A stretch of 64,000 nucleotides of DNA from an uncultured Nitrososphaerota archaeon (GCA_963718895.1 CAVRAG010000008.1:1548040-1612039); one strand, 5' to 3'. Counted from the first letter of the stretch, positions 1 to 64,000 are shown. Made by a program: numbers and translations. Notes: generated by a model from the sequence alone, not told the origin.

Positions 1-1
1 G

Positions 2-772
2 TATCTTCAGCAAGAAGAAAACAAGATGAGCGAAAAGGCGACGAGTCAGATCATGGAAGGAGATCGGTTCTTCGAAGTAACCGAGGAAAACCTGAGCGAG
101 GGGCGGTTTCCAGCCCGAACGGAGGAAAATACGACAGAGCGTCTCAAACTCCAGATTACCGTCCAAGGGTCGCGCTCTCCGGTCATGCTGTATGCAACTG
201 ACTACAGTGGCGAAATCCTAGAGTCATCAATGGAGAAGTCAACACTTGTTAAAGCGCCAGACCCCGCATACTTTCTACTTACGAAGGTCAAGGGTCAGCT
301 TGCCTACTTTCTGAGTGCCACCGCTCTCGCGTTTGTCATCGATCCGACTCACACCGGGCTCCAGGATCTTCCTGGAGGTGCCAAGCCGCAAAACAGTTTC
401 ATCAAAGCCGATTTCACGTACAAAGTACTTCTCCAGAAGTTGACTCAGGCGCGCACGGGGAATGATCGCGGAACCTTGAACACCCCAGTGGCAATAGTGC
501 TTACGAAAGTCGACACTTTCACTAGCAGAGGAGAGTCAGAAATCCTGAAGAATGGAGGACGAGATTGGGTGGAACATAACCTTCCAAAATTCAGCGGTGC
601 TCTAACGAGCTATGTCTCGGGCAAGGTAACGTACCTTACCTCAGGATTCGAAACTGAAAGGGACCCCCAAAACCCCAATTCGCTGCTCATAAAGAGACGC
701 GCCGGATACCCGATAGCAGTTGGCAACGGAACGGGAGGTCTTGTCTCTTGGCTGAAGGGATTGGCGAAATGA
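2..772 (+). CDS. TRAFAC-class 'double-GTPase'-like P-loop GTPase, 5'-truncated by the window edge
   Basis: Frame is open from the window start; G3-like DYSGE and G4-like VLTKVD motifs; Walker A would lie upstream; abuts a GAP1-N-like gene. Confidence 0.6.
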   Translation, partial: YLQQEENKMSEKATSQIMEGDRFFEVTEENLSEGRFPARTEENTTERLKLQITVQGSRSPVMLYATDYSGEILESSMEKSTLVKAPDPAYFLLTKVKGQLAYFLSATALAFVIDPTHTGLQDLPGGAKPQNSFIKADFTYKVLLQKLTQARTGNDRGTLNTPVAIVLTKVDTFTSRGESEILKNGGRDWVEHNLPKFSGALTSYVSGKVTYLTSGFETERDPQNPNSLLIKRRAGYPIAVGNGTGGLVSWLKGLAK

Positions 773-2584
773 GTGTCCGGGTTGCCTAGTCCAGAGTCAC
801 TAACGTGTGAAGCGCTTGTCTATACTGCGGCTGATGTGAAAGGCGTTAGGGGCTATCAGGTGGTAGCGTCTACATCCGGCATTGGCGACATACACTTGAA
901 GATGATGAATGACTATTTCCTGCCCGCATCGCTGACCCAAGGGACGCGATTCGTTTGGAGTAGGCAGATGCTCGTGGGAGAAGAGATAGTCGCTCACAGT
1001 TTCATCAAGAACGTAGGCTACGGTCCGGATGGAAGGAACGGAACTTTATACAATCATACAATCTTCATGGTGAAGGATGACTTTGCTTCTCTGGGGGCCG
1101 ACCCGCGTTACTTGGACCGGAGTGGCATATTCATGACCGATCTGAGCGCGCTGTCCCTTGGGAAGCTTAGTGAATCAGGAAAAATCGAGAGAGCGGTCAT
1201 CCCTCTCTCTCCTCGAATCGCAGGGTTAGAATACCTGAAAACGATTTTGACGGTAGATCAACTTTCGGCAACTATTCAGGCTCGACTGGCTGCCATCGTG
1301 GATGGCAAGAGGTTTGCTATCGGGGTTGATGGTTCTGTCAACCCCGAAGCGTTCTTGGGTGACCTATTTTCGTGCCTTCCGTTGTCAATCCGAGCGAGGT
1401 CGTACTCGACATTTTCGCGTGATCCAGTTCTTCAAAGCCGGTTCGAAGTCTTCATTGTGGAGGATGAACCACCTCAATTGGTGCTTTCCTCCCCAGCCTT
1501 TCTCTACCATGACGTGACTAAGACAGGACGTGGGAGCGGGAAACTTGGCGCGCTCGCAGAAGGGCTAGCTCTTGAGTCTTGGGCGGGAACACGACAGTTG
1601 CAGGCTGAGGTTGAGCAGCTCTTTGAGAGCAATCACAGTCAGCTGCGACAGGCGCTGCGATACGAAGAGTGCAAGATGGCTGTTGGGAAAAACAATGATC
1701 CCTCCTCAGTGACTGACTTGCAACTCGCTTGCGCGAGAGCCGGTCTGCCCCTTTCGCTGCAGCTCTCTACGAAGCACTTGGAAGAGGCTAGACGGGCCAG
1801 CCTCCTATCGGCAAACAGCGCCAAGATTAGCGAAGCGTACCTAGCGAGTCTGAAGACGTACGAATCCGCGCAGGACTCAGATTCCTGCGACGTGTTCTCG
1901 ACTTGGCTCTCGGAGGCTGTCGCGAAGTTCAGGGCCGCCGACCGGAACGCGGATGGCTTTGTGCTGGATTTCTTGACCGCCGCACCCGAGAGATGTCGTC
2001 CGTCGATCGCAGGCACCCTTCTTTCGACACTTGGAAATGGACTCCCTCAAGCTTACACGCCTGAAACCTTCTCAAGGTTGATTGAGAGGGAACCACTTCT
2101 TCATAACTGTCTGGCATTTCTCCGCGAGATAGAAAACGAATCGACTTTGGTATCAGTCGTGATGGAACTTTCGAGGATTGGGAAAGAAGACTTGGCCTAC
2201 GAGATTTTCGAATCAGTCGTAACTCCGTCGCAACAAGGTCGAATCAAGAGCGAAACTGTTCTCGCTCTTGTGAGAGATGAGAAGGCTCGGAAGCTTCCCA
2301 CTGTTATGAAGGAACTGATTGCCGAATCCTCGCTAAAGATAGCGGAAGAGACATTGAATGAGATACGTCGCGATGCCGGGTTGGGGTTTGCAACTCGATT
2401 CTTCAGAAGAGGGTCAAGAGACCTTCGAGGAGCAAGTGAGCGTCTTCACCAATTCGACGTAGAATTTCGCACCCCCGTCCTAGAGTACCTCTCTTCAGAC
2501 AAGACAGATTCTAAAGTGCTGAGGCACGCCATAGAGGAACTGAAGGCGAAGGTTGTCGACCTGAATTCCGAGCTCGGTAGGTGA
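773..2584 (+). CDS. GAP1-N2-like domain protein (GTPase-associated protein) with helical C-terminus
   Basis: N-terminal LVYT..GYQVVASTSG and GPDGRNGTLYNHT resemble GAP1-N motifs; 603 aa; starts right after the GTPase stop. Confidence 0.55.
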   Translation: MSGLPSPESLTCEALVYTAADVKGVRGYQVVASTSGIGDIHLKMMNDYFLPASLTQGTRFVWSRQMLVGEEIVAHSFIKNVGYGPDGRNGTLYNHTIFMVKDDFASLGADPRYLDRSGIFMTDLSALSLGKLSESGKIERAVIPLSPRIAGLEYLKTILTVDQLSATIQARLAAIVDGKRFAIGVDGSVNPEAFLGDLFSCLPLSIRARSYSTFSRDPVLQSRFEVFIVEDEPPQLVLSSPAFLYHDVTKTGRGSGKLGALAEGLALESWAGTRQLQAEVEQLFESNHSQLRQALRYEECKMAVGKNNDPSSVTDLQLACARAGLPLSLQLSTKHLEEARRASLLSANSAKISEAYLASLKTYESAQDSDSCDVFSTWLSEAVAKFRAADRNADGFVLDFLTAAPERCRPSIAGTLLSTLGNGLPQAYTPETFSRLIEREPLLHNCLAFLREIENESTLVSVVMELSRIGKEDLAYEIFESVVTPSQQGRIKSETVLALVRDEKARKLPTVMKELIAESSLKIAEETLNEIRRDAGLGFATRFFRRGSRDLRGASERLHQFDVEFRTPVLEYLSSDKTDSKVLRHAIEELKAKVVDLNSELGR

Positions 2585-5067
2585 AAGTCTTGGGAAAAGA
2601 GAGTCAATACCCCCTTGAGAATGAATTGAAGGAGGTGCTTAGGTTATCCCCGAGTGAGAGGAAGGATCGACTGAAGGTTCATATCGAGAAATATGAGAAC
2701 GTCATGCGAAGTCAAGCACCTCAAGACAATGAACGTAGGATGAAGCTGGCGCCAGCGCACGAGCTTGAGGCGATCCTAATCTACCTGTCTGACGTTCTTA
2801 GCATACCCGTGGAGCTCAAGAACGTAGTTTGGGAGGAGAGCCTTAGACTCTTCAAAGAGGGCGGTGACGACATAAGTTGCGCTAGGCTCCAACTGAACAA
2901 GCGAGGACTAATCGGACCCAATCTTCCCTTCACCAGGGACCCATTCCAGAGATACGTCGAGGAGTTCTGGACTGAAGACTCCCTCAACGAAATCGCTTTC
3001 GGGACGCGCCTCGAGAATTATACTCGAGACGCGCTTGAGGAGATGGATCGACTTTCCGGCGATTCGCATGACAAATCCACGGACATCTTCCTCGCCTACG
3101 AGGTGTATTGCAAGGCTCGCCTCCTGGCCACAGTCCTCCCATTCATTGTGCAATGTCGCCAGCGAGGGATGATAGAATCAAAGACTGAACTCTCTTTTGT
3201 GAGAGAGAGATTCGATGAGATCCTCAACCGTGCATTAGTTCAAGAAACGGCGAGGGATACTGGCCACATGAGGAAAGACGCCGAAGCGGCCGCGGCGGAA
3301 CTGGCCCTAGATTTCAAGGACATAGAGAATGATCTTGAGACTCTCGGAAGAATTCGTGGCGTGCTCAAGAGAGCGGAGTCGATTCGGGTCACAGTGGGAA
3401 TTGCGGCTAGTTTGCCCTCGATTGATGTAGACCCCCCTCATCTAAAGGCCCTTTTCGGTAAACTGGCGAAAGCTGAGCCCAATTCCTGGAGCATTGGAAG
3501 AAGAAAGTTCCTTTGTGACGATTTTGGAATCACTGTTATTGAGCCTCGAGCGAACAGGACCGCCACGAGAGTCTATGATAACATTGCGAGCTGTTCACTC
3601 AACGCCACGCTCGAAGAAATCGCCGAGGTGCTCGCAGACATTGGTTGCACTGACACTCTCAGGAAGGAGGAGAATCAACCGTCGCTTCTGGCCCTACTGC
3701 GTGGCTGCCAAGACCTGAGTGACCATGTCCTTCAAGAACTCAAGAAGACCATGACGCTCACGGACTTTGCCCTTGCGTCCGCTGGGCTCTGCGAGCTGCT
3801 CAAGAGCAGACATCTTTCGAACGAGAACCGTGAATTGTGTGATGAGCTACTCCTTTGGTTCCTGCACGTCCCTGCGGTGGTTGTTGAGCTGACAAGACTT
3901 GCATGCCTGGGAAAGGATTGGAATATTGACAATGAGACTATCTTGACCGTCGCGCAACTCCTGCCAAGCTCCTCAGATCACGGCAACAAACTGGTCGCTG
4001 AAGTGTTGGACTCATTGCAAGAAATGGGAGGCCGCCGGTCGTCTCTCGATAATGGGGAAATTCATGAAGGAGATCCCTCGAACTACTCAGTGCTGACAGG
4101 ATACGCTCCAGCCGTCACGGACTTGAATGTAAGAGTGACACGCGCCGTCGAAACGGATCTTGGTCATGGCAAGCTCATTGACGACAAATCGCACAAGCGC
4201 ATTCAGAGTCTTGTGCGACTAATGGGGATTGAAAGCGAACTCGTGGCTAGGATAAAAACGGAGACTCGGGTGAAGGGAGACGCCCTTACCGCCAGCTCCA
4301 TGATGGGTTTCTTTCTACTCAATGTGGCTACACCCCAGAATGCTGGCAGGCTAGGCGCAATCGGGCTCTTGGTCCTCCTGCCCCTCGTCGCGAAAGTGGC
4401 TCAGTGGCGGAAGATTACATGGCTCAATTACGACATTCAGGGTAAGAAGCTCGTGCTGGGAGAGTCGGTCGCGGTATTCATCACGACAGCTCTCCTATTG
4501 ACGGGTACCAGTCTCCTATCCTCTTCGACACTTCCTCAGGGAATCAGCTCGATAACAACCCTTGTGGTCCTCGGAAACAGCGTCGCACTCGCCTCGGCCA
4601 TATACTTCGGAATAGACTTCGTGTATCGATTCCTGACGATTGATGTCTTCCTCAGGACCGAAGAAAGCCTCTCAACTACAGCCAACATTGTATCCTACTT
4701 CCAAGGTGTAATCCCTTCAATCGCGCAGGCGGCGTTTCTGTATTCGGCATTATTCTTTACAAACCCGGTGTCATATGTGACACTGGCATTCTTAACATTG
4801 TTTGTGGTGGTGATTTATTCATTACGGAACAGGCTACCAGTTGAAATTGAGAAGAAGGAAGAGCGCTGGTCTGCCAAACAACTCTTCGAGTCCGATGTTA
4901 GATACATAGTTAGATACGTCATGAACCATTCCGCGAATGGCTCAATTCCCTCGAGGACCGAAGTACTCCGCGTGATAAGTAGATCGACGACAAACGAAAA
5001 TCCCCTCAAAGTAATCAAGGAGGCTTCGTATCGCCTGAAGAAACTGGGCTTCGCGCCGGTTAATTGA
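2581..5067 (+). CDS. Large helical protein with C-terminal multi-pass membrane region
   Basis: 828-aa ORF, GTGA overlap with the previous gene; several hydrophobic segments from ~aa 570. Confidence 0.7.
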   Translation: MKVLGKESQYPLENELKEVLRLSPSERKDRLKVHIEKYENVMRSQAPQDNERRMKLAPAHELEAILIYLSDVLSIPVELKNVVWEESLRLFKEGGDDISCARLQLNKRGLIGPNLPFTRDPFQRYVEEFWTEDSLNEIAFGTRLENYTRDALEEMDRLSGDSHDKSTDIFLAYEVYCKARLLATVLPFIVQCRQRGMIESKTELSFVRERFDEILNRALVQETARDTGHMRKDAEAAAAELALDFKDIENDLETLGRIRGVLKRAESIRVTVGIAASLPSIDVDPPHLKALFGKLAKAEPNSWSIGRRKFLCDDFGITVIEPRANRTATRVYDNIASCSLNATLEEIAEVLADIGCTDTLRKEENQPSLLALLRGCQDLSDHVLQELKKTMTLTDFALASAGLCELLKSRHLSNENRELCDELLLWFLHVPAVVVELTRLACLGKDWNIDNETILTVAQLLPSSSDHGNKLVAEVLDSLQEMGGRRSSLDNGEIHEGDPSNYSVLTGYAPAVTDLNVRVTRAVETDLGHGKLIDDKSHKRIQSLVRLMGIESELVARIKTETRVKGDALTASSMMGFFLLNVATPQNAGRLGAIGLLVLLPLVAKVAQWRKITWLNYDIQGKKLVLGESVAVFITTALLLTGTSLLSSSTLPQGISSITTLVVLGNSVALASAIYFGIDFVYRFLTIDVFLRTEESLSTTANIVSYFQGVIPSIAQAAFLYSALFFTNPVSYVTLAFLTLFVVVIYSLRNRLPVEIEKKEERWSAKQLFESDVRYIVRYVMNHSANGSIPSRTEVLRVISRSTTNENPLKVIKEASYRLKKLGFAPVN

Positions 5068-5157
5068 GGCCTTGCGGACCGTCATCGAACTCCGACCTTG
5101 ACGAAAGGCTACTCAGCGAGGTCGTAGCGCCACCCGTCTTGCGACTGTCGGGCGGCA

Positions 5158-5733
5158 CTAATTGTGTGCACCGATGCTTCTCCCACGCTCGGATTCCAGT
5201 AGACTGACCCAATCCCCTTCTTTGAACTTGGGGCGTGGACCACCTGACGTCTGGCGTCCTGTGGTCTGATGCAAGACAAAACCGAATCCCGCTGTCACTC
5301 CGGCAAGGACAAGCCACTCCGCCAAGTAAAGGGGAGTCGAAGGACTTGCCAAACCACTCGCCGAATAGCCCGCCAACAGGATCAAATCAGCACCAAGGAA
5401 CGCAATGAGGGCCGACCCGAGCAGGCCGAGCAGGAGGCCCCTGGTCGATGAAGTCGCCACTAGTTTACCGGGGAGGTAGCCAAACGCCGTTGTCGCCAAG
5501 GGGCTCGCTATCGTGAAAGTCTGTGCAACCAAGGTTGTCAGGTCGGACGATTGCGCACCGTTCGCTGTGGCGGCACCCAGATTGGCAATCAGAGGGACTA
5601 TTGCTCCGAGCCCGAATAGCGCACCCCCCTCGTAGCCGTATAGGAGTCCAACGGAAAGAGGTGTCAACATGTTGAGAGGAAGTATTAGAAACGATACCTT
5701 AGGAATCAGAAGGATCATGACGTCCGTGGCCAA
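5158..5733 (-). CDS. Multi-pass membrane protein (start uncertain)
   Basis: 191 aa, about five hydrophobic helices; follows the surface-protein gene on the same strand. Confidence 0.55.
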   Translation of the reverse strand: MATDVMILLIPKVSFLILPLNMLTPLSVGLLYGYEGGALFGLGAIVPLIANLGAATANGAQSSDLTTLVAQTFTIASPLATTAFGYLPGKLVATSSTRGLLLGLLGSALIAFLGADLILLAGYSASGLASPSTPLYLAEWLVLAGVTAGFGFVLHQTTGRQTSGGPRPKFKEGDWVSLLESERGRSIGAHN

Positions 5734-5771
5734 GTAGAACAGGCTGCCGAGTACGAGGAGCCTCCGCGTTC

Positions 5772-8120
5772 CTACGATGCTCCACTACCCCCCAATTCAG
5801 ATCTCCGAGGCTGGGAGGACTGATTAGGTCCACGCGCGATGATTAGAATCGGGACAAGAATCACGATTGTGATCAGAACCCACGCATACCAGAAGCTTGT
5901 CTTCAGGACAAGAGGAAGCGAAGTACCCTGTGAGCCCGAAGAGCTCGTAGTCGAGGTCGAGTTTCCGTTCGTGCTCGACGTGTTGGGACCGAGGCTGGAT
6001 GTTGTTTCCGTGGATGAGCTAGAGGTGGTCATTGTACTGGAGGTCACGGTTCCAGGAAGGCTAGAGGTAGTCGAAGAGCTACTAAACGTGTTCGTGCTCT
6101 GTGTGCTGGTCACAGTCGTCACTTTTGGTGAAACCACTAGGTAGATGGTCGAGTTACTTCCAGAGTAACCATTCTCGGATGCGCTGATGGTAACGAAATC
6201 ATATAGAGTGTTCTCAACATTTCCGACAGTGAAGTTGATTGCAAAGTGTCCATTCTTGTCCGTCACAGTGGTCTGTGTGTAGAAGCTGGAGCCTATGGTG
6301 TCGGACACAGTAACCGCGGCTCCGCCTACGCCGCTGTAGCAGCAGAGGTAGACGTAGCCGGTGATTGCATCTTGGACCCCTGGGTTCGGGCTGTTGTTTG
6401 ACACTGTCCCGCTTAGGTCCAGTTGCGTGCTACTGCAGGCGATGTAGATTGTATTTGACGCGATTCCTGTACGACCTGCCACAGACGCCGACGCTGTGAC
6501 GACGTCGATTCCACACTTCGCTGCTATCTGTACCTCGGTCAAAGCGACGCCGCTGGAGTTGGTCTTGACCGTGGCAGGCGCGAAGGTTGAGCTAAACCCA
6601 TCGGTGAAACCAACGGACGCTCCTGAGACAGGTTGGCCCCCAGAGGTGACAGTCGCCTCAACGATGAGTTGGTCGTTTACCGCTGAAGTAACGTATGGAC
6701 GATTCTCAAATGTGGAGAGCGTGCTGGGCAGAAACCGGTTCTCTACCACCGTGAGATAGTTTGAACCTGATGGATTCACTGTCATGTATATTGTAGAGCT
6801 GCTGTCCGAATACCCGCTCTTGGAAGCTGTAACGGTGATGAGGTCGTACTTGGAGCTGTCTACATTTCCGAGTGTGAAGTTAATTGAGTAGAATCCGTTA
6901 CTGCTTGTCTGAACGGACTCCGTGTAGAAGCTGGAGCCTATGGTGTCGGACACAGTAACCGCGGCTCCGCCTACGCCGCTGTAGCAGCAGAGGTAGACGT
7001 AGCCGGAGATGATATTGGTGCTCCCGCTGACTGCCGGATTGTTCTGAACCGAAGCATCAACGTCCAGTTGCGTGCTACTGCAGGCGATGTAGATTGTATT
7101 TGACGCGATTCCTGTACGACCTGCCACAGACGCCGACGCTGTGACGACGTCGATTCCACACTTCGCTGCTATCTGTACCTCGGTCAAAGCGACGCCGCTG
7201 GAGTTGGTCTTGACCGTGGCAGGCGCGAAGGTTGAGCTAAACCCATCGGTGAAACCAACGGACGCTCCTGAGACAGGTTGGCCTCCTGCAGTAACCGTCG
7301 TCTCGACGACTACCTGGTCGTTTACCGCTGAAGTAACGTATGGACGATTCTCAAATGTGGAGAGCGTGCTGGGCAGAAACCGGTTCTCTACCACCGTGAG
7401 ATAGTTTGAACCTGATGGATTCACTGTCATGTAGATCGTGGAACTGCTCCCCGAATAACCGCTTTCCAAGGTTGTCACTGTGATGAAGTCGTACTTGGAA
7501 CTACCTACTGCTCCGAGTGTGAAGTTAGTCGAATAGTATCCATTGCTACTGGTCTGCACAGTCTGTGTGTAGAAGCTGGAGCCTATGGTGTCGGACACAG
7601 TAACCGCGGCTCCGCCTACGCCGCTGTAGCAGCAGAGGTAGACGTAGCCGGAGATGATATTGGTGCTCCCGCTGACTGCCGGATTGTTCTGAACCGAAGC
7701 ATCAACGTCCAGTTGCGTGCTACTGCACGCCACTGAAATGGAAGTAGACTGGGTGCTTGTAGAACCAGCTATGCTCACGCTCGCATTTATCATGTCGGTT
7801 CCACAGCGTTGTGCTATCTGTAGTTCGCTCACAGCGACACCGGTAGAGTTGGTAGCGGCGGTGGAGGGAGCGAAGGTTGACTTGAAGGAATCGATAAAAC
7901 TGACCGACGCTCCTGAGGCCGGCTGGCCCCCAGAGGTGACAGTCGCCTCGACGACCAACTGGTCATTGACCGCGAATGCCTGGCCCTTCATTACGGAGAC
8001 CCCCACCGACAATCCTGGGGCTCCAGAGGCTGTTGTAAATCGGAAGCCGGGTGAAGCGTAACCAACGAGCAGAACCATTAGCATGAGTGCAGACCACGCT
8101 CGAAGGTGTACCAACTGCAT
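5772..8120 (-). CDS. Cell-surface protein with repeated Ig-like (Big-1-like) domains, Ser/Thr linker and C-terminal TM anchor
   Basis: Signal peptide, three repeats with motifs such as ATVTSGGQPVSGASV and TNSSGVA, S/T-rich stalk, hydrophobic C-terminal helix. Confidence 0.8.
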   Translation of the reverse strand: MQLVHLRAWSALMLMVLLVGYASPGFRFTTASGAPGLSVGVSVMKGQAFAVNDQLVVEATVTSGGQPASGASVSFIDSFKSTFAPSTAATNSTGVAVSELQIAQRCGTDMINASVSIAGSTSTQSTSISVACSSTQLDVDASVQNNPAVSGSTNIISGYVYLCCYSGVGGAAVTVSDTIGSSFYTQTVQTSSNGYYSTNFTLGAVGSSKYDFITVTTLESGYSGSSSTIYMTVNPSGSNYLTVVENRFLPSTLSTFENRPYVTSAVNDQVVVETTVTAGGQPVSGASVGFTDGFSSTFAPATVKTNSSGVALTEVQIAAKCGIDVVTASASVAGRTGIASNTIYIACSSTQLDVDASVQNNPAVSGSTNIISGYVYLCCYSGVGGAAVTVSDTIGSSFYTESVQTSSNGFYSINFTLGNVDSSKYDLITVTASKSGYSDSSSTIYMTVNPSGSNYLTVVENRFLPSTLSTFENRPYVTSAVNDQLIVEATVTSGGQPVSGASVGFTDGFSSTFAPATVKTNSSGVALTEVQIAAKCGIDVVTASASVAGRTGIASNTIYIACSSTQLDLSGTVSNNSPNPGVQDAITGYVYLCCYSGVGGAAVTVSDTIGSSFYTQTTVTDKNGHFAINFTVGNVENTLYDFVTISASENGYSGSNSTIYLVVSPKVTTVTSTQSTNTFSSSSTTSSLPGTVTSSTMTTSSSSTETTSSLGPNTSSTNGNSTSTTSSSGSQGTSLPLVLKTSFWYAWVLITIVILVPILIIARGPNQSSQPRRSELGGSGAS
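6277..7950. repeat. Intragenic tandem repeat, 645-bp period, about 2.6-3 units
   Basis: Block gtgtagaagctggagcctatggtgtcggacacag... recurs at ~6277, ~6922 and ~7567; near-identical shadow ORFs at 6496 and 7141. Confidence 0.9.
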
Positions 8121-8419
8121 GATACGACTGAGTTCACTCCTTAATACTTTTTCAAGGAACAGAAGGGCTCTGGATAGGAATGAGTTTGGGGGTGACTCGC
8201 CTCACCAGGCATGCTGAGACTGCCGAGAGTAGTGACAAGAATGCTGGATGCAGTCAGCGATAATCTCCTCACACGTTCACAGTCAGGTAGTCCGCTTATT
8301 CAGTTTTGGACCTACAGTTTAGAACTCAAGACGTGTCTCGAACTTCTCACTTGTTTTCGTTCAGGTCGGAGTGGGCAGTCTATGGCGTCCCTTCACTCGT
8401 GAAATCGCATTCTGGAACC

Positions 8420-8545
8420 CTACGCAACCTGCGCCACCTTCACCATCCCAACCGCCGTCGTCTTCAGGCCCGGGTCGATGTACCTCTTGAAGATGGCAAG
8501 GTCCTCCGGGAGTCTCGAGCGCGATAGGGTACTCCATCTCGTACT
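8420..8545 (-). pseudogene. C-terminal remnant of a HerA-like ATPase paralog
   Basis: Translates across one frameshift as EYPIAL/RLPEDLAIFKRYIDPGLKTTAVGMVKVAQVA*, similar to the tail of the 13967-15161 ATPase (DPIALRLPEYIAIFRRYVNPDVPEAGTGFVMVPRVA). Confidence 0.7.
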
Positions 8546-8667
8546 CCTTCTGTGAGACCAAGTTTCGCTATTCTCTTGGCTCTGAGCACGTATGAGTTTG
8601 GCCTGTCGGATTCCGACACTGGCAACATACGTACGTGAGGCGACAGCACCGTTGACTGTCCATCTCT

Positions 8668-9096
8668 TCATTGGGTCTTCTCAACTGGCTTCCAATTCTT
8701 TGTATAGCGCTGAATCGGCTTCTCAAGGAACTTGGGATCTAACCCGATGGCATCTTTTAGGATAAGACCAAGATGTCTAATAAGATAGTCGCCAATTTCA
8801 AGCTGGAATTGTGGCTTGAATGGGGAGTCGAGATGAAGCTCCGATTCCATCAGTGCCCCGAGTTCTGCCCCTTCTTCCGTTGTTAGAAAGTCGTCTATCT
8901 TAGCGAATACTTCGCCGATCTCCAAGTTAGAGGCTGGATACAACAGATAGGTTCTCCACATGAGGTGACTGGAGTCACCCTCCTTGACTTCACTTGCAGG
9001 AGCGGACCCAGCGAAAAGACTCTCGGTCGAGCTAAGAGGTCCTATTAGTTTCGAGCGCAAAACCAGTCGCCTAACTGCTACTGACTCTATCTTCAT
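8668..9096 (-). CDS. Hypothetical protein
   Basis: 142-aa ORF overlapping the end of the upstream 499-aa gene. Confidence 0.6.
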   Translation of the reverse strand: MKIESVAVRRLVLRSKLIGPLSSTESLFAGSAPASEVKEGDSSHLMWRTYLLYPASNLEIGEVFAKIDDFLTTEEGAELGALMESELHLDSPFKPQFQLEIGDYLIRHLGLILKDAIGLDPKFLEKPIQRYTKNWKPVEKTQ

Positions 9097-10570
9097 TGAT
9101 TCTCACCATTATTTCAACTCCGACAGAAGTGTTGGGTAGTCGCTTTGGGAACACGAACATGACCTGATGCTCACTGCTCCAGTTTGGTTCTGGGTCAGAC
9201 TTGATAAAGGTGCACCACTCTGGGAGAAGCAATTCGAATACTTCGTCTGTTGATGCGTATGATGTGTTTATCAGATAACCAAGTCTAATCTTGTGTTCTT
9301 TGCCAATCTTTTCCATCTTCATGACTTGGTCGTACTCAAACAGAAGACTGGCAGATTCTTCGTCCGCAGAGGGCCGTCTCGACTTGATCTCCAGAAGCGG
9401 CCCACTTGGGGTATTCCTAATCGAATAGGGCAATCTATAGAAGTAGTCCTGCACTATGACTTGTTTTGGCATCGAATACAGACCAACAGTCAAAGTTTGG
9501 TCATAGTGCGCTTGTGCTTGGTGCCTCGCATTTGAGTAGACTTTGAACTCGAAATATCCATCCTCATTGGAGTTAGATATGAGACGTACTGTTGTCTTCG
9601 AGTAACCTTTGTACTGTGTCTTCTCCCACTGGCTCAGGATATGTTCTATCTTGTCATGCCTTTCCTTACTTTGGTCCCGTAATGATCTGGGAAACGGAAT
9701 TCGAACGCTCATCAAGATTACCTTGTCAGAAATGACCCGAATCCACATCAGTTGTCGGAAGAATGATGCCGTGAAAGCATAACCATAGATGTATTTCTCG
9801 AGTTCAAAATCTCGTTCTATGCCATACGAATCTTCCATGCCTGACTTTTGAATCGCATCTTGCAACTGCTCAGGTGTCTGGAACATGTTGAAAACGGTTA
9901 TCTTAACCCAGCGGATTGATATTGGAAAGAATAGGAGGGAAATCAGGGCAAGAATGAAGCCGTACGCACCATACACTAGCCCACTCGTCCCTAATTTCAG
10001 GCGATAAATCATAGGATAAGACCTACCTTTCGGCCTACGTGGCGTCGCTGGCTGACCCAACGCCAGAATTGCTCCGAGAATCAAGAGGAGATCAATAGAG
10101 ACTCGCGTTACAAAACCACCGAGGACTTGGACGATGACACCTGGAATCTCCGCCTCAAGGTGTCGTTGGACCGGCTCGCCAATCCACAGCACCACACCTT
10201 GGCCCAGTCGCACGATTGCCGCAAGACACACAAGAATCAACACCCACCCTAACATGCTGTGCATCAGCCTAGACCGAGAAGACATTTCTCGTGACCCGGC
10301 TATACCGTAGAAACCAATCGATACTAACGGGAGAACAATTGCCAAAGCTAGAGCTTCCAAAACAGTAAGGAATTCAATCCGAAGTCCGGCGGCCGAAAGA
10401 AGATCAGCCACAGCGTAGAGTGCAAACGCGATGGCAGAAAGACGGAGAAAGAAATCTCTCAACATTACCAAGCGAGTACCTTTCTTTCCCCTTGTCACTT
10501 CGTCGACGACCGTTTCAAGAGGAAGCCTCATTAGACCGCCAGATTCATCTCCTGGAACCCATTCGCTCAT
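9071..10570 (-). CDS. Membrane protein with about five N-terminal TM helices and a soluble C-terminal domain
   Basis: 499-aa ORF, hydrophobic N-terminal half, relatively AT-rich. Confidence 0.7.
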   Translation of the reverse strand: MSEWVPGDESGGLMRLPLETVVDEVTRGKKGTRLVMLRDFFLRLSAIAFALYAVADLLSAAGLRIEFLTVLEALALAIVLPLVSIGFYGIAGSREMSSRSRLMHSMLGWVLILVCLAAIVRLGQGVVLWIGEPVQRHLEAEIPGVIVQVLGGFVTRVSIDLLLILGAILALGQPATPRRPKGRSYPMIYRLKLGTSGLVYGAYGFILALISLLFFPISIRWVKITVFNMFQTPEQLQDAIQKSGMEDSYGIERDFELEKYIYGYAFTASFFRQLMWIRVISDKVILMSVRIPFPRSLRDQSKERHDKIEHILSQWEKTQYKGYSKTTVRLISNSNEDGYFEFKVYSNARHQAQAHYDQTLTVGLYSMPKQVIVQDYFYRLPYSIRNTPSGPLLEIKSRRPSADEESASLLFEYDQVMKMEKIGKEHKIRLGYLINTSYASTDEVFELLLPEWCTFIKSDPEPNWSSEHQVMFVFPKRLPNTSVGVEIMVRINEDRVSSS

Positions 10571-10683
10571 TGTCTCTTTACTCGATCTAGATGCACTTGA
10601 GTCATCTCTTTCTGCCTAATGTTATTAGGAAGGCCTAGTTATCGCCCGCGAGACCATAACCGCCCACTCGAGCCAAGCATAAA

Positions 10684-10704
10684 GGTTCATTGCATCCGGC
10701 TGGT
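10684..10704. repeat. Highly degenerate copy of the 23S 3' BHB arm
   Basis: ggttcattgc (10 nt exact) followed by atccggctgg; lies just past the stop of ORF 10714-11016. Confidence 0.4.
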
Positions 10705-10713
10705 TTGCACCCT

Positions 10714-11016
10714 TCAAATCTGGGAAATGGTCGCGCGACATACAATGCCTTTGTTATAATCCACTGATAATGAACCATCAGGATTCTTCCAGATTTCACA
10801 TTGTGTTTCTTGAGTCGCTTTCTCTATCGCATCGAACACAGACCTTGCTTCTACTATGTATGGGTCCTTTCCTCCAACCATTCTGATTGCAAACCTCTTA
10901 GGAATGTTGGCAGTCTCTTCTTTCGACACATGGCTTGGGGGTTCCGTGTTATCCTTGTTGTACATCCACAGGTTAACCCACTTCCAGAAATCAGGCACCC
11001 GTTCCATGTCTCTCAC
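10714..11016 (-). CDS. Hypothetical cassette protein
   Basis: 100-aa ORF between two repeat copies. Confidence 0.6.
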   Translation of the reverse strand: MRDMERVPDFWKWVNLWMYNKDNTEPPSHVSKEETANIPKRFAIRMVGGKDPYIVEARSVFDAIEKATQETQCEIWKNPDGSLSVDYNKGIVCRATISQI

Positions 11017-11278
11017 CGATTATGGCATTCGGTACCAGGAACTTTCCCAAACAACTCTTTCCACAACTCTCTTTCTTTCTCTTCCGCCCTCTTATTGCAG
11101 CATGGTTTCCACTGCGTTTGTATTCTATTCATCGCAAAGCCTTCGCTAAGCCGCGGACGTCGTCGTCCCATCTCGTCCGATCTCAGCAACGATTCTGATT
11201 ACTTGTTACGTATATAAGCGTTACAGCTATCAAGAGATTATCTTGAATTCTAGAAGAAAGTGCTCCGGAAATCCACAT

Positions 11279-11300
11279 GGTTCATTGCGCCTCCGCCTGG
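11279..11300. repeat. Partial copy of the 23S 3' BHB arm
   Basis: ggttcattgcgcctccgcc is identical over 19 nt to 19935-19953. Confidence 0.85.
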
Positions 11301-11309
11301 AGAGTATTC

Positions 11310-12293
11310 TCAGAATTGGGGTAGGTCAGTCCGGGAGGCTCTCCGCCAAACGACATGTATGAGTCTCGCACTCTCGATGACTCCGAAGAAGTACAGTGCA
11401 ATCGTCAGTAACGAACTTACGCGATTCGATAGTATCTGTGAAATCGAAGAGATGGGTTGAATGCTAAGGTGAAAGTTGGTGTATGTCTGCTCCATGTCGA
11501 AGGAACTTCCATTGAACATCGTCACTACGAGTAATGGTGAGTAATCGCCCCCCGAAGGAAAGGCAATGTAGGAGCAGCAATATGACCATTCACCTGCGGA
11601 TTTGTGGTCGAGAGAGATGAACTGTTCTGCAGTATTGGCATCCAGCGAGGAATTGGATAGGACTTGGCTTTGAAATGCAAAATCCATATGGTCAATGCTC
11701 GAGGCGGTAGTCACGTTATACACAGAGGCGGTCACACTAACATTGATTGATAATCCAGCTACGAATTCGAGTTCGTCGGTTAGGGTGTTGTGTAGGAATA
11801 CGACGATGGCGACGTCTTGGGATAAGGGTGATTTGTTGGAGAAGCTGAAATCCATTGGGGCGTTAATAGCGTAGCCACCTGCCTCACTTCCAAGGGCCTG
11901 CGTTGTTATGATAGTTCCTCCAATAAATGCCCCGAGTAACAGATCAACAAAAATCACGACAACCACTAGAAGATACCACACCCAGCGAAATCTTAGAAAG
12001 CTTCTCCTAGTGCCTCTTGTAAGCTCTTCTAGAAGTCTACCCACTTTGGGTATTCTTGTGATAACCGAGTTGGGATTCAATGATGCTGAATCATTGACTG
12101 ATTCAGGCGTGAAACCGTAGACGACTGCTAGCGTCCCAAAGAAGACCAAGGCGACATACAATTCAGTTAGATTACCTGCTTCCGGAGTACTAAGCACCTG
12201 AGAAGCTATTGATCCTTCTAGTGTGAAAATTGTCAGAAACCAAATACTCATGACAATGAATGATAGACCAATTAAGATGGCATATTTTCTCAA
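11310..12293 (-). CDS. Membrane protein (cassette gene)
   Basis: 327 aa, three N-terminal and one C-terminal TM segments; AT-rich; stop about 10 nt from a repeat. Confidence 0.7.
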   Translation of the reverse strand: MRKYAILIGLSFIVMSIWFLTIFTLEGSIASQVLSTPEAGNLTELYVALVFFGTLAVVYGFTPESVNDSASLNPNSVITRIPKVGRLLEELTRGTRRSFLRFRWVWYLLVVVVIFVDLLLGAFIGGTIITTQALGSEAGGYAINAPMDFSFSNKSPLSQDVAIVVFLHNTLTDELEFVAGLSINVSVTASVYNVTTASSIDHMDFAFQSQVLSNSSLDANTAEQFISLDHKSAGEWSYCCSYIAFPSGGDYSPLLVVTMFNGSSFDMEQTYTNFHLSIQPISSISQILSNRVSSLLTIALYFFGVIESARLIHVVWRRASRTDLPQF

Positions 12294-12348
12294 ATCTGGG
12301 AAATAGACTCACGTATCGCTATTTATCAATAATGTGTAACAATGACTC

Positions 12349-12418
12349 TTGTGCCTCCGCCGGGGCATTTCATCCACACGTTGGGCTATCGCAAGTCGAC
12401 CGGCTGAACGCGCCGCCC
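12349..12418. repeat. Copy of the 23S rRNA 3' terminus plus BHB arm
   Basis: 70 nt aligning to 19941-20010 with 7 mismatches by manual count; extends ~40 nt into the mature 23S. Confidence 0.95.
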
Positions 12419-12435
12419 TCGGCAGGGTCCGACCT

Positions 12436-13089
12436 TCATCGTCCAAACGCCCACGCCACCATGAGCGGTAACTCTTCTCGCCAGAATGCGTCGCCGTGCG
12501 ATCCGACCCGCTCGATCATGACGACGTCTGCACCCGCATCGCGCAGCGCGGTCGCCCACCGCCTCGCGTTCTCGAGGAAGAACGGCTCCAGGGTGCCGGC
12601 GACGAGATACGCGCGCTGCACCGATCGCGGCATAGCTTCAGGAGGGCGGTAACCCCCGCCTGGCGAGGCGCAGAAGATCGCACCGTAGATGTCCGGATGG
12701 CGAAGCCCAATGGCGAGCGCGAGCTCTCCACTCGCCGAGACACCGAACACCGCGGTGCGCTCGGCGGGCAGCGCCACTTCGAAACGCGACCTCGCCCATC
12801 GGCGGAGGTCCTCGACAAAGAACTTCTCGTGCGCCGCGAACCGCACCGGGTCAAACGCCGGTGAGTACTCATGGAGCCGCAGCGTCTCATCGTCCAGCCG
12901 GTGTGCACCGACGATCATCGTGGGCGGTACGTCGGCCGCCTCGAGGGCTCCTCCCCATTGCGCGATCAACTGGCCGTCACCGGCGAACACGACCGCCTCG
13001 GGCGGATCAGGTGGGACATACACCGTGACCTGACGACCACCATCGTACTCGAACGTCTCGGTGACGAGCTCTCCCTTGATGGACGACAT
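12436..13089 (-). CDS. Alpha/beta-hydrolase, putative esterase (Fes/IroE-like)
   Basis: GVSASG nucleophile elbow, C-terminal GSHG catalytic His; GC-rich (~65% in a sampled line). Confidence 0.85.
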   Translation of the reverse strand: MSSIKGELVTETFEYDGGRQVTVYVPPDPPEAVVFAGDGQLIAQWGGALEAADVPPTMIVGAHRLDDETLRLHEYSPAFDPVRFAAHEKFFVEDLRRWARSRFEVALPAERTAVFGVSASGELALAIGLRHPDIYGAIFCASPGGGYRPPEAMPRSVQRAYLVAGTLEPFFLENARRWATALRDAGADVVMIERVGSHGDAFWREELPLMVAWAFGR

Positions 13090-13127
13090 CGTCGCTGGTG
13101 AGATTGCCTGTGATATTGGTATTCTCG

Positions 13128-13159
13128 ATTGCGCCTCCGCCTCGGCATTTCATCCACAC
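13128..13159. repeat. Partial copy of the 23S 3' BHB arm
   Basis: attgcgcctccgcctcggcatttcatccacac matches 19940-19971 at 30/32. Confidence 0.9.
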
Positions 13160-13179
13160 ATAGCACTGGACCTGAATCT

Positions 13180-13572
13180 TCAACCCTTGAGGACGTTCTC
13201 GTCAACTTTCACGAGCAACCAAGAGTAGAGGTTGGTTCGAAGCTTCCTGTTCCTCGGGTTTCCACATACTACAAAATCTTCACCCTGCTTCAAGTGGATG
13301 TGTATCCGAGGACTGGGTAGGTAAGGAGTCAGGCCTTCTTGCAGCGACATGGTACCTATATCTGAGTAGTTGACATCTCGACGAAGACTTCTTCCGACGA
13401 GTTGGAATAGATTTTCGTAGAATCTGGCCGCTCGAACGGGTTGAATCCAGTTTCGAATGACTCCAGGGACGCAGAGTGCTGAGCCAAAAAGGAGCCCGAT
13501 CGACCCAGCGAATGCGGCAGGAGAGTAGAACAACAGGCGAACCCCAAAGTACAGGCTAGCAACTGTGAGCAC
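13180..13572 (-). CDS. Small membrane-anchored protein (two TM plus PH-like domain), 5' end possibly degraded
   Basis: 130-aa ORF with hydrophobic N-terminus; stop about 20 nt from a repeat. Confidence 0.55.
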   Translation of the reverse strand: MLTVASLYFGVRLLFYSPAAFAGSIGLLFGSALCVPGVIRNWIQPVRAARFYENLFQLVGRSLRRDVNYSDIGTMSLQEGLTPYLPSPRIHIHLKQGEDFVVCGNPRNRKLRTNLYSWLLVKVDENVLKG

Positions 13573-13810
13573 GGAATAGCTGGCAAGAGCGGGAGTCAGT
13601 GAACAAATGAATAGCGTAGGTTCTAGCTGCTTTCAAAGTATCCCTTCCAATCGCAAGACGAGCGAACCAGGCGTGACGAGAAACCACGCATCAATCAGCC
13701 TATCAGCGATTTGAGCCGCGGCAACGACACTTAACTTTTGTCAAATGCGGTTACTGAGATTCGTAGTGTCTAGGCTTCCTTTGATCTTAGGATGCCGTAA
13801 AATGGGCAAG

Positions 13811-13880
13811 TGCCATGTATAGGGTTCATTGCGCCTCCGCCGGGGCATTTCATCCACACGTTGGGCTATAGTAAGTCGAC
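13811..13880. repeat. Near-perfect copy of the 23S 3' terminus plus BHB arm
   Basis: 70 nt aligning to 19923-19992 with 3 mismatches. Confidence 0.97.
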
Positions 13881-13966
13881 CTTTCTTGTGTGGGTTCCAG
13901 ATTACCTTTCGCTCTTCGAAATCCTTGGCCCCAAAGGACCAATCTTCACAGACGCTGAAGGCCCAA

Positions 13967-15161
13967 TCAGTTTCGAGCGGCGACCCTGGGTACCATCACG
14001 AACCCCGTGCCCGCCTCGGGCACGTCAGGGTTTACGTATCTCCTGAAGATCGCAATGTACTCGGGAAGTCGCAGCGCAATAGGGTCGCCGCAGCGCGTCG
14101 TTCTCGCCGGGAAACGGGTCCCCGCCCAGGGCCTTCTTCACGACATCGTAGCTGTCGAGGTTGGTGAGCCGGTGGGCTATCACGGTCCCGCAGTTGTCCC
14201 AGACGTACCTGGAGAGCAAGGTCGGCATCTGGTCGACGATGATGAACCCCCAGCCGTATCTTCTGGCCTCAGCTATCGCGAGCTCGAGCAAGGTCCTGTC
14301 TCCCCTCTGCTGCGGGGGCCTCTCCTCGCTGAGATACCTGTGGGCCTCCTCGACCACGATCAGCCGCGTGAGCTGCTCAGGGGGCAACTCCCGGTTGAAG
14401 GCCCGGGTCTTGTCGTGCTGCCAGAGCTGCGCCAGCATCATCTCGGCCAAGAACCGCTGGTCCCTCAGCGAATCGACCTGCCCTATCTCGTAGACTGTGA
14501 CCCTCTCTTCCATCCCCGCGAAGTCAAGGGCCAGCTCCGAGTTGAGCGAGGACCCGACCGCGCCCATGTTTATGATGTGCAGCCTCGACTCGAGAGCGCG
14601 CTGGCTGTTCTGCTCCTTGCTGCTTCCCGCCCTGAACTGCGCTACGGCGCCCTCGAGCTCGCGGAGGGTGGGGCTCGTCCTCAACTCTCCCCGGAGCGAG
14701 CAGAGGCAGTCCAGCAAGATGCGCCTCGATGGCTCGGACAACCCGTACGCCCTCGTGAAGACGTCTGTGAAGGCCCTGTCCCACGGGTCGGCCATAGAAC
14801 CCGGGGGAGGGATCAGCGGATTGAACCTGATGGTGGGCTCGTCCCCCACCGCGAGGATCTGGACGTCCTCGTCCAGCAGGCCCTTCAGCTCCCTGTACTC
14901 GCGCTTCACGTCCACGATGAGGCAGGCCTTCTTCCGGTTCCTCAGCGACTGCTCTATCGCGTGGAAGGTGTGGTTCGTCTTGCCGGAGCCCGTGGCTCCC
15001 ACGATGAGCGCGTGCCTCAGCAGGAGCCGGTCGGTGAAACCGAAGCGGGTGTGCCTGGCCTCGCCGAGCACGGCGAAGATCTTCTTGTGTCCGGAGTTCC
15101 GGCTCCTGACCCGCGACTTCATCAGGTCCTCGAAACCCGGTTCAGATGGGTCATCGAACAT
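13967..15161 (-). CDS. HerA/FtsK-family (DUF87) ATPase, frameshift near the 3' end
   Basis: Walker A GATGSGKT, DVKREY, Walker B LIVVEEAH, EARRYG..DQ; alternative frame near 14090 gives a plausible C-terminus ending at 13967. Confidence 0.9.
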
Positions 15162-15624
15162 CCAGGTGAGCCTCCAGCTCCTTGAGCATCCTGCAGAGTC
15201 TCGTGTACTCCGCCTGGTCGACCTTTCCCCTCTCGTAGGACATCCTCGCTCCGTCGGACGCGAGGCGGAGAGCCTCTGTCCATCCCGGGCTCTGAAGCTG
15301 CGGGGCCCTTCCAGTGAGGACGCTCTGGAAGGTGACTGAGATCGCCTCGATGAGCTTCTCGGAATACTGCGAAGCCCTGTAGGCCTGCCCCCTCTTCTCG
15401 AGCATCCCGAGGTCGACGAGCCTTGAGAGACGGAACCACGCGCCGGCCCTTCCCACCCTGAAGACGGACCTCGCGTCGGTGTTGTTCACCGGCTTGATGG
15501 TCGCGATGCTCAGCAGGTCGATGACCTTCTCGTCGGAGAGGGCGTACAGGTGTTCCCTGAAGTGCCTAATCAGCGCCAGATCCTGGGTCACCGACTTTAC
15601 CCCCGTCGAGCTCAACATCTCCAC
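15151..15624 (-). CDS. Winged-HTH-like protein coupled to the HerA ATPase
   Basis: AWFRLSRLVDLGMLEKRG wHTH-type motif; overlaps the ATPase start. Confidence 0.6.
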   Translation of the reverse strand: MEMLSSTGVKSVTQDLALIRHFREHLYALSDEKVIDLLSIATIKPVNNTDARSVFRVGRAGAWFRLSRLVDLGMLEKRGQAYRASQYSEKLIEAISVTFQSVLTGRAPQLQSPGWTEALRLASDGARMSYERGKVDQAEYTRLCRMLKELEAHLDVR

Positions 15625-16316
15625 CCTGCCTCCGGAAAGGAACTCTGCTTCAACTCGAATCGGCGCGGCTCCCGTCTTAAAGGAGATTCCTTACAACGCG
15701 TAAGTACAACTTGTAAGGAAAGGTTTTCTTCTCTAGCTTCAGGGGCGCCCTCACCTGCGTCTTCTGTGGTCAACCTTCCGTGGGGACGCGACCCGCTTAT
15801 AGACGGTTCCGCACCTTATTGACGTACCTAAGATACGTTTCCGGGCCTACCGAGTCGGACTTTCTGAGCGGGTCAGCGGTGCTTCGAGGTATTGCAATGT
15901 TCAGGTACTGATATGAGTGTTTTTGCAATCTCGTCCCGTCAAAGTGGCGCGTACGACATCGTCCTCGCGACGTCAAAACGAGATTCGACGCGATGAGATG
16001 GTATGACGTCAAACCGGGATTTGACACACGTCAAATAGCATCTCGACATGCTCGGTTCTAAATAGCGATCCAGACGAACCATCCACGCTCATATCGTCCC
16101 GACGTTCAAACCCCGTGTTTTTGTCTTCCTACTCTCGAATCTAACTGTCCAACTACTTGCCTTTCATCCCTCGCTTCCCCTGATCTTCTGATCTTACTGC
16201 CTGTCCTCCAACCTCGCTAATGCTCAGGCCACGTACTCCGTTTCTCCTACCAGCTCCGAATCCATGACCTCCCAGTGCGCTCGCTACCGACGACTGAAGC
16301 TCTGATGTGATGCCCA

Positions 16317-17618
16317 ATGTACGAAGAAGATCTGCATCCATATGAAGTACCCAAACCGGGAATTGGTACCTCATCTGACGAACGAAGGCCGCCTGGCTCT
16401 GGACCCGTCGCTTTCTTTGTCCGCAGTAGCCAGCATGGTTCCCGCACCAATGAGAGAGAAGAAGATGTACCAAGGCTTGTTGGAGGCAATAGGCCGTTTC
16501 CCCGTCTCGGAAGTCTGCCTACGAGCACCCCATATATCACGTGCCTGCGGGCTGCGAAATACTTCGATGGCCTCGCCCTGATTGTGCCGAAGAGAGCGCT
16601 GCCAGAGCACTCCAAGAGCGACATACTCGAGATTAAGGTCGCCAGATGCGCCGAACCCGAGAAGGAGCTGTCGCTGTACGGGAGACATCAACCAGGATAC
16701 AAGTGCGCGAGGCTCGATCTGAACCAGATTGAGGTAGCTTACGGCGAAGAGTTCTGGGTTAGATCGGTAGGGAAGTATCTGCCTCAGAAGTTAGCATCTG
16801 AGTACAACCTCATGAAACCGATAGGCCTAGAGAATACAGAGCTGATTCTGGACGGAAGGCCTTGCCTGAGAGTGGACGGGACTGAGGTCAGACTGGCGGT
16901 GAAGAGGTTCAGGACCTTCGAGAGCAAGGCGATATTGGACGTGGAATTTGGTAGTGGTGGACTGATTAGGGTGATAAGAGGGTTGGAGGGTTTCAACGTA
17001 AAGACCAGGAATCACTCTCAGGTCTACTCCATGATGACAGATGGAAGGCAGGTACTGATTACCTACAAGATGCCAGGCGAATCGATGCACACACGAGTAG
17101 TGGACTCGAGCACGGCTAGCTATAGCACAGTCAATTCAGTGCCGGAGATTGGTAGTCGCGCAGATCTACTTGCCATACCTGATTCGTTTGAAGGAAGATA
17201 TGTCATAAGGTTGAATTCACGGTTCATGGTACACATGATAGCAAAGTTGGTTAGACATGGTGCGTGCAGATATGAGAAGGTGAGAGGGGACATCGGGGAA
17301 GAAATCATAGATTCCATCCTGTCACAGATTGGCGTCCCGCAACTGATAGGTCATCCCCTGGATCCCGGGAGGGACTACGATTCAAGTCGTAAAGGACCAG
17401 ATAGCTTGAGGAAGGTCCCGATTGTCCAGCTTGGCTACTTCGAATTCAAGTGGTGGAAGGAAGCCGAGAAAGCGTCCTACGAGGCACAAGTACAAGCCAG
17501 CAGGTTCCCGCGAGGGAAGAGATTCAGGGGGCAGAGAATCGGGGGCGCTTATATTGCAAATCTCGATTGGGATATGTCAAGCCCAATGTGCTCGTTGACC
17601 GTATCGAGAGTGTGGTGA
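16317..17618 (+). CDS. Hypothetical protein with C-terminal PD-(D/E)XK-like nuclease motif (start probably further downstream)
   Basis: RGDIGEEI...KGPD...YFEFK spacing resembles restriction-endonuclease-fold motifs. Confidence 0.55.
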   Translation: MYEEDLHPYEVPKPGIGTSSDERRPPGSGPVAFFVRSSQHGSRTNEREEDVPRLVGGNRPFPRLGSLPTSTPYITCLRAAKYFDGLALIVPKRALPEHSKSDILEIKVARCAEPEKELSLYGRHQPGYKCARLDLNQIEVAYGEEFWVRSVGKYLPQKLASEYNLMKPIGLENTELILDGRPCLRVDGTEVRLAVKRFRTFESKAILDVEFGSGGLIRVIRGLEGFNVKTRNHSQVYSMMTDGRQVLITYKMPGESMHTRVVDSSTASYSTVNSVPEIGSRADLLAIPDSFEGRYVIRLNSRFMVHMIAKLVRHGACRYEKVRGDIGEEIIDSILSQIGVPQLIGHPLDPGRDYDSSRKGPDSLRKVPIVQLGYFEFKWWKEAEKASYEAQVQASRFPRGKRFRGQRIGGAYIANLDWDMSSPMCSLTVSRVW

Positions 17619-18263
17619 ATGTCGAGTCAAGCTGATGAGGCAGAAGCGGTTCGAGAAGTAGTGTCCGGACTCACCAACGCCGAATTTGAAATCATGGACA
17701 TCAAGGACCAGCATCCGGATAGCAAGATATCTCCGATTTGGTTCATGAGTTGCCGCGAAATCACTCAGGCGAACAAGATTCCCCACGTCCAAGCCATCTG
17801 GAGAGGGAAGGGAGAAATCCGAATAGAGTCTCTGACAATAGGCAACACTTCTGATTGGATTGAGGAGAGCGGAGGGGAGGAGGCCGTCTATCCCGTCCTG
17901 GAAATGGACCTGACGAACTTCTGGGACCCCGGGTTTCGCAAGAGGTTCCTGAGGGGGTTTCCTGACCTTAAGATAAGACTTGGATGGTGTGAGGCGATTC
18001 TTGCCGATGTCTCGAAGAAACGCGGTGTCAAGCTTGAAATCCGATTCGACGGAGGAAAGGGGCTTGCGGTATTCTACATTGACGCGAAGGTGAAGGCCAC
18101 CCCGGAGAAGATTGGACTGGAAATCAAGCGCGTCGAGAACGCGTTGAAGGCGCTGAAGGAAGCTTACTCGGAGGTCGCGGGAGAGGTTCGCGACGCCGAA
18201 ATGGAATCCAGAGAGTTCCGCAAATGGAAGCTAAGGGCCAGAGCGGAAGCATCAAAATCCTAG
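17619..18263 (+). CDS. Hypothetical protein
   Basis: 214 aa, starts directly after the previous stop. Confidence 0.65.
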   Translation: MSSQADEAEAVREVVSGLTNAEFEIMDIKDQHPDSKISPIWFMSCREITQANKIPHVQAIWRGKGEIRIESLTIGNTSDWIEESGGEEAVYPVLEMDLTNFWDPGFRKRFLRGFPDLKIRLGWCEAILADVSKKRGVKLEIRFDGGKGLAVFYIDAKVKATPEKIGLEIKRVENALKALKEAYSEVAGEVRDAEMESREFRKWKLRARAEASKS

Positions 18264-18270
18264 GACATAT

Positions 18271-18302
18271 TGTGTATGGTGTTTATCGCACCTCCGCCCG
18301 AG
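18271..18302. repeat. Degenerate copy of the 23S 3' BHB arm
   Basis: tgtgtatggtgtttatcgcacctccgcccg versus tgtgtagggttcattgcgcctccgccgg. Confidence 0.5.
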
Positions 18303-18399
18303 ATAAGGGCACCTACGCTGTGGAGCGTTGGATGATTCTAGATTTCCTCAATCGAGCATCGATCCAACTGACTTGATTCAAGTGGGCTTGCACGGCTAC

Positions 18400-19179
18400 T
18401 CACTCCCGTAGCACGCCTTGACCACGCTCTGTTAGTTCATAGTGTTTCTTAAGCAGGCCTGTTTTCTTCAGATACCCCTTCCTTACCAAGGACTCGAAGT
18501 GGGACATGTAAGGATAAACCGGCTCCTTGCGAGTCCTCCCTACGATGGCGAGAGCATCGTATTCGTTCTCGCTTAGGTCCGAGCGTAATTTCGGCCTAGT
18601 TCCATATTGCGGTTTGGAGACACTGTCCTTGTTTTCTGATTCCATGCTGGGCTTCAGTCGCTCGGGATGGAAGCGCCCATCGGACGAATCATAGGTACGC
18701 CTAATGGCGTCCTGCGCCTCACGAGGATATCTTTCCACTTCTCGGAGTGATATCCCTCTGTTAGGAGGTCTCTCAAAACGATACTCCTCCCGGCTTGACC
18801 TTGGTGACTTGCTTGGGGGCTTGGGTATCAAGTGGGTCTCTTTGATTTTGACGACTAGCGCTTTGAAGATTTCTTCTTCGTTTTCTTCAGAATGACCCTC
18901 CCACAGAAGTACGTTCAAGTGAGAAGCGAACGTTTCAGGCATAGTGATTGGATAACTTCCCAGTTTGAGTTTGACAGCTTCGCCAAGGATTTCGCCAAGA
19001 TTGCTTGTTGGTACAGCGCACTTGGCTATTATCCAATAACCCTGACCGCTTCTGTCGAAGTAATCTCTCAGACCACCTGAGACAAAATCTCTTCCGAAAA
19101 CTCTAGATTCGGTCTTCCGTTCCACCGAAATTCTTACTGTCAAACCGTTGAGAGATTGAGATTCGGATGTTACTGGCAT
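18400..19179 (-). CDS. Hypothetical protein with C-terminal wHTH-like segment
   Basis: 259 aa; LVRKGYLKK...YELTERG motif. Confidence 0.6.
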   Translation of the reverse strand: MPVTSESQSLNGLTVRISVERKTESRVFGRDFVSGGLRDYFDRSGQGYWIIAKCAVPTSNLGEILGEAVKLKLGSYPITMPETFASHLNVLLWEGHSEENEEEIFKALVVKIKETHLIPKPPSKSPRSSREEYRFERPPNRGISLREVERYPREAQDAIRRTYDSSDGRFHPERLKPSMESENKDSVSKPQYGTRPKLRSDLSENEYDALAIVGRTRKEPVYPYMSHFESLVRKGYLKKTGLLKKHYELTERGQGVLRE

Positions 19180-19775
19180 TTGCTAAATCCCAAAATTCTA
19201 CCGTATGTCAGCCGTGGTTTCGCGCTTTCGTAGGTTAGAATCTCCTGAATGAGTTTCAGTTCGTGACATAATATAGAACGCAGGGCCATTATAGACCCGA
19301 GGGCTGTATAATCGTGCAAGTTATGAATGCTTCCTTGGCAGTGACCAGAACTTCGACTTAAGTAAGAAAGACCATGTCTATGCATAGGTTCATTGCGCCT
19401 ATGCTGGCGGCATTTCCCATCAGGAGGCAATCTTCTGACAAATGATTCCAAAGCCATTAGACAGACGCGATATTTCACTTGATGGCCACGGTTCTCTCTT
19501 TCGTGCCGTTGAGCGGGTTCCACTGACTCGAATGATGCTTGGCACGTATAGCAAATGTAATGGGCCATGTAACCTGCTCTCTTTACCAACCTACTAGGAG
19601 GTAGCGAATTCGACTCGTAGAGGCCGCTTGGGCTGTTCATGATCTCCTTCGAAACACAGGTGTGTCGCTCCGGCAGCCTATGTTCCCCGCAGAGTGCTTT
19701 CCCACAATACTTGCACTTGAAAGGGAATGCTTCCTCGGCTCCACATTGCTGACATGAAGTCATGTAATCAGCCAT
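19170..19775 (-). CDS. AN1-type zinc-finger protein; ORF reads through the downstream repeat
   Basis: CxxC...FKCKYCGKALCGEHRLPERHTC AN1 signature plus a C2H2-like CYTC...H motif. Confidence 0.75.
   Translation of the reverse strand: MADYMTSCQQCGAEEAFPFKCKYCGKALCGEHRLPERHTCVSKEIMNSPSGLYESNSLPPSRLVKRAGYMAHYICYTCQASFESVEPAQRHERENRGHQVKYRVCLMALESFVRRLPPDGKCRQHRRNEPMHRHGLSYLSRSSGHCQGSIHNLHDYTALGSIMALRSILCHELKLIQEILTYESAKPRLTYGRILGFSKCQ
19362..19421. repeat. Diverged copy of the 23S 3' BHB arm and trailer
   Basis: gtaagaaag..catg...ggttcattgcgcct..gc.gg.ggcatttc aligns with 19910-19966. Confidence 0.8.
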
Positions 19776-19922
19776 AGCATATGACGGCGGCTAGTACATA
19801 TCGATGTCCTGACAGCTCTTTCCCCTCCACATGAGTCGCACAATCGAGTTACCGTAAGCGCTCATTGGAAGGTTCAGAAGCTCTAGCCCTTTGTCATTCT
19901 CGAGATACCGTAAGAAAAGGCA

Positions 19923-19970
19923 TGCCATGTGTAGGGTTCATTGCGCCTCCGCCGGGGCATTTCATCCACA
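19923..19970 (-). promoter_or_regulatory. 3' arm of the 23S pre-rRNA BHB processing stem
   Basis: RNA-sense ccccggcggag-GCGC-AAU-gaacccua pairs with the 5' arm uaggguuc-GCGC-AAG-cauccgccgggg (~23971-23998): 4-bp helix with two 3-nt bulges. Confidence 0.9.
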
Positions 19971-20289
19971 CGTTGGGCTATAGGTAGTCGACGGGCTGAA
20001 CACGTCGCCCGAGGGCTTCGTGCGTACACCCCCACTCCTTCAACGCGAGTCTTCTATCGCCGCCCTTCTCAGCGTGCCTCTTCGGCCTTGCGGCCGGAAA
20101 GGTGTAGCTGATAGAAGACTCTTCTTGGGAGTGGCTTCCTGCTTAGATGCTTTCAGCAGTTATCCACAATAGCTTAGCTGCCCAGCTATGCCCTTTCGGA
20201 CAACTGGTACGCCAGAGGCTACGCGCCGCTGTTCCTCTCGTACTGGGCAGCGCTTCCTCGCAGTTTCTTCCGCTTCCATCAGGTAGAGG

Positions 20290-20343
<54 letters not shown>

Positions 20344-20397
20344 GCAGCCCCACCCTTGGCCCCTGCTGCAGGACCAGGATGGGAAGAGCCGACATCG

Positions 20398-21014
20398 CAA
20401 TCTTATCCGAAATTTCTTTCAGGATTAGACTATGTCTTCACCCCCCGCACTTCCGTTCGATAGGGGGGTTGGCGTATGATGGCTCGGAGCCTTTCGGAGG
20501 CCTCCCGAGTTGTATTGTCGCGACACGTCGGACGTGCCGCGTCGGGAGACAGCCCCAAGCCATCTCATTGCGCCGCAATATTCTGCGCGCTCAGTCGTTA
20601 CGGGGTCATATGGGAAGATCGTTTCTACCTGTGATGGACAAACCACAACCGCATCGTCACCGGCCCGCCCTATGGCAGGACGGCACCTAGCCGCAGGCTG
20701 CGCCCGCTTTGCAAGCATCCGCCCGAAGATAGCATACACCACTTCCGGAGCGGATACCGCTGCCGGAAGATGATTAATCACTCTGTCTGTCCTTCCATCT
20801 GATAGAAGTGCCCTTTGGAGCGAACTCTTGGCTGTTTTTTCCTTCTGCAGTTGCCCGCTAAGGCAACCAATGCTCGCTTACTTTACCCGTAGACTTCCCA
20901 CGGCGTTGTCCTCTCCCGTTTCCTCAGTGTTCTCACAGGAGGAGGAGTTCGCCGTTATAAGCCAATACTACAAATCGCATTACTGCGATTCTGCCCCGAG
21001 CGCCGATAGCGCCA
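20398..21014 (-). ncRNA. Group I intron at 23S position L2500 (E. coli numbering), 617 nt, no intact ORF
   Basis: Interrupts GGUACCU|CGAUGUCGGC; 5' exon ends in U and intron ends in G; P AUAACGGCGAA, Q ACAACGCCGUGG, R CGUAACGACUG, S GAAGACAUAGUCU. Confidence 0.93.
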
Positions 21015-21587
21015 AGGTACCAAACCGCGGGGTCGATTGGAGCTCTCGCCCGCGACGAGCCTGTTACCCCTGGGGTAACTTTTCTGTCACATCCAGCCCC
21101 CAACAGTGGGGACTTGAATGATCGCTAGGCCACACTTTCGTGGCAGAAAACTCTGCGTTTAAGTTTCCTGTCAGGCTGGCTTTTGGCCTTGCCCTCAACA
21201 CTGGAGTTCTGACCCAGTCTGAGCCAACCTTTGGGCCCCCTCGATATCTTTTCAAGGGGGTGCCGCCCCAGCCGAACTGCCCACCTGCCGGTGTCCTCCC
21301 GTAGGAGTTAGCGATACAGTCTCAAGGGAGGGGTGTTACATTGTTGCCTCCATCGTCACCCGAAGGCGACGACTTCGACGGCTCCCCGTTACACTCTGCA
21401 ATCGCAACCGAATCGCAGCAACAAGCTGCAGTAAAGCTCCACAGGGACTTCTCTCCCCGATGGAAGTTGCTGGACTGTTCGTCCAGCTTACGTAGGTTCG
21501 CCGGGTCGTAGATAGGGACAGCGGGGCCCTCGTTGGTCCATTCATGCACGTCGGAACTCACCCGACAAGGCATTTGGCTACCTTAAG

Positions 21588-21890
21588 CAATCTGTTGCTT
21601 CCTTGGACCTCGACCACGGGATCGAGGCGGGCTCTCCTTCCTTCACCTGAGCCTCACTGCATCGCTGCAGTGTTCGGACTGTAACATGGTCGCAGCGAAT
21701 GCGGCTTCTGGCGTTCAGTCTCTGAGGATTCCGGACGAAGCCCTGCGGCTCGCCCGGCCTTTCCTGCTGATTGTCTGCAGCCATGGCGTTGTCAGTCCCC
21801 AGTTGGGGACTAGCCTGGCATACTCAGATGTTCCAGCATACGGCCAGATTTAGCGACTCCCTTATTTTTTCCTCGAACTGTTTTTACCTG
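21588..21890 (-). ncRNA. Group I intron at 23S position L1923, 303 nt, ORF-less
   Basis: Interrupts CUGACUCU|CUUAAGGUAGCC; U/omega-G rule met; P UAUGCUGGAA, Q AAUCAGCAGG, R CUCAGAGACUG, S AUGUUACAGUCC. Confidence 0.93.
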
Positions 21891-23955
21891 AGAGTCAGAG
21901 TTACTCCCGGCGTTAACAGGCCCTTAGCCCAGTTGAACCCAGGTTTTAGGTACCTGCACTGGCCAGGATTCATAAACTGTACACATCCTTTCGGACTTGC
22001 AGTTTACTGTGTTTTTATTAAACAGTCGGGACCCCCTCGTTATTGCAACCTGCGATCCCAATTTCTACATTAAGAAAGCAGGCACCACTTTTCGCTAACT
22101 TACGTGGCTAATTTGCCGAGTTCCCTTACCTACAGTTCCCCGACACGCCTTAGGCTTCTCACCTAGGATCACCAGTGTCGGTTCTAGGTACGATCTCAAT
22201 ATCCCTCTCCTCCTCTGTTTTCACTGTCTCCAGGAATCAGCTAAACGACCCCAACGGGCCGCTATTCTCCTCTCGGAAGAGTTCTCGTCATTACGACACT
22301 CCCTCCCCCTTCGATGATTAAACAGAGCGAAAAACTCTGTAAGGCTGGTCTCGAAGCATCAGAGGCGATGTTTTCCTTGCGGGACATCGGAATACCAAAG
22401 GCTGCGGAATATTAACCGCATTCCCTCATTCGAACGAATACTGTTGAGTTTCGTTCTTAGGATCGGCTAACTCCTGGCTGATGACGCATTGCCAGGAAAA
22501 CCGTGTCCTTTCGGCGGTCAGGATTCTCACCCGACTACGCTGCTACTACTACCGGGATCTGCACTGGAAATCGGTCCACTGGACCTCACGACCCAGCTTC
22601 TATCCCAATCACCACGCCCATCTACCACATACGTCCCACAAGGACGCAGTCCAGAGTATCGGTACTTGGCTTTAGCCCCGTCCATTTTCGGGGCCCTCAA
22701 CCTCGGCAGGTGAGCTGTTACGCTTTCTTTGAAGGGTAGCTGCTTCTAAGCCTACCTCCCTGCTGTTTTAGGTCAAAGACTCCCTTTTGCTTGACACTTA
22801 GCCAAAATTTGGGGACCTTAACTCTAGTCTGGGTTAACCCCCTCTCGGTTATGAGGCTTACCCCACATAAACCCGCCTCCCCACGTCTACTGCGTTGACA
22901 CATTCGGAGTTCAAGAAGAAAGTGGACCCTTTCGAATCCTTGTCTTCTCGTTGGTGCTCTACAGCGTCAACAACATCGGTGGAGACAGGACTGGGATCCG
23001 CTTCGATGGGAACTAGCAATCACCAAGCTAGATAGGCTTTTGGCCCCTTGTCCAGAATCAGGGGACTAAATTGCACGTTAAGACCCTTGCAGTCCTCCAC
23101 CAGGCTTTCGCCCGGCTTCATCTTGTTCTGGACACGATCGTTTGGTTTCTAGTCTAAACCGCCATGACTCTAAGGCCCTTTCAGACCTCCTCCCACGCCC
23201 TTGCGGCGTTACGGAGAATCGGTTTCCCTTCGCCTCCGGGCTTTGAACCCTTAGGCTCGCCATGACAGTTAACTCCCCGGCCCGTGTTTCTAGACGGAAC
23301 GCAGCACACTGAGGCACTTAACCCCCCTTGACGTCCCTTGCGGTGCCATCGCGTTGGATTCATACCTCTTTCATGCCCTGAACGTCTGTAGCTGGATGGT
23401 TTCAGGCTCTTTGCACACCCCTTTCGGGGTACTTTTCAGCTTTCCCTCGCGGTACTGTTTCTCTATCGGTCTTGGGTAGTGTTTAGTCTTGGAGGCTGCT
23501 TTCCCCCGTCTTCGCTAGCCACTGCCAAAGCCAGCTACTCTGCCTTTCAGCACAACCTCGTCTTCCAACTAGCCTACAGGACTATCACCTTCTGTTGTGT
23601 GCCATTTCCAGGCAAGTTCAGCTCACTGATCGCAGGGTTGCATATGCTGAGGCGAACCCCACATCTCCCTGCCCTTTCGGGCAGGGATTCGGTTTGGACT
23701 CTCCCGCGTTTCGCTCGCCGCTACTAACGGGATCTCAATTGATTTCTCTTCCTCCTGGTACTCAGATGTTTCCTTCCCCAGGGTTTGCGTTCCTTACGGA
23801 ACACAGGAGATGCCTTGCGGCAGTCTCCTTAGATTAGACTCCATTCGGGAATCTCCGGATCGAAGGATGCTTGCGCCTCCCCGGAGCTTATCGCAGCTTA
23901 CCACGCCCTTCTTCGCCATCCCAAGCCAAGCCATCCACCATACAGCGTCAGTTGT

Positions 23956-24163
23956 GTCGGATGATTAACATCCCCGGCGGATGCTTGCGCGAACCCTATG
24001 CATGGCATCATCACAGGGGCGCCCGCGAAGGCCCTTCCGTACCCTGCTAGCCCTTCCTATGCCACTCGCATGGCACAGTGCATCTTCATTACGTCTGATA
24101 CTGGCTTTGCCTTTCACTCCATTGCAGTGCGAGCAAATCCTTACTCCCAATCGGTATATACTA
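23956..24163 (-). promoter_or_regulatory. 16S-23S spacer holding the 16S 3' BHB arm and the 23S 5' BHB arm; no tRNA
   Basis: cgca-CUGC-AAU-ggagugaaaggcaaagcc pairs with the leader ggcuuugcuuuaacucc-GCAG-UAA-ugcg (~25680-25708). Confidence 0.85.
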
Positions 24164-25663
<1,500 letters not shown>

Positions 25664-25851
25664 CGATTATCGGGAGTTGGATACGCATTACTGCGGAGTT
25701 AAAGCAAAGCCAATGTCAGATCAAACTCTCGTTTGATCTCCACTTTTTGTGCGCGCATCTGGAGGCCGTGCATATCACCGACCGGGCTCTGCCCAAAACT
25801 CAACGCAGGCGCCGCCAAGCTATGCGCAAACCCACCGGAGGATTCAGGTCT

Positions 25852-25870
25852 GGATATAAACGTTCCCGAA
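25852..25870 (-). promoter_or_regulatory. Putative rRNA operon BRE/TATA box
   Basis: Minus strand GGGAACGTTTATATCC about 190 nt upstream of the 16S. Confidence 0.55.
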
Positions 25871-25930
25871 AAAACGGGCCGAAATCAGCCCCGATTTTCA
25901 GAGATGCAAACCTTGGGGCAGGCGGGTTTT

Positions 25931-26500
25931 CTAGCTCTTTCGCCTTCTGTGCGACCACACGCCAGCCGCGGCGACCACGATGCCGGCGATGATCACGACT
26001 GCGCCGAGGAGGAGCATCCCCGCTGCGAACGGGAGGGCGGAGAGGCCCGCAACCACAAGTCCCAGGTAGGCCAGCCGCTCGCCGCGCTCGAGGGAGACCA
26101 CGTCGTACTCGAGCTCTTTCCTGTAGCGGGTCAGGAGTATGCCGAGCACCCCCGCCGAGACGACTATCACGAAGAAGTAGAGGGTGAGTACCGAGTCATA
26201 GTTCCCGAAGGTGAGCAGCAGGCCGACCTCGTCCCCCACGAGCCCCCCTCCCAGCCCGAAGACCACCGCGTACAGCCTCCTGAACCGGGGGTCGTTGTGG
26301 ACTATCCCGAGCCCGCCTGCGACGACTATCATGATGAGCCCGTACCAGAAGTGGTGGAAGTGGATCCCTCCCGTAACGACCACCGTCGTCGGGTTCAGGG
26401 TGGCGAAGACCCGCGCGATGAGGAAGCTGGCGATGAACGAGAGGAACATGAGGAACAGCAGCCCGTGGGTCGTGCTCCGGCGGACGAGCTCTCCAGTCAT
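25931..26500 (-). CDS. Conserved membrane protein
   Basis: About six TM segments; GGIHFHHFWYG and GLVGDEV motifs. Confidence 0.75.
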   Translation of the reverse strand: MTGELVRRSTTHGLLFLMFLSFIASFLIARVFATLNPTTVVVTGGIHFHHFWYGLIMIVVAGGLGIVHNDPRFRRLYAVVFGLGGGLVGDEVGLLLTFGNYDSVLTLYFFVIVVSAGVLGILLTRYRKELEYDVVSLERGERLAYLGLVVAGLSALPFAAGMLLLGAVVIIAGIVVAAAGVWSHRRRKS

Positions 26501-26569
26501 GTGGTGTCCGATTAGGTATCCGGTTGGGTATCTAAGGTTGAGCCCGCTGTGAGCCAGCGCCCGGCGGAC

Positions 26570-27145
26570 CTAGAACCCGTAGGCCTTCCTGTTCAGCCAC
26601 GGGATGAGCGCCATGCTGACGCACTGCTCGGTCATCTGGAGCCGGGAGACCCTCCCCTTCGAGACGTGGTAGACTATGCCCTCCTCCTCTGTTATCCTCT
26701 CGGCGCCGGTAAGCTCGTGAGAGTACCTGTCGAGCTCCATGCCCTCCTTCCGCATCTTCTCGATGAACCGGTCGGGGATCAGGAACCCGCACGAGAAGCC
26801 GGTCCCCGAGCGGCCATCCTTGTCGACGATGACGGCGACCTGCAGGTTGATGTGCTCGCGCGGGGTGATTGAGAGTATCCCGGCCTCGACCCCCACGCCG
26901 AAGTCGCCCGACGACTTGGAAAGAGCGAACTTCGCCCTCTTCGAGGCTCCCGAGAGGACCTGCTCCATCCCGACCGGCTGGGCCCTGACGACGGACGAGG
27001 TGTCGACCTCCACGAAGGTGCAACCGGGGAAGAACTCCGGAAAGACGCTCCTCACGCCCTTGGTCTTGGCAGGGTTCCTGGAGCCTATGGCGACGAGCAG
27101 CCGCGGAGGGAGGTCCCCGTCTTCGGGCATGCGCTGGACGCTCAA
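26570..27145 (-). CDS. yjjX: Inosine/xanthosine triphosphatase (YjjX/DUF84)
   Basis: GSRNPAK, QP, GVGVEAG and SR motifs. Confidence 0.85.
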   Translation of the reverse strand: MSVQRMPEDGDLPPRLLVAIGSRNPAKTKGVRSVFPEFFPGCTFVEVDTSSVVRAQPVGMEQVLSGASKRAKFALSKSSGDFGVGVEAGILSITPREHINLQVAVIVDKDGRSGTGFSCGFLIPDRFIEKMRKEGMELDRYSHELTGAERITEEEGIVYHVSKGRVSRLQMTEQCVSMALIPWLNRKAYGF

Positions 27146-27197
27146 ACCGGCGTTTTATAGCTCTGAGACCGCCGTTAGAAGGCTGCGGCCGGTCCGG

Positions 27198-30113
<2,916 letters not shown>

Positions 30114-30191
30114 AAACGGTCGTAATTTCGGCATGTGTGTTAACATGTAATAAGAATACTGTTCATATAGTCCTTACATACCTTACGGATT

Positions 30192-31223
30192 ATGAACGAA
30201 GTGAGGAAGGTCCAGAGGGCGGGAGAGAAGACCCTCCTGGTATCCATACCGTCGGAGTACGCCAAGCATCTGAAGATCCACGAGGGAGACAACATCACGG
30301 TCAAGGAGGAGGAGGATGGCACATTGAGGCTCATCCCAACAGTCAGGAAGCCGAAGACGGTGAAGGCCTCGATAAGGGTCGATGTCATAGACAGCGAGGA
30401 GCTTCTCCCGAGGGTCGTGGTGGGCTGCTATATGCTGGGGTACGACGCGATAGAGCTAATCTCGAAGAATGGGATGAGCCCAGCCTATCTCGCGGAAGCC
30501 AACAAGACCCTGAGGAGCCTGCGCGGGGTGGAGATAGTCGAGTCCTCGAAGAGCAGGCTCCTTGCCCAGAGCTTCATGGACCCCGCGAAGTTCCCGGTCG
30601 ACTCACTGATCAAGAGACTCCAGTTGCTGGTGTCCAGGAGCCTCGAGCAATCCATCGAAGCGCTGAGGAGCGGGAGTCCCTCGGTGCTCAATGAGATCAG
30701 GAAGATACAGGGAGAGATAGACGAGCTCTACTGGCTGATAGTGAGGCAGCTCCTGGTCGCCCTCAGCGACAGGGAGATTTCGGCCAAGATAGGCCTCGAG
30801 AGTCCGCTGCACACTTCAGGAGACAGGGTGTCTGCCAAGACCATCGAGGAGATAGGTAGGATAATCCTTGAGCTGACGGAAGAGACGGTCAATTCGAGGG
30901 AAGCCGGGATAATGATCGAGGAGAGGACCATGAAGAGAATAGAGGACCTGGCCAGGAGCGCGAACGATTCCTTCGACGTGACCATAGAGAGCCTGCTCGC
31001 TCCAGAGATAGGCATCATAGACAAGGCTCTGGAGAGGATAGAGGCGACCCTGAGTCTTGAAAGGGAGGTCACCCTGGAACTCTCGGAGTCGGAGCAGCCG
31101 CACATGAGGACCATCATCTCCCACTTCGGGCAGCTGGCGCGGTACTGCAACATCATCATCGAGATCGCGCTCAACAGGCTCCTGCGAAAGACGAGCAAGG
31201 TCTGCGCGATTCAGGAGCAGTGA
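30192..31223 (+). CDS. AbrB-PhoU phosphate uptake regulator family protein
   Basis: N-terminal RKVQ..G..TLLVSIP AbrB motif followed by PhoU-like helical repeats. Confidence 0.85.
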   Translation: MNEVRKVQRAGEKTLLVSIPSEYAKHLKIHEGDNITVKEEEDGTLRLIPTVRKPKTVKASIRVDVIDSEELLPRVVVGCYMLGYDAIELISKNGMSPAYLAEANKTLRSLRGVEIVESSKSRLLAQSFMDPAKFPVDSLIKRLQLLVSRSLEQSIEALRSGSPSVLNEIRKIQGEIDELYWLIVRQLLVALSDREISAKIGLESPLHTSGDRVSAKTIEEIGRIILELTEETVNSREAGIMIEERTMKRIEDLARSANDSFDVTIESLLAPEIGIIDKALERIEATLSLEREVTLELSESEQPHMRTIISHFGQLARYCNIIIEIALNRLLRKTSKVCAIQEQ

Positions 31224-31283
31224 GGAGATGAGGCGGGCGTCAGAAACACTTTTGAAAGCTGTGCGATTGGTCGGGGTAAGAGC

Positions 31284-31406
31284 GCCGGGGTAACGAAGCC
31301 TGGCCAACCGTGCGGGACACGGACCAGCCCGACTCAAGATCTGGCCACGCCGCCATGGGACATCCCGTCCCTTAGGGGTTCGTGGGTTCAAATCCCACCC
31401 CCGGCA
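31284..31406 (+). tRNA. tRNA-Leu(CAA) with two introns (15 nt in the 5' anticodon stem, 23 nt at 37/38)
   Basis: GCCGGGG/CCCCGGC acceptor stem; removing both inserts gives an 85-nt tRNA with CGGGA-CTCAAGA-TCCCG arm, long variable arm and GTTCAAATC. Confidence 0.9.
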
Positions 31407-31448
31407 CTCTTACTCTGGCTAGGCTCAGGTTCGCCTAGTACGTTTGAA

Positions 31449-31727
31449 CTAGTCTTCCTTGTGTTCTTCGATGTGCTTCTCGGACCATTCGTGGCCGCAG
31501 TGCTTGCACTTGTACATGTACTGAAACTCTTCGATATCGACCGTTATGGGTATGCCTTCTTCGACTATCAGCGTCATAGGGTTGTTCGGGGTTCGCGCGT
31601 ACATACCCCGGCCGCTAATCTCCTCCTGCTCCCTCTCCATCTGGACGAGCCGCTTGTTCTCAAGCGTGATATGGAACCTGCGACCGCACGACGGGCAGTG
31701 TCGAAAGAAGGTCTTGACCTCAGACAT
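31449..31727 (-). CDS. Small zinc-ribbon protein
   Basis: CPSC and CKHC pairs. Confidence 0.75.
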   Translation of the reverse strand: MSEVKTFFRHCPSCGRRFHITLENKRLVQMEREQEEISGRGMYARTPNNPMTLIVEEGIPITVDIEEFQYMYKCKHCGHEWSEKHIEEHKED

Positions 31728-31839
31728 TGTTGATCATGCTCCCGGATGTGTGATTTAAGTTGTTCACCCTGCGCACGCGGGAATTGGCTCTCGCCCCGAC
31801 TGGAAGCTATATCACGGGCGATTCTTCTCGAGTGGTGCT

Positions 31840-32778
31840 TTGAGCCCCGGTCGCACGAGCGCAGACAGAGCGGCAGCTTCGAGAAAGCGAAGGGGAACGA
31901 AGACCAGTGCCTTCGGCTCGCCGGGAAGGATCAGCCATGAGTCGGCGGCCTTCTACGGGGGCAGGCTCTACGAGGGCCTCCAAAGAGAGGAAATTGTGGA
32001 ATACAGGGAGAGGCCGATCAGCGAGAAGTTCCTGGACAAAATCATCTGCAGGTCGAGTGAGAGGATGGAGGAGATCCCGGAGAGCAGCGTCCACCTGGTG
32101 GTCACCTCGCCTCCGTACAACGTCGGGAAGGAATATGACAGGAATCTGACTCTCAAGGAATACCTCGGCTTCCTGGAGAGGGTCTGGCTGGAGGTCAAGA
32201 GGGTGCTCGTACCGGGAGGGAGGTGCTGCATCAACGTGGCCAACCTCGGACGGAGGCCGTACATCCCGCTCCACTCGTTCATAATCGAAGACATGACGAC
32301 GCTGGGCTTCTTGATGAGGGGAGAGGTGATATGGGCCAAGGACTCGAGCAGCAGCCCTTCGACGGCGTGGGGAAGCTGGCTCTCCGCGACCAATCCCACG
32401 CTGCGTGACACCCACGAGTACATCCTCGTCTTCTCCAAGTCTCGCTTCGCGAGGGAGGGTCAAGGCAAGAAGAGCACCATCACCAGGGACGAGTTCCTCG
32501 AGTTCACCAAGAGCGTTTGGAGGTTCGACGCGGAGCGCGCCCGCAAGGTAGGGCATCCTGCTCCCTTCCCGGTAGAGCTGCCGTACCGGTGCATACAGCT
32601 GTACACCTTTGAGGGGGATGTGGTGCTCGACCCATTCATGGGATCAGGTCAGACGGCCATAGCAGCCCTGAAGACCGGCCGGCACTACGTCGGATATGAG
32701 GTGGACCGGGACTACGCCCGCCTCAGCGAGCAGAGAATCAGCGATTTCGCTGGGCGTGCGGCAGATGGGACGGCCTAG
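31840..32778 (+). CDS. Amino-DNA methyltransferase (beta class, N4-C/N6-A)
   Basis: TSPPYN catalytic motif before HPAPFP and LDPFMGSG SAM-binding motif. Confidence 0.92.
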   Translation: MSPGRTSADRAAASRKRRGTKTSAFGSPGRISHESAAFYGGRLYEGLQREEIVEYRERPISEKFLDKIICRSSERMEEIPESSVHLVVTSPPYNVGKEYDRNLTLKEYLGFLERVWLEVKRVLVPGGRCCINVANLGRRPYIPLHSFIIEDMTTLGFLMRGEVIWAKDSSSSPSTAWGSWLSATNPTLRDTHEYILVFSKSRFAREGQGKKSTITRDEFLEFTKSVWRFDAERARKVGHPAPFPVELPYRCIQLYTFEGDVVLDPFMGSGQTAIAALKTGRHYVGYEVDRDYARLSEQRISDFAGRAADGTA

Positions 32779-33077
32779 TACTCGGATGCCACGACGGGCT
32801 TGGCGACGACCTCGGCAAGGAACTTCTCCAGGTCCTGCAGAGTTTCGAACTCCTTGGCGAGGAGCCGCTTGTCTGGAATGCTCTCCTTGCCGGCGCGCTT
32901 CATGCTGCAGAGGACGGATGTGAACCCCTTCGCAGACCTTGTGACGAAGACGTAGCACTTCCTTGCCTTGTACTTTCCGACGGCCCGGATGCCGGCGTCC
33001 AGGTCGATGGTGTCCAGCTCGTCCATCAGCTGGGAGAACGAACTGATCTTCTTCTCGTATAACAACGACCTCACCAT
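32775..33077 (-). CDS. Hypothetical protein
   Basis: 100 aa, typical codon usage, stop overlaps the methyltransferase stop. Confidence 0.65.
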   Translation of the reverse strand: MVRSLLYEKKISSFSQLMDELDTIDLDAGIRAVGKYKARKCYVFVTRSAKGFTSVLCSMKRAGKESIPDKRLLAKEFETLQDLEKFLAEVVAKPVVASEY

Positions 33078-33130
33078 AGATTGACTCACATTTATACTTC
33101 CAAAAACTAAGATACAGTAAGGAAGAACCC

Positions 33131-34343
<1,213 letters not shown>

Positions 34344-34360
<17 letters not shown>

Positions 34361-35114
34361 GACGGCGTACGAGCTCAACGAGGTATCTTGGTGGTCCAAC
34401 TGGACCAAGGCGCGATGGCTGAGCCGGAACGCCTATGTCTTGTTCTCGCAAGAATTCGATGAGTATTTCTTCAACCGCGGAGGGTTCCTGAAGATCACTC
34501 CCGACTCGAACAAGTCCATCGAGCCCATGGAGAAGGAGTTCGAGGCTCGGAAGCGAAGGCCGCACCTCCTCCTCCAGAGCGACCAGCTAGATTCGAAGCT
34601 GCTGTCCGCTCTCGCGAAGAGAGGGTACAGGATTGCAGACCAGATGGCGGTCATGGAGATGGACGAGCCGTCCTTCAAGGTGAATCCGGACTTGAAGATA
34701 GAGGAGGAGGTCGAAGGGGGGAAACTGGAGAGTTGGGCCAGCATCTACCTCGACTCGTTCTACGGAGAGACGAGCCAAATGAAGGCCGTCACTGCCATCC
34801 TCCAGAGGCTCTCGGGAGCCAACGAAGCGAGCCTCTTGATTGGGACAATCAAGGGCGAACCCGCTGGAGTGACAGCGCTCTTCAAGACGGGGAAGGTGTG
34901 TGGTGCCTATTGCGTCGCGACGCAACACGAGTGGAGGGGCAGGCACGTGGCCAGTACGATGCTCGATTTCTCCTACAGGGTGGCGGTCGAGGAAGGGAGG
35001 AAGCTCATCCTCCAGACGATTCTCTCCGACTCCCTGGAGGTGCTGTACACGAAGCTGGGGTTCAAGAGAGCCTACCTCAAAGACCTCTTCGTGAAAGACG
35101 CAGGAGGGTCCTGA
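34344..35114 (+). CDS. GNAT-family acetyltransferase
   Basis: VAT..WRGRHVAS and LYTKLGF GNAT motifs. Confidence 0.8.
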
Positions 35115-35115
35115 G

Positions 35116-35637
35116 ATGAAGGGCCAAAGAAGGAAGGAGGCCGCTTCTGGCCACAGCATCAACAGGACGGCGACGACAGGGTCGCTCGCCTTCGTCGATG
35201 TCTTCGTGGGTTTCGAGACCGTTGAGGCCGTAAGGTCGATATTTCAGGACCGAACCGAGGAGGTCCTCACGGACCTGATGGTCGACATCCTCCCGCGAGC
35301 AGGATATCTGCGGGTCGACGATGAAACGGGCAACATCGTCGTGAGCTCTGAGTACTTGAGGACGGGGGACGAGAGATACCTGTATCTCGATGTGATTCAC
35401 GAGCTTGTCCACATCAGGCAGTTCATGGAGGGCAAGGAGCTCTTCGACAGGAGGTTCAGCTACGTGGACCGGCCGACAGAGATAGAGGCGTACGCAGCCT
35501 CCGTAAAGGAGGCTATGAGAATCGGAATGAGAGAGGAGGAGATACTAGACTATCTCAAGGTTGAGTGGGTCACAGAGGAGGAGTTCCAGAGGCTCCTGCT
35601 CGCCGTGGGCTTCAAGACGAGTAAAGAGGGGCACTAG
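35116..35637 (+). CDS. Putative zinc metallopeptidase-like protein
   Basis: HELVH..Q and EIEAY motifs. Confidence 0.65.
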   Translation: MKGQRRKEAASGHSINRTATTGSLAFVDVFVGFETVEAVRSIFQDRTEEVLTDLMVDILPRAGYLRVDDETGNIVVSSEYLRTGDERYLYLDVIHELVHIRQFMEGKELFDRRFSYVDRPTEIEAYAASVKEAMRIGMREEEILDYLKVEWVTEEEFQRLLLAVGFKTSKEGH

Positions 35638-35705
35638 GCTCGACCCAGGACGAGGTCGACCACCAAGATTTATACCGACGGGCCTCTCCCGAATCCAGGC
35701 TTCTG

Positions 35706-36026
35706 ATGACCAAGGTAAAGGCGATCTACGTCGTATACGCCAACTGGTGTCCTCATTGCGTCCCGACCACGGTCGAACCCATGAAGAAGATCGGGCAGGA
35801 GCTTGGCGTGCCCGTCCACCTGCTTGACATCGACACTGAAGACGAAAGCAGAGCTGATGAACTGGTCAAGAGATACGGCGACTGGACTCCGGACTACCTC
35901 ATTCCGCAGGTCTTCGTGGAGACGGGTCACGGAGAGGTGAAGCATGTCCTAACAGGCAACCCTCAGGGCGTGATGTACACTCGGAAAGCGGTCGAGAGCC
36001 TCTTGAAGAGTCTCTCCGACAACTAG
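35706..36026 (+). CDS. Thioredoxin-fold protein
   Basis: WCPHC active site and a downstream IP cis-proline motif. Confidence 0.8.
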   Translation: MTKVKAIYVVYANWCPHCVPTTVEPMKKIGQELGVPVHLLDIDTEDESRADELVKRYGDWTPDYLIPQVFVETGHGEVKHVLTGNPQGVMYTRKAVESLLKSLSDN

Positions 36027-36105
36027 TTCGCCACCTTACGAGGAGAATCTCAGGCGTCACGTTAATTATCTCGCTCCGGAGAAACCGAGACAAGAGCACC
36101 CATAG

Positions 36106-37476
36106 ATGTACATAAAGAACACCGCCGAACTGATCGAGAACGCCGAGAGCGAGGCCGAGAGGACGGCCAGACGCGTCTCTCTCGGTGCGGTCGAGGCTGC
36201 TCTTGCCACGGTCGAGCCCGGACGCTTGATCCGTTCCAAGCTCAAGATTCTAGGCGGCCAGCTGGTCGTCCAGGGAGCAAGGTTTGACCTACCAAGGTTC
36301 AGACGAATCTTGGTAATCGGGGGTGGTAAGGCTGGCGGTCCGATGGCGAGGGGTCTTGAGTCTGTGCTCGGAGGCAGAATCACAGCGGGCATCGTCAACC
36401 TACCAGATTCCCAGCCGCTCGATGGAGGCAGATCGAGGACGATCAAACTCCATCATGCTACCCACCCACTTCCCAGCAAGGCCGGCACGGATGGGGTCGA
36501 ACTGATGCTCGACCTCGTGGGGACGCCGACCGCTGACGATCTAGTAATCTGCCTGATATCTGGAGGGGGATCGTCGCTCCTCCCGATGCCAAGAGAGGGG
36601 GTATCGCTTGCCGACAAGGTCGAAGTCACCAGAACCCTGCTGCGAGCCGGGGCTACCATACAGGAGCTCAACGTCGTCAGGAAGCACCTATCGGCACTGA
36701 AGGGAGGATGGCTCGCGGAGAGGCTCTATCCTTCAGTCGTTCTCTCACTAGTGATTTCTGATGTGGTTGGAAATAGACTGGACTCGATAGCATCGGGTCC
36801 GCTCTACCCCGACTCCTCCACTTTTCTCGATGCTATCCACGTTTTGGAGAGGTACAACGTCTGGGAGGGAATCCCCCGCAGCGCGTCGACCCTGCTTAGG
36901 AAGGGTGTCGATGGCAAGATCCCTGAGACCCCGAAGCCGGGTTCGAGATTCTTCAGGAATGTCTCGAACCTCGTAATAGGCAGCAACGACGACGCCAGCA
37001 ACGCGGCCGAGAGCTATCTGCGGTCGAGGGGTCAGAGACCGAGGTTGCTGACCACGAGCTTGGAGGGTGAGGCGAGATTCGCTGGGATGTTCCTGGGTTC
37101 CGTGCTCCTTTACGCGACCACCAAGCGGAGGCCCTCGAGCTACGTCGTTGGCGGAGAGACGACTGTAACGGTCAGGGGGGATGGTAGGGGCGGGAGGAAT
37201 CAGGAGTTTGCCCTGGGTGCCGCGATGAAAACCGATGGAAACCTTGGAGTTGCGATGGTCGCTCTCGGAACTGATGGTGTGGACGGTTCCACCGATGCAG
37301 CAGGAGCCGTCATAGATGGTTCCACGATTAGAAGGGCGGAATCCCTCGGGCTCTCTCCGGAAGAGATTCTGCGTCAAAACGACACGTTCAGGCTCTTCGA
37401 GGGTCTCGGCGACCTCGTGAAGACGGGACCTACAGGTACAAACGTCAACGATATTGCTGTTGCTGCTGTGGTCTAG
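36106..37476 (+). CDS. Glycerate 2-kinase (MOFRL family)
   Basis: GGGKAG, ISGGGSSL, GGETTV, GGRNQE, TDGVDG, TGTNVND. Confidence 0.93.
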   Translation: MYIKNTAELIENAESEAERTARRVSLGAVEAALATVEPGRLIRSKLKILGGQLVVQGARFDLPRFRRILVIGGGKAGGPMARGLESVLGGRITAGIVNLPDSQPLDGGRSRTIKLHHATHPLPSKAGTDGVELMLDLVGTPTADDLVICLISGGGSSLLPMPREGVSLADKVEVTRTLLRAGATIQELNVVRKHLSALKGGWLAERLYPSVVLSLVISDVVGNRLDSIASGPLYPDSSTFLDAIHVLERYNVWEGIPRSASTLLRKGVDGKIPETPKPGSRFFRNVSNLVIGSNDDASNAAESYLRSRGQRPRLLTTSLEGEARFAGMFLGSVLLYATTKRRPSSYVVGGETTVTVRGDGRGGRNQEFALGAAMKTDGNLGVAMVALGTDGVDGSTDAAGAVIDGSTIRRAESLGLSPEEILRQNDTFRLFEGLGDLVKTGPTGTNVNDIAVAAVV

Positions 37477-38153
37477 CCCACAGTGGTGCCTACGACATCT
37501 CCCTGAATCGCCGAGAACACGTTCTCCGGATTGTTTCCGTTCACGACTATGAGCTTTATCCTGTTGTTCGCTATCCTCTCGACTGCCACAGGGTCGATTA
37601 TGCTGTGGATCCCGGGGGTGTGATTCCCCCCGAGTATCGCAACGAGCATGGGATAGGAGACCTTTGGCAGCAATTGGGCCCTCTTGTGCACGTGTGGATC
37701 GGCCGTGTAGATTCCCTCCTGGTTGGAGGCTTTGACCATGAGGTCAGACCGCCAAGCCTCCGCGACGAGCGTCGCCACGGTATCAGTCGTAATCCCAGGC
37801 CTCAGACCTCCCATCACGACCACTCCGTCCCTGGTGACCCTCGAGAGCGCCGTGCCTATCGTTGTCGGCACTTCCGGGAACCCGAGCTTCATCCCGACAA
37901 GCCTGGCGTTCAGTCTTGAGGCCTGTATGGCGACCAAATCCTGTTCTCTGTGCCCCAGGCCCAACTTCTTGGCTGCTTCGATGTACTGCCTCGCAACCAA
38001 TCCTCCCCCCACCACGATGGTGACCTTGTGCCCCCTCTTCAGGACCTTCTCGATTATCGTCGCGTAGCTCGCCATCACCTCTCCGTCAGGCGGTGAACCG
38101 AGTATCGAGCCACCTATCCTGAGTACTATCTTCAATCCGGCGCTACGAGCCAT
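37473..38153 (-). CDS. pyrH: UMP kinase
   Basis: IGGS, VVGGG..AR.YI, PGITTD, GIYTADP. Confidence 0.93.
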   Translation of the reverse strand: MARSAGLKIVLRIGGSILGSPPDGEVMASYATIIEKVLKRGHKVTIVVGGGLVARQYIEAAKKLGLGHREQDLVAIQASRLNARLVGMKLGFPEVPTTIGTALSRVTRDGVVVMGGLRPGITTDTVATLVAEAWRSDLMVKASNQEGIYTADPHVHKRAQLLPKVSYPMLVAILGGNHTPGIHSIIDPVAVERIANNRIKLIVVNGNNPENVFSAIQGDVVGTTVG

Positions 38154-38278
38154 ATCGTCGGTTATTCAACATAATCATAGATTTTATAAAGCACTGCTCG
38201 ACCGAACTCTCGTCTGTGTTGTGCATCTGCACCGTCCCTGATGCTGATTCTCTGAGCTGACGCTAGAGGTTATCATAT

Positions 38279-39526
38279 TTGCTTAGCAAAGCTGACTCAG
38301 TTAGACTTTACAAGATTAGAAAGGTCATCTCCGAGCTCTCGAGCAAGGAGGGTAGGGGGACCGAGCTCGTCTCGCTGTACATACCTCCGAAGAAGCCTCT
38401 TCACGAGGTCATCGCGTACCTAAGGAACGAGTGGGGCACGGCCGGCAACATAAAGTCCGACACGACCAGGAACCATGTTCAGGATGCGCTGACGAAGACG
38501 ATGCAGCGCCTCAAACTCTACAGGGAGACACCGGAGACAGGGCTGGTGATATTCTCAGGGGCTCTGCCGACGAACGGGCCAGGCAGCGAAGTGATACGTA
38601 TGAACGAGGTGGTCCCACCGAAGCCTGTCAACACCTTCCTGTACACCTGCGATGATCACTTCCATGTAGAGTTCCTGAAGGACATGCTCAAGGCGGAGAA
38701 GGTCTACGGTATTCTCTCGCTCGACTCGAACGAAGTGGGCATAGGAATCCTGTCCGGTGACAGGCTGGACGTTGAAGACCTGATGACCTCCGGCATATCA
38801 GGGAAGACGAGGAAAGGAGGCCAGAGCGCGCGGAGGTATGAGAGAGGTCGGGAGATGGAACTCATTTACTTCTTCAATAGGGTCTCTGAGCACGTCACCA
38901 GGATCTTCATAACGGACCACAACGTCAATGGAGTGATAGTCGGGGGTCCGGGGCCCACCAAGGACAACTTCCTGAAGGGAGGATACCTTGACTACAGGCT
39001 CCAGAAGAACATTATAGACGTCATCGACACGTCCTACTCGGGGAGGGAAGGCATCCGCGAGATTGCCGAGAAAGCCGCCGACAAGCTCCAGGACGTGCGG
39101 TTCATGGAGGAGAGGAAGCTCGTCCAAAAGTTCCTCGGAGAGATAAACAAGCCGAATGGGCTGACCGTCTACGGCCTCCCGAAAATCATCGATGCCCTAA
39201 ACCGGGGGAACATGGAGACTATACTGATTTCCGACGACATCAACATCACCAAGATTCGGATGACCTGCAAGAACTGTCAGACCGTGAAGGAGAAGGTCGT
39301 CGAGAACCAGAAGAAGATGCAGACGATGCAGGAGATGCTCAGCGAGCCCTGCACTAAGTGTGGTGCCATCGACTACGAGGTCGACGAGTCCGATGTCGTG
39401 GACATGCTTGAGGAGAAGGCAATCCAGATTGGTGCAAAGGTCGAGATGATATCTTCAGGAACGGAGGAGGGGGCCATGCTGAAATCTTTCGGAGGGGCCG
39501 CAGGGTTCCTCAGGTACAGGCTATAG
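38279..39526 (+). CDS. prf1: Peptide chain release factor aRF1
   Basis: GRGTELVSLYIP, NIKS, YTCD, GGQS. Confidence 0.97.
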   Translation: MLSKADSVRLYKIRKVISELSSKEGRGTELVSLYIPPKKPLHEVIAYLRNEWGTAGNIKSDTTRNHVQDALTKTMQRLKLYRETPETGLVIFSGALPTNGPGSEVIRMNEVVPPKPVNTFLYTCDDHFHVEFLKDMLKAEKVYGILSLDSNEVGIGILSGDRLDVEDLMTSGISGKTRKGGQSARRYERGREMELIYFFNRVSEHVTRIFITDHNVNGVIVGGPGPTKDNFLKGGYLDYRLQKNIIDVIDTSYSGREGIREIAEKAADKLQDVRFMEERKLVQKFLGEINKPNGLTVYGLPKIIDALNRGNMETILISDDINITKIRMTCKNCQTVKEKVVENQKKMQTMQEMLSEPCTKCGAIDYEVDESDVVDMLEEKAIQIGAKVEMISSGTEEGAMLKSFGGAAGFLRYRL

Positions 39527-39612
39527 CACTACCCCCATTAAGGGCCTAAATCGCATCGTAGCGAATACCCATCCTTCAACTATAAGTAGAACGATTTAGG
39601 AAATTCGAAGAT

Positions 39613-40830
39613 ATGCCGATCCGGATCGGAATCATCGGAAAGACCAATGCGGGTAAGACCACCCTGTTCAACTCCATGACGCTTCAGGCCGCCGAGGTCT
39701 CCAACTACCCGTTCACGACCAAGTCCCCGAACACCGGGGTAGCCCAGGTGGTGACGCTGTGCGTCCACAAGGAGTTTGGTGTGCAGGACAATCCGAAGAA
39801 CTCCAAGTGCGATGAGGGATGGAGATTCATCCCCATAGAGGTGACAGACCTCCCAGGCCTGATCAAGGGGGCCTACCTTGGGAAGGGGCTTGGAAACCAG
39901 TTCCTTTCGGTGGCAGCCCAGTCTGACGCCCTTCTCCATGTAGTCGACGCGTCGGGAAGCGTCGACAAGGAAGGAAGGGTGACGGAGACGGGCGTCGGTG
40001 ACCCCATCGCGGACTTCGCTGACGTCGAGCTGGAGCTCGTGCTCTGGTATACGAAGATGTTCTCGAGCAACATGGGGAAGATAGCCAAGGCTGCGAAGCT
40101 GCCTGGAGGAGACATCGGCACCGCGGTCGCCGACGTCATGCAGGGGATCGGCGTGAAGAAGGAGCACGTGAACTTCGCCCTCAAAGAAGCCCTCCTGGAA
40201 GGAAAGGACATTGAGAGCTGGACCGAGAAGGAGACCCAGAACTTCTGCTGGATACTCCGGGATGTCTCGAAGCCGACCCTCATCATAGCGAACAAGATGG
40301 ACCTGCCCAACGCTGCGGAGAACTTCAAGAAGCTGAGGGAGCACTACAAGGATTTCATAGTGGTGCCAACCAGCGGGGAGGCCGAGCTCTCTCTGAGAAG
40401 AGCGGAGTCGAAGGGTTACATCAAGTATGTGCCGGGAGAAGAGCGCTTCGACATCATAAAGCCACAGGAGCTGACCGTCACTCAGCAGACCGCTCTAGCC
40501 TACATCAGGAGAAAGGTCTTCGGAGAGTACTTGAGGACTGGGGTCCAGTTCGCCCTAAGCATAGCAATATTCAAGCTGCTGAAGATGAATGCCATCTATC
40601 CGGTGGCAGACCCGGAGAAGCTGACCGACAAGAGCGGGCACGTCCTGCCCGACGTCTACCTGCTCCCGGCTGGGTCCACCCTCGACGACCTCGCGAGGAC
40701 GGTCCACACCGACCTTCACAAGGGTCTCCTCTACGCGGTCGATGTCAGGACAGGAATCCATCTTCCGACAGACTACGTCCTAAGGGATAGGGACGTGCTC
40801 TCGATCGTCTCGACGGCGAGAAGGGGCTAG
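39613..40830 (+). CDS. ychF: YchF/Obg-family GTPase with TGS domain
   Basis: GKTNAGKT, NYPFTT, DLPGL, NKMD. Confidence 0.9.
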   Translation: MPIRIGIIGKTNAGKTTLFNSMTLQAAEVSNYPFTTKSPNTGVAQVVTLCVHKEFGVQDNPKNSKCDEGWRFIPIEVTDLPGLIKGAYLGKGLGNQFLSVAAQSDALLHVVDASGSVDKEGRVTETGVGDPIADFADVELELVLWYTKMFSSNMGKIAKAAKLPGGDIGTAVADVMQGIGVKKEHVNFALKEALLEGKDIESWTEKETQNFCWILRDVSKPTLIIANKMDLPNAAENFKKLREHYKDFIVVPTSGEAELSLRRAESKGYIKYVPGEERFDIIKPQELTVTQQTALAYIRRKVFGEYLRTGVQFALSIAIFKLLKMNAIYPVADPEKLTDKSGHVLPDVYLLPAGSTLDDLARTVHTDLHKGLLYAVDVRTGIHLPTDYVLRDRDVLSIVSTARRG

Positions 40831-40913
40831 ACTGGAGGACGTCCTGCTCGGACTCGCCGCGTCCGGGCGAGGGCAGGAACTCTTATTAGCAAAAATCCCA
40901 GATTTCAGGTCGT

Positions 40914-41885
40914 TTGTCCCGGGAAGAGCCCTCCCTTTCGCAGCTCATGGTCAGGTACCCTTTTACTCCCTTCTCAAGGAGGTTCTTCGACAAGCTCTCG
41001 ATAGAGGAGAGCTTCTCCAGCTCTGAGGTGCTGAGACAGGCCGAGAACCGTCTCCTGAGTTCCATTGGTCGGGTGAGGTACGAGCCGCACATGTCGGAGC
41101 TTATCGAGTTCTCGAGCTTCTTCGTCGCCGCGCTGGTCGCGAGTCAGGAGCTCTATCTGGGGCAGAACTTCGCCCGCACAGAGAGCGACTCTGCGAAGAG
41201 GCTATTCATCCGGGAGAAGCCCCTGGAGAAGCAGGTCATCCTGAACGACTGCTTCGACGTCAAGCTCACGCGCCTGGGTTCCGAGACCGCGGGATACGAA
41301 TACAGTATGCGCGTGGAAGATTATCTGAGGGCGACCACACGCTTCGAACTGAAATCACAGTTCTGGAGACTGGTCAACCGTCCGCTGGCCAAGGGGGTAG
41401 TCTACCTTGCGGAGAATGGCGTCAATGACCTCTTTGGAGACCTGTCAGAGAAGATGATCTATGGCGGCGTGAAGAACCTTCGAAAGGTCCCATTCCCGAA
41501 GCAGCTGTCTCAGGTACGCGAGGCGCTGCTCCCCTTCCTCCCGCCGCCCGCGGTCAAGTCGACCCGCGGCTATCTGTACGTGGAAGACCTGCTGAGTCAC
41601 CCCGTCTCCGACGGAAGACACAGGCTGACATGGTTGGTTCTGGCACCCTACCTCGTCAACGTCAAGAACCTCGAGGAAGAGCAGGCCGTGGAGAAGATTC
41701 GGGCCTTCGTGGCCGCCAAAGGAGAGACTAGCTCCATGAAGCGGTTCATCGAGTACAACGTGAAGAGGGCCAAGAGAAACGGATTGATGCCCCCGACCTT
41801 GGGCAAGCTCAAGGCCGAGCATCCGGACATCTACGCTCTCCTGCCGAAGGACATGACTCAGAGATACAGGTCCGGCGGCAGCTGA
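40914..41885 (+). CDS. priL: DNA primase non-catalytic subunit (PriL N-domain fused to a PriX-like domain)
   Basis: RYPF, WRLVNRPLAKGVVYL, and C-terminal DGRHRL..VLAPYLVNVK. Confidence 0.75.
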   Translation: MSREEPSLSQLMVRYPFTPFSRRFFDKLSIEESFSSSEVLRQAENRLLSSIGRVRYEPHMSELIEFSSFFVAALVASQELYLGQNFARTESDSAKRLFIREKPLEKQVILNDCFDVKLTRLGSETAGYEYSMRVEDYLRATTRFELKSQFWRLVNRPLAKGVVYLAENGVNDLFGDLSEKMIYGGVKNLRKVPFPKQLSQVREALLPFLPPPAVKSTRGYLYVEDLLSHPVSDGRHRLTWLVLAPYLVNVKNLEEEQAVEKIRAFVAAKGETSSMKRFIEYNVKRAKRNGLMPPTLGKLKAEHPDIYALLPKDMTQRYRSGGS

Positions 41886-41946
41886 GAGGACCGTGAGCCG
41901 TTCAGGTTTATAATCACCCTGTAATCGAGACGTCTCTGGCGGGTGA

Positions 41947-42708
41947 GTGGGCCTCCGACCCGTTCCGCCAGAGCAAACCCCGGTGTTGGAGGAGAGAAAA
42001 ACGCAAAGACAAGAGAACGAGCTACCGATAGCCGAGATATTCCTCAGTGTGCAGGGCGAAGGGATCAATGCAGGGACTCCCAGCGTCTTCCTTCGGACCT
42101 ACTTCTGCAATCTCACGTGCACTTGGTGCGACACCAAGTACACCTGGCTCAACCAGGATGAATCCAAGTCCGGCATCGACTACCAGTCGATGACTGTCGA
42201 CGATGTAATCGAGAAGATCACGGGGTTTGGCTGCAAACACGTTGTCGTGACGGGTGGCGAGCCACTGCTACATCAGAGAGTCCTGCTCCTGGTCTTGTCC
42301 GCTCTCAAGAAGGCGGGCGTCTCGATAGAGGTCGAGACCAACGGTACGCTCGAGCCTAGCGCCGGGATGCTTGAGGTGGTCGACTGCTTCAATGTCTCTC
42401 CGAAGACCTCGAACAGCCTCGTCGATGCGAGACTAAGGGTTCGCCGTGGTCCACTCCAGGTATTCGCTGGCTCTCAGAAGGCCTGGTTCAAGTTCGTAAC
42501 CGCCGACTCTCACGATGTCGATGAAGTAGAAGAATTGATATCCGCATGTGGATTGCCGCGCGACAGGGTAATGCTGATGCCAGAAGGGGTAGATGCTGAC
42601 GCTCTTCTCGTCAAGAGCAGATGGCTGGTCGATGTGTGCAAGGAGAGGGGATTCCGTTTCACCCCCAGGCTCCAGATACTTCTCTATGGGAACAGGAGGG
42701 GCACCTGA
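41947..42708 (+). CDS. queE: 7-carboxy-7-deazaguanine synthase (radical SAM)
   Basis: EIFLSVQGEG, CNLTCTWCDT, TGGEPL, ETNG, SPK. Confidence 0.93.
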   Translation: MGLRPVPPEQTPVLEERKTQRQENELPIAEIFLSVQGEGINAGTPSVFLRTYFCNLTCTWCDTKYTWLNQDESKSGIDYQSMTVDDVIEKITGFGCKHVVVTGGEPLLHQRVLLLVLSALKKAGVSIEVETNGTLEPSAGMLEVVDCFNVSPKTSNSLVDARLRVRRGPLQVFAGSQKAWFKFVTADSHDVDEVEELISACGLPRDRVMLMPEGVDADALLVKSRWLVDVCKERGFRFTPRLQILLYGNRRGT

Positions 42709-43544
42709 TGCAGGACCCTGTTCAACCTAGACCGGCAGTTCTCCTGACATCGGGGGGAGTCGATTCCGTCACCACTGCCTACTACGTCAAGTTCATGCTC
42801 AAGGCGCCCAAGATGATTCTTGTCTTCGCCGACTACAAGCAGCGCACCCACGACTATGAGGAGTTCTGCATCAAGGCGATAGGGAAGGAGCTCGGAGCGC
42901 CTGTCAAGTTGATAGATCTGCGCTGGCTGGGCGACCTGAGCACGAGCGTCCTGACCAAGCCGGGGACGCCCATCGCCGAGACGAAAGAGGAGGATCTCTG
43001 GAACGCAAAGAAGGCGGAGGAGCGTATTTTGAAATGGTGGGATGTGGTCCGTAATCTGGAGCTGGTCACGGTCGGCCTTGCGCACGCCGAGTCCATGGAC
43101 CTCAGCCAGTACCTATTGACAGGTCAGCGCGAAATCTGGGACGTCTACATCGGGATCAGGAGGGAGACGCCGGTGGCGATGAAGGACAACACTCCGGAGT
43201 TCCTTGAGCTCATGGACAGAGTGGCCCAGCAGTCCACGCACTTCGGTGGCTACCACGTGATGGCCCCGCTCATAACGTACGACAAGGACATGGTTGTGAA
43301 GCTGGGAGCGGAACTCGGCGTCCCGTGGGAGTACACCTACAGCTGCTATGCAGGCTATGGGTTCAAGTCGGCTGATGGGGTGGAACTGCCAGTTCATTGT
43401 GGAGTATGTTCCAATGACAAGAGGAGGGCCTTGGCGTTTAAGGTGGCGCGTATATACGATCCCAGCCTCTATGCGAGACCCCCCATTGCCGACGTCCAGT
43501 ACGAGCAGAAGGAAGGAATCTGGATCCAGAAGCGAAAGGACTAG
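42708..43544 (+). CDS. queC: 7-cyano-7-deazaguanine synthase
   Basis: SGGVDS PP-loop, TYSCY...CGVC; translationally coupled to queE. Confidence 0.85.
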   Translation: MQDPVQPRPAVLLTSGGVDSVTTAYYVKFMLKAPKMILVFADYKQRTHDYEEFCIKAIGKELGAPVKLIDLRWLGDLSTSVLTKPGTPIAETKEEDLWNAKKAEERILKWWDVVRNLELVTVGLAHAESMDLSQYLLTGQREIWDVYIGIRRETPVAMKDNTPEFLELMDRVAQQSTHFGGYHVMAPLITYDKDMVVKLGAELGVPWEYTYSCYAGYGFKSADGVELPVHCGVCSNDKRRALAFKVARIYDPSLYARPPIADVQYEQKEGIWIQKRKD

Positions 43545-43655
43545 GAAGAGCTGGCAGAACCCAAGCAGAAGAGCCAAGCAGACTGCGGCTCTCAAAAGAT
43601 GTTGGCAAAGAGAGGGTCACAGGACCCGTGTCTCTGCATACGCGAAGGCCTGAGG

Positions 43656-44177
43656 CTAATCCTCGGTTTCCCTGGAATCCTTCGTCAGCCTGAAGCTTCC
43701 ACCCAGAATAGACCTCTGGCTGACCATCCCTATCGGCCGGCCTGCATCGGTGACCAAGAGTCTCCTTATGTGGTGCTTTGCCATCAGCTTAAGCGCCTCT
43801 TTTATCGGTGTGCCTGAGTCGGTCGAGACAATCGTCTGGGACATCACGTCCTTGAGGGAAACGCTTGACGCCGGTAGATCCTCGGCCGCTATCTTGTACA
43901 GGACGTCCCGCTCCGTCACTATTCCCACATGCTCACCGTTCACCGTGACCAGCACGCTGCCTGCGTCGTTCTGCCTCATGAGCCTGGCCGCGTCCAGTAT
44001 TGTGCTACTTGCATCCAGCTTGAGAAGGCTGGTCCTCATGAAGTCCTTCACGGTCAGCTGTCTCTCTTCTACTCTCTCAATCCAGAACGTTACTGAGTAA
44101 TGGCAATTGGGGCATTCTTCTGGGGGATTCTCGCCCTCGCTTATGTAAGAACATCTGTAACACTCCCACTTGCCCAT
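43656..44177 (-). CDS. Rubredoxin-like plus CBS-pair protein
   Basis: WECYRCSY..PEECPNC followed by two CBS domains (GIVTERD). Confidence 0.85.
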   Translation of the reverse strand: MGKWECYRCSYISEGENPPEECPNCHYSVTFWIERVEERQLTVKDFMRTSLLKLDASSTILDAARLMRQNDAGSVLVTVNGEHVGIVTERDVLYKIAAEDLPASSVSLKDVMSQTIVSTDSGTPIKEALKLMAKHHIRRLLVTDAGRPIGMVSQRSILGGSFRLTKDSRETED

Positions 44178-44278
44178 TATCTTACTTCAGTGAGAGCGAT
44201 TCGTCTTTCTATATATGTTACTGCCGAGTTTCGCGACTGGAGACCTACTCAACCGCTAAATACCCCGCTTTTCGGGTT

Positions 44279-46627
44279 TTGAAGACGTTGGAAACTCCAC
44301 CCGTTCCCAAGCTTGAGGCCACAAGCTGGAACCCGGGTCTGGAGGAAGCAACGAGGGTCCTGTGGGAATCAGAAGAAAGTTTTGAGTTCAAGCCAGGGAA
44401 CGAGAAGAAACGCAATTTTGTCATAGACACCCCGCCTCCATACCCATCGGGGAAGCCGTGGCACCCGGGCGCGCTCACCCAATATTCCCAGATAGACATG
44501 ATAGCTCGTTCGGCCCGGATGAGGAACTACAACGTCCTCTACCCCGTGGGGATAGACAGGAACGGGTTGCCGGTCGAGATAGCGACCGAGAGGAAGTACA
44601 GAATCCAGCTCAGGAAGACGCCGCGTGATGAGTTCATCGACCTCTGCAAGCATGCGCTCGATGATATCGAGGCATACATGATCGAACTCCTGAAGCGGCT
44701 CGGAATCTCGGGGGATTTCAAGAACAAGTACAGGACGGACTCCGAGGATTACAGGAAAATCACCCAGTGGTCGTTCATAGAGCTATGGAACAAGGGGCTG
44801 GTCCACATAGCAAACAGGCCCAACAACTACTGCACTGACTGCGGGACCACAATTGCAGATGCGGAGATAGAGTATGAGGAGCTCCCGACCTACCTTGTGA
44901 CGAACCGGTTCAGGGTGAAGGGGGGCGATGAGGAGATACTGGTAGCGACCACAAGGCCAGAGCTGCTGGAGGCATGTCAGCTCATCGTTGTACATCCAGA
45001 TGACGACAGATACAGGGGGCTGGTAGGCAAGACTGCGATAACACCGATTTTCGGGAACGAGGTCACGATAACGACCCACAAGAGCGTCGACATGGCCTTC
45101 GGTACGGGCGTCGTGATGATATGCAGCTACGGCGACTATCATGATGTCCAGCTAATCAGGGAATTCAAACTGAAGGAGGTAGTCGCCATAGACATAGACG
45201 GCAAGATGACTTCGGCAGCAGGGAAGTACGCCGGCATGTCAATCAAAGACGCCAGGTCGCAGATCATCCAGGACCTGCAGGAGAGCAAGCTGGCGACGAG
45301 GGTCGAACAGATACAGCACAGGACTCCGTTGTGTGAGAGGAGCCACACCCCCATCGAGATTATACCGATGCAGGAGTTCTATCTCAAACAGCTCGACTTC
45401 ATCCCGAAACTCAAGAAACTCGCAAAGGAGATGAACTTCCACCCAGACATGCACAGACAGATACTTCTCAACTGGATGAACTCGCTGACCACAGACTATC
45501 CAATCTCCAGGAGACGGTACTATGCGACCGAGATTCCGATATGGTACTGCAGTAAGTGCAACGAGCCGCACCTCCCACGGCCCGGGAAGTACTACAGACC
45601 GTGGAAGGACCCTGCGCCGTTCAGGAAGTGCAAGAAATGCGGTAACACGAGGTTCATCGGCGAGACCAAGACGTTCGATACCTGGATGGACTCGAGTATC
45701 TCGGCGCTCTTCATAACGAAGTGGATGAGGAACCAGCGTTTCCACCGGGCCACCTATCCGACGACGATTCGGACCCAGGGCAAGGATATCGTGAGGACAT
45801 GGCTCTACTATTCGCTCCTGAGGTGCTATCTTCTCACGGGCAAGGCGCCATTCAAGGACGCGTGGGTGGGCGGGCTCGGGCAGGATGCCCAGGGACGCGC
45901 CATGAGAAAGAGTTTAGGCAACTTCGTGGACCCGGAGCCGCTCCTGCAAAAGTACGGCAGTGATACGTTCAGGTTCTGGGGCGCGGGTGAAGCTAACCAA
46001 GGCTATGACTTCAGGTTGAGCGAGGACAGAGTGGCCGGTGCTGGTAAGTTCCTGACCAAGCTCTGGAACACCGCGCGCTACATAGGCTCATTCCCGGAAC
46101 CTGAGTCCGCCACTCTCACAGATTCGGACAGGTGGATCCTCGCCGAGCTGGACAAGCTCATCGACGAATGCGGCAAGGGATACGAGGAGTTCAACATGTT
46201 CGTTCCCGCTACGAAAATCAAGGAGTTCCTGTGGAACGTGTTCACCTCTCACTATCTTGAGATGACGAAGGGTAGAGCCTACGGTGACTCTGGCAACCAG
46301 AAGGACCGAGAAGCGGCATGCTACACGCTTCACCGGGTCATGAGGAGCCTGCTGCTCCTGCTCGCACCCATAATCCCGCACATCACGGACCACGTTTGGA
46401 GGAGACTGTACGGCATGGGGTCGATTCACAGGGAGCTCTTCCCAAAGCCCGGCGATCACCATGTCCCTGCTGGAGTGACCGAGGCTCTCGTCGAGTTCAA
46501 CGTCCAAGTCTGGAAGTCAAAGAGGGACAAGGGCATGGCCTTGAAGGAGCCCATCGCGGTGGAGGTCCCGAAGAAGCTTCACCCCTATCTCTCCGACCTG
46601 ACCAGGATGCATCACATCACAGGCTAG
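44279..46627 (+). CDS. valS: Valine--tRNA ligase
   Basis: IDTPPPYPSG, ATTRPE, GTGVVMIC, DTWMDSS, AMRKSLGN. Confidence 0.95.
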   Translation: MKTLETPPVPKLEATSWNPGLEEATRVLWESEESFEFKPGNEKKRNFVIDTPPPYPSGKPWHPGALTQYSQIDMIARSARMRNYNVLYPVGIDRNGLPVEIATERKYRIQLRKTPRDEFIDLCKHALDDIEAYMIELLKRLGISGDFKNKYRTDSEDYRKITQWSFIELWNKGLVHIANRPNNYCTDCGTTIADAEIEYEELPTYLVTNRFRVKGGDEEILVATTRPELLEACQLIVVHPDDDRYRGLVGKTAITPIFGNEVTITTHKSVDMAFGTGVVMICSYGDYHDVQLIREFKLKEVVAIDIDGKMTSAAGKYAGMSIKDARSQIIQDLQESKLATRVEQIQHRTPLCERSHTPIEIIPMQEFYLKQLDFIPKLKKLAKEMNFHPDMHRQILLNWMNSLTTDYPISRRRYYATEIPIWYCSKCNEPHLPRPGKYYRPWKDPAPFRKCKKCGNTRFIGETKTFDTWMDSSISALFITKWMRNQRFHRATYPTTIRTQGKDIVRTWLYYSLLRCYLLTGKAPFKDAWVGGLGQDAQGRAMRKSLGNFVDPEPLLQKYGSDTFRFWGAGEANQGYDFRLSEDRVAGAGKFLTKLWNTARYIGSFPEPESATLTDSDRWILAELDKLIDECGKGYEEFNMFVPATKIKEFLWNVFTSHYLEMTKGRAYGDSGNQKDREAACYTLHRVMRSLLLLLAPIIPHITDHVWRRLYGMGSIHRELFPKPGDHHVPAGVTEALVEFNVQVWKSKRDKGMALKEPIAVEVPKKLHPYLSDLTRMHHITG

Positions 46628-47437
46628 TCACTCGAACTTCTTGGACAGCGCCTGGTAGTCCGTCCGAGAGATCCTCACGTCAATCGAACGGGCGTTCTCC
46701 TCGACGTGCGACACCCTCCCTGCTTTGGGTATCGCCACCACGGGGTCCATGTAGGTCACCCAGTTCAGCATCAGCTGCGCCGGTGTCATCTCGTACTTCG
46801 CGAGCATGTCCTTGGGTATCCTGCCGATTGGGATGTCGCCTGTGTCGAGCGGGCTATACGCTATCACAGTAACCCTCTCCTTCTCGCAGAAGGGGAGCAG
46901 GTCGGTCTCTATGGAACGGGAGGTGATGCTGTACCTCACCTGATTCGAGACCAGTTCACTCCTGGGTAGGGATTCCTGCGCCTGGATTGTCTGCTCGACC
47001 GAGAAGTTGCTCAATCCGATGTATCTTGTCTTCCCGGTGGCGACCAGTTCTTCCATCGCTCTCATGGTCTCTTGGATTGGGATGCGCGGGTTCGGCCAGT
47101 GCAGCTGGTAGAGGTCGACGAACTTCACACCTAGCCTCTGTATGCTGGTCTCGCACGACCTTATAATATCGTCATGGGCGAAGTTCTCCGGAGCGACCTT
47201 GGTGGCCAAGAAGACCTCGTCCCTGTAATCCCTTATCGCGTCGCCGACTAGACTCTCCGACCTCCCGTGCCCGTAGACCTCGGCCGTGTCGATGAATTTC
47301 ATCCCGAGCTCTATTCCTTTCTGGAGAGCCTTGATCTCCTCCCTCCGCTGCTCCCCGCTCGAGTTTCCGAGGGCCCAGGTGCCCATCCCGACTACGGGGA
47401 TCCTCTCTCCAGTCTTTCCGAGCTCCCTGGATTCCAT
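46628..47437 (-). CDS. Aldo/keto reductase
   Basis: DTAEVYG, DLYQLHWP, IGLSNF, AYSPL, AIPK. Confidence 0.93.
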   Translation of the reverse strand: MESRELGKTGERIPVVGMGTWALGNSSGEQRREEIKALQKGIELGMKFIDTAEVYGHGRSESLVGDAIRDYRDEVFLATKVAPENFAHDDIIRSCETSIQRLGVKFVDLYQLHWPNPRIPIQETMRAMEELVATGKTRYIGLSNFSVEQTIQAQESLPRSELVSNQVRYSITSRSIETDLLPFCEKERVTVIAYSPLDTGDIPIGRIPKDMLAKYEMTPAQLMLNWVTYMDPVVAIPKAGRVSHVEENARSIDVRISRTDYQALSKKFE

Positions 47438-47544
47438 CCAGTGACTGGATGCATTCCTCTTGTTTTAGTCTATCTGATGCGAAGACATTGACATGGTTGT
47501 GTCGGGAAAGGTTAAAAGAAAAAGGAATAGCTGAGGGCGGGAAG

Positions 47545-48363
47545 ATGCCCATCCTGGAAAGCCCTACGGATGAAGCGAAGAGGATTATCGAGGTTGCGCG
47601 GGAGAAGAAGATAATCCTGAGGCTCTTCGGTGGCGTATCATTCTATTTTCGCTGCCCCTCGGCGACGCACAGGAGCCTCCAGAGGAACTATGTCGACATA
47701 GACTTCCTCGGACACGCAAAGCAATCCAAGGATATCAAGAAGCTCTTCGAGGAACTTGGCTACGTGCCTAGGGACAGGTTCAACGCCATGCAGGGATACA
47801 GGAGGCTGATCTTCAACGACATCGAGCACCAGAGGCGCGTCGACATATTCTTGGACGTCTTCGAGATGTGTCACAAGTTCAACTTCAAGGACAGGCTCGA
47901 AATCGACGAGTATACCATTTCCCTCGCTGACATGCTTGCGACGAAGCTCCAGATCGTGGAGATAAACCAGAAAGACCTCAAGGACGTCGTCAGTATGTTC
48001 CTGGATCATGATGTGGGCGGCGGCGACTCCTCCGAGGTGATCAACGGAGCATATCTGGCGAAGCTCTGTTCCGAAGACTGGGGCATCTACAAGACCTTCG
48101 TCACGAACATCGACCACGTCCTGGGCATGATGAACGACTTTGACTTGAATGATGCGGAGAAGAGTTCTGTTACAGACAGGGTGACGCGGTTGAGGAAGAT
48201 GATCGAGGACGCCCCGAAGAGCTTCAAGTGGAAGATGAGGGCACGGGTAGGCGAGAAGGTCCAATGGTACGAGCTTCCTGAAGCCGACAAAGAAGTCGTC
48301 GACTCGCGCATCGGCTCTGGAACGGATCCGACCACCACCGGGACCGACTCGGCCACCGCGTGA
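47545..48363 (+). CDS. Putative nucleotidyltransferase-fold protein
   Basis: LFGG...DIDF...VDIF pattern of pol-beta-like NTases. Confidence 0.65.
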   Translation: MPILESPTDEAKRIIEVAREKKIILRLFGGVSFYFRCPSATHRSLQRNYVDIDFLGHAKQSKDIKKLFEELGYVPRDRFNAMQGYRRLIFNDIEHQRRVDIFLDVFEMCHKFNFKDRLEIDEYTISLADMLATKLQIVEINQKDLKDVVSMFLDHDVGGGDSSEVINGAYLAKLCSEDWGIYKTFVTNIDHVLGMMNDFDLNDAEKSSVTDRVTRLRKMIEDAPKSFKWKMRARVGEKVQWYELPEADKEVVDSRIGSGTDPTTTGTDSATA

Positions 48364-48384
48364 GGTTTAAAACCGCCACGAAGG

Positions 48385-49350
48385 ATGTGCCGGACATTGG
48401 CAAAGACAAGGCTCTTCTTTGTTACGGATGTCCACGGCTCGGATAGGTGCTTCCGCAAGTTCATCAATGCCGGCAAGTTCTACAACGCGGGAGTGCTAGT
48501 ACTCGGGGGGGACATCACGGGGAAGATGATCGTCCCAATCGTCAAGCAGCCAAATGGGAGCTACAAGTGCGAGTTTGGAGGTACGCAATACGAGTTAAAG
48601 TCCCAGGATCAGTTGAACGAGACGGTCAAGAGCATCAAGGACTCGGGGTTCTATCCACACATTACAGAACCCAAGGAGGTAGAGGAGCTCTCGGCGAAGC
48701 CCGAGCTCGTCCACGAGCTGTTCAAGAAGCTCATGAAGGAGAGCATCGAAGGTTGGATGAAACTCGCCGAGGAGAGGTTGAAGGGCACCGGCATCAAGTG
48801 CTACGTCTCTCCCGGGAACGACGACTACTTCGAGATCGATAAGGCACTCGATGCGGCGACCTATGTGATAAATCCAGAGGAGAAGACCGTCTACATAGAC
48901 GACGAGCACGAGATGATCACCTTGGGGTACGCGAACCATACCCCATGGAACAGCCCGAGAGAGGTCGACGAGGACGTTCTTCAGCAGAAGATTGACAGGA
49001 TGATAGCGCAGGTCAAGAACATGAAGACGACCCTCTTCAATCTGCACGTCCCTCCGATAAACACGGTGATCGACCAGGCGCCGAAGCTCGATGAGAACTT
49101 GAAGCCCGTGATTTCGGGCGGCAATATCGTGATGACCTCCGCGGGGAGCACGGCCGTAAGGGCGAGCATCGAGAAGCATCAGCCTCTCGCAGGGATACAT
49201 GGCCACATCCACGAGTCGAGAGGGATGGTCAAGATCGGGCAGACGATGTGCTTCAACCCGGGCAGCGAGTACAACTCCGGCATCCTGAAGGGGCTGCTCT
49301 GTGACGTCGAGAAGGACAAAGTCAAGTCGTACATGCTCACGTCGGGGTAA
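48385..49350 (+). CDS. Calcineurin-like metallophosphoesterase
   Basis: TDVHG, GGDI, PGNDD, HVPP, HGHIHE, NPGS. Confidence 0.9.
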   Translation: MCRTLAKTRLFFVTDVHGSDRCFRKFINAGKFYNAGVLVLGGDITGKMIVPIVKQPNGSYKCEFGGTQYELKSQDQLNETVKSIKDSGFYPHITEPKEVEELSAKPELVHELFKKLMKESIEGWMKLAEERLKGTGIKCYVSPGNDDYFEIDKALDAATYVINPEEKTVYIDDEHEMITLGYANHTPWNSPREVDEDVLQQKIDRMIAQVKNMKTTLFNLHVPPINTVIDQAPKLDENLKPVISGGNIVMTSAGSTAVRASIEKHQPLAGIHGHIHESRGMVKIGQTMCFNPGSEYNSGILKGLLCDVEKDKVKSYMLTSG

Positions 49351-49487
49351 GGAGCCTATGCAAGTGCGCGATGCACAGCAGGCTATGTGACTAGATTTCA
49401 AGTTAGACTCCTGGTTTAGTTTCTCAGCCTCGAGACTCCTTTTCTCGCAAATGTCTATATCTTGAAGCGGCATGATGGAAATCCAAG

Positions 49488-49904
49488 TTGTCAGATTGGA
49501 TCAAGGATTTGGATGAGTTCATGATTAAGAAGGAGGTCGAGAGGAAACGGGAGGCAGAATTGTGGGCGGAGACGAGAAAGAGGAACACTACCCTGATTGC
49601 TGAGAAGCTTGTTCCAGCTCTAGAGGAAATCGAGGTCGAATTGAAGAAGCATGGCAGAGAGGTTGTTGTCGGTAGCGGAGTTGACTACGCAAGTATAAGC
49701 GTCAGTTTCAAAGGTGCACGTGAGCTTGACCTCGCTATCGACTCTTCGCTCATGGTCGATGAGATCATCATTGACAGAAAGGGGGGCGGAGCCGTCAATG
49801 CCAAGGGCCCACTAATCATGGAGGACCCAAACAAGAATCTTGAGACCGTTACAAAAGAGGATGTCATCACGGCTGTAGTTTCAAGGTACAAAGATAGAAT
49901 CTGA
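49488..49904 (+). CDS. Hypothetical protein in a tRNA-Thr-linked islet
   Basis: 138-aa ORF. Confidence 0.65.
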   Translation: MSDWIKDLDEFMIKKEVERKREAELWAETRKRNTTLIAEKLVPALEEIEVELKKHGREVVVGSGVDYASISVSFKGARELDLAIDSSLMVDEIIIDRKGGGAVNAKGPLIMEDPNKNLETVTKEDVITAVVSRYKDRI

Positions 49905-49909
49905 GAGGG

Positions 49910-50150
49910 ATGTCAACGCGCGTATTGTGGCGTTCGTCTAAAGGATGAAGATGTGGCCACGCTGAACCAACGCCTCAAGCAGCTTGGGTACAGCTCTCTA
50001 GGCGAGCTAGTGGGCGGGATTGCAGCAGGTGTTGTCACGAGCAGGCAGGTCGTCGAGGAGCTTGCCGACGTGATAGCGGGCAAGGTTGTTAACAATTTGT
50101 TAACCTTGCAGCCCCGGCTTGGAGAGTTGCCCGTGGAATCGAGCGTAGGA
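49910..50150 (+). CDS. Small ribbon-helix-helix-like protein (possible frameshift at the start; frame runs on antisense into tRNA-Thr)
   Basis: YCGVRLKDEDVATLNQRLKQLGYSSLGELV resembles CopG/RHH. Confidence 0.4.
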
Positions 50151-50153
50151 AGG

Positions 50154-50227
50154 AGCCTCGGGCGGGATTTGATCCCACGACCTACTGCTTACAAGGCAGT
50201 TGCTCTACCAGGCTGAGCTACCGAGGC
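50154..50227 (-). tRNA. tRNA-Thr(TGT), no intron
   Basis: GCCTCGG/CCGAGGC acceptor stem; ACTGC-CTTGTAA-GCAGT anticodon arm. Confidence 0.95.
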
Positions 50228-50655
50228 GCGCTGGCAGACGGCTTCTGATTGTCCTTATCTTCTTTGTCCCTCGAATAGGCAATCATGTCGGATGCGAGAA
50301 GCCTCAGGAATCCCCCGAACTCCTCGTCGTGCATCTCGACGTTATCGAACCTCTGGGCCTGTTTGGCCATCTCGTACGCCAGCAGATGATAACAGGTCAG
50401 GTCTCTGCCTCCCAAGACCCTGAAGAAGAAGTGCCGGCAGGAGCAGAACGGCTTCTCGGGGTCTATGAACTCGTCGCCACTCCGGCCTACCACTGTGAAC
50501 AAGACCCTGCCGCTCGGATTGAAGACGTGTCTCTTCACACACCCATCGAGGACCGCTTCTGCGGCCTTCTTGAGATGACCGGGATGATTTGAGCTATGAG
50601 CGAGACTGGAGATTAGATCTTCTCTGCTCGGTCCCTGGTCGGTCGTGTCCATCAT
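50218..50655 (-). CDS. SWIM zinc-finger protein
   Basis: FCSC...CYHL motif. Confidence 0.8.
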   Translation of the reverse strand: MMDTTDQGPSREDLISSLAHSSNHPGHLKKAAEAVLDGCVKRHVFNPSGRVLFTVVGRSGDEFIDPEKPFCSCRHFFFRVLGGRDLTCYHLLAYEMAKQAQRFDNVEMHDEEFGGFLRLLASDMIAYSRDKEDKDNQKPSASAPR

Positions 50656-51740
50656 CCCAGGAACTCTGAGAGTGAACTCTGCTCCTTGGATTCCTCGAAG
50701 TCCGCCACTCTAACCCCCACGCGCCTCAGTTCCCCAAGCTCGCTGATAAGGGAGTTCAGAAGTTCTGACGCAGCCCGGTTCAGTGTTGAAGGGTCGCTGG
50801 TCGGCGCTTCTAGTGTCTTGGTGCGGGTTCTCGTGGACAGGTCACTCAGGATGCCGATGACTGAGATTGACCTGAAGAACAGGCTTTGCCCGACCACCCT
50901 CTTTTGGACGTCGGCCAGAGCAGGGCTGAGTTGTGATAGAATCTCTTCTAAGTTTCGCGAGTCCCTCTTTAGCGTGATGATTCTGCTTATCTGCGTCGCC
51001 TGGCCTCTCTCCTGCACAGGTTCCTCGTCTTCGCCTCTTGCGGAGTTGTGAAGGTAGACAGCCAGTTTCTGTCCGAAAAGGTCTTCGAGCTGTGATACGT
51101 CCTTTCTCGCGAGGTCCCCGATGGTGACGACGCCTATCTCCTGCAACGCCTTTGCAGTCTTGTCGCCAATCCCATAGAGTCTCTCTACGGGCATTGGTTC
51201 CATGAAACTTGTTAACTCCGAGGGTCGGACGACGGTCAGCCCGTCAGGCTTCTTGAAATCAGAGGCCAACTTCGCAGATATCTTGCTGGGTGCGACGCCC
51301 ACAGAGCATGTCAGCTTCTCGCGCTGGCGTATCTGCAGCTTTATGCTGGAAGCAATCTCGGTGCCGACCTCGAAGTTACTCCCGGACCGCCTTGTGATGT
51401 CGAAGAAGGCCTCGTCTATCCCCGTCTGCTCCATGACGTCCACACTATCCCTCAGGATCTCCATCACCCGCTCAGAATATCTCTCGTACTTCTCTCTGTC
51501 CATCCGGATGAATGCCGCTTCCTTGCCGGCAAGATGCTTCTTGGCAAAGGCTATGGGGATGCCCGACCTTACTCCCAGTTCCCTGGCTCTGTAGTTGGCG
51601 GTGCTGACCACTCCGCTGTCCTCTGTGCGACCAGAGTAGACACAGACCAGGACGGGAAGGTCTCTCAGGGAAGGGTTCTCAAGCTCCTCGACCTGCGCGT
51701 AGAAGTAATCCAGGTCGAGATGGCCCACCACTCGGGTCAA
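50652..51740 (-). CDS. dinB: Y-family DNA polymerase IV (Dpo4/DinB)
   Basis: DLDYFYAQVE, ANYRAR, GIDEAF, KLASD..KPDG. Confidence 0.95.
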   Translation of the reverse strand: MTRVVGHLDLDYFYAQVEELENPSLRDLPVLVCVYSGRTEDSGVVSTANYRARELGVRSGIPIAFAKKHLAGKEAAFIRMDREKYERYSERVMEILRDSVDVMEQTGIDEAFFDITRRSGSNFEVGTEIASSIKLQIRQREKLTCSVGVAPSKISAKLASDFKKPDGLTVVRPSELTSFMEPMPVERLYGIGDKTAKALQEIGVVTIGDLARKDVSQLEDLFGQKLAVYLHNSARGEDEEPVQERGQATQISRIITLKRDSRNLEEILSQLSPALADVQKRVVGQSLFFRSISVIGILSDLSTRTRTKTLEAPTSDPSTLNRAASELLNSLISELGELRRVGVRVADFEESKEQSSLSEFLG

Positions 51741-51786
51741 ACGTTCGGGAAGCGACTCTCCGCTCGATTTAAGGGTATAAGATTGA

Positions 51787-51946
51787 TGGGGTCGGCCGGA
51801 TTTGAACCGGCGCTCTCAAGCGTTCTCGAGACAGATTGCTTGCAATCTGTCTCTTCCCGAGGCATCTTCCGATTGTGTTTGAAGCCTGGACCAGACTAGC
51901 CTCGTTGAAAGGGTGTCACCCTACCAACAATCTAGCCGACGACCCC
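51787..51946 (-). tRNA. tRNA-Pro(CGG) with three inserts (36 nt in the D-arm, 15 nt in the anticodon stem, 33 nt at 37/38)
   Basis: GGGGTCG/CGACCCC acceptor stem; splicing gives 76 nt with CAAGC-CTCGGGC-GCTTG arm and GTTCAAATC. Confidence 0.85.
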
Positions 51947-53067
51947 TGAGGCTAGCTCCCCGTGTCGGGCCTTATATTCTATCTCCGCTCTTGAAATCGA
52001 TTCGTTGGTTTCCGATCTGATGTTCCGCTGCAGCTCCGTGAACCTAGGCCCCATTTCGCTCCAATCCTCGTTTCTATAGTCCAAGAATAGTTTCATTTTC
52101 CCTATCTTCTCTTGATGATGACTGTAAGGGAGCACCTGATGTGCCAATCGCTTGATCTCGTCTCTTCTGCTAATCACCAAGGTCCAGATGTCTTCTGTCA
52201 GGGTAATCCATCTGTTTCCCTCTCGTCCCTTTACTAGCTTGATTGTTCCTTTCTTCTGTGAAAGATACACGTGAGGGTGATAATTCCACTTCTCAAGCGC
52301 GGATGCGAGCCCCATCAGCAGGCCATTACTCCTCGATGTAATGTTAAAGTGGAACGCTGTCCTGCCCCGCTTCTCCCAGGCCGACCAGCACCCGTCAGAG
52401 TCGCTTAGTCCTGCTGTAAACATGCTGAGCAATGTTGGCTCCGAGGGAGGGCTGAGAGGTCTTGGAATCATGAACCTGAAACTGTTGTCGAGATATGCTT
52501 TGATTTGCCAATCATATCCTGTGAGGAACACTCTTCTCGGAGTTGCAAAGCAATAGCCATATTGAGAGAATGATTTCTGGAACATCTGCAACATGGCCTG
52601 ATGTGTCGTACTTACCCTGGCCGTAACTGTCAGAGCTGAGTCTTGGAAGGCGTTTACGTCACCAGCTCGATACCCAAGAAGATAGGCCTTCGTAGCTTCG
52701 TCACCTGAGAAAGGTGTTCTGGGGTACCTCGGTACCGACCGAGGTCTAAGTCGAATTTGTTTCGCGACATGGCCTCTGACTGTCGATTTCGATATGCCTA
52801 ATAGGATGGAAATCTCCTTCAGTGTCTTACCCTCGTTTTGATACAAGTTGAGAATCAAGTTGGATCTTGCTTGTGTGTGAGCCCAGTCCAAGGCCTTCGT
52901 TGAATGTCAAACTTCACCATGTAGTAGTGAACATGGCTCTTGGTTGTTCCTGTAATCTGAGCAATCTCTCCTATGGAGAGGCCTTTGTCGCAGTACATCT
53001 CTCGTAAAACTGACGGATTCTTCAGGTCCGAAATTGAACCTAGATTGTCACGAGAAATGGGTAGCAA
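51932..53067 (-). CDS. Free-standing LAGLIDADG endonuclease-like protein with two N-terminal HTH modules (frameshift near 52860)
   Basis: AYLLGYRAGD and FTAGLSDSDG motifs; LSIGEIAQITG and TLKEISILLG HTHs in adjacent frames. Confidence 0.8.
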
Positions 53068-53226
53068 GGCTTTGCAATCTCAGAGGAGTCAAAGTTCAAT
53101 AAAACAGCGATGAGACTCTAACCATAATCGTCAATGGAGGTCTCTGAATGTGATCAGGCTCGGTAGGGAGCAGCCTCGTGTCCGACTACGTAGGCGTTAT
53201 AAGCAAGAAGCTTCTGCGGTGGTCTC

Positions 53227-53529
53227 ATGCCTGAAGGTACGAAAACTGTAATCGTTGGTCAATCCAAGCCGCTCTTGAACTACGTAACCGCGTGCATAAC
53301 AATGTTCAATGGTGGCGCCGATCACGTAGTCCTTCGCTCAAGGGGAGAAGCGATAAACATGGCCGTCGACGTAGCACAGCTTCTCAGGAAGAGATTCTTC
53401 AGTCAGGTGCAGATCTCGAAAATCCAAATTGATGGCGAAAACGTCATCTCAAGGGATGGCAGGCAGCTCAGTCTCCCGGTCTTGGAGATCGAGTTGTCCA
53501 TGCCAAAAGCACAAACCACCACCGTCTGA
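53227..53529 (+). CDS. albA: Alba DNA/RNA-binding protein
   Basis: KPLLNYV, LRSRGEAINMAVD, LEIEL. Confidence 0.9.
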   Translation: MPEGTKTVIVGQSKPLLNYVTACITMFNGGADHVVLRSRGEAINMAVDVAQLLRKRFFSQVQISKIQIDGENVISRDGRQLSLPVLEIELSMPKAQTTTV

Positions 53530-53667
53530 GCAAGCAAGCCTGGTTGAATGAACTGAATCGGTGCTCTCAGGTTCCAGAGTGCGGAACTGGTGGTACAGCC
53601 TCGGGCCGACGCTCTTCTTACATAAAGCCAGTCTCTAATCTGACTGCTGAGACATCCTAACCGGGGG

Positions 53668-54849
53668 ATGATGGTGGTGTACGACTTCGATTCCTTGCTG
53701 GATGAGGTTCTGAGCCGTAGGCCGGAACTCACACGAAATCAGATAATGGAACAGATTCAGGTGAAGAAGCGGGATGTTGGAGCCGGGTTTCTGACCGATC
53801 AGGGCGCCTTGTTCCTCATAGCGGGTGAACTTGGCGTCCAGCTGAAACATATGACCTCCACAGACCTGACTCTGAAGGACATCTACGCGGGAGCCAACGA
53901 CATCACGATTGTCGCGAGGGTCTTGGGGGTATATCCAATCAGCGAGTACAAGAGGAAGGATGGTGGTGTGGGAAGGTACAGGAAGCTCAGCCTCTTCGAC
54001 AAGGACAACGTCGCGCGGCTTACCATCTGGGAAGACAATCAGGACGCCATCAAACTCGAGGGGATCTCGTTGGACACCCCTGTGAGAGTATCCAACGGCT
54101 ACGTGAAGCCTGGGCTGGACGGAAAGCCGAGCCTCAACCTAGGAAAGAGGGGGAAGATTGAGGCCCTAAGCGATGACAGCATAGTTTCGCGTCTGACACC
54201 CCTCTCGAAGCTGGTGAGGAAGATTGGCGAGGTCGAAGAGGAACAAACCATACCGGCGGTGCAGGGTGTCGCTTACTCCGGGAGCAGGTTCTCGAGCTTC
54301 ACAAGGAGCGATGGTTCCGCTGGGTCGTTGTCGCAGTTTGAGCTGACAGAGGACGCGGGCAAGAGCAGAATCAGAGTGGTAGTCTGGAATCCCGTCGCAA
54401 TTGAGGTGAAGGCGGGTCAGACGGTCTTGGTCACCAACCTGAGAGTCAGGAAGAGCACGAACGGCGACCGCGAACTTCATGGAGACAGCGGAAGTGTGGT
54501 GCAGATCATCGGGCCGGCTGCAGCCGGAGCCAGCTCGAAGTTCATGAAGGTGAGTCGTGTCAAGGACGCGAATGGGCCAGTCAGCCTCGAGGTGATGGCG
54601 CTATCGAAAGCGAGCACCCATGAGGTGCCCATGCGTGACGGTCCCAGCTTGAAGAAGGCGGAACTCATCATTGGGGATGATACGGGCGAGATCACGGTGG
54701 TTGGTTGGAGGGATTTGGCGGACAAGCTTGTCAAGATAGAGGTCGGAGAGAAGTTGAGGGTCTTCGATGTGGTCAAGCAGGTCTCGAAGATGGGTATGGC
54801 GACACTGGAGTTTGGAGACAGCTCGAGAATCGAGAGGGTCCCAGACTAG
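53668..54849 (+). CDS. RPA-like single-stranded DNA-binding protein (three OB folds)
   Basis: GFLTDQGALFLIA N-terminus; RLTIW, RVVVW and DDTGEITVVGW OB-fold motifs. Confidence 0.85.
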   Translation: MMVVYDFDSLLDEVLSRRPELTRNQIMEQIQVKKRDVGAGFLTDQGALFLIAGELGVQLKHMTSTDLTLKDIYAGANDITIVARVLGVYPISEYKRKDGGVGRYRKLSLFDKDNVARLTIWEDNQDAIKLEGISLDTPVRVSNGYVKPGLDGKPSLNLGKRGKIEALSDDSIVSRLTPLSKLVRKIGEVEEEQTIPAVQGVAYSGSRFSSFTRSDGSAGSLSQFELTEDAGKSRIRVVVWNPVAIEVKAGQTVLVTNLRVRKSTNGDRELHGDSGSVVQIIGPAAAGASSKFMKVSRVKDANGPVSLEVMALSKASTHEVPMRDGPSLKKAELIIGDDTGEITVVGWRDLADKLVKIEVGEKLRVFDVVKQVSKMGMATLEFGDSSRIERVPD

Positions 54850-54980
54850 CTCTGGTTCTTTGGCCTTCTCAGGACTTCGTACTCGTAGACGAAGATTATC
54901 ACGAGCGCCACCACGAACAGCGTAATCATGGCGCCGCTGATCAAGCTGTAGAAACTGTCTGCACTGAGAATCGGTATCAT
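54846..54980 (-). CDS. 44-aa single-pass membrane microprotein
   Basis: MIPILSADSFYSLISGAMITLFVVALVIIFVYEYEVLRRPKNQS*; below the ORF-track cutoff; CTAG stop overlap with the RPA gene. Confidence 0.55.
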   Translation of the reverse strand: MIPILSADSFYSLISGAMITLFVVALVIIFVYEYEVLRRPKNQS

Positions 54981-55028
54981 CGTTCATTCCGCGGTCGAGA
55001 TTGGCATGGTATAAGTTTTCTGAGTGAG

Positions 55029-55161
55029 TGCCGGGGGCGGGATTCTCGCGTTTCCGCATTTCGAGCCCGCGACCTCCGGATTTCGCATCCGAGCTTGGGA
55101 TTATGAGTTTCGCCCACCTGAGGCGTGCCCGGCGCAATGAGCCAAGCTATGCTACCCCGGC
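55029..55161 (-). tRNA. tRNA(CAT), probably elongator Met, with three introns (20 nt ~30/31, 20 nt 37/38, 17 nt 59/60)
   Basis: Splicing gives 76 nt with CCGGA-CTCATAA-TCCGG; T-loop intron has BHB CTCG-AAA/CGAG-AAT. Confidence 0.88.
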
Positions 55162-55362
55162 ACGCATGGAAACAAAATATGAGGTGATTTAAGTTGCACT
55201 GCCCTATCGAGCTTCGTTCAGGCTGTGTTCAGCCTGTAATCAGCGCCGTAGCGTCGGCAAGAGTGAGTACAAGACTCCAATGCGATGCAAATTTTGTATC
55301 ATTGCTCGGTGACCCTTACCAAACACTAAAAAATCTCACCTATTGGTGCCATGTCCACCTAC

Positions 55363-55449
55363 GCCTCGGTAGCTCAGCCTGGTAGAGCACTGCCTTGGTA
55401 AAGAAATCCAGAAAGGCAGGGGTCCCGGGATCAAATCCCGGCCGAGGCT
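55363..55449 (+). tRNA. tRNA-Thr(GGT) with a 13-nt intron at 37/38
   Basis: GCCTCGG/CCGAGGC acceptor stem; CTGCC-TTGGTA[intron]A-GGCAG. Confidence 0.92.
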
Positions 55450-55500
55450 CCTCATCGTCCCTAACCCTTTTTACCCCTGTAGTGGTCGGTCAATCTCGGG

Positions 55501-55884
55501 ATGAACAAGAAGGAGATCGCTTTTCTTAACAAGCGAGAGCTTGCTAGGTTGGCGACGGCATCGAAGGACCTTATGCCGCACGTGATACCCGTGATGTATG
55601 CCGTGGACGGACAGAAAATCATCGTCGCCATTGATTACCATACAAAGAAACTGAAGAACCTGAGGGAGAATCCGAAGGTCTCTCTTGTGGTGGATGAATA
55701 TGACCCGAACCGGGCCGTCTTCATTCAGGGTACGTGCACGATTCTTGAGAAAGGTCCTGAGTACCTCCGTCTCCTCAAAATCCTGTTCAAGAGGTTCGAT
55801 GTCTACCGAAAGAACCCTTGGGGCGAGGGGGAATCCCCAATCATCAGCATAGCCCCCGTCAAGGTCGTAAGCTGGGGGCTGTAG
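55501..55884 (+). CDS. Pyridoxamine 5'-phosphate oxidase-like split-barrel flavin/F420-binding protein
   Basis: ARLAT...PHVIPV...KLKNLRENPKVSLVVD. Confidence 0.85.
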   Translation: MNKKEIAFLNKRELARLATASKDLMPHVIPVMYAVDGQKIIVAIDYHTKKLKNLRENPKVSLVVDEYDPNRAVFIQGTCTILEKGPEYLRLLKILFKRFDVYRKNPWGEGESPIISIAPVKVVSWGL

Positions 55885-55958
55885 CAACCGACTTGAATCG
55901 GCCAGAAACGTAGAATCAGATTACTTTAAAACCAGTTTTGGGGGCGAGGAGGCATCCT

Positions 55959-56046
55959 GCGGGGGTCGCCCAGCCTGGTCAACGGCGCGAGGCTCAGGAC
56001 CTCGTCCCTTAGGGGTTCGTGGGTTCGAATCCCACCCCCCGCACCA
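55959..56046 (+). tRNA. tRNA-Leu(CAG), CCA encoded, no intron
   Basis: CGAGG-CTCAGGA-CCTCG arm, long variable arm, GTTCGAATC; TTTAAA box upstream. Confidence 0.96.
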
Positions 56047-56055
56047 GTCTTACTA

Positions 56056-56379
56056 TCACTCCTCAAGATTCTTGATTAGTGCAGTCCAGTCAAGTTCCAG
56101 AAGAGCCGTCATACCGAGAGGGGTAATCGTGTATCTTCCCGGCTCGCCGAAGGGCTCCACGTTGTACTCCACCAGACGGAGCGCGATCAGCTCTGTCAAT
56201 TGCCAGCGAATCGTCCATAAGGAAAATGCTCGCAGAGCCGAGTCGATCTCCGCATTGGACAGACCCTTTCCCTGATTCTTAGCCAGGATGCTCAGGATTC
56301 TGTCAAGATGGGTCTTTCTTATTTCGTCAAGCACCGACCGTCTCCTCGCGGGGTCAGACCAGTTCCATGGACCCTGCAT
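56056..56379 (-). CDS. Winged-HTH hypothetical protein
   Basis: LSNAEI...LTELIALRLVE...YTITPLG. Confidence 0.6.
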   Translation of the reverse strand: MQGPWNWSDPARRRSVLDEIRKTHLDRILSILAKNQGKGLSNAEIDSALRAFSLWTIRWQLTELIALRLVEYNVEPFGEPGRYTITPLGMTALLELDWTALIKNLEE

Positions 56380-56504
56380 GATTCTATATGACACAGGTCC
56401 CTTGATAAGAGTTACAAACGATTGAAATGGTTTAACGATTGTATCAACTGTTTTTCGTCTGACTGGAGAAATCAATCCCTGACGGAGGTGAAGTTCGGTC
56501 GTAA

Positions 56505-56762
56505 ATGGAAGTAGTCACACAATACGTGGACCACAAGACAGAGCTCGAAGGCCGCATCGAGGCACTTGAAGCGGAGCAGGCATCGCTCATCGCAGGCATC
56601 TCAACCCTGAAGGAGAGGTTAACAACGTTGGAGCTGGAGAGGCACGCTTCTTCACTCGCAAGCGACGTTGAGGCACTCCGCACAGAGAAGACTGTCCTAG
56701 AGGAGAAGATTGCATCTTACTCCGTCGAATCCGCAGCTTCGAGTGAAGGCTATCAGGTTTAG
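56505..56762 (+). CDS. Small coiled-coil protein
   Basis: Heptad-rich 85-aa ORF. Confidence 0.6.
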   Translation: MEVVTQYVDHKTELEGRIEALEAEQASLIAGISTLKERLTTLELERHASSLASDVEALRTEKTVLEEKIASYSVESAASSEGYQV

Positions 56763-57184
56763 CTGAACTTCGATACCCTCTCTTCGAGCTCTCCCTTCTC
56801 TTTTCTGAGATAGGAGACCTGTCCCTCGAGCGCGTGCACCTTGACCTCGAGTTGCTTCAGCTGGGATTCCCTGTCCCTCTGCATCATCGTCTCCTGAAGC
56901 TCCTCCTGATCCTTCACGAGTCCGGTGATTTTCTGCTGAAGCTCCTGGTTGGTTGTCTTTAGATCCTTTAGGTCGCTTTGGATCTTCCTGAGTTGATCCT
57001 CCGCAACAACGAGGTACTTCTGGCGGCTGACTATGATTGGAAACTTGGTGTTGCACTTTGAGCACTGATACATCCCGACCTTCCGCTGTGTCAATCCTCG
57101 TTCTCCTTCGTTAGGTTCCACTATGACTGTGAAGACCTTTGATGGAGTATCGGTGGCGGTACCACAGCTGGGACATACTGGCAA
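56759..57184 (-). CDS. Zinc-ribbon (Cren7-like) plus coiled-coil protein
   Basis: CPSCG..PSKVF...VGMYQCSKCNTKF followed by heptad repeats. Confidence 0.65.
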   Translation of the reverse strand: MPVCPSCGTATDTPSKVFTVIVEPNEGERGLTQRKVGMYQCSKCNTKFPIIVSRQKYLVVAEDQLRKIQSDLKDLKTTNQELQQKITGLVKDQEELQETMMQRDRESQLKQLEVKVHALEGQVSYLRKEKGELEERVSKFS

Positions 57185-57224
57185 GTTCGGGCGTCAGTAC
57201 ACCGCAAACTGTTGTGTTAAGTCT

Positions 57225-57506
57225 TTACTCGCGTATCGATTCGAGTTCCGAGACGGCGGACCATAGTGTCACCCTTGCAAAAGAGGGCATATTCGGGTCC
57301 TGTGCCACCTCATCCAGCATGCTGATTGCATTCGCGGCTCTTACGGCCACGCTAAGCTTGGAGTCCTGAAGGACGGTCATTGAATCCTTGACGATTTTCC
57401 GGATGTTTCTCGGGGTGATGTTCGAGTCTGCTATTTGTTGAAGGCTTCCGCTCGCCTTCGTCAGCTTTGCATCGTTCTCCTGTTGTTTCCTGATCTTGGT
57501 GCTCAA
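57225..57506 (-). CDS. UPF0147 family protein
   Basis: TPRNIR, RAANAIS.LDE..QDPNMP..AR..W; TTG start at 57506. Confidence 0.88.
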   Translation of the reverse strand: MSTKIRKQQENDAKLTKASGSLQQIADSNITPRNIRKIVKDSMTVLQDSKLSVAVRAANAISMLDEVAQDPNMPSFARVTLWSAVSELESIRE

Positions 57507-57638
57507 ATTGTGACGCCTTGGGGCCTGTTTCGTCGCCTCCGTTGGGGAGGATATGTGGCTTTCCCTTGACAGGGTTTGTCGCGTTTGGTGAGTCACGCCC
57601 GAATGATTAATAGGTCGGGTATGGCAAACGGCCTGTGA

Positions 57639-57980
57639 ATGAGCAAGTCGCGTGAGAAGATGCAGCTGACGGTCGAGTTGATGAGGCGTGGTGCCGTTAT
57701 GCTGAAGGAACCATGCCCTCTCGACAACGGGGTCCAGATGAGGTACAAAGGCAAGGTCTACTGCACGACCCACGACGACCTTGATGCGGCGCTCTCGGCC
57801 AAGGAGATAACCTTCGGAGATGTTGCTGCGACCATGAGGGACCTGCTGCTGACCAAGCTCAAAGAGAACATGGCTCTTCTCGAGAGCGAGAAAGACCCTC
57901 AAAAGCAGGAGCAGATTGTCTCCCTGATGGCCAAGTCGGTGGACCTGCTGAACAAGCTCGAATCATCACAAAGGACTTAA
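57639..57980 (+). CDS. UPF0148 / autoantigen p27-like zinc-ribbon protein
   Basis: LMRRGAVML..PCP...GKVYC..H. Confidence 0.8.
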   Translation: MSKSREKMQLTVELMRRGAVMLKEPCPLDNGVQMRYKGKVYCTTHDDLDAALSAKEITFGDVAATMRDLLLTKLKENMALLESEKDPQKQEQIVSLMAKSVDLLNKLESSQRT

Positions 57981-58006
57981 GTTTCCGGGGACGGGGCACG
58001 TGCATC

Positions 58007-58483
58007 ATGGTCCTCAGAGTGGGTCAGCGGGTCCCTGACTTCGCCCTGGCTGACCACTTGAAGCAGGAAAGGAAACTTTCCGAGTTCATCCAGAAGGGGA
58101 ACGTGGTGATAGCTTTCTTTCCTTTTGCGTTCTCCGGAACCTGCGACAGGGAGATGTGCACCTTCAGGGATAGTATGTCGAGGTTCAACGCGCTACAAGC
58201 TACAGTGGTCGCCATCAGCGTCGACAGTGTATATACCCTCAAGGTCTTCTCGCAGACGTACAATCTCGAGTACCCCCTTCTGAGCGACTTCAACAAGAAG
58301 GTCAGCAGAACCTTCGACGTGCTGCAGGACCCCTGGATACACTTCGGTTACAGGGGAGTCGCGAAGCGCGCTGTATTCGTCCTCGACAAGAAGGGGATAC
58401 TGCGGTACAGGTGGGTCACTGATGTGCCCAGCGAGGAGCCTCCGTATGACGAGGTCATCGAGACCCTGAAGAAGCTGAACTAG
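58007..58483 (+). CDS. Peroxiredoxin (BCP/AhpE-like)
   Basis: FFPFAFSGTCDREMC, ISVD, LLSD. Confidence 0.92.
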   Translation: MVLRVGQRVPDFALADHLKQERKLSEFIQKGNVVIAFFPFAFSGTCDREMCTFRDSMSRFNALQATVVAISVDSVYTLKVFSQTYNLEYPLLSDFNKKVSRTFDVLQDPWIHFGYRGVAKRAVFVLDKKGILRYRWVTDVPSEEPPYDEVIETLKKLN

Positions 58484-58512
58484 GGTGTCGTTTTTATAGC
58501 ACCTAATGTCAT

Positions 58513-58884
58513 GTGAGCATGAAAATGTCCCTGGAAGTCAAGGAGATCAAGCCGGTCGTCGAGATAACGCCACAGGCAGCGGAAGAGCTCAAAATCTATC
58601 TCCTGAAGCAGGGCAAGGCTGAAGGCGGCCTCCGGGTCTTCGTCTCTGCCGGCGGCTGTTCGGGGCTTTCCTATGGGATGGTTCCGGAAGACAAGAGCAC
58701 TGACGACGACTATGTAATTACCCAGCACGGAGCGAAGCTAATTGTCGACAAGTCCAGTATGCCTTTCATAGCGGGTTCGCTGATTGACTTCCAATCTGAC
58801 AAGCTGATGGGTGGAGGATTCGTGGTGAAGAACCCCAATGCTGTCTCCACGTGTGGATGTGGCGAATCGTTCAAGACGGCCTGA
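58513..58884 (+). CDS. HesB/IscA-family Fe-S cluster carrier
   Basis: GGCSGLSY, NPNA..CGCGESF. Confidence 0.95.
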   Translation: MSMKMSLEVKEIKPVVEITPQAAEELKIYLLKQGKAEGGLRVFVSAGGCSGLSYGMVPEDKSTDDDYVITQHGAKLIVDKSSMPFIAGSLIDFQSDKLMGGGFVVKNPNAVSTCGCGESFKTA

Positions 58885-58998
58885 ATCAGGTACTCAGTCA
58901 TTCACTGACCATCACCCAATAGAAAGACTCGCTAACTGCATGGTTGTGGGGAATGTCACTCGCAGAACTACTAGGGATGCTGGGGTAGAGATAAGACG

Positions 58999-59175
58999 CG
59001 CCGGGAGTGGGACTTTCACCCATGGAAGAGCCGCCGAACGGCTTTCTTCCCTGGGATTTGAACCCACATGCCCCCGAAGAGGCACGGGCTGACTAGTCAT
59101 CCGATCTCGAGTTGCGGATTCGCCCCGCCTTGGGGACGGATTGCCCGCGCGTTAACCAGACTCCGCCATCCCGGC
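58999..59175 (-). tRNA. tRNA-Ser(CGA) with three introns (31 nt ~31/32, 15 nt 37/38, 44 nt 59/60)
   Basis: Splicing gives 87 nt with CGGGC-CTCGAGA-GCCCG and a long variable arm; T-loop BHB TTCA-AAT/TGAA-AGT. Confidence 0.88.
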
Positions 59176-59237
59176 AAAGCCACCAGCCATTCATGCCCTC
59201 TTTATTCTTTGCAAGAAACCGGTTCCTGTCGGTGTTG

Positions 59238-60032
59238 CTACACCTTTACGTACTTCGGACGCCAGGATCGGGTCTTGTCGGGGAGTTCTGTGTATTCGAA
59301 GTCCGCGTAAATCAGCGGGAACTTCTCCTTCATGGTCCGTGCGACCTTGTCGAAGACGTACCTTATCTCGACCTCGGCGGCTTCTGCTGTGCGCATCGCG
59401 ATGACATGTCTCATAGTCCGGTGGTTAGCGGTCCAGATGATTGACGTAGCCATCCCATCGGGCGCGATCCGCCTCAGGGCGGACGTTATGCGCTTCTTCA
59501 CGTCGAAGTTCATGTTCTCCCAGTCGAACTCGCCTTCGAGGTCCTTGTAGCTCCCTTCGATGTTCTCGACTATGGCCTTGACCTTGACTTTCTTGCCGGC
59601 GAGCTCTGGCGGAAGCCAGAAGCTCAGTTCGGATGGACGTACGTACCTGAGGGATTCCTGGCTGATTGCCACTCCCACTCTGTGCCTGACAAGTTCGTGG
59701 GTGAAGACCCTGCTGACGTTGATGAAGGCAAAGGTGCACGTGGCGTGCTCGAAGATGGAACCGTCGCCCTTGGAGAGCGTGTTCTGTATGTAGTCTTCAG
59801 AGCTTTGGCGTATCTTGGTGACGTTCGGGTTCAAACCGACCCCGAAGCTCTTGTAGCAGAGCCGTCCGGCGACCTCGGTGAGGAGTTCACCTTCTGATTT
59901 TGATGCCTTCTGTGTCTTTGAGAACCAATCTAGGGCCGTGGACCCCCCTATTGCGCCGAGCATCTCCTTGATTTGGGTAAGGTCAATCTTGGTCTCGCCT
60001 ATCAGGAAGACCTGTGGTTCAACAAACTTCAT
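59238..60032 (-). CDS. thyX: Flavin-dependent thymidylate synthase
   Basis: AGRLCY, SIFEH, HELVRHR....SQESLRY. Confidence 0.93.
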   Translation of the reverse strand: MKFVEPQVFLIGETKIDLTQIKEMLGAIGGSTALDWFSKTQKASKSEGELLTEVAGRLCYKSFGVGLNPNVTKIRQSSEDYIQNTLSKGDGSIFEHATCTFAFINVSRVFTHELVRHRVGVAISQESLRYVRPSELSFWLPPELAGKKVKVKAIVENIEGSYKDLEGEFDWENMNFDVKKRITSALRRIAPDGMATSIIWTANHRTMRHVIAMRTAEAAEVEIRYVFDKVARTMKEKFPLIYADFEYTELPDKTRSWRPKYVKV

Positions 60033-60202
60033 TCTTTGTCGGCTTTCATTGGTTGAGTTAATTAATCTGTACTCACTCCTAACTCATTCCGACTATTGGA
60101 CCTTAACTGCGTGTTCACTTTAATATGGGAATGTGCATCGGAGAGGTAGTTGTGTCATGGCACGTACCGTGATTCCTAGATACGCCGGGGACCCGTGATA
60201 CG

Positions 60203-61540
60203 TTGCGCGTCTTTGGCACCGCCGGCGTAAGGGGAGTCTTCAATGTCACCCAGACTCCAGAACAGGTGTACAGGCTTGCCCTGACCTCGGCTTTTGCATT
60301 CGGAAGGGGATCGTACGGCGTCGGATGGGACGGCCGCAAGAGTTCGGCGTTGCTGGCGCGTGTGGTCGCCGCAGGTCTCGTTTCTGCTGGAGGTCGAGCT
60401 GTCCTGTTCGGGTTGGTTCCGACTCCTGTGACTGCCTTCGGCGCGAGGGAGGAGAGGTGTAATCTGGGCTTCTCCGTCACAGCATCGCATAATCCTCCCG
60501 AATATTCTGGAGTGAAATTCTTCAATGAGGTCGGCATGGAACTCCCGAAAGAGCAGGAACTGAGGATAGAGAGAGTGATGGTGGTCGAAGCTAACATGAA
60601 CTCGCCCGAGTTTGGGGAGGTGACTTCCCGGGATGTCCTGGGTCCCTATTTTGATAAGTTGGTCGCCCGATTTGAGAAGGTGGACAAGGGTCTCAAGATT
60701 GTCGTGGATTGCTCCAATGGGCCCGGAGCTCTAGTCACGCCGCTTGCATTGGACGTATTGGGACACAAGGTCATTCCACTTAACGCCCAAATTTCCTGGC
60801 GATTCCCAGCCAGGCTGCCGGAGCCGACACCTCAGAACCTTGCCGATACGGCCTCGATTGTTTCGTCGGTCGGAGCTGACCTTGGGCTAGCTCATGACGG
60901 GGATGCTGATCGGCTGGTGCTAATCAACTCAGCGGGACGGGTCCTTCCGGACTCCATCGTGTCGATACTTGCTCTCAGGGCGTCGGTAAAGAAGGGTGGG
61001 GTCGTCATATTGTCGGAGAACACCTCTTCCGCTGTGGAAGAGGAGGCCGTGAGGATGGGCTGTCGCGTTGTGAGGAGCAGGATTGGCAAGTCGTTTGCGG
61101 AGATAGAGAAGGAGGGAGCTGTCTTTGCGACGGAACCCAGCAAAATCGTGAATCCTCGATGGGGAATGTGGGAGGATGGGATGTACGGCGCCTTGCTGAT
61201 TGCCGACGCTGTCTCCAGAGAGCCAGAGCTGATGAAGTTAATCAGCTCGGAACCGAAGTGGAAGTACACGCAAGTCAACATACCCGTCTCCGTAGACCTC
61301 TCCAGCGCAACGGAGAGGGTGGAAGCCGAATTCGCCAAGTTCAGGATATCTGAGGTGAGGCGTCTGGACGGCTTGAAGATACTGTTCAAGGATGGGTCTT
61401 GGATTATGTTTAGGTCTTCAGGTACGGAGCCTAAGACGAGGATCTATTGCGAGTCGCTGGACCAGATTAGGCTGGAGGAGCTACTCGGCACCGGAGAGAA
61501 GGTATTGGAGAACTTGGCTGGACCAGCAAAGGAACTCTGA
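60203..61540 (+). CDS. Phosphohexomutase (PGM/PMM/GlmM family)
   Basis: FGTAGVRG, TASHNP, DGDADR, RSSGTEP. Confidence 0.93.
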   Translation: MRVFGTAGVRGVFNVTQTPEQVYRLALTSAFAFGRGSYGVGWDGRKSSALLARVVAAGLVSAGGRAVLFGLVPTPVTAFGAREERCNLGFSVTASHNPPEYSGVKFFNEVGMELPKEQELRIERVMVVEANMNSPEFGEVTSRDVLGPYFDKLVARFEKVDKGLKIVVDCSNGPGALVTPLALDVLGHKVIPLNAQISWRFPARLPEPTPQNLADTASIVSSVGADLGLAHDGDADRLVLINSAGRVLPDSIVSILALRASVKKGGVVILSENTSSAVEEEAVRMGCRVVRSRIGKSFAEIEKEGAVFATEPSKIVNPRWGMWEDGMYGALLIADAVSREPELMKLISSEPKWKYTQVNIPVSVDLSSATERVEAEFAKFRISEVRRLDGLKILFKDGSWIMFRSSGTEPKTRIYCESLDQIRLEELLGTGEKVLENLAGPAKEL

Positions 61541-61549
61541 TAATCCGAT

Positions 61550-63025
61550 ATGTCGTTGGAGCTCGCTAACGCTATCTCAAAGGCCCTCTCGGAAGGGTAC
61601 CAGATAGATGGGGAGGCGTTTGGGGTAATCTCAGGTCTCCCTCCAGGTACAGATGTCGAACTGCTCGTCAAGAACGCCATCCGGAGAAAGGTCGGAAACG
61701 ACGACAAAGTCATACGGAAGATGGACATCGAGCAGGTGATTCCTGAGGACGTTCTCGCTGTTCAGGAGCCTGTCCTGAAAGTCTCTGGGGAGGCGGGGGA
61801 GATCGAGGTGATGAGCGACCCCACCGACCAGATTGCTCCGGCTGAGGCAGACATTGGCTTCAAGAAACTCTTCCAGGACAGATATTGGAGGCTGCTCGGG
61901 ATTGCGAGAAGAAGGCCTGATTCGAGGAACATCTCCAACATCGAGTCCATGAAGGGACAGAAGGTCGACAAGATGAAGATAGCAGGCCTCCTTTCTTCGA
62001 GGAACAGCAAGCATGGGAACGTGGAACTGACGATCGACGACCCGACGGGTACCGCACGCATACAATGCAATGAGGAATTCGCGAGCATAGCGATGAGAAT
62101 CCCCCTCGATAGCTTCGTCGTGGCCGAGTTATCAGGAGGGAAAGGGAGCCAGATCTACGCCACGTCGCTGACCATGCCAGACGTTCCAACCCGAAAGCCC
62201 GTAACTTCGACGCGCCGAGGTTATGCGGTCCTCCTCTCTGACCTGCACATCGGGAGCAAGATGTTCCTGGAGGACGACTTCCAGAGGCTCATCATGTGGC
62301 TGAACGGCAAGCTCGGTGACCTCGACATTGTTAGCAGGGTCAAGTATGTGGTGATCGCTGGCGACCTAATCGACGGGATTGGCGTGTATCCAGGACAGGA
62401 GAACCAACTCAGCGAGAGAAACCTGAAGAAGCAGTATTCCCTTGCGGCGCAGACCATCGCCCAAATCCCGAAACACATCAAAATCCTGGTATCGCCGGGC
62501 AACCACGACCCCGTCCGGCAGGCACTACCTCAGCCGGCGATCGCTGTCGACATCGCAGAGCCGTTATACGCGCTTGAGAACGTCAAGAACGTGGGCAACC
62601 CAGCTTCCGTGAAGCTGGACGGCGTCAACTTCCTTGTGTACCACGGGAGAAGCCTTGATGACATAATCGCGACGGTGCCTAATCTCAGCTATGACAGACC
62701 CGCCGCGGCCATGCAGGTTCTCCTCAAGTCGAGACACCTGGCGCCGATGTATGGGAAGAGGACCGCGCTAGCCCCGGAACTGAGGGACATGCTCGTCATA
62801 GACCCCGTTCCTGACGTCTTCCATTCGGGGCACGTCCATGCAATCGATGTACTGGACTATCGCGGGACTCTCATAGTGAACTCCGGGACGTTCCAGGCGC
62901 AGACGCCGTTCCAGGCGAACATGGGGATGGAGCCGACGTGTTCGATTGTACCCATAGTGGACCTTTCCACCCTGGCGGTGACGAAGAGGAGCTTCACCAA
63001 ACAGGTCTTCGGTACAGGGAACTAG
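61550..63025 (+). CDS. polB: DNA polymerase D small (proofreading) subunit DP1
   Basis: SDLHIGS, GDLIDGIGVYP, PGNHD, YHG.S, HSGHVH. Confidence 0.95.
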   Translation: MSLELANAISKALSEGYQIDGEAFGVISGLPPGTDVELLVKNAIRRKVGNDDKVIRKMDIEQVIPEDVLAVQEPVLKVSGEAGEIEVMSDPTDQIAPAEADIGFKKLFQDRYWRLLGIARRRPDSRNISNIESMKGQKVDKMKIAGLLSSRNSKHGNVELTIDDPTGTARIQCNEEFASIAMRIPLDSFVVAELSGGKGSQIYATSLTMPDVPTRKPVTSTRRGYAVLLSDLHIGSKMFLEDDFQRLIMWLNGKLGDLDIVSRVKYVVIAGDLIDGIGVYPGQENQLSERNLKKQYSLAAQTIAQIPKHIKILVSPGNHDPVRQALPQPAIAVDIAEPLYALENVKNVGNPASVKLDGVNFLVYHGRSLDDIIATVPNLSYDRPAAAMQVLLKSRHLAPMYGKRTALAPELRDMLVIDPVPDVFHSGHVHAIDVLDYRGTLIVNSGTFQAQTPFQANMGMEPTCSIVPIVDLSTLAVTKRSFTKQVFGTGN

Positions 63026-63049
63026 ACCGGGTAAGGTCGTTCCTTGCGG

Positions 63050-63809
63050 TCATTTCTGGCCGTGCAAGAGACCTATGGCACCTACCATGAATTGAATCTT
63101 CAACAACCGCGGTATGAATGGTGAGTCTCGCGTCGGGACGAACTCCACCTTGCTGATTCCCCAGCTTCGCATAGTGTCGACCAGTTCATTGACGTCCCCG
63201 AATGTCCCCTGGAGAAGAAACAGGTCTTGGAATGCAAACTCGCCCCCTTTCTGGAGGACGCGCAACGCCTCTCTCAAGACCTGCTTCTTGTCGGCGACGT
63301 CTTTCACTTCATGGAAAGTGAGGTTGCTCACTACGGCATCAAAATAACCGTCTTCGAAGGGAAGCGAGGACGCGCTCGCCCTCTTGGAAGGAGACTCGAC
63401 TATCGACCCCTTCGATCTCGGCGTTTTTCTCGCACATTCCTTTGGAATACTCCCAACTCGCACCCCAGTAGTCAACTCCTACTACCTGAGATCCGGGATG
63501 GTTGTTAGCGAGCTTGATAGCCAGGGGACCATTACCGCACCCTATGTCCAGCGCGCGTCCTTCCCCGTCCCAGTCTAGATGACTGAGGACCAAGTCGCGG
63601 ATCTTGTTCTGCACATCTCCGCCCCTTGGGTCAAACCGATACCAAGCGTAGGCGAAGTATGCTGCAATAACAAGGAAAAAGGCAGCGACGACCCCCAGTA
63701 TTGGGTAGAAGATCCCTATTCCGACGAACACCGCGCCTAAAATGACTGCTCCATAGATGAGCCTCTTCGGTACCCAGTTTCCATACTCAGGTTTGGCGGA
63801 GTTCTTCAT
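63050..63809 (-). CDS. Class I SAM-dependent methyltransferase with N-terminal TM segments (frameshift near 63385)
   Basis: LDIGCGNG in one frame; LPFEDGYFDAVVSN..FHEV..RVL..GG in the next. Confidence 0.85.
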
Positions 63810-63845
63810 GGATTTGGCCGCCCTTCTGCAGCCGACTGCGCCGAC

Positions 63846-64000
63846 CTACCCAACAACAAGGTCTACTCCGGTCACGCCGATTCCCTCATCGATGGTCTGG
63901 CTGGTTGCGAAGTAGTAGTCTGTGGTGCCGTCTGCGTACTGCCAGAAGACCTTGACTTGATAGTCCATCATGTTTGGAAGCCTTGTGGAGAAGGTAGCGT
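63846..64000 (-). CDS. 3' end of a gene continuing beyond the window
   Basis: Open frame ...MMDYQVKVFWQYADGTTDYYF...GVDLVVG*. Confidence 0.45.
   Translation of the reverse strand, partial: ATFSTRLPNMMDYQVKVFWQYADGTTDYYFATSQTIDEGIGVTGVDLVVG

Follow-up and report, generated by a model that had tools for sequence, protein, structure and literature searches.

Why should the 3′ end of a 23S rRNA gene, together with the arm of its processing stem that carries a bulge-helix-bulge motif (BHB), recur downstream of that gene in partial copies separated by unrelated genes? The question arose from a 64,000-nucleotide stretch of the genome of an uncultured soil archaeon of the Nitrososphaerota (hereafter the window), in which a first-pass annotation had listed eight such sites and proposed repeated gene capture at the rRNA trailer. 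Our analysis supports this proposal, since duplicated and shared cassettes are found intact and relatives carry a different content. We consider it fairly probable that the locus is a chromosomal gene-capture array, comparable to a sedentary integron but with a different site, and operated by site-specific recombination with a recombinase acting in trans.

Extent and Content of the Array

A profile search (nhmmer, reporting threshold E ≤ 1) returned 111 matches genome-wide, where about one was expected. The copies cluster behind the 23S gene instead of being scattered over the genome, the outcome on which the first-pass annotation had staked its reading: 88 copies of the 23S 3′ end and trailer form one block (C8:1437k–1568k), which begins at the 23S end (window ~19,9xx) and runs past the left edge of the window by about 100–125 kb. 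The array is therefore not due to chance and is far bigger than first described, with 88 sites rather than eight and no end at position 10684; it spans ~130 kb and holds ~90 cassettes. The observation made at the outset is confirmed, the listed copies being recovered by nhmmer and alignment or, for the two weakest, read by eye. All 94 matches on contig C8 lie on the same strand, and the rRNA operon upstream of the array is the only one found in this genome. The sites have a median spacing of 820 bp, and ~75% of the 87 intervals measure at most 1.5 kb (interquartile range 698–1488 bp). The sharp changes in base composition noticed early on were confirmed, GC content jumping from 0.39 to 0.69 between adjacent intervals, as was the lack of a local integrase: PF00589 has no match in the window or across the 130-kb array, its four matches in the genome all being elsewhere. 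Sites and cassettes within the window, starting from the 23S gene, are as follows:

19408–19933, minus strand: cassette 1, AN1 zinc-finger ORF 19775–19170 (PF01428, E 1.5e-9)
19361–19407, minus strand: degenerate site (nhmmer E 0.051; 19387–19408 77% identical over 22 nt)
18303–19360, minus strand: cassette 2, 259-aa ORF 19179–18400 without Pfam family (ORF list, Pfam search)
18272–18302, minus strand: very degenerate site (nhmmer E 0.97; core GGCGGAGGTGCGATAAAC by eye)
13882–18271, unstranded: multi-gene block of 4.4 kb, GC up to 0.66 (composition, gene calls)
16317–17618 and 17619–18263, plus strand: two ORFs in the 4.4-kb block (gene calls)
15624–15151, minus strand: 157-aa ORF in the same block (gene calls)
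15161–14025, minus strand: HerA/TraG-like P-loop ATPase in the same block (PF01935, E 7e-10)
13789–13881, minus strand: near-full-length site with 23S-like left arm, core and trailer-like right arm (nhmmer E 2.6e-21; 13811–13880 matches 19923–19992 at 67/70)
13173–13788, minus strand: cassette, 130-aa ORF 13572–13180 without family (ORF list, Pfam search)
13096–13172, minus strand: site with left arm and core only, homology stopping at ...GGCGCAAT (nhmmer E 1.5e-6; 13128–13159 at 30/32)
12401–13095, minus strand: cassette, putative esterase 13089–12436, GC 0.65–0.69 (PF00756, E 7.4e-9)
12349–12400, minus strand: site with long 23S-like left arm and core, without right arm (nhmmer E 4.2e-9; 12353–12418, 66 nt at 91% identity)
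11323–12348, minus strand: cassette, 327-aa predicted membrane protein 12293–11310, GC 0.39–0.48 (ORF list, composition)
11257–11322, minus strand: site, core of 19 nt exact at 11279–11297 (nhmmer E 5e-6)
10672–10704, minus strand: probable degenerate site, last before the site-free block (by eye; not reported by nhmmer at E ≤ 1)
1–10671, unstranded: window share of an 18.8-kb site-free block inside the array (profile search, gene calls)

The AN1 frame does read on through the degenerate site that follows it (19361–19407), as had been remarked. Positions 10684–10704 read GATGCAATGAACCTTTATGCTTGGC by eye and are a plausible degenerate copy, because they match the core at 11 of 13 positions. Among the large genes of the site-free block (C8:1540552–1559325), beyond which the array resumes, are one for a 782-aa protein with weak macroglobulin-domain matches (all under Pfam cut-offs), two ORFs of 828 and 603 aa and a fragment resembling DO-GTPase1.

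Based on gene calls by codon usage, which are crude, 40 of the 65 short intervals (≤1.5 kb) contain one gene, 21 contain two or more, mostly toxin-antitoxin-like pairs, and four contain none, so that the initial description of one gene per interval holds for the majority only. Likewise, co-orientation with the rRNA genes is true of the five small cassettes of the window but not of the whole array, where 42 cassettes are co-oriented and 19 (about one third) are opposite; this bias would fit a platform promoter (Pc) driving the cassettes, although it is only suggestive. The content is similar to that of chromosomal integrons: among 111 cassette ORFs, 14 match PIN, eight MazE, two DUF433 and two Fic, and there are also diverse enzymes and transporters.

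The Core Site and the Pre-23S Processing Stem

The following features of the rRNA operon are relevant to the site:

24164–25663, minus strand: 16S rRNA gene, same operon as the 23S gene (Rfam RF01959, 1447 bits)
23954–24038, minus strand: 5′ strand (leader/spacer) of the pre-23S processing stem (cofold with trailer, −86.1 kcal/mol)
19961–23962, minus strand: 23S rRNA gene (Rfam RF02540, 2325.8 bits, model positions 1–2987)
19914–19971, minus strand: 3′ strand of the processing stem, i.e., 23S trailer and primary, 23S-proximal site (pairs with 23954–24038)
19934–19957, minus strand: core common to all sites, CCCCGGCGGAGGCGCAATGAACCC (conservation peak, 68 array copies)

The 23S gene is 4002 nt long and exceeds the Rfam archaeal LSU model by ~1 kb. 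Immediately 3′ of the mature 23S end (19961) sits the core, which is repeated at all borders and corresponds to the 3′ strand of the BHB motif in the pre-23S stem, with an AAU bulge at 19942–19940, while the 5′ strand supplies GCGC and the AAG bulge (~23984–23990); in folding predictions, a canonical 3-4-3 BHB alternative is isoenergetic (−86.0 kcal/mol). At the primary site, the profile match extends over 19992–19907 (E 2.5e-20). The right edge of the core is sharp, falling at AACCC(TA) within 4 nt in 152 of 264 sites, whereas the left edge is diffuse. Sites with only a right arm begin at (G)AGGCGCAATGAACC, those with only a left arm finish at GGCGCAA(T), and the core variants GGC(G/A)C(A/G)ATG sort independently of either flanking cassette. 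The crossover segment is probably GGCGCAAT (19947–19940). No inverted-repeat symmetry of the kind found in simple tyrosine-recombinase or dif-like sites was seen by eye in the core, and the likeness to attC sites suggested at first must be abandoned, for eight sites folded as single-stranded DNA gave no attC-like hairpin (z −0.20 to +1.26 versus shuffles).

Two properties of the arms deserve mention. First, the left arms of many cassettes copy up to ~50 nt of mature 23S, which recombination at the core does not explain, because conservative recombination cannot create such arms. Second, the sequence past the proximal core pairs with its own leader in six of seven genomes, i.e., the stem is rebuilt, with compensatory changes in G009 and G017.

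Cassette Mobility

Within the genome, six duplicates ≥150 nt long (79–97% identity) were found; five of them are single inter-site intervals lying among differing neighbours. The duplicated cassettes start and end inside the core, as do those shared with other species, which likewise have other neighbours. At the upstream site of one moved cassette (Dup4B), homology is limited to ~15 nt. Of 33 matches ≥250 nt to six other genomes, all but one lack an internal site; seven are bounded by sites at both ends, with identities of 72% to 95%, and include four of the five matches at ≥89% identity. Moreover, five cassettes common to our genome (G000) and G007 are 89–95% identical, against a value of 80.1% for the syntenic flank of core genes (18 kb). 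Taken together, the bounds within the core, the differing neighbours and the excess of identity over the flank indicate, at the level of sequence comparison, that cassettes are separate mobile units exchanged between species. No recombination joints were found in four soil sequencing runs, which yielded only short contigs with loose ends at core edges; cassettes would presumably pass through circular intermediates.

Distribution in Relatives and Metagenomes

At least six scored copies occur in 15 of the 23 genomes of the genus (among the best 11 matches per genome). Four other genera of the same Nitrososphaerota family reach that number in 2/6, 2/3, 2/3 and 7/39 genomes; in all four genomes examined from other genera, the array begins at the end of the 23S gene. 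The single-contig 2.25-Mb genome G007 has 42 sites, and the 3-contig genomes G009 and G018 have 51 and 18. The architecture is also present in at least 120 metagenome contigs (the 120 counted hold 250 sites), with co-oriented sites in 61 of the 62 that are multi-site. The array architecture is thus distributed family-wide. As had been anticipated, the content is variable: arrays recur with different cassettes, and synteny holds upstream of the operon but not downstream of it.

Candidate Recombinases

Some members of a family of tyrosine recombinases that end in a zinc ribbon are encoded 0.5–3.5 kb upstream of core sites. One of them, intA (443 aa, zinc ribbon at its C-terminus), is followed at 530–590 bp by a co-oriented core site and cassettes in four of the five loci having downstream sequence, but these loci are orthologues occupying the same conserved position in the chromosome, and so amount to about a single observation. 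Co-oriented sites also follow, at a distance of 2–3.5 kb, a paralogue with 70% identity (L052), a homologue with 36% (L051) and a fragment from a metagenome (L147). In G000, two full-length sites enclose a block of 26.6 kb that has two tyrosine recombinase genes at one end, and the paralogue intB adjoins a tRNA-Leu gene rather than a core site.

The intA/intB candidates match PF00589 (Phage_integrase) at 47.6 to 63.1 bits (cut-off 27.1) but the IntI model TIGR02249 at only 20–40 bits (cut-off 265), and their only solved relative is PDB 4a8e (E 4.6e-8), deposited as "probable tyrosine recombinase XerC-like"; their catalytic residues were read by eye only, from alignment A1. The XerA equivalog NF040815 was above cut-off in none of five genomes searched. 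Co-occurrence with recombinases or reverse transcriptases, a check put forward at the outset, gave a divided answer: tyrosine recombinases do lie beside some sites, but the intA/intB family is patchy (11/23 genus genomes, 30/81 family genomes), and reverse transcriptases occur in two of five array-bearing genomes, as group-II-like ORFs distant from the arrays. No recombinase tracking the arrays consistently was found among the genomes surveyed. Indeed, intA is split or interrupted by a stop in two of the four genomes carrying it, and G039 (96% complete, 22 sites) has no match to the XerA model, a resolvase, a reverse transcriptase or intB. The class and identity of the enzyme, like the position of strand exchange, are what we infer from comparisons of this kind.

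Proposed Mechanism and Alternatives

According to our model, the BHB would mark the centre of the primary attachment site, formed by the 3′ arm of the pre-23S processing stem, and cassettes would be small circles, each with one copy of the core between a left and a right arm of its own. Their insertion and excision would be the work of a site-specific recombinase provided in trans, most likely of the tyrosine class, with strand exchange in or beside GGCGCAAT. Every insertion would leave sites on both sides, so that co-oriented arrays would grow; cassettes would be shuffled, duplicated and swapped across species, and larger mobile elements would share the same site. With the trailer-mimicking right arms of many cassettes, an insertion beside the 23S gene would restore the stem's lower half. 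Of the three mechanisms offered by the first-pass annotation, the trans-acting recombinase is favoured, because junctions lie in a short fixed core, some sites offer only ~15 nt of homology and recombinases are found at secondary sites; homology-anchored recombination and an RNA route are not.

Homology-driven shuffling of the 25–90-bp trailer repeats by host homologous recombination or repair, with no dedicated recombinase, would also give excision, re-insertion, duplication and uptake of foreign repeat-carrying DNA. It would account for the want of a consistently co-occurring recombinase, the varying arm lengths and the diffuse left edge, and long left arms resembling 23S point to gene conversion or to sequence copied from the end of the rRNA gene. 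We nevertheless hold it to be rather unlikely, as only ~15–22 nt are common to some sites beside moved cassettes, the right edge of the core is sharp, orientation is strict (94/94 matches and 61/62 contigs, as above) and tyrosine recombinase genes adjoin sites at several independent loci.

A further alternative is passive tandem accretion: integrase-bearing elements (proviruses, plasmids) would repeatedly enter an attB in the 23S trailer and decay to stumps of one or two genes, without any cassette system. An attB at a stable-RNA 3′ end with displaced partial copies is the classic pattern known from tRNA genes, and tandem arrays of archaeal elements at one att site have been reported (main texts of PMC6563490 and PMC8371274). 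Furthermore, the arrays of G000, G007, G009 and G017 contain multi-gene blocks of 4–19 kb, to which the 26.6-kb block with two integrase genes and full sites at both flanks can be added. Against this stand the tight size distribution of the intervals, the lack of any integrase remnant in the 130-kb array and the single-interval units that are copied and exchanged whole, site to site; moreover, decay would not spare ~90 functional-looking cores. We regard this scenario as unlikely.

A third route, through RNA, would have read-through rRNA cut at BHBs by the splicing endonuclease, ligated to cassette RNA and copied into DNA. The conserved core coincides exactly with the 3′ half of a canonical BHB and its two flanking helices, but an integrase is expected to pick this most conserved part of the trailer anyway. 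The complementary 5′ strand is single-copy in the 16 kb around the operon (window 10000–26000), reverse transcriptases were found in two of five array-bearing genomes and remote from the arrays, as seen above, and cassette-specific sequence starts 7–9 nt downstream of the predicted cut and not at it, all of which makes this route very improbable. Finally, the early worry that strain-variant rRNA flanks had been chained by assembly or binning is effectively refuted: G000 is metagenome-assembled (80.5% complete, 5.4% contamination) and rRNA regions are often misassembled, but the same architecture is found in the single-contig G007, in the 3-contig G009 and G018, in more than 20 other assemblies and in 62 multi-site metagenome contigs.

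Comparison with Known Systems and Significance

Sedentary chromosomal integrons (e.g., the Vibrio super-integron) hold ~100 cassettes over ~100 kb with strictly co-oriented recombination sites, often without a working integrase nearby. A cassette there carries a single gene or a toxin-antitoxin pair, and cassettes undergo duplication, reshuffling and transfer from one species to another. Our array resembles them in size, co-oriented sites, mostly single-ORF cassettes, toxin-antitoxin pairs and independent cassette mobility. It differs in that its sites are short double-strand-type cores from the rRNA trailer and not attC imperfect palindromes, its primary site belongs to the stem from which pre-23S rRNA is processed, there is no IntI (see above for the low scores of the candidates), about one third of the cassettes are oppositely oriented and its host is archaeal. 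Xer-dependent modules (pdif modules of Acinetobacter plasmids, IMEX) are small gene modules between short sites, with the recombinase encoded elsewhere. Here too, small units lie between short sites and the recombinase would be encoded elsewhere, but no dif-like inverted arms are visible by eye and no XerA equivalog passed its cut-off in the five genomes.

Archaeal integrons, as described in the main text of Ghaly et al. 2022 (PMC9668308), are cassette arrays in archaeal metagenome-assembled genomes, mostly without an adjacent integrase; they were defined by IntI and attC via bacterial criteria, and their attCs recombine with IntI1. Ours are likewise arrays in archaeal genomes with no adjacent integrase, but with sites that are not attC and no IntI, and that main text does not mention "rRNA", "Thaumarchaeota" or "Nitrososphaer". 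Archaeal SSV/pNOB8-type and thaumarchaeal elements integrate in tandem at tRNA 3′ ends, according to the main texts of PMC6563490 and PMC8371274, in neither of which rRNA is mentioned (0 occurrences each). The parallels are a tyrosine-recombinase attB in the 3′ region of a conserved stable-RNA gene, att-core direct repeats at the borders, arrays through re-use of the site and an incoming element that restores the displaced part of the RNA; in contrast, the units here measure 0.3–1.5 kb, lack integrases, number ~90 and target a pre-rRNA processing stem. Our literature search found no published description of such an rRNA-trailer cassette array, in line with the first reading, which knew of none.

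It is conceivable, though we advance it only tentatively, that these arrays represent a gene-capture system in its own right, extending across this archaeal family and convergent with integrons, with its own recombinase family, double-strand-type sites and a BHB in a triple role. Such a triple role would explain both why cassettes are co-oriented at a ratio of 2:1 and why right arms mimic the trailer. If this holds true, the BHB would be at once the primary recombination site, the rRNA processing signal and the point of release of the cassette RNA, while the rRNA promoter, the strongest of the cell, would be the cassette promoter, and cleavage by the BHB endonuclease would free the downstream cassette transcript.

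An array of cassettes anchored on the 23S rRNA gene

The window contains a single archaeal rRNA operon, with housekeeping genes upstream of it (2-oxoacid:ferredoxin oxidoreductase, PhoU, a DNA methylase and CysRS):

25663-24164, minus strand: 16S rRNA
23962-19961, minus strand: 23S rRNA of the same operon

Behind this operon, the first-pass annotation had claimed an integron-like array (10684-20010), i.e., a row of cassettes each bounded by a site that copies the 3′ end of the 23S gene and its trailer. Such same-orientation copies are present at every position claimed, even though those at 18272-18302 and 10684-10704 are degenerate and lie at or below the detection limit of our site profile. 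The array is thus real, but its extent had been far underestimated: when the complete genome (3.13 Mb) was searched with the 23S end by short-word BLAST, the window turned out to cover just the first tenth of the structure. A profile built from 49 copies yields 111 matches in the genome (E ≤ 1), of which 88 form one block running from C8:1437k (C8 being the contig of the window, which spans C8:1548040-1612039) to the 23S end at C8:1568k, which bears out the clustering behind the 23S gene. All 94 profile matches on C8 are on the minus strand, with a median spacing of 820 bp (interquartile range 698–1488) and 75% of the intervals at or below 1.5 kb. Across the family, such an array takes up to ~4% of a genome.

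The array is interrupted by an 18.8-kb block devoid of sites (window 1-10671 and beyond, C8:1540552-1559325). This block encodes ORFs of 1587, 828, 782 and 603 aa and a DO-GTPase1-like fragment, along with weak macroglobulin-domain matches, all under the Pfam cut-offs, and may represent a conflict or defence island that came in as a single unit. Site-free gaps of 15–24 kb also exist in the arrays of three relatives (G007, G009 and G017). Elsewhere in the genome, the profile search recovers a secondary cluster of 5 sites at C8:1189-1222k, and 13 sites in mixed orientation, with no adjoining rRNA gene, are found at C4:263544-300952. In the former region, two full-length co-oriented sites delimit a 26.6-kb block (C8:1189508-1216260; loci L002 and L003), one end of which carries a PLD-like gene and a pair of divergent tyrosine recombinase genes (products of 461 and 398 aa, the catalytic half of the latter looking truncated or frameshifted); the block resembles an integrated element that relies on the same site as the cassettes.

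As for the 23S gene itself, it measures 4002 nt (vs. 2987 positions in the Rfam model) and its insertions vary by genome. G010 has an additional ~900 bases at the counterpart of C8:1569247 (G010:C2 about 266977-267887) and G007 ~640 at C8:1570054 (G007:C1 about 1594257-1594900), while ~340 nt of the source gene (window about 20625-20965) are absent from three other genera; these stretches may be introns or expansion segments. Farther away, Rfam calls a tRNA at 55363-55449 (55 bits) that ARAGORN does not report; its size of 87 nt points to a tRNA with an intron or a long arm.

The core of the sites and the processing stem of the 23S precursor

The 23S trailer (19914-19971) is the 3′ strand of a long processing stem, pairing with the leader at 23954-24038 (−86.1 kcal/mol). 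Over 68 array copies, conservation peaks at CCCCGGCGGAGGCGCAATGAACCC (window 19957-19934), a core of ~24 bp. When read by hand, this core and the leader segment opposite it make up a canonical bulge-helix-bulge (BHB) motif, with an AAU bulge (19942-19940), a 4-bp GCGC helix, an AAG bulge in the leader and flanking helices on both sides, a reading that is isoenergetic with the computed minimum (−86.0 vs. −86.1). The motif is located 20–24 nt beyond both mature 23S ends, the usual place of BHB motifs in archaeal pre-rRNA. The common core of all sites is thus the 3′ half of the BHB motif.

Around the core, each copy can have a left arm (23S-like), a right arm (trailer-like), both or neither, all of variable lengths: left arms duplicate up to ~50 nt of the mature 23S and right arms up to ~100 nt of the trailer. 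Sites with only a right arm begin at (G)AGGCGCAATGAACC, and those with only a left arm end at GGCGCAA(T). Across 264 sites from seven genomes, the left edge of the core is diffuse and the right edge is sharp, 152 sites stopping at most 4 nt after AACCC; as the site-finding motif requires most of the core, this count is biased and we rely on the right-edge result only. Moreover, the core variants GGC(G/A)C(A/G)ATG assort independently of either adjoining cassette, as would be expected of a short overlap region that is exchanged. Finally, none of eight sites folded as single strands formed a hairpin (z from −0.2 to +1.3); the sites are not attC hairpins.

In six of seven genomes, the genome's own leader pairs with the sequence just past the 23S-proximal core, with compensatory changes in G009 and G017 (leader GCCGTG with trailer CACGGC or TACGGC). 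The proximal cassette of G018 (G018:C3 about 203871-203938) has no trailer-like arm and its lower stem is predicted to be lost, for a stem energy of −67 kcal/mol vs. −88 to −95 elsewhere. The pattern is compatible with a scenario in which right arms mimicking the trailer are retained since they rebuild the stem after an insertion.

Cassette content and mobility

Cassette genes were identified as ORFs scored by codon usage. Among 65 short intervals, 40 hold one gene, 21 two or more and 4 none; two-gene cassettes typically combine an ~80-aa ORF with an overlapping ORF of ~130–150 aa. Pfam searches on 111 cassette ORFs returned 14 PIN domains, 8 MazE-type antitoxins, 2 DUF433 and 2 Fic, the others being single instances of various enzymes and transporters (e.g., arginase, SDR, MFS, luciferase-like, MsrB, UbiA, methyltransferases, GNAT). 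Cassettes are oriented 42:19 in favour of the rRNA direction (binomial p = 0.004, duplicates included).

Comparing the array with itself revealed six duplicated stretches, five of which are single inter-site intervals set among different neighbours; for instance, cassettes adjacent at C8:1529984-1528327 recur apart at C8:1492633-1491769 and C8:1507042-1506236. Under site-specific recombination, strand exchange would occur within the 8-bp segment GGCGCAAT, whereas it would be scattered over the arms if recombination were homologous. In alignments of the duplicate junctions, the common sequence starts and stops within the core, and at the upstream site of one moved cassette, homology amounts to just ~15 nt. 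The 23S-like left arms could not be produced by conservative exchange at the core; they may derive from aberrant excisions later favoured as mimics of the natural site, or from gene conversion. Excised cassettes would be circles joined left arm-core-right arm. Four soil DNA runs from one study, which contain small shares (0.05–0.07), gave short contigs with loose ends at the core edges and no joints, a result that is neutral as to expression and activity; neither excision or integration events nor circular forms or transcripts were seen.

Distribution and exchange among relatives

With an 86-nt query, we obtained multi-copy matches for 16 out of the 18 genomes sampled from this genus, compared with none for 12 genomes from other families of the order. 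Six fetched genomes have arrays of 13–51 sites, strictly co-oriented and all starting from the 23S end. At the family level, where up to 11 copies per genome were scored, five genera include genomes in which six or more were scored (15/23, 2/6, 2/3, 2/3 and 7/39), and the array starts at the 23S end in all four genomes fetched from other genera. The exact 20-nt core is found in at least 120 metagenome contigs; the 120 listed contain 250 profile sites, are co-oriented in 61 of the 62 multi-site cases and include the 3′ part of a 23S gene in 18 cases. An assembly artefact is excluded by the recurrence of the same arrays in these contigs and in the relatives' genomes, one of which is a single-contig 2.25-Mb assembly. 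Viral contigs contained no exact match to a 20-mer of the site, so that no virus or plasmid endowed with it came to light.

Synteny among genomes is present upstream of the operon and absent downstream, in agreement with the variable cassette content expected from the first-pass annotation. The source array has 33 matches of ≥ 250 nt with the other genomes; 32 of these have no internal site, and therefore no adjacent cassette pair is shared. Seven end at sites on both sides. Since the five cassettes shared with G007 are 89–95% identical, vs. 80.1% for an 18-kb core flank, sequence comparison indicates that cassettes have been exchanged between species. In G039, which belongs to another genus, the array behind the 23S gene, with 9 sites, faces another of 13 sites and opposite orientation on the same contig (G039:C4:1037-32167; loci L045 and L046), suggesting an inversion between sites.

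Candidate recombinases

As had been noted for the window, no tyrosine recombinase is encoded there, nor in the array as a whole. Outside of the array, we identified a family of tyrosine recombinases (~400–470 aa) with a C-terminal CxxC...CxxC zinc ribbon. One of its orthologous groups, intA, occupies a conserved chromosomal locus in several species, and four of the five loci with downstream sequence continue, 530–590 bp further on, with a core site of the same orientation and a variable array of cassettes. The intA module is 91–94% identical between species, vs. 80–84% for its flanks. Three further sequences, namely a 70%-identical paralogue, a homologue at 36% and a fragment from a metagenome, likewise have co-oriented sites 2–3.5 kb downstream. 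Other zinc-ribbon recombinases, including the sole copies in G000 (the source genome) and G007, directly follow a tRNA-Leu gene, the usual mark of a tRNA-integrated element; in both genomes (C8:1338888-1340213, L009; G007:C1:1627270-1628598, L006), the recombinase starts after the tRNA and the longest ORF spans it.

The family is patchy (11/23 genomes of the genus, 30/81 of the family), intA is split or interrupted in two of four genomes, and the source locus syntenic with the intA platform has a different integrase and no core site. In G039 (96% complete, 22 sites), there is no match to the XerA model, a resolvase, a reverse transcriptase or the zinc-ribbon family. Scores against the XerA and integron-integrase models stay under the cut-offs for all of the recombinases. 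Association of an int1-type recombinase with the adjacent site at C8:1189588 is weak because it belongs to a multi-copy family, with nine further tblastn matches in G000, none near a site. Serine recombinases (1/5 array-bearing genomes), reverse transcriptases (2/5) and XerA (0/5 above cut-off) do not track the arrays and were rejected, as was a conserved ~870-bp gene in or near all arrays, which is an aldo/keto reductase. Two 600-aa reverse-transcriptase ORFs of G007 with identical Pfam scores (G007:C1:1883084-1883773 and 2041636-2042325), far from its array, are probably group II intron copies. From this survey, a trans-acting tyrosine recombinase emerges as the likeliest class of enzyme, with intA-type proteins as the best candidates.

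Discussion

Our results support the main line of the initial reading, repeated integron-like gene capture at the rRNA trailer. We find it reasonably probable that the arrays form an integron-like cassette platform, built on the pre-23S BHB motif and powered by site-specific recombination, which is conserved across one family of Nitrososphaerota from soil. Organisation and behaviour are those of an integron, yet both defining tests, IntI and attC, are negative here. Tandem integration at tRNA genes follows the same logic, but the units described here lack integrases and number about ninety. There is a real chance that the system represents a separate class of capture system. To our knowledge, no general cassette-capture platform exists outside bacterial integrons, and the archaeal integrons described to date belong to the classical bacterial kind. 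We found no description of an rRNA-anchored cassette array in the literature searched, including the portions covered of the main texts of PMC9668308, PMC6563490, PMC8371274, PMC10640624 and PMC3293823.

In practice, such arrays will confuse binning and the assembly of rRNA flanks in soil metagenomes, and they constitute a reservoir of accessory genes invisible to integron-finding software. With its ~24-bp core and candidate recombinase family, the system is directly testable and possibly a new site-specific recombination tool. For the organisms, it turns the processing stem of precursor rRNA into a hot spot for horizontal gene transfer. An RNA-processing signal that is essential has to persist there amid constant rearrangement of the DNA, and the stem is indeed rebuilt in six of seven genomes. 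Finally, because the array fails both integron tests and nonetheless acts like an integron, across a family of abundant soil archaea, cassette capture would have evolved more than once.
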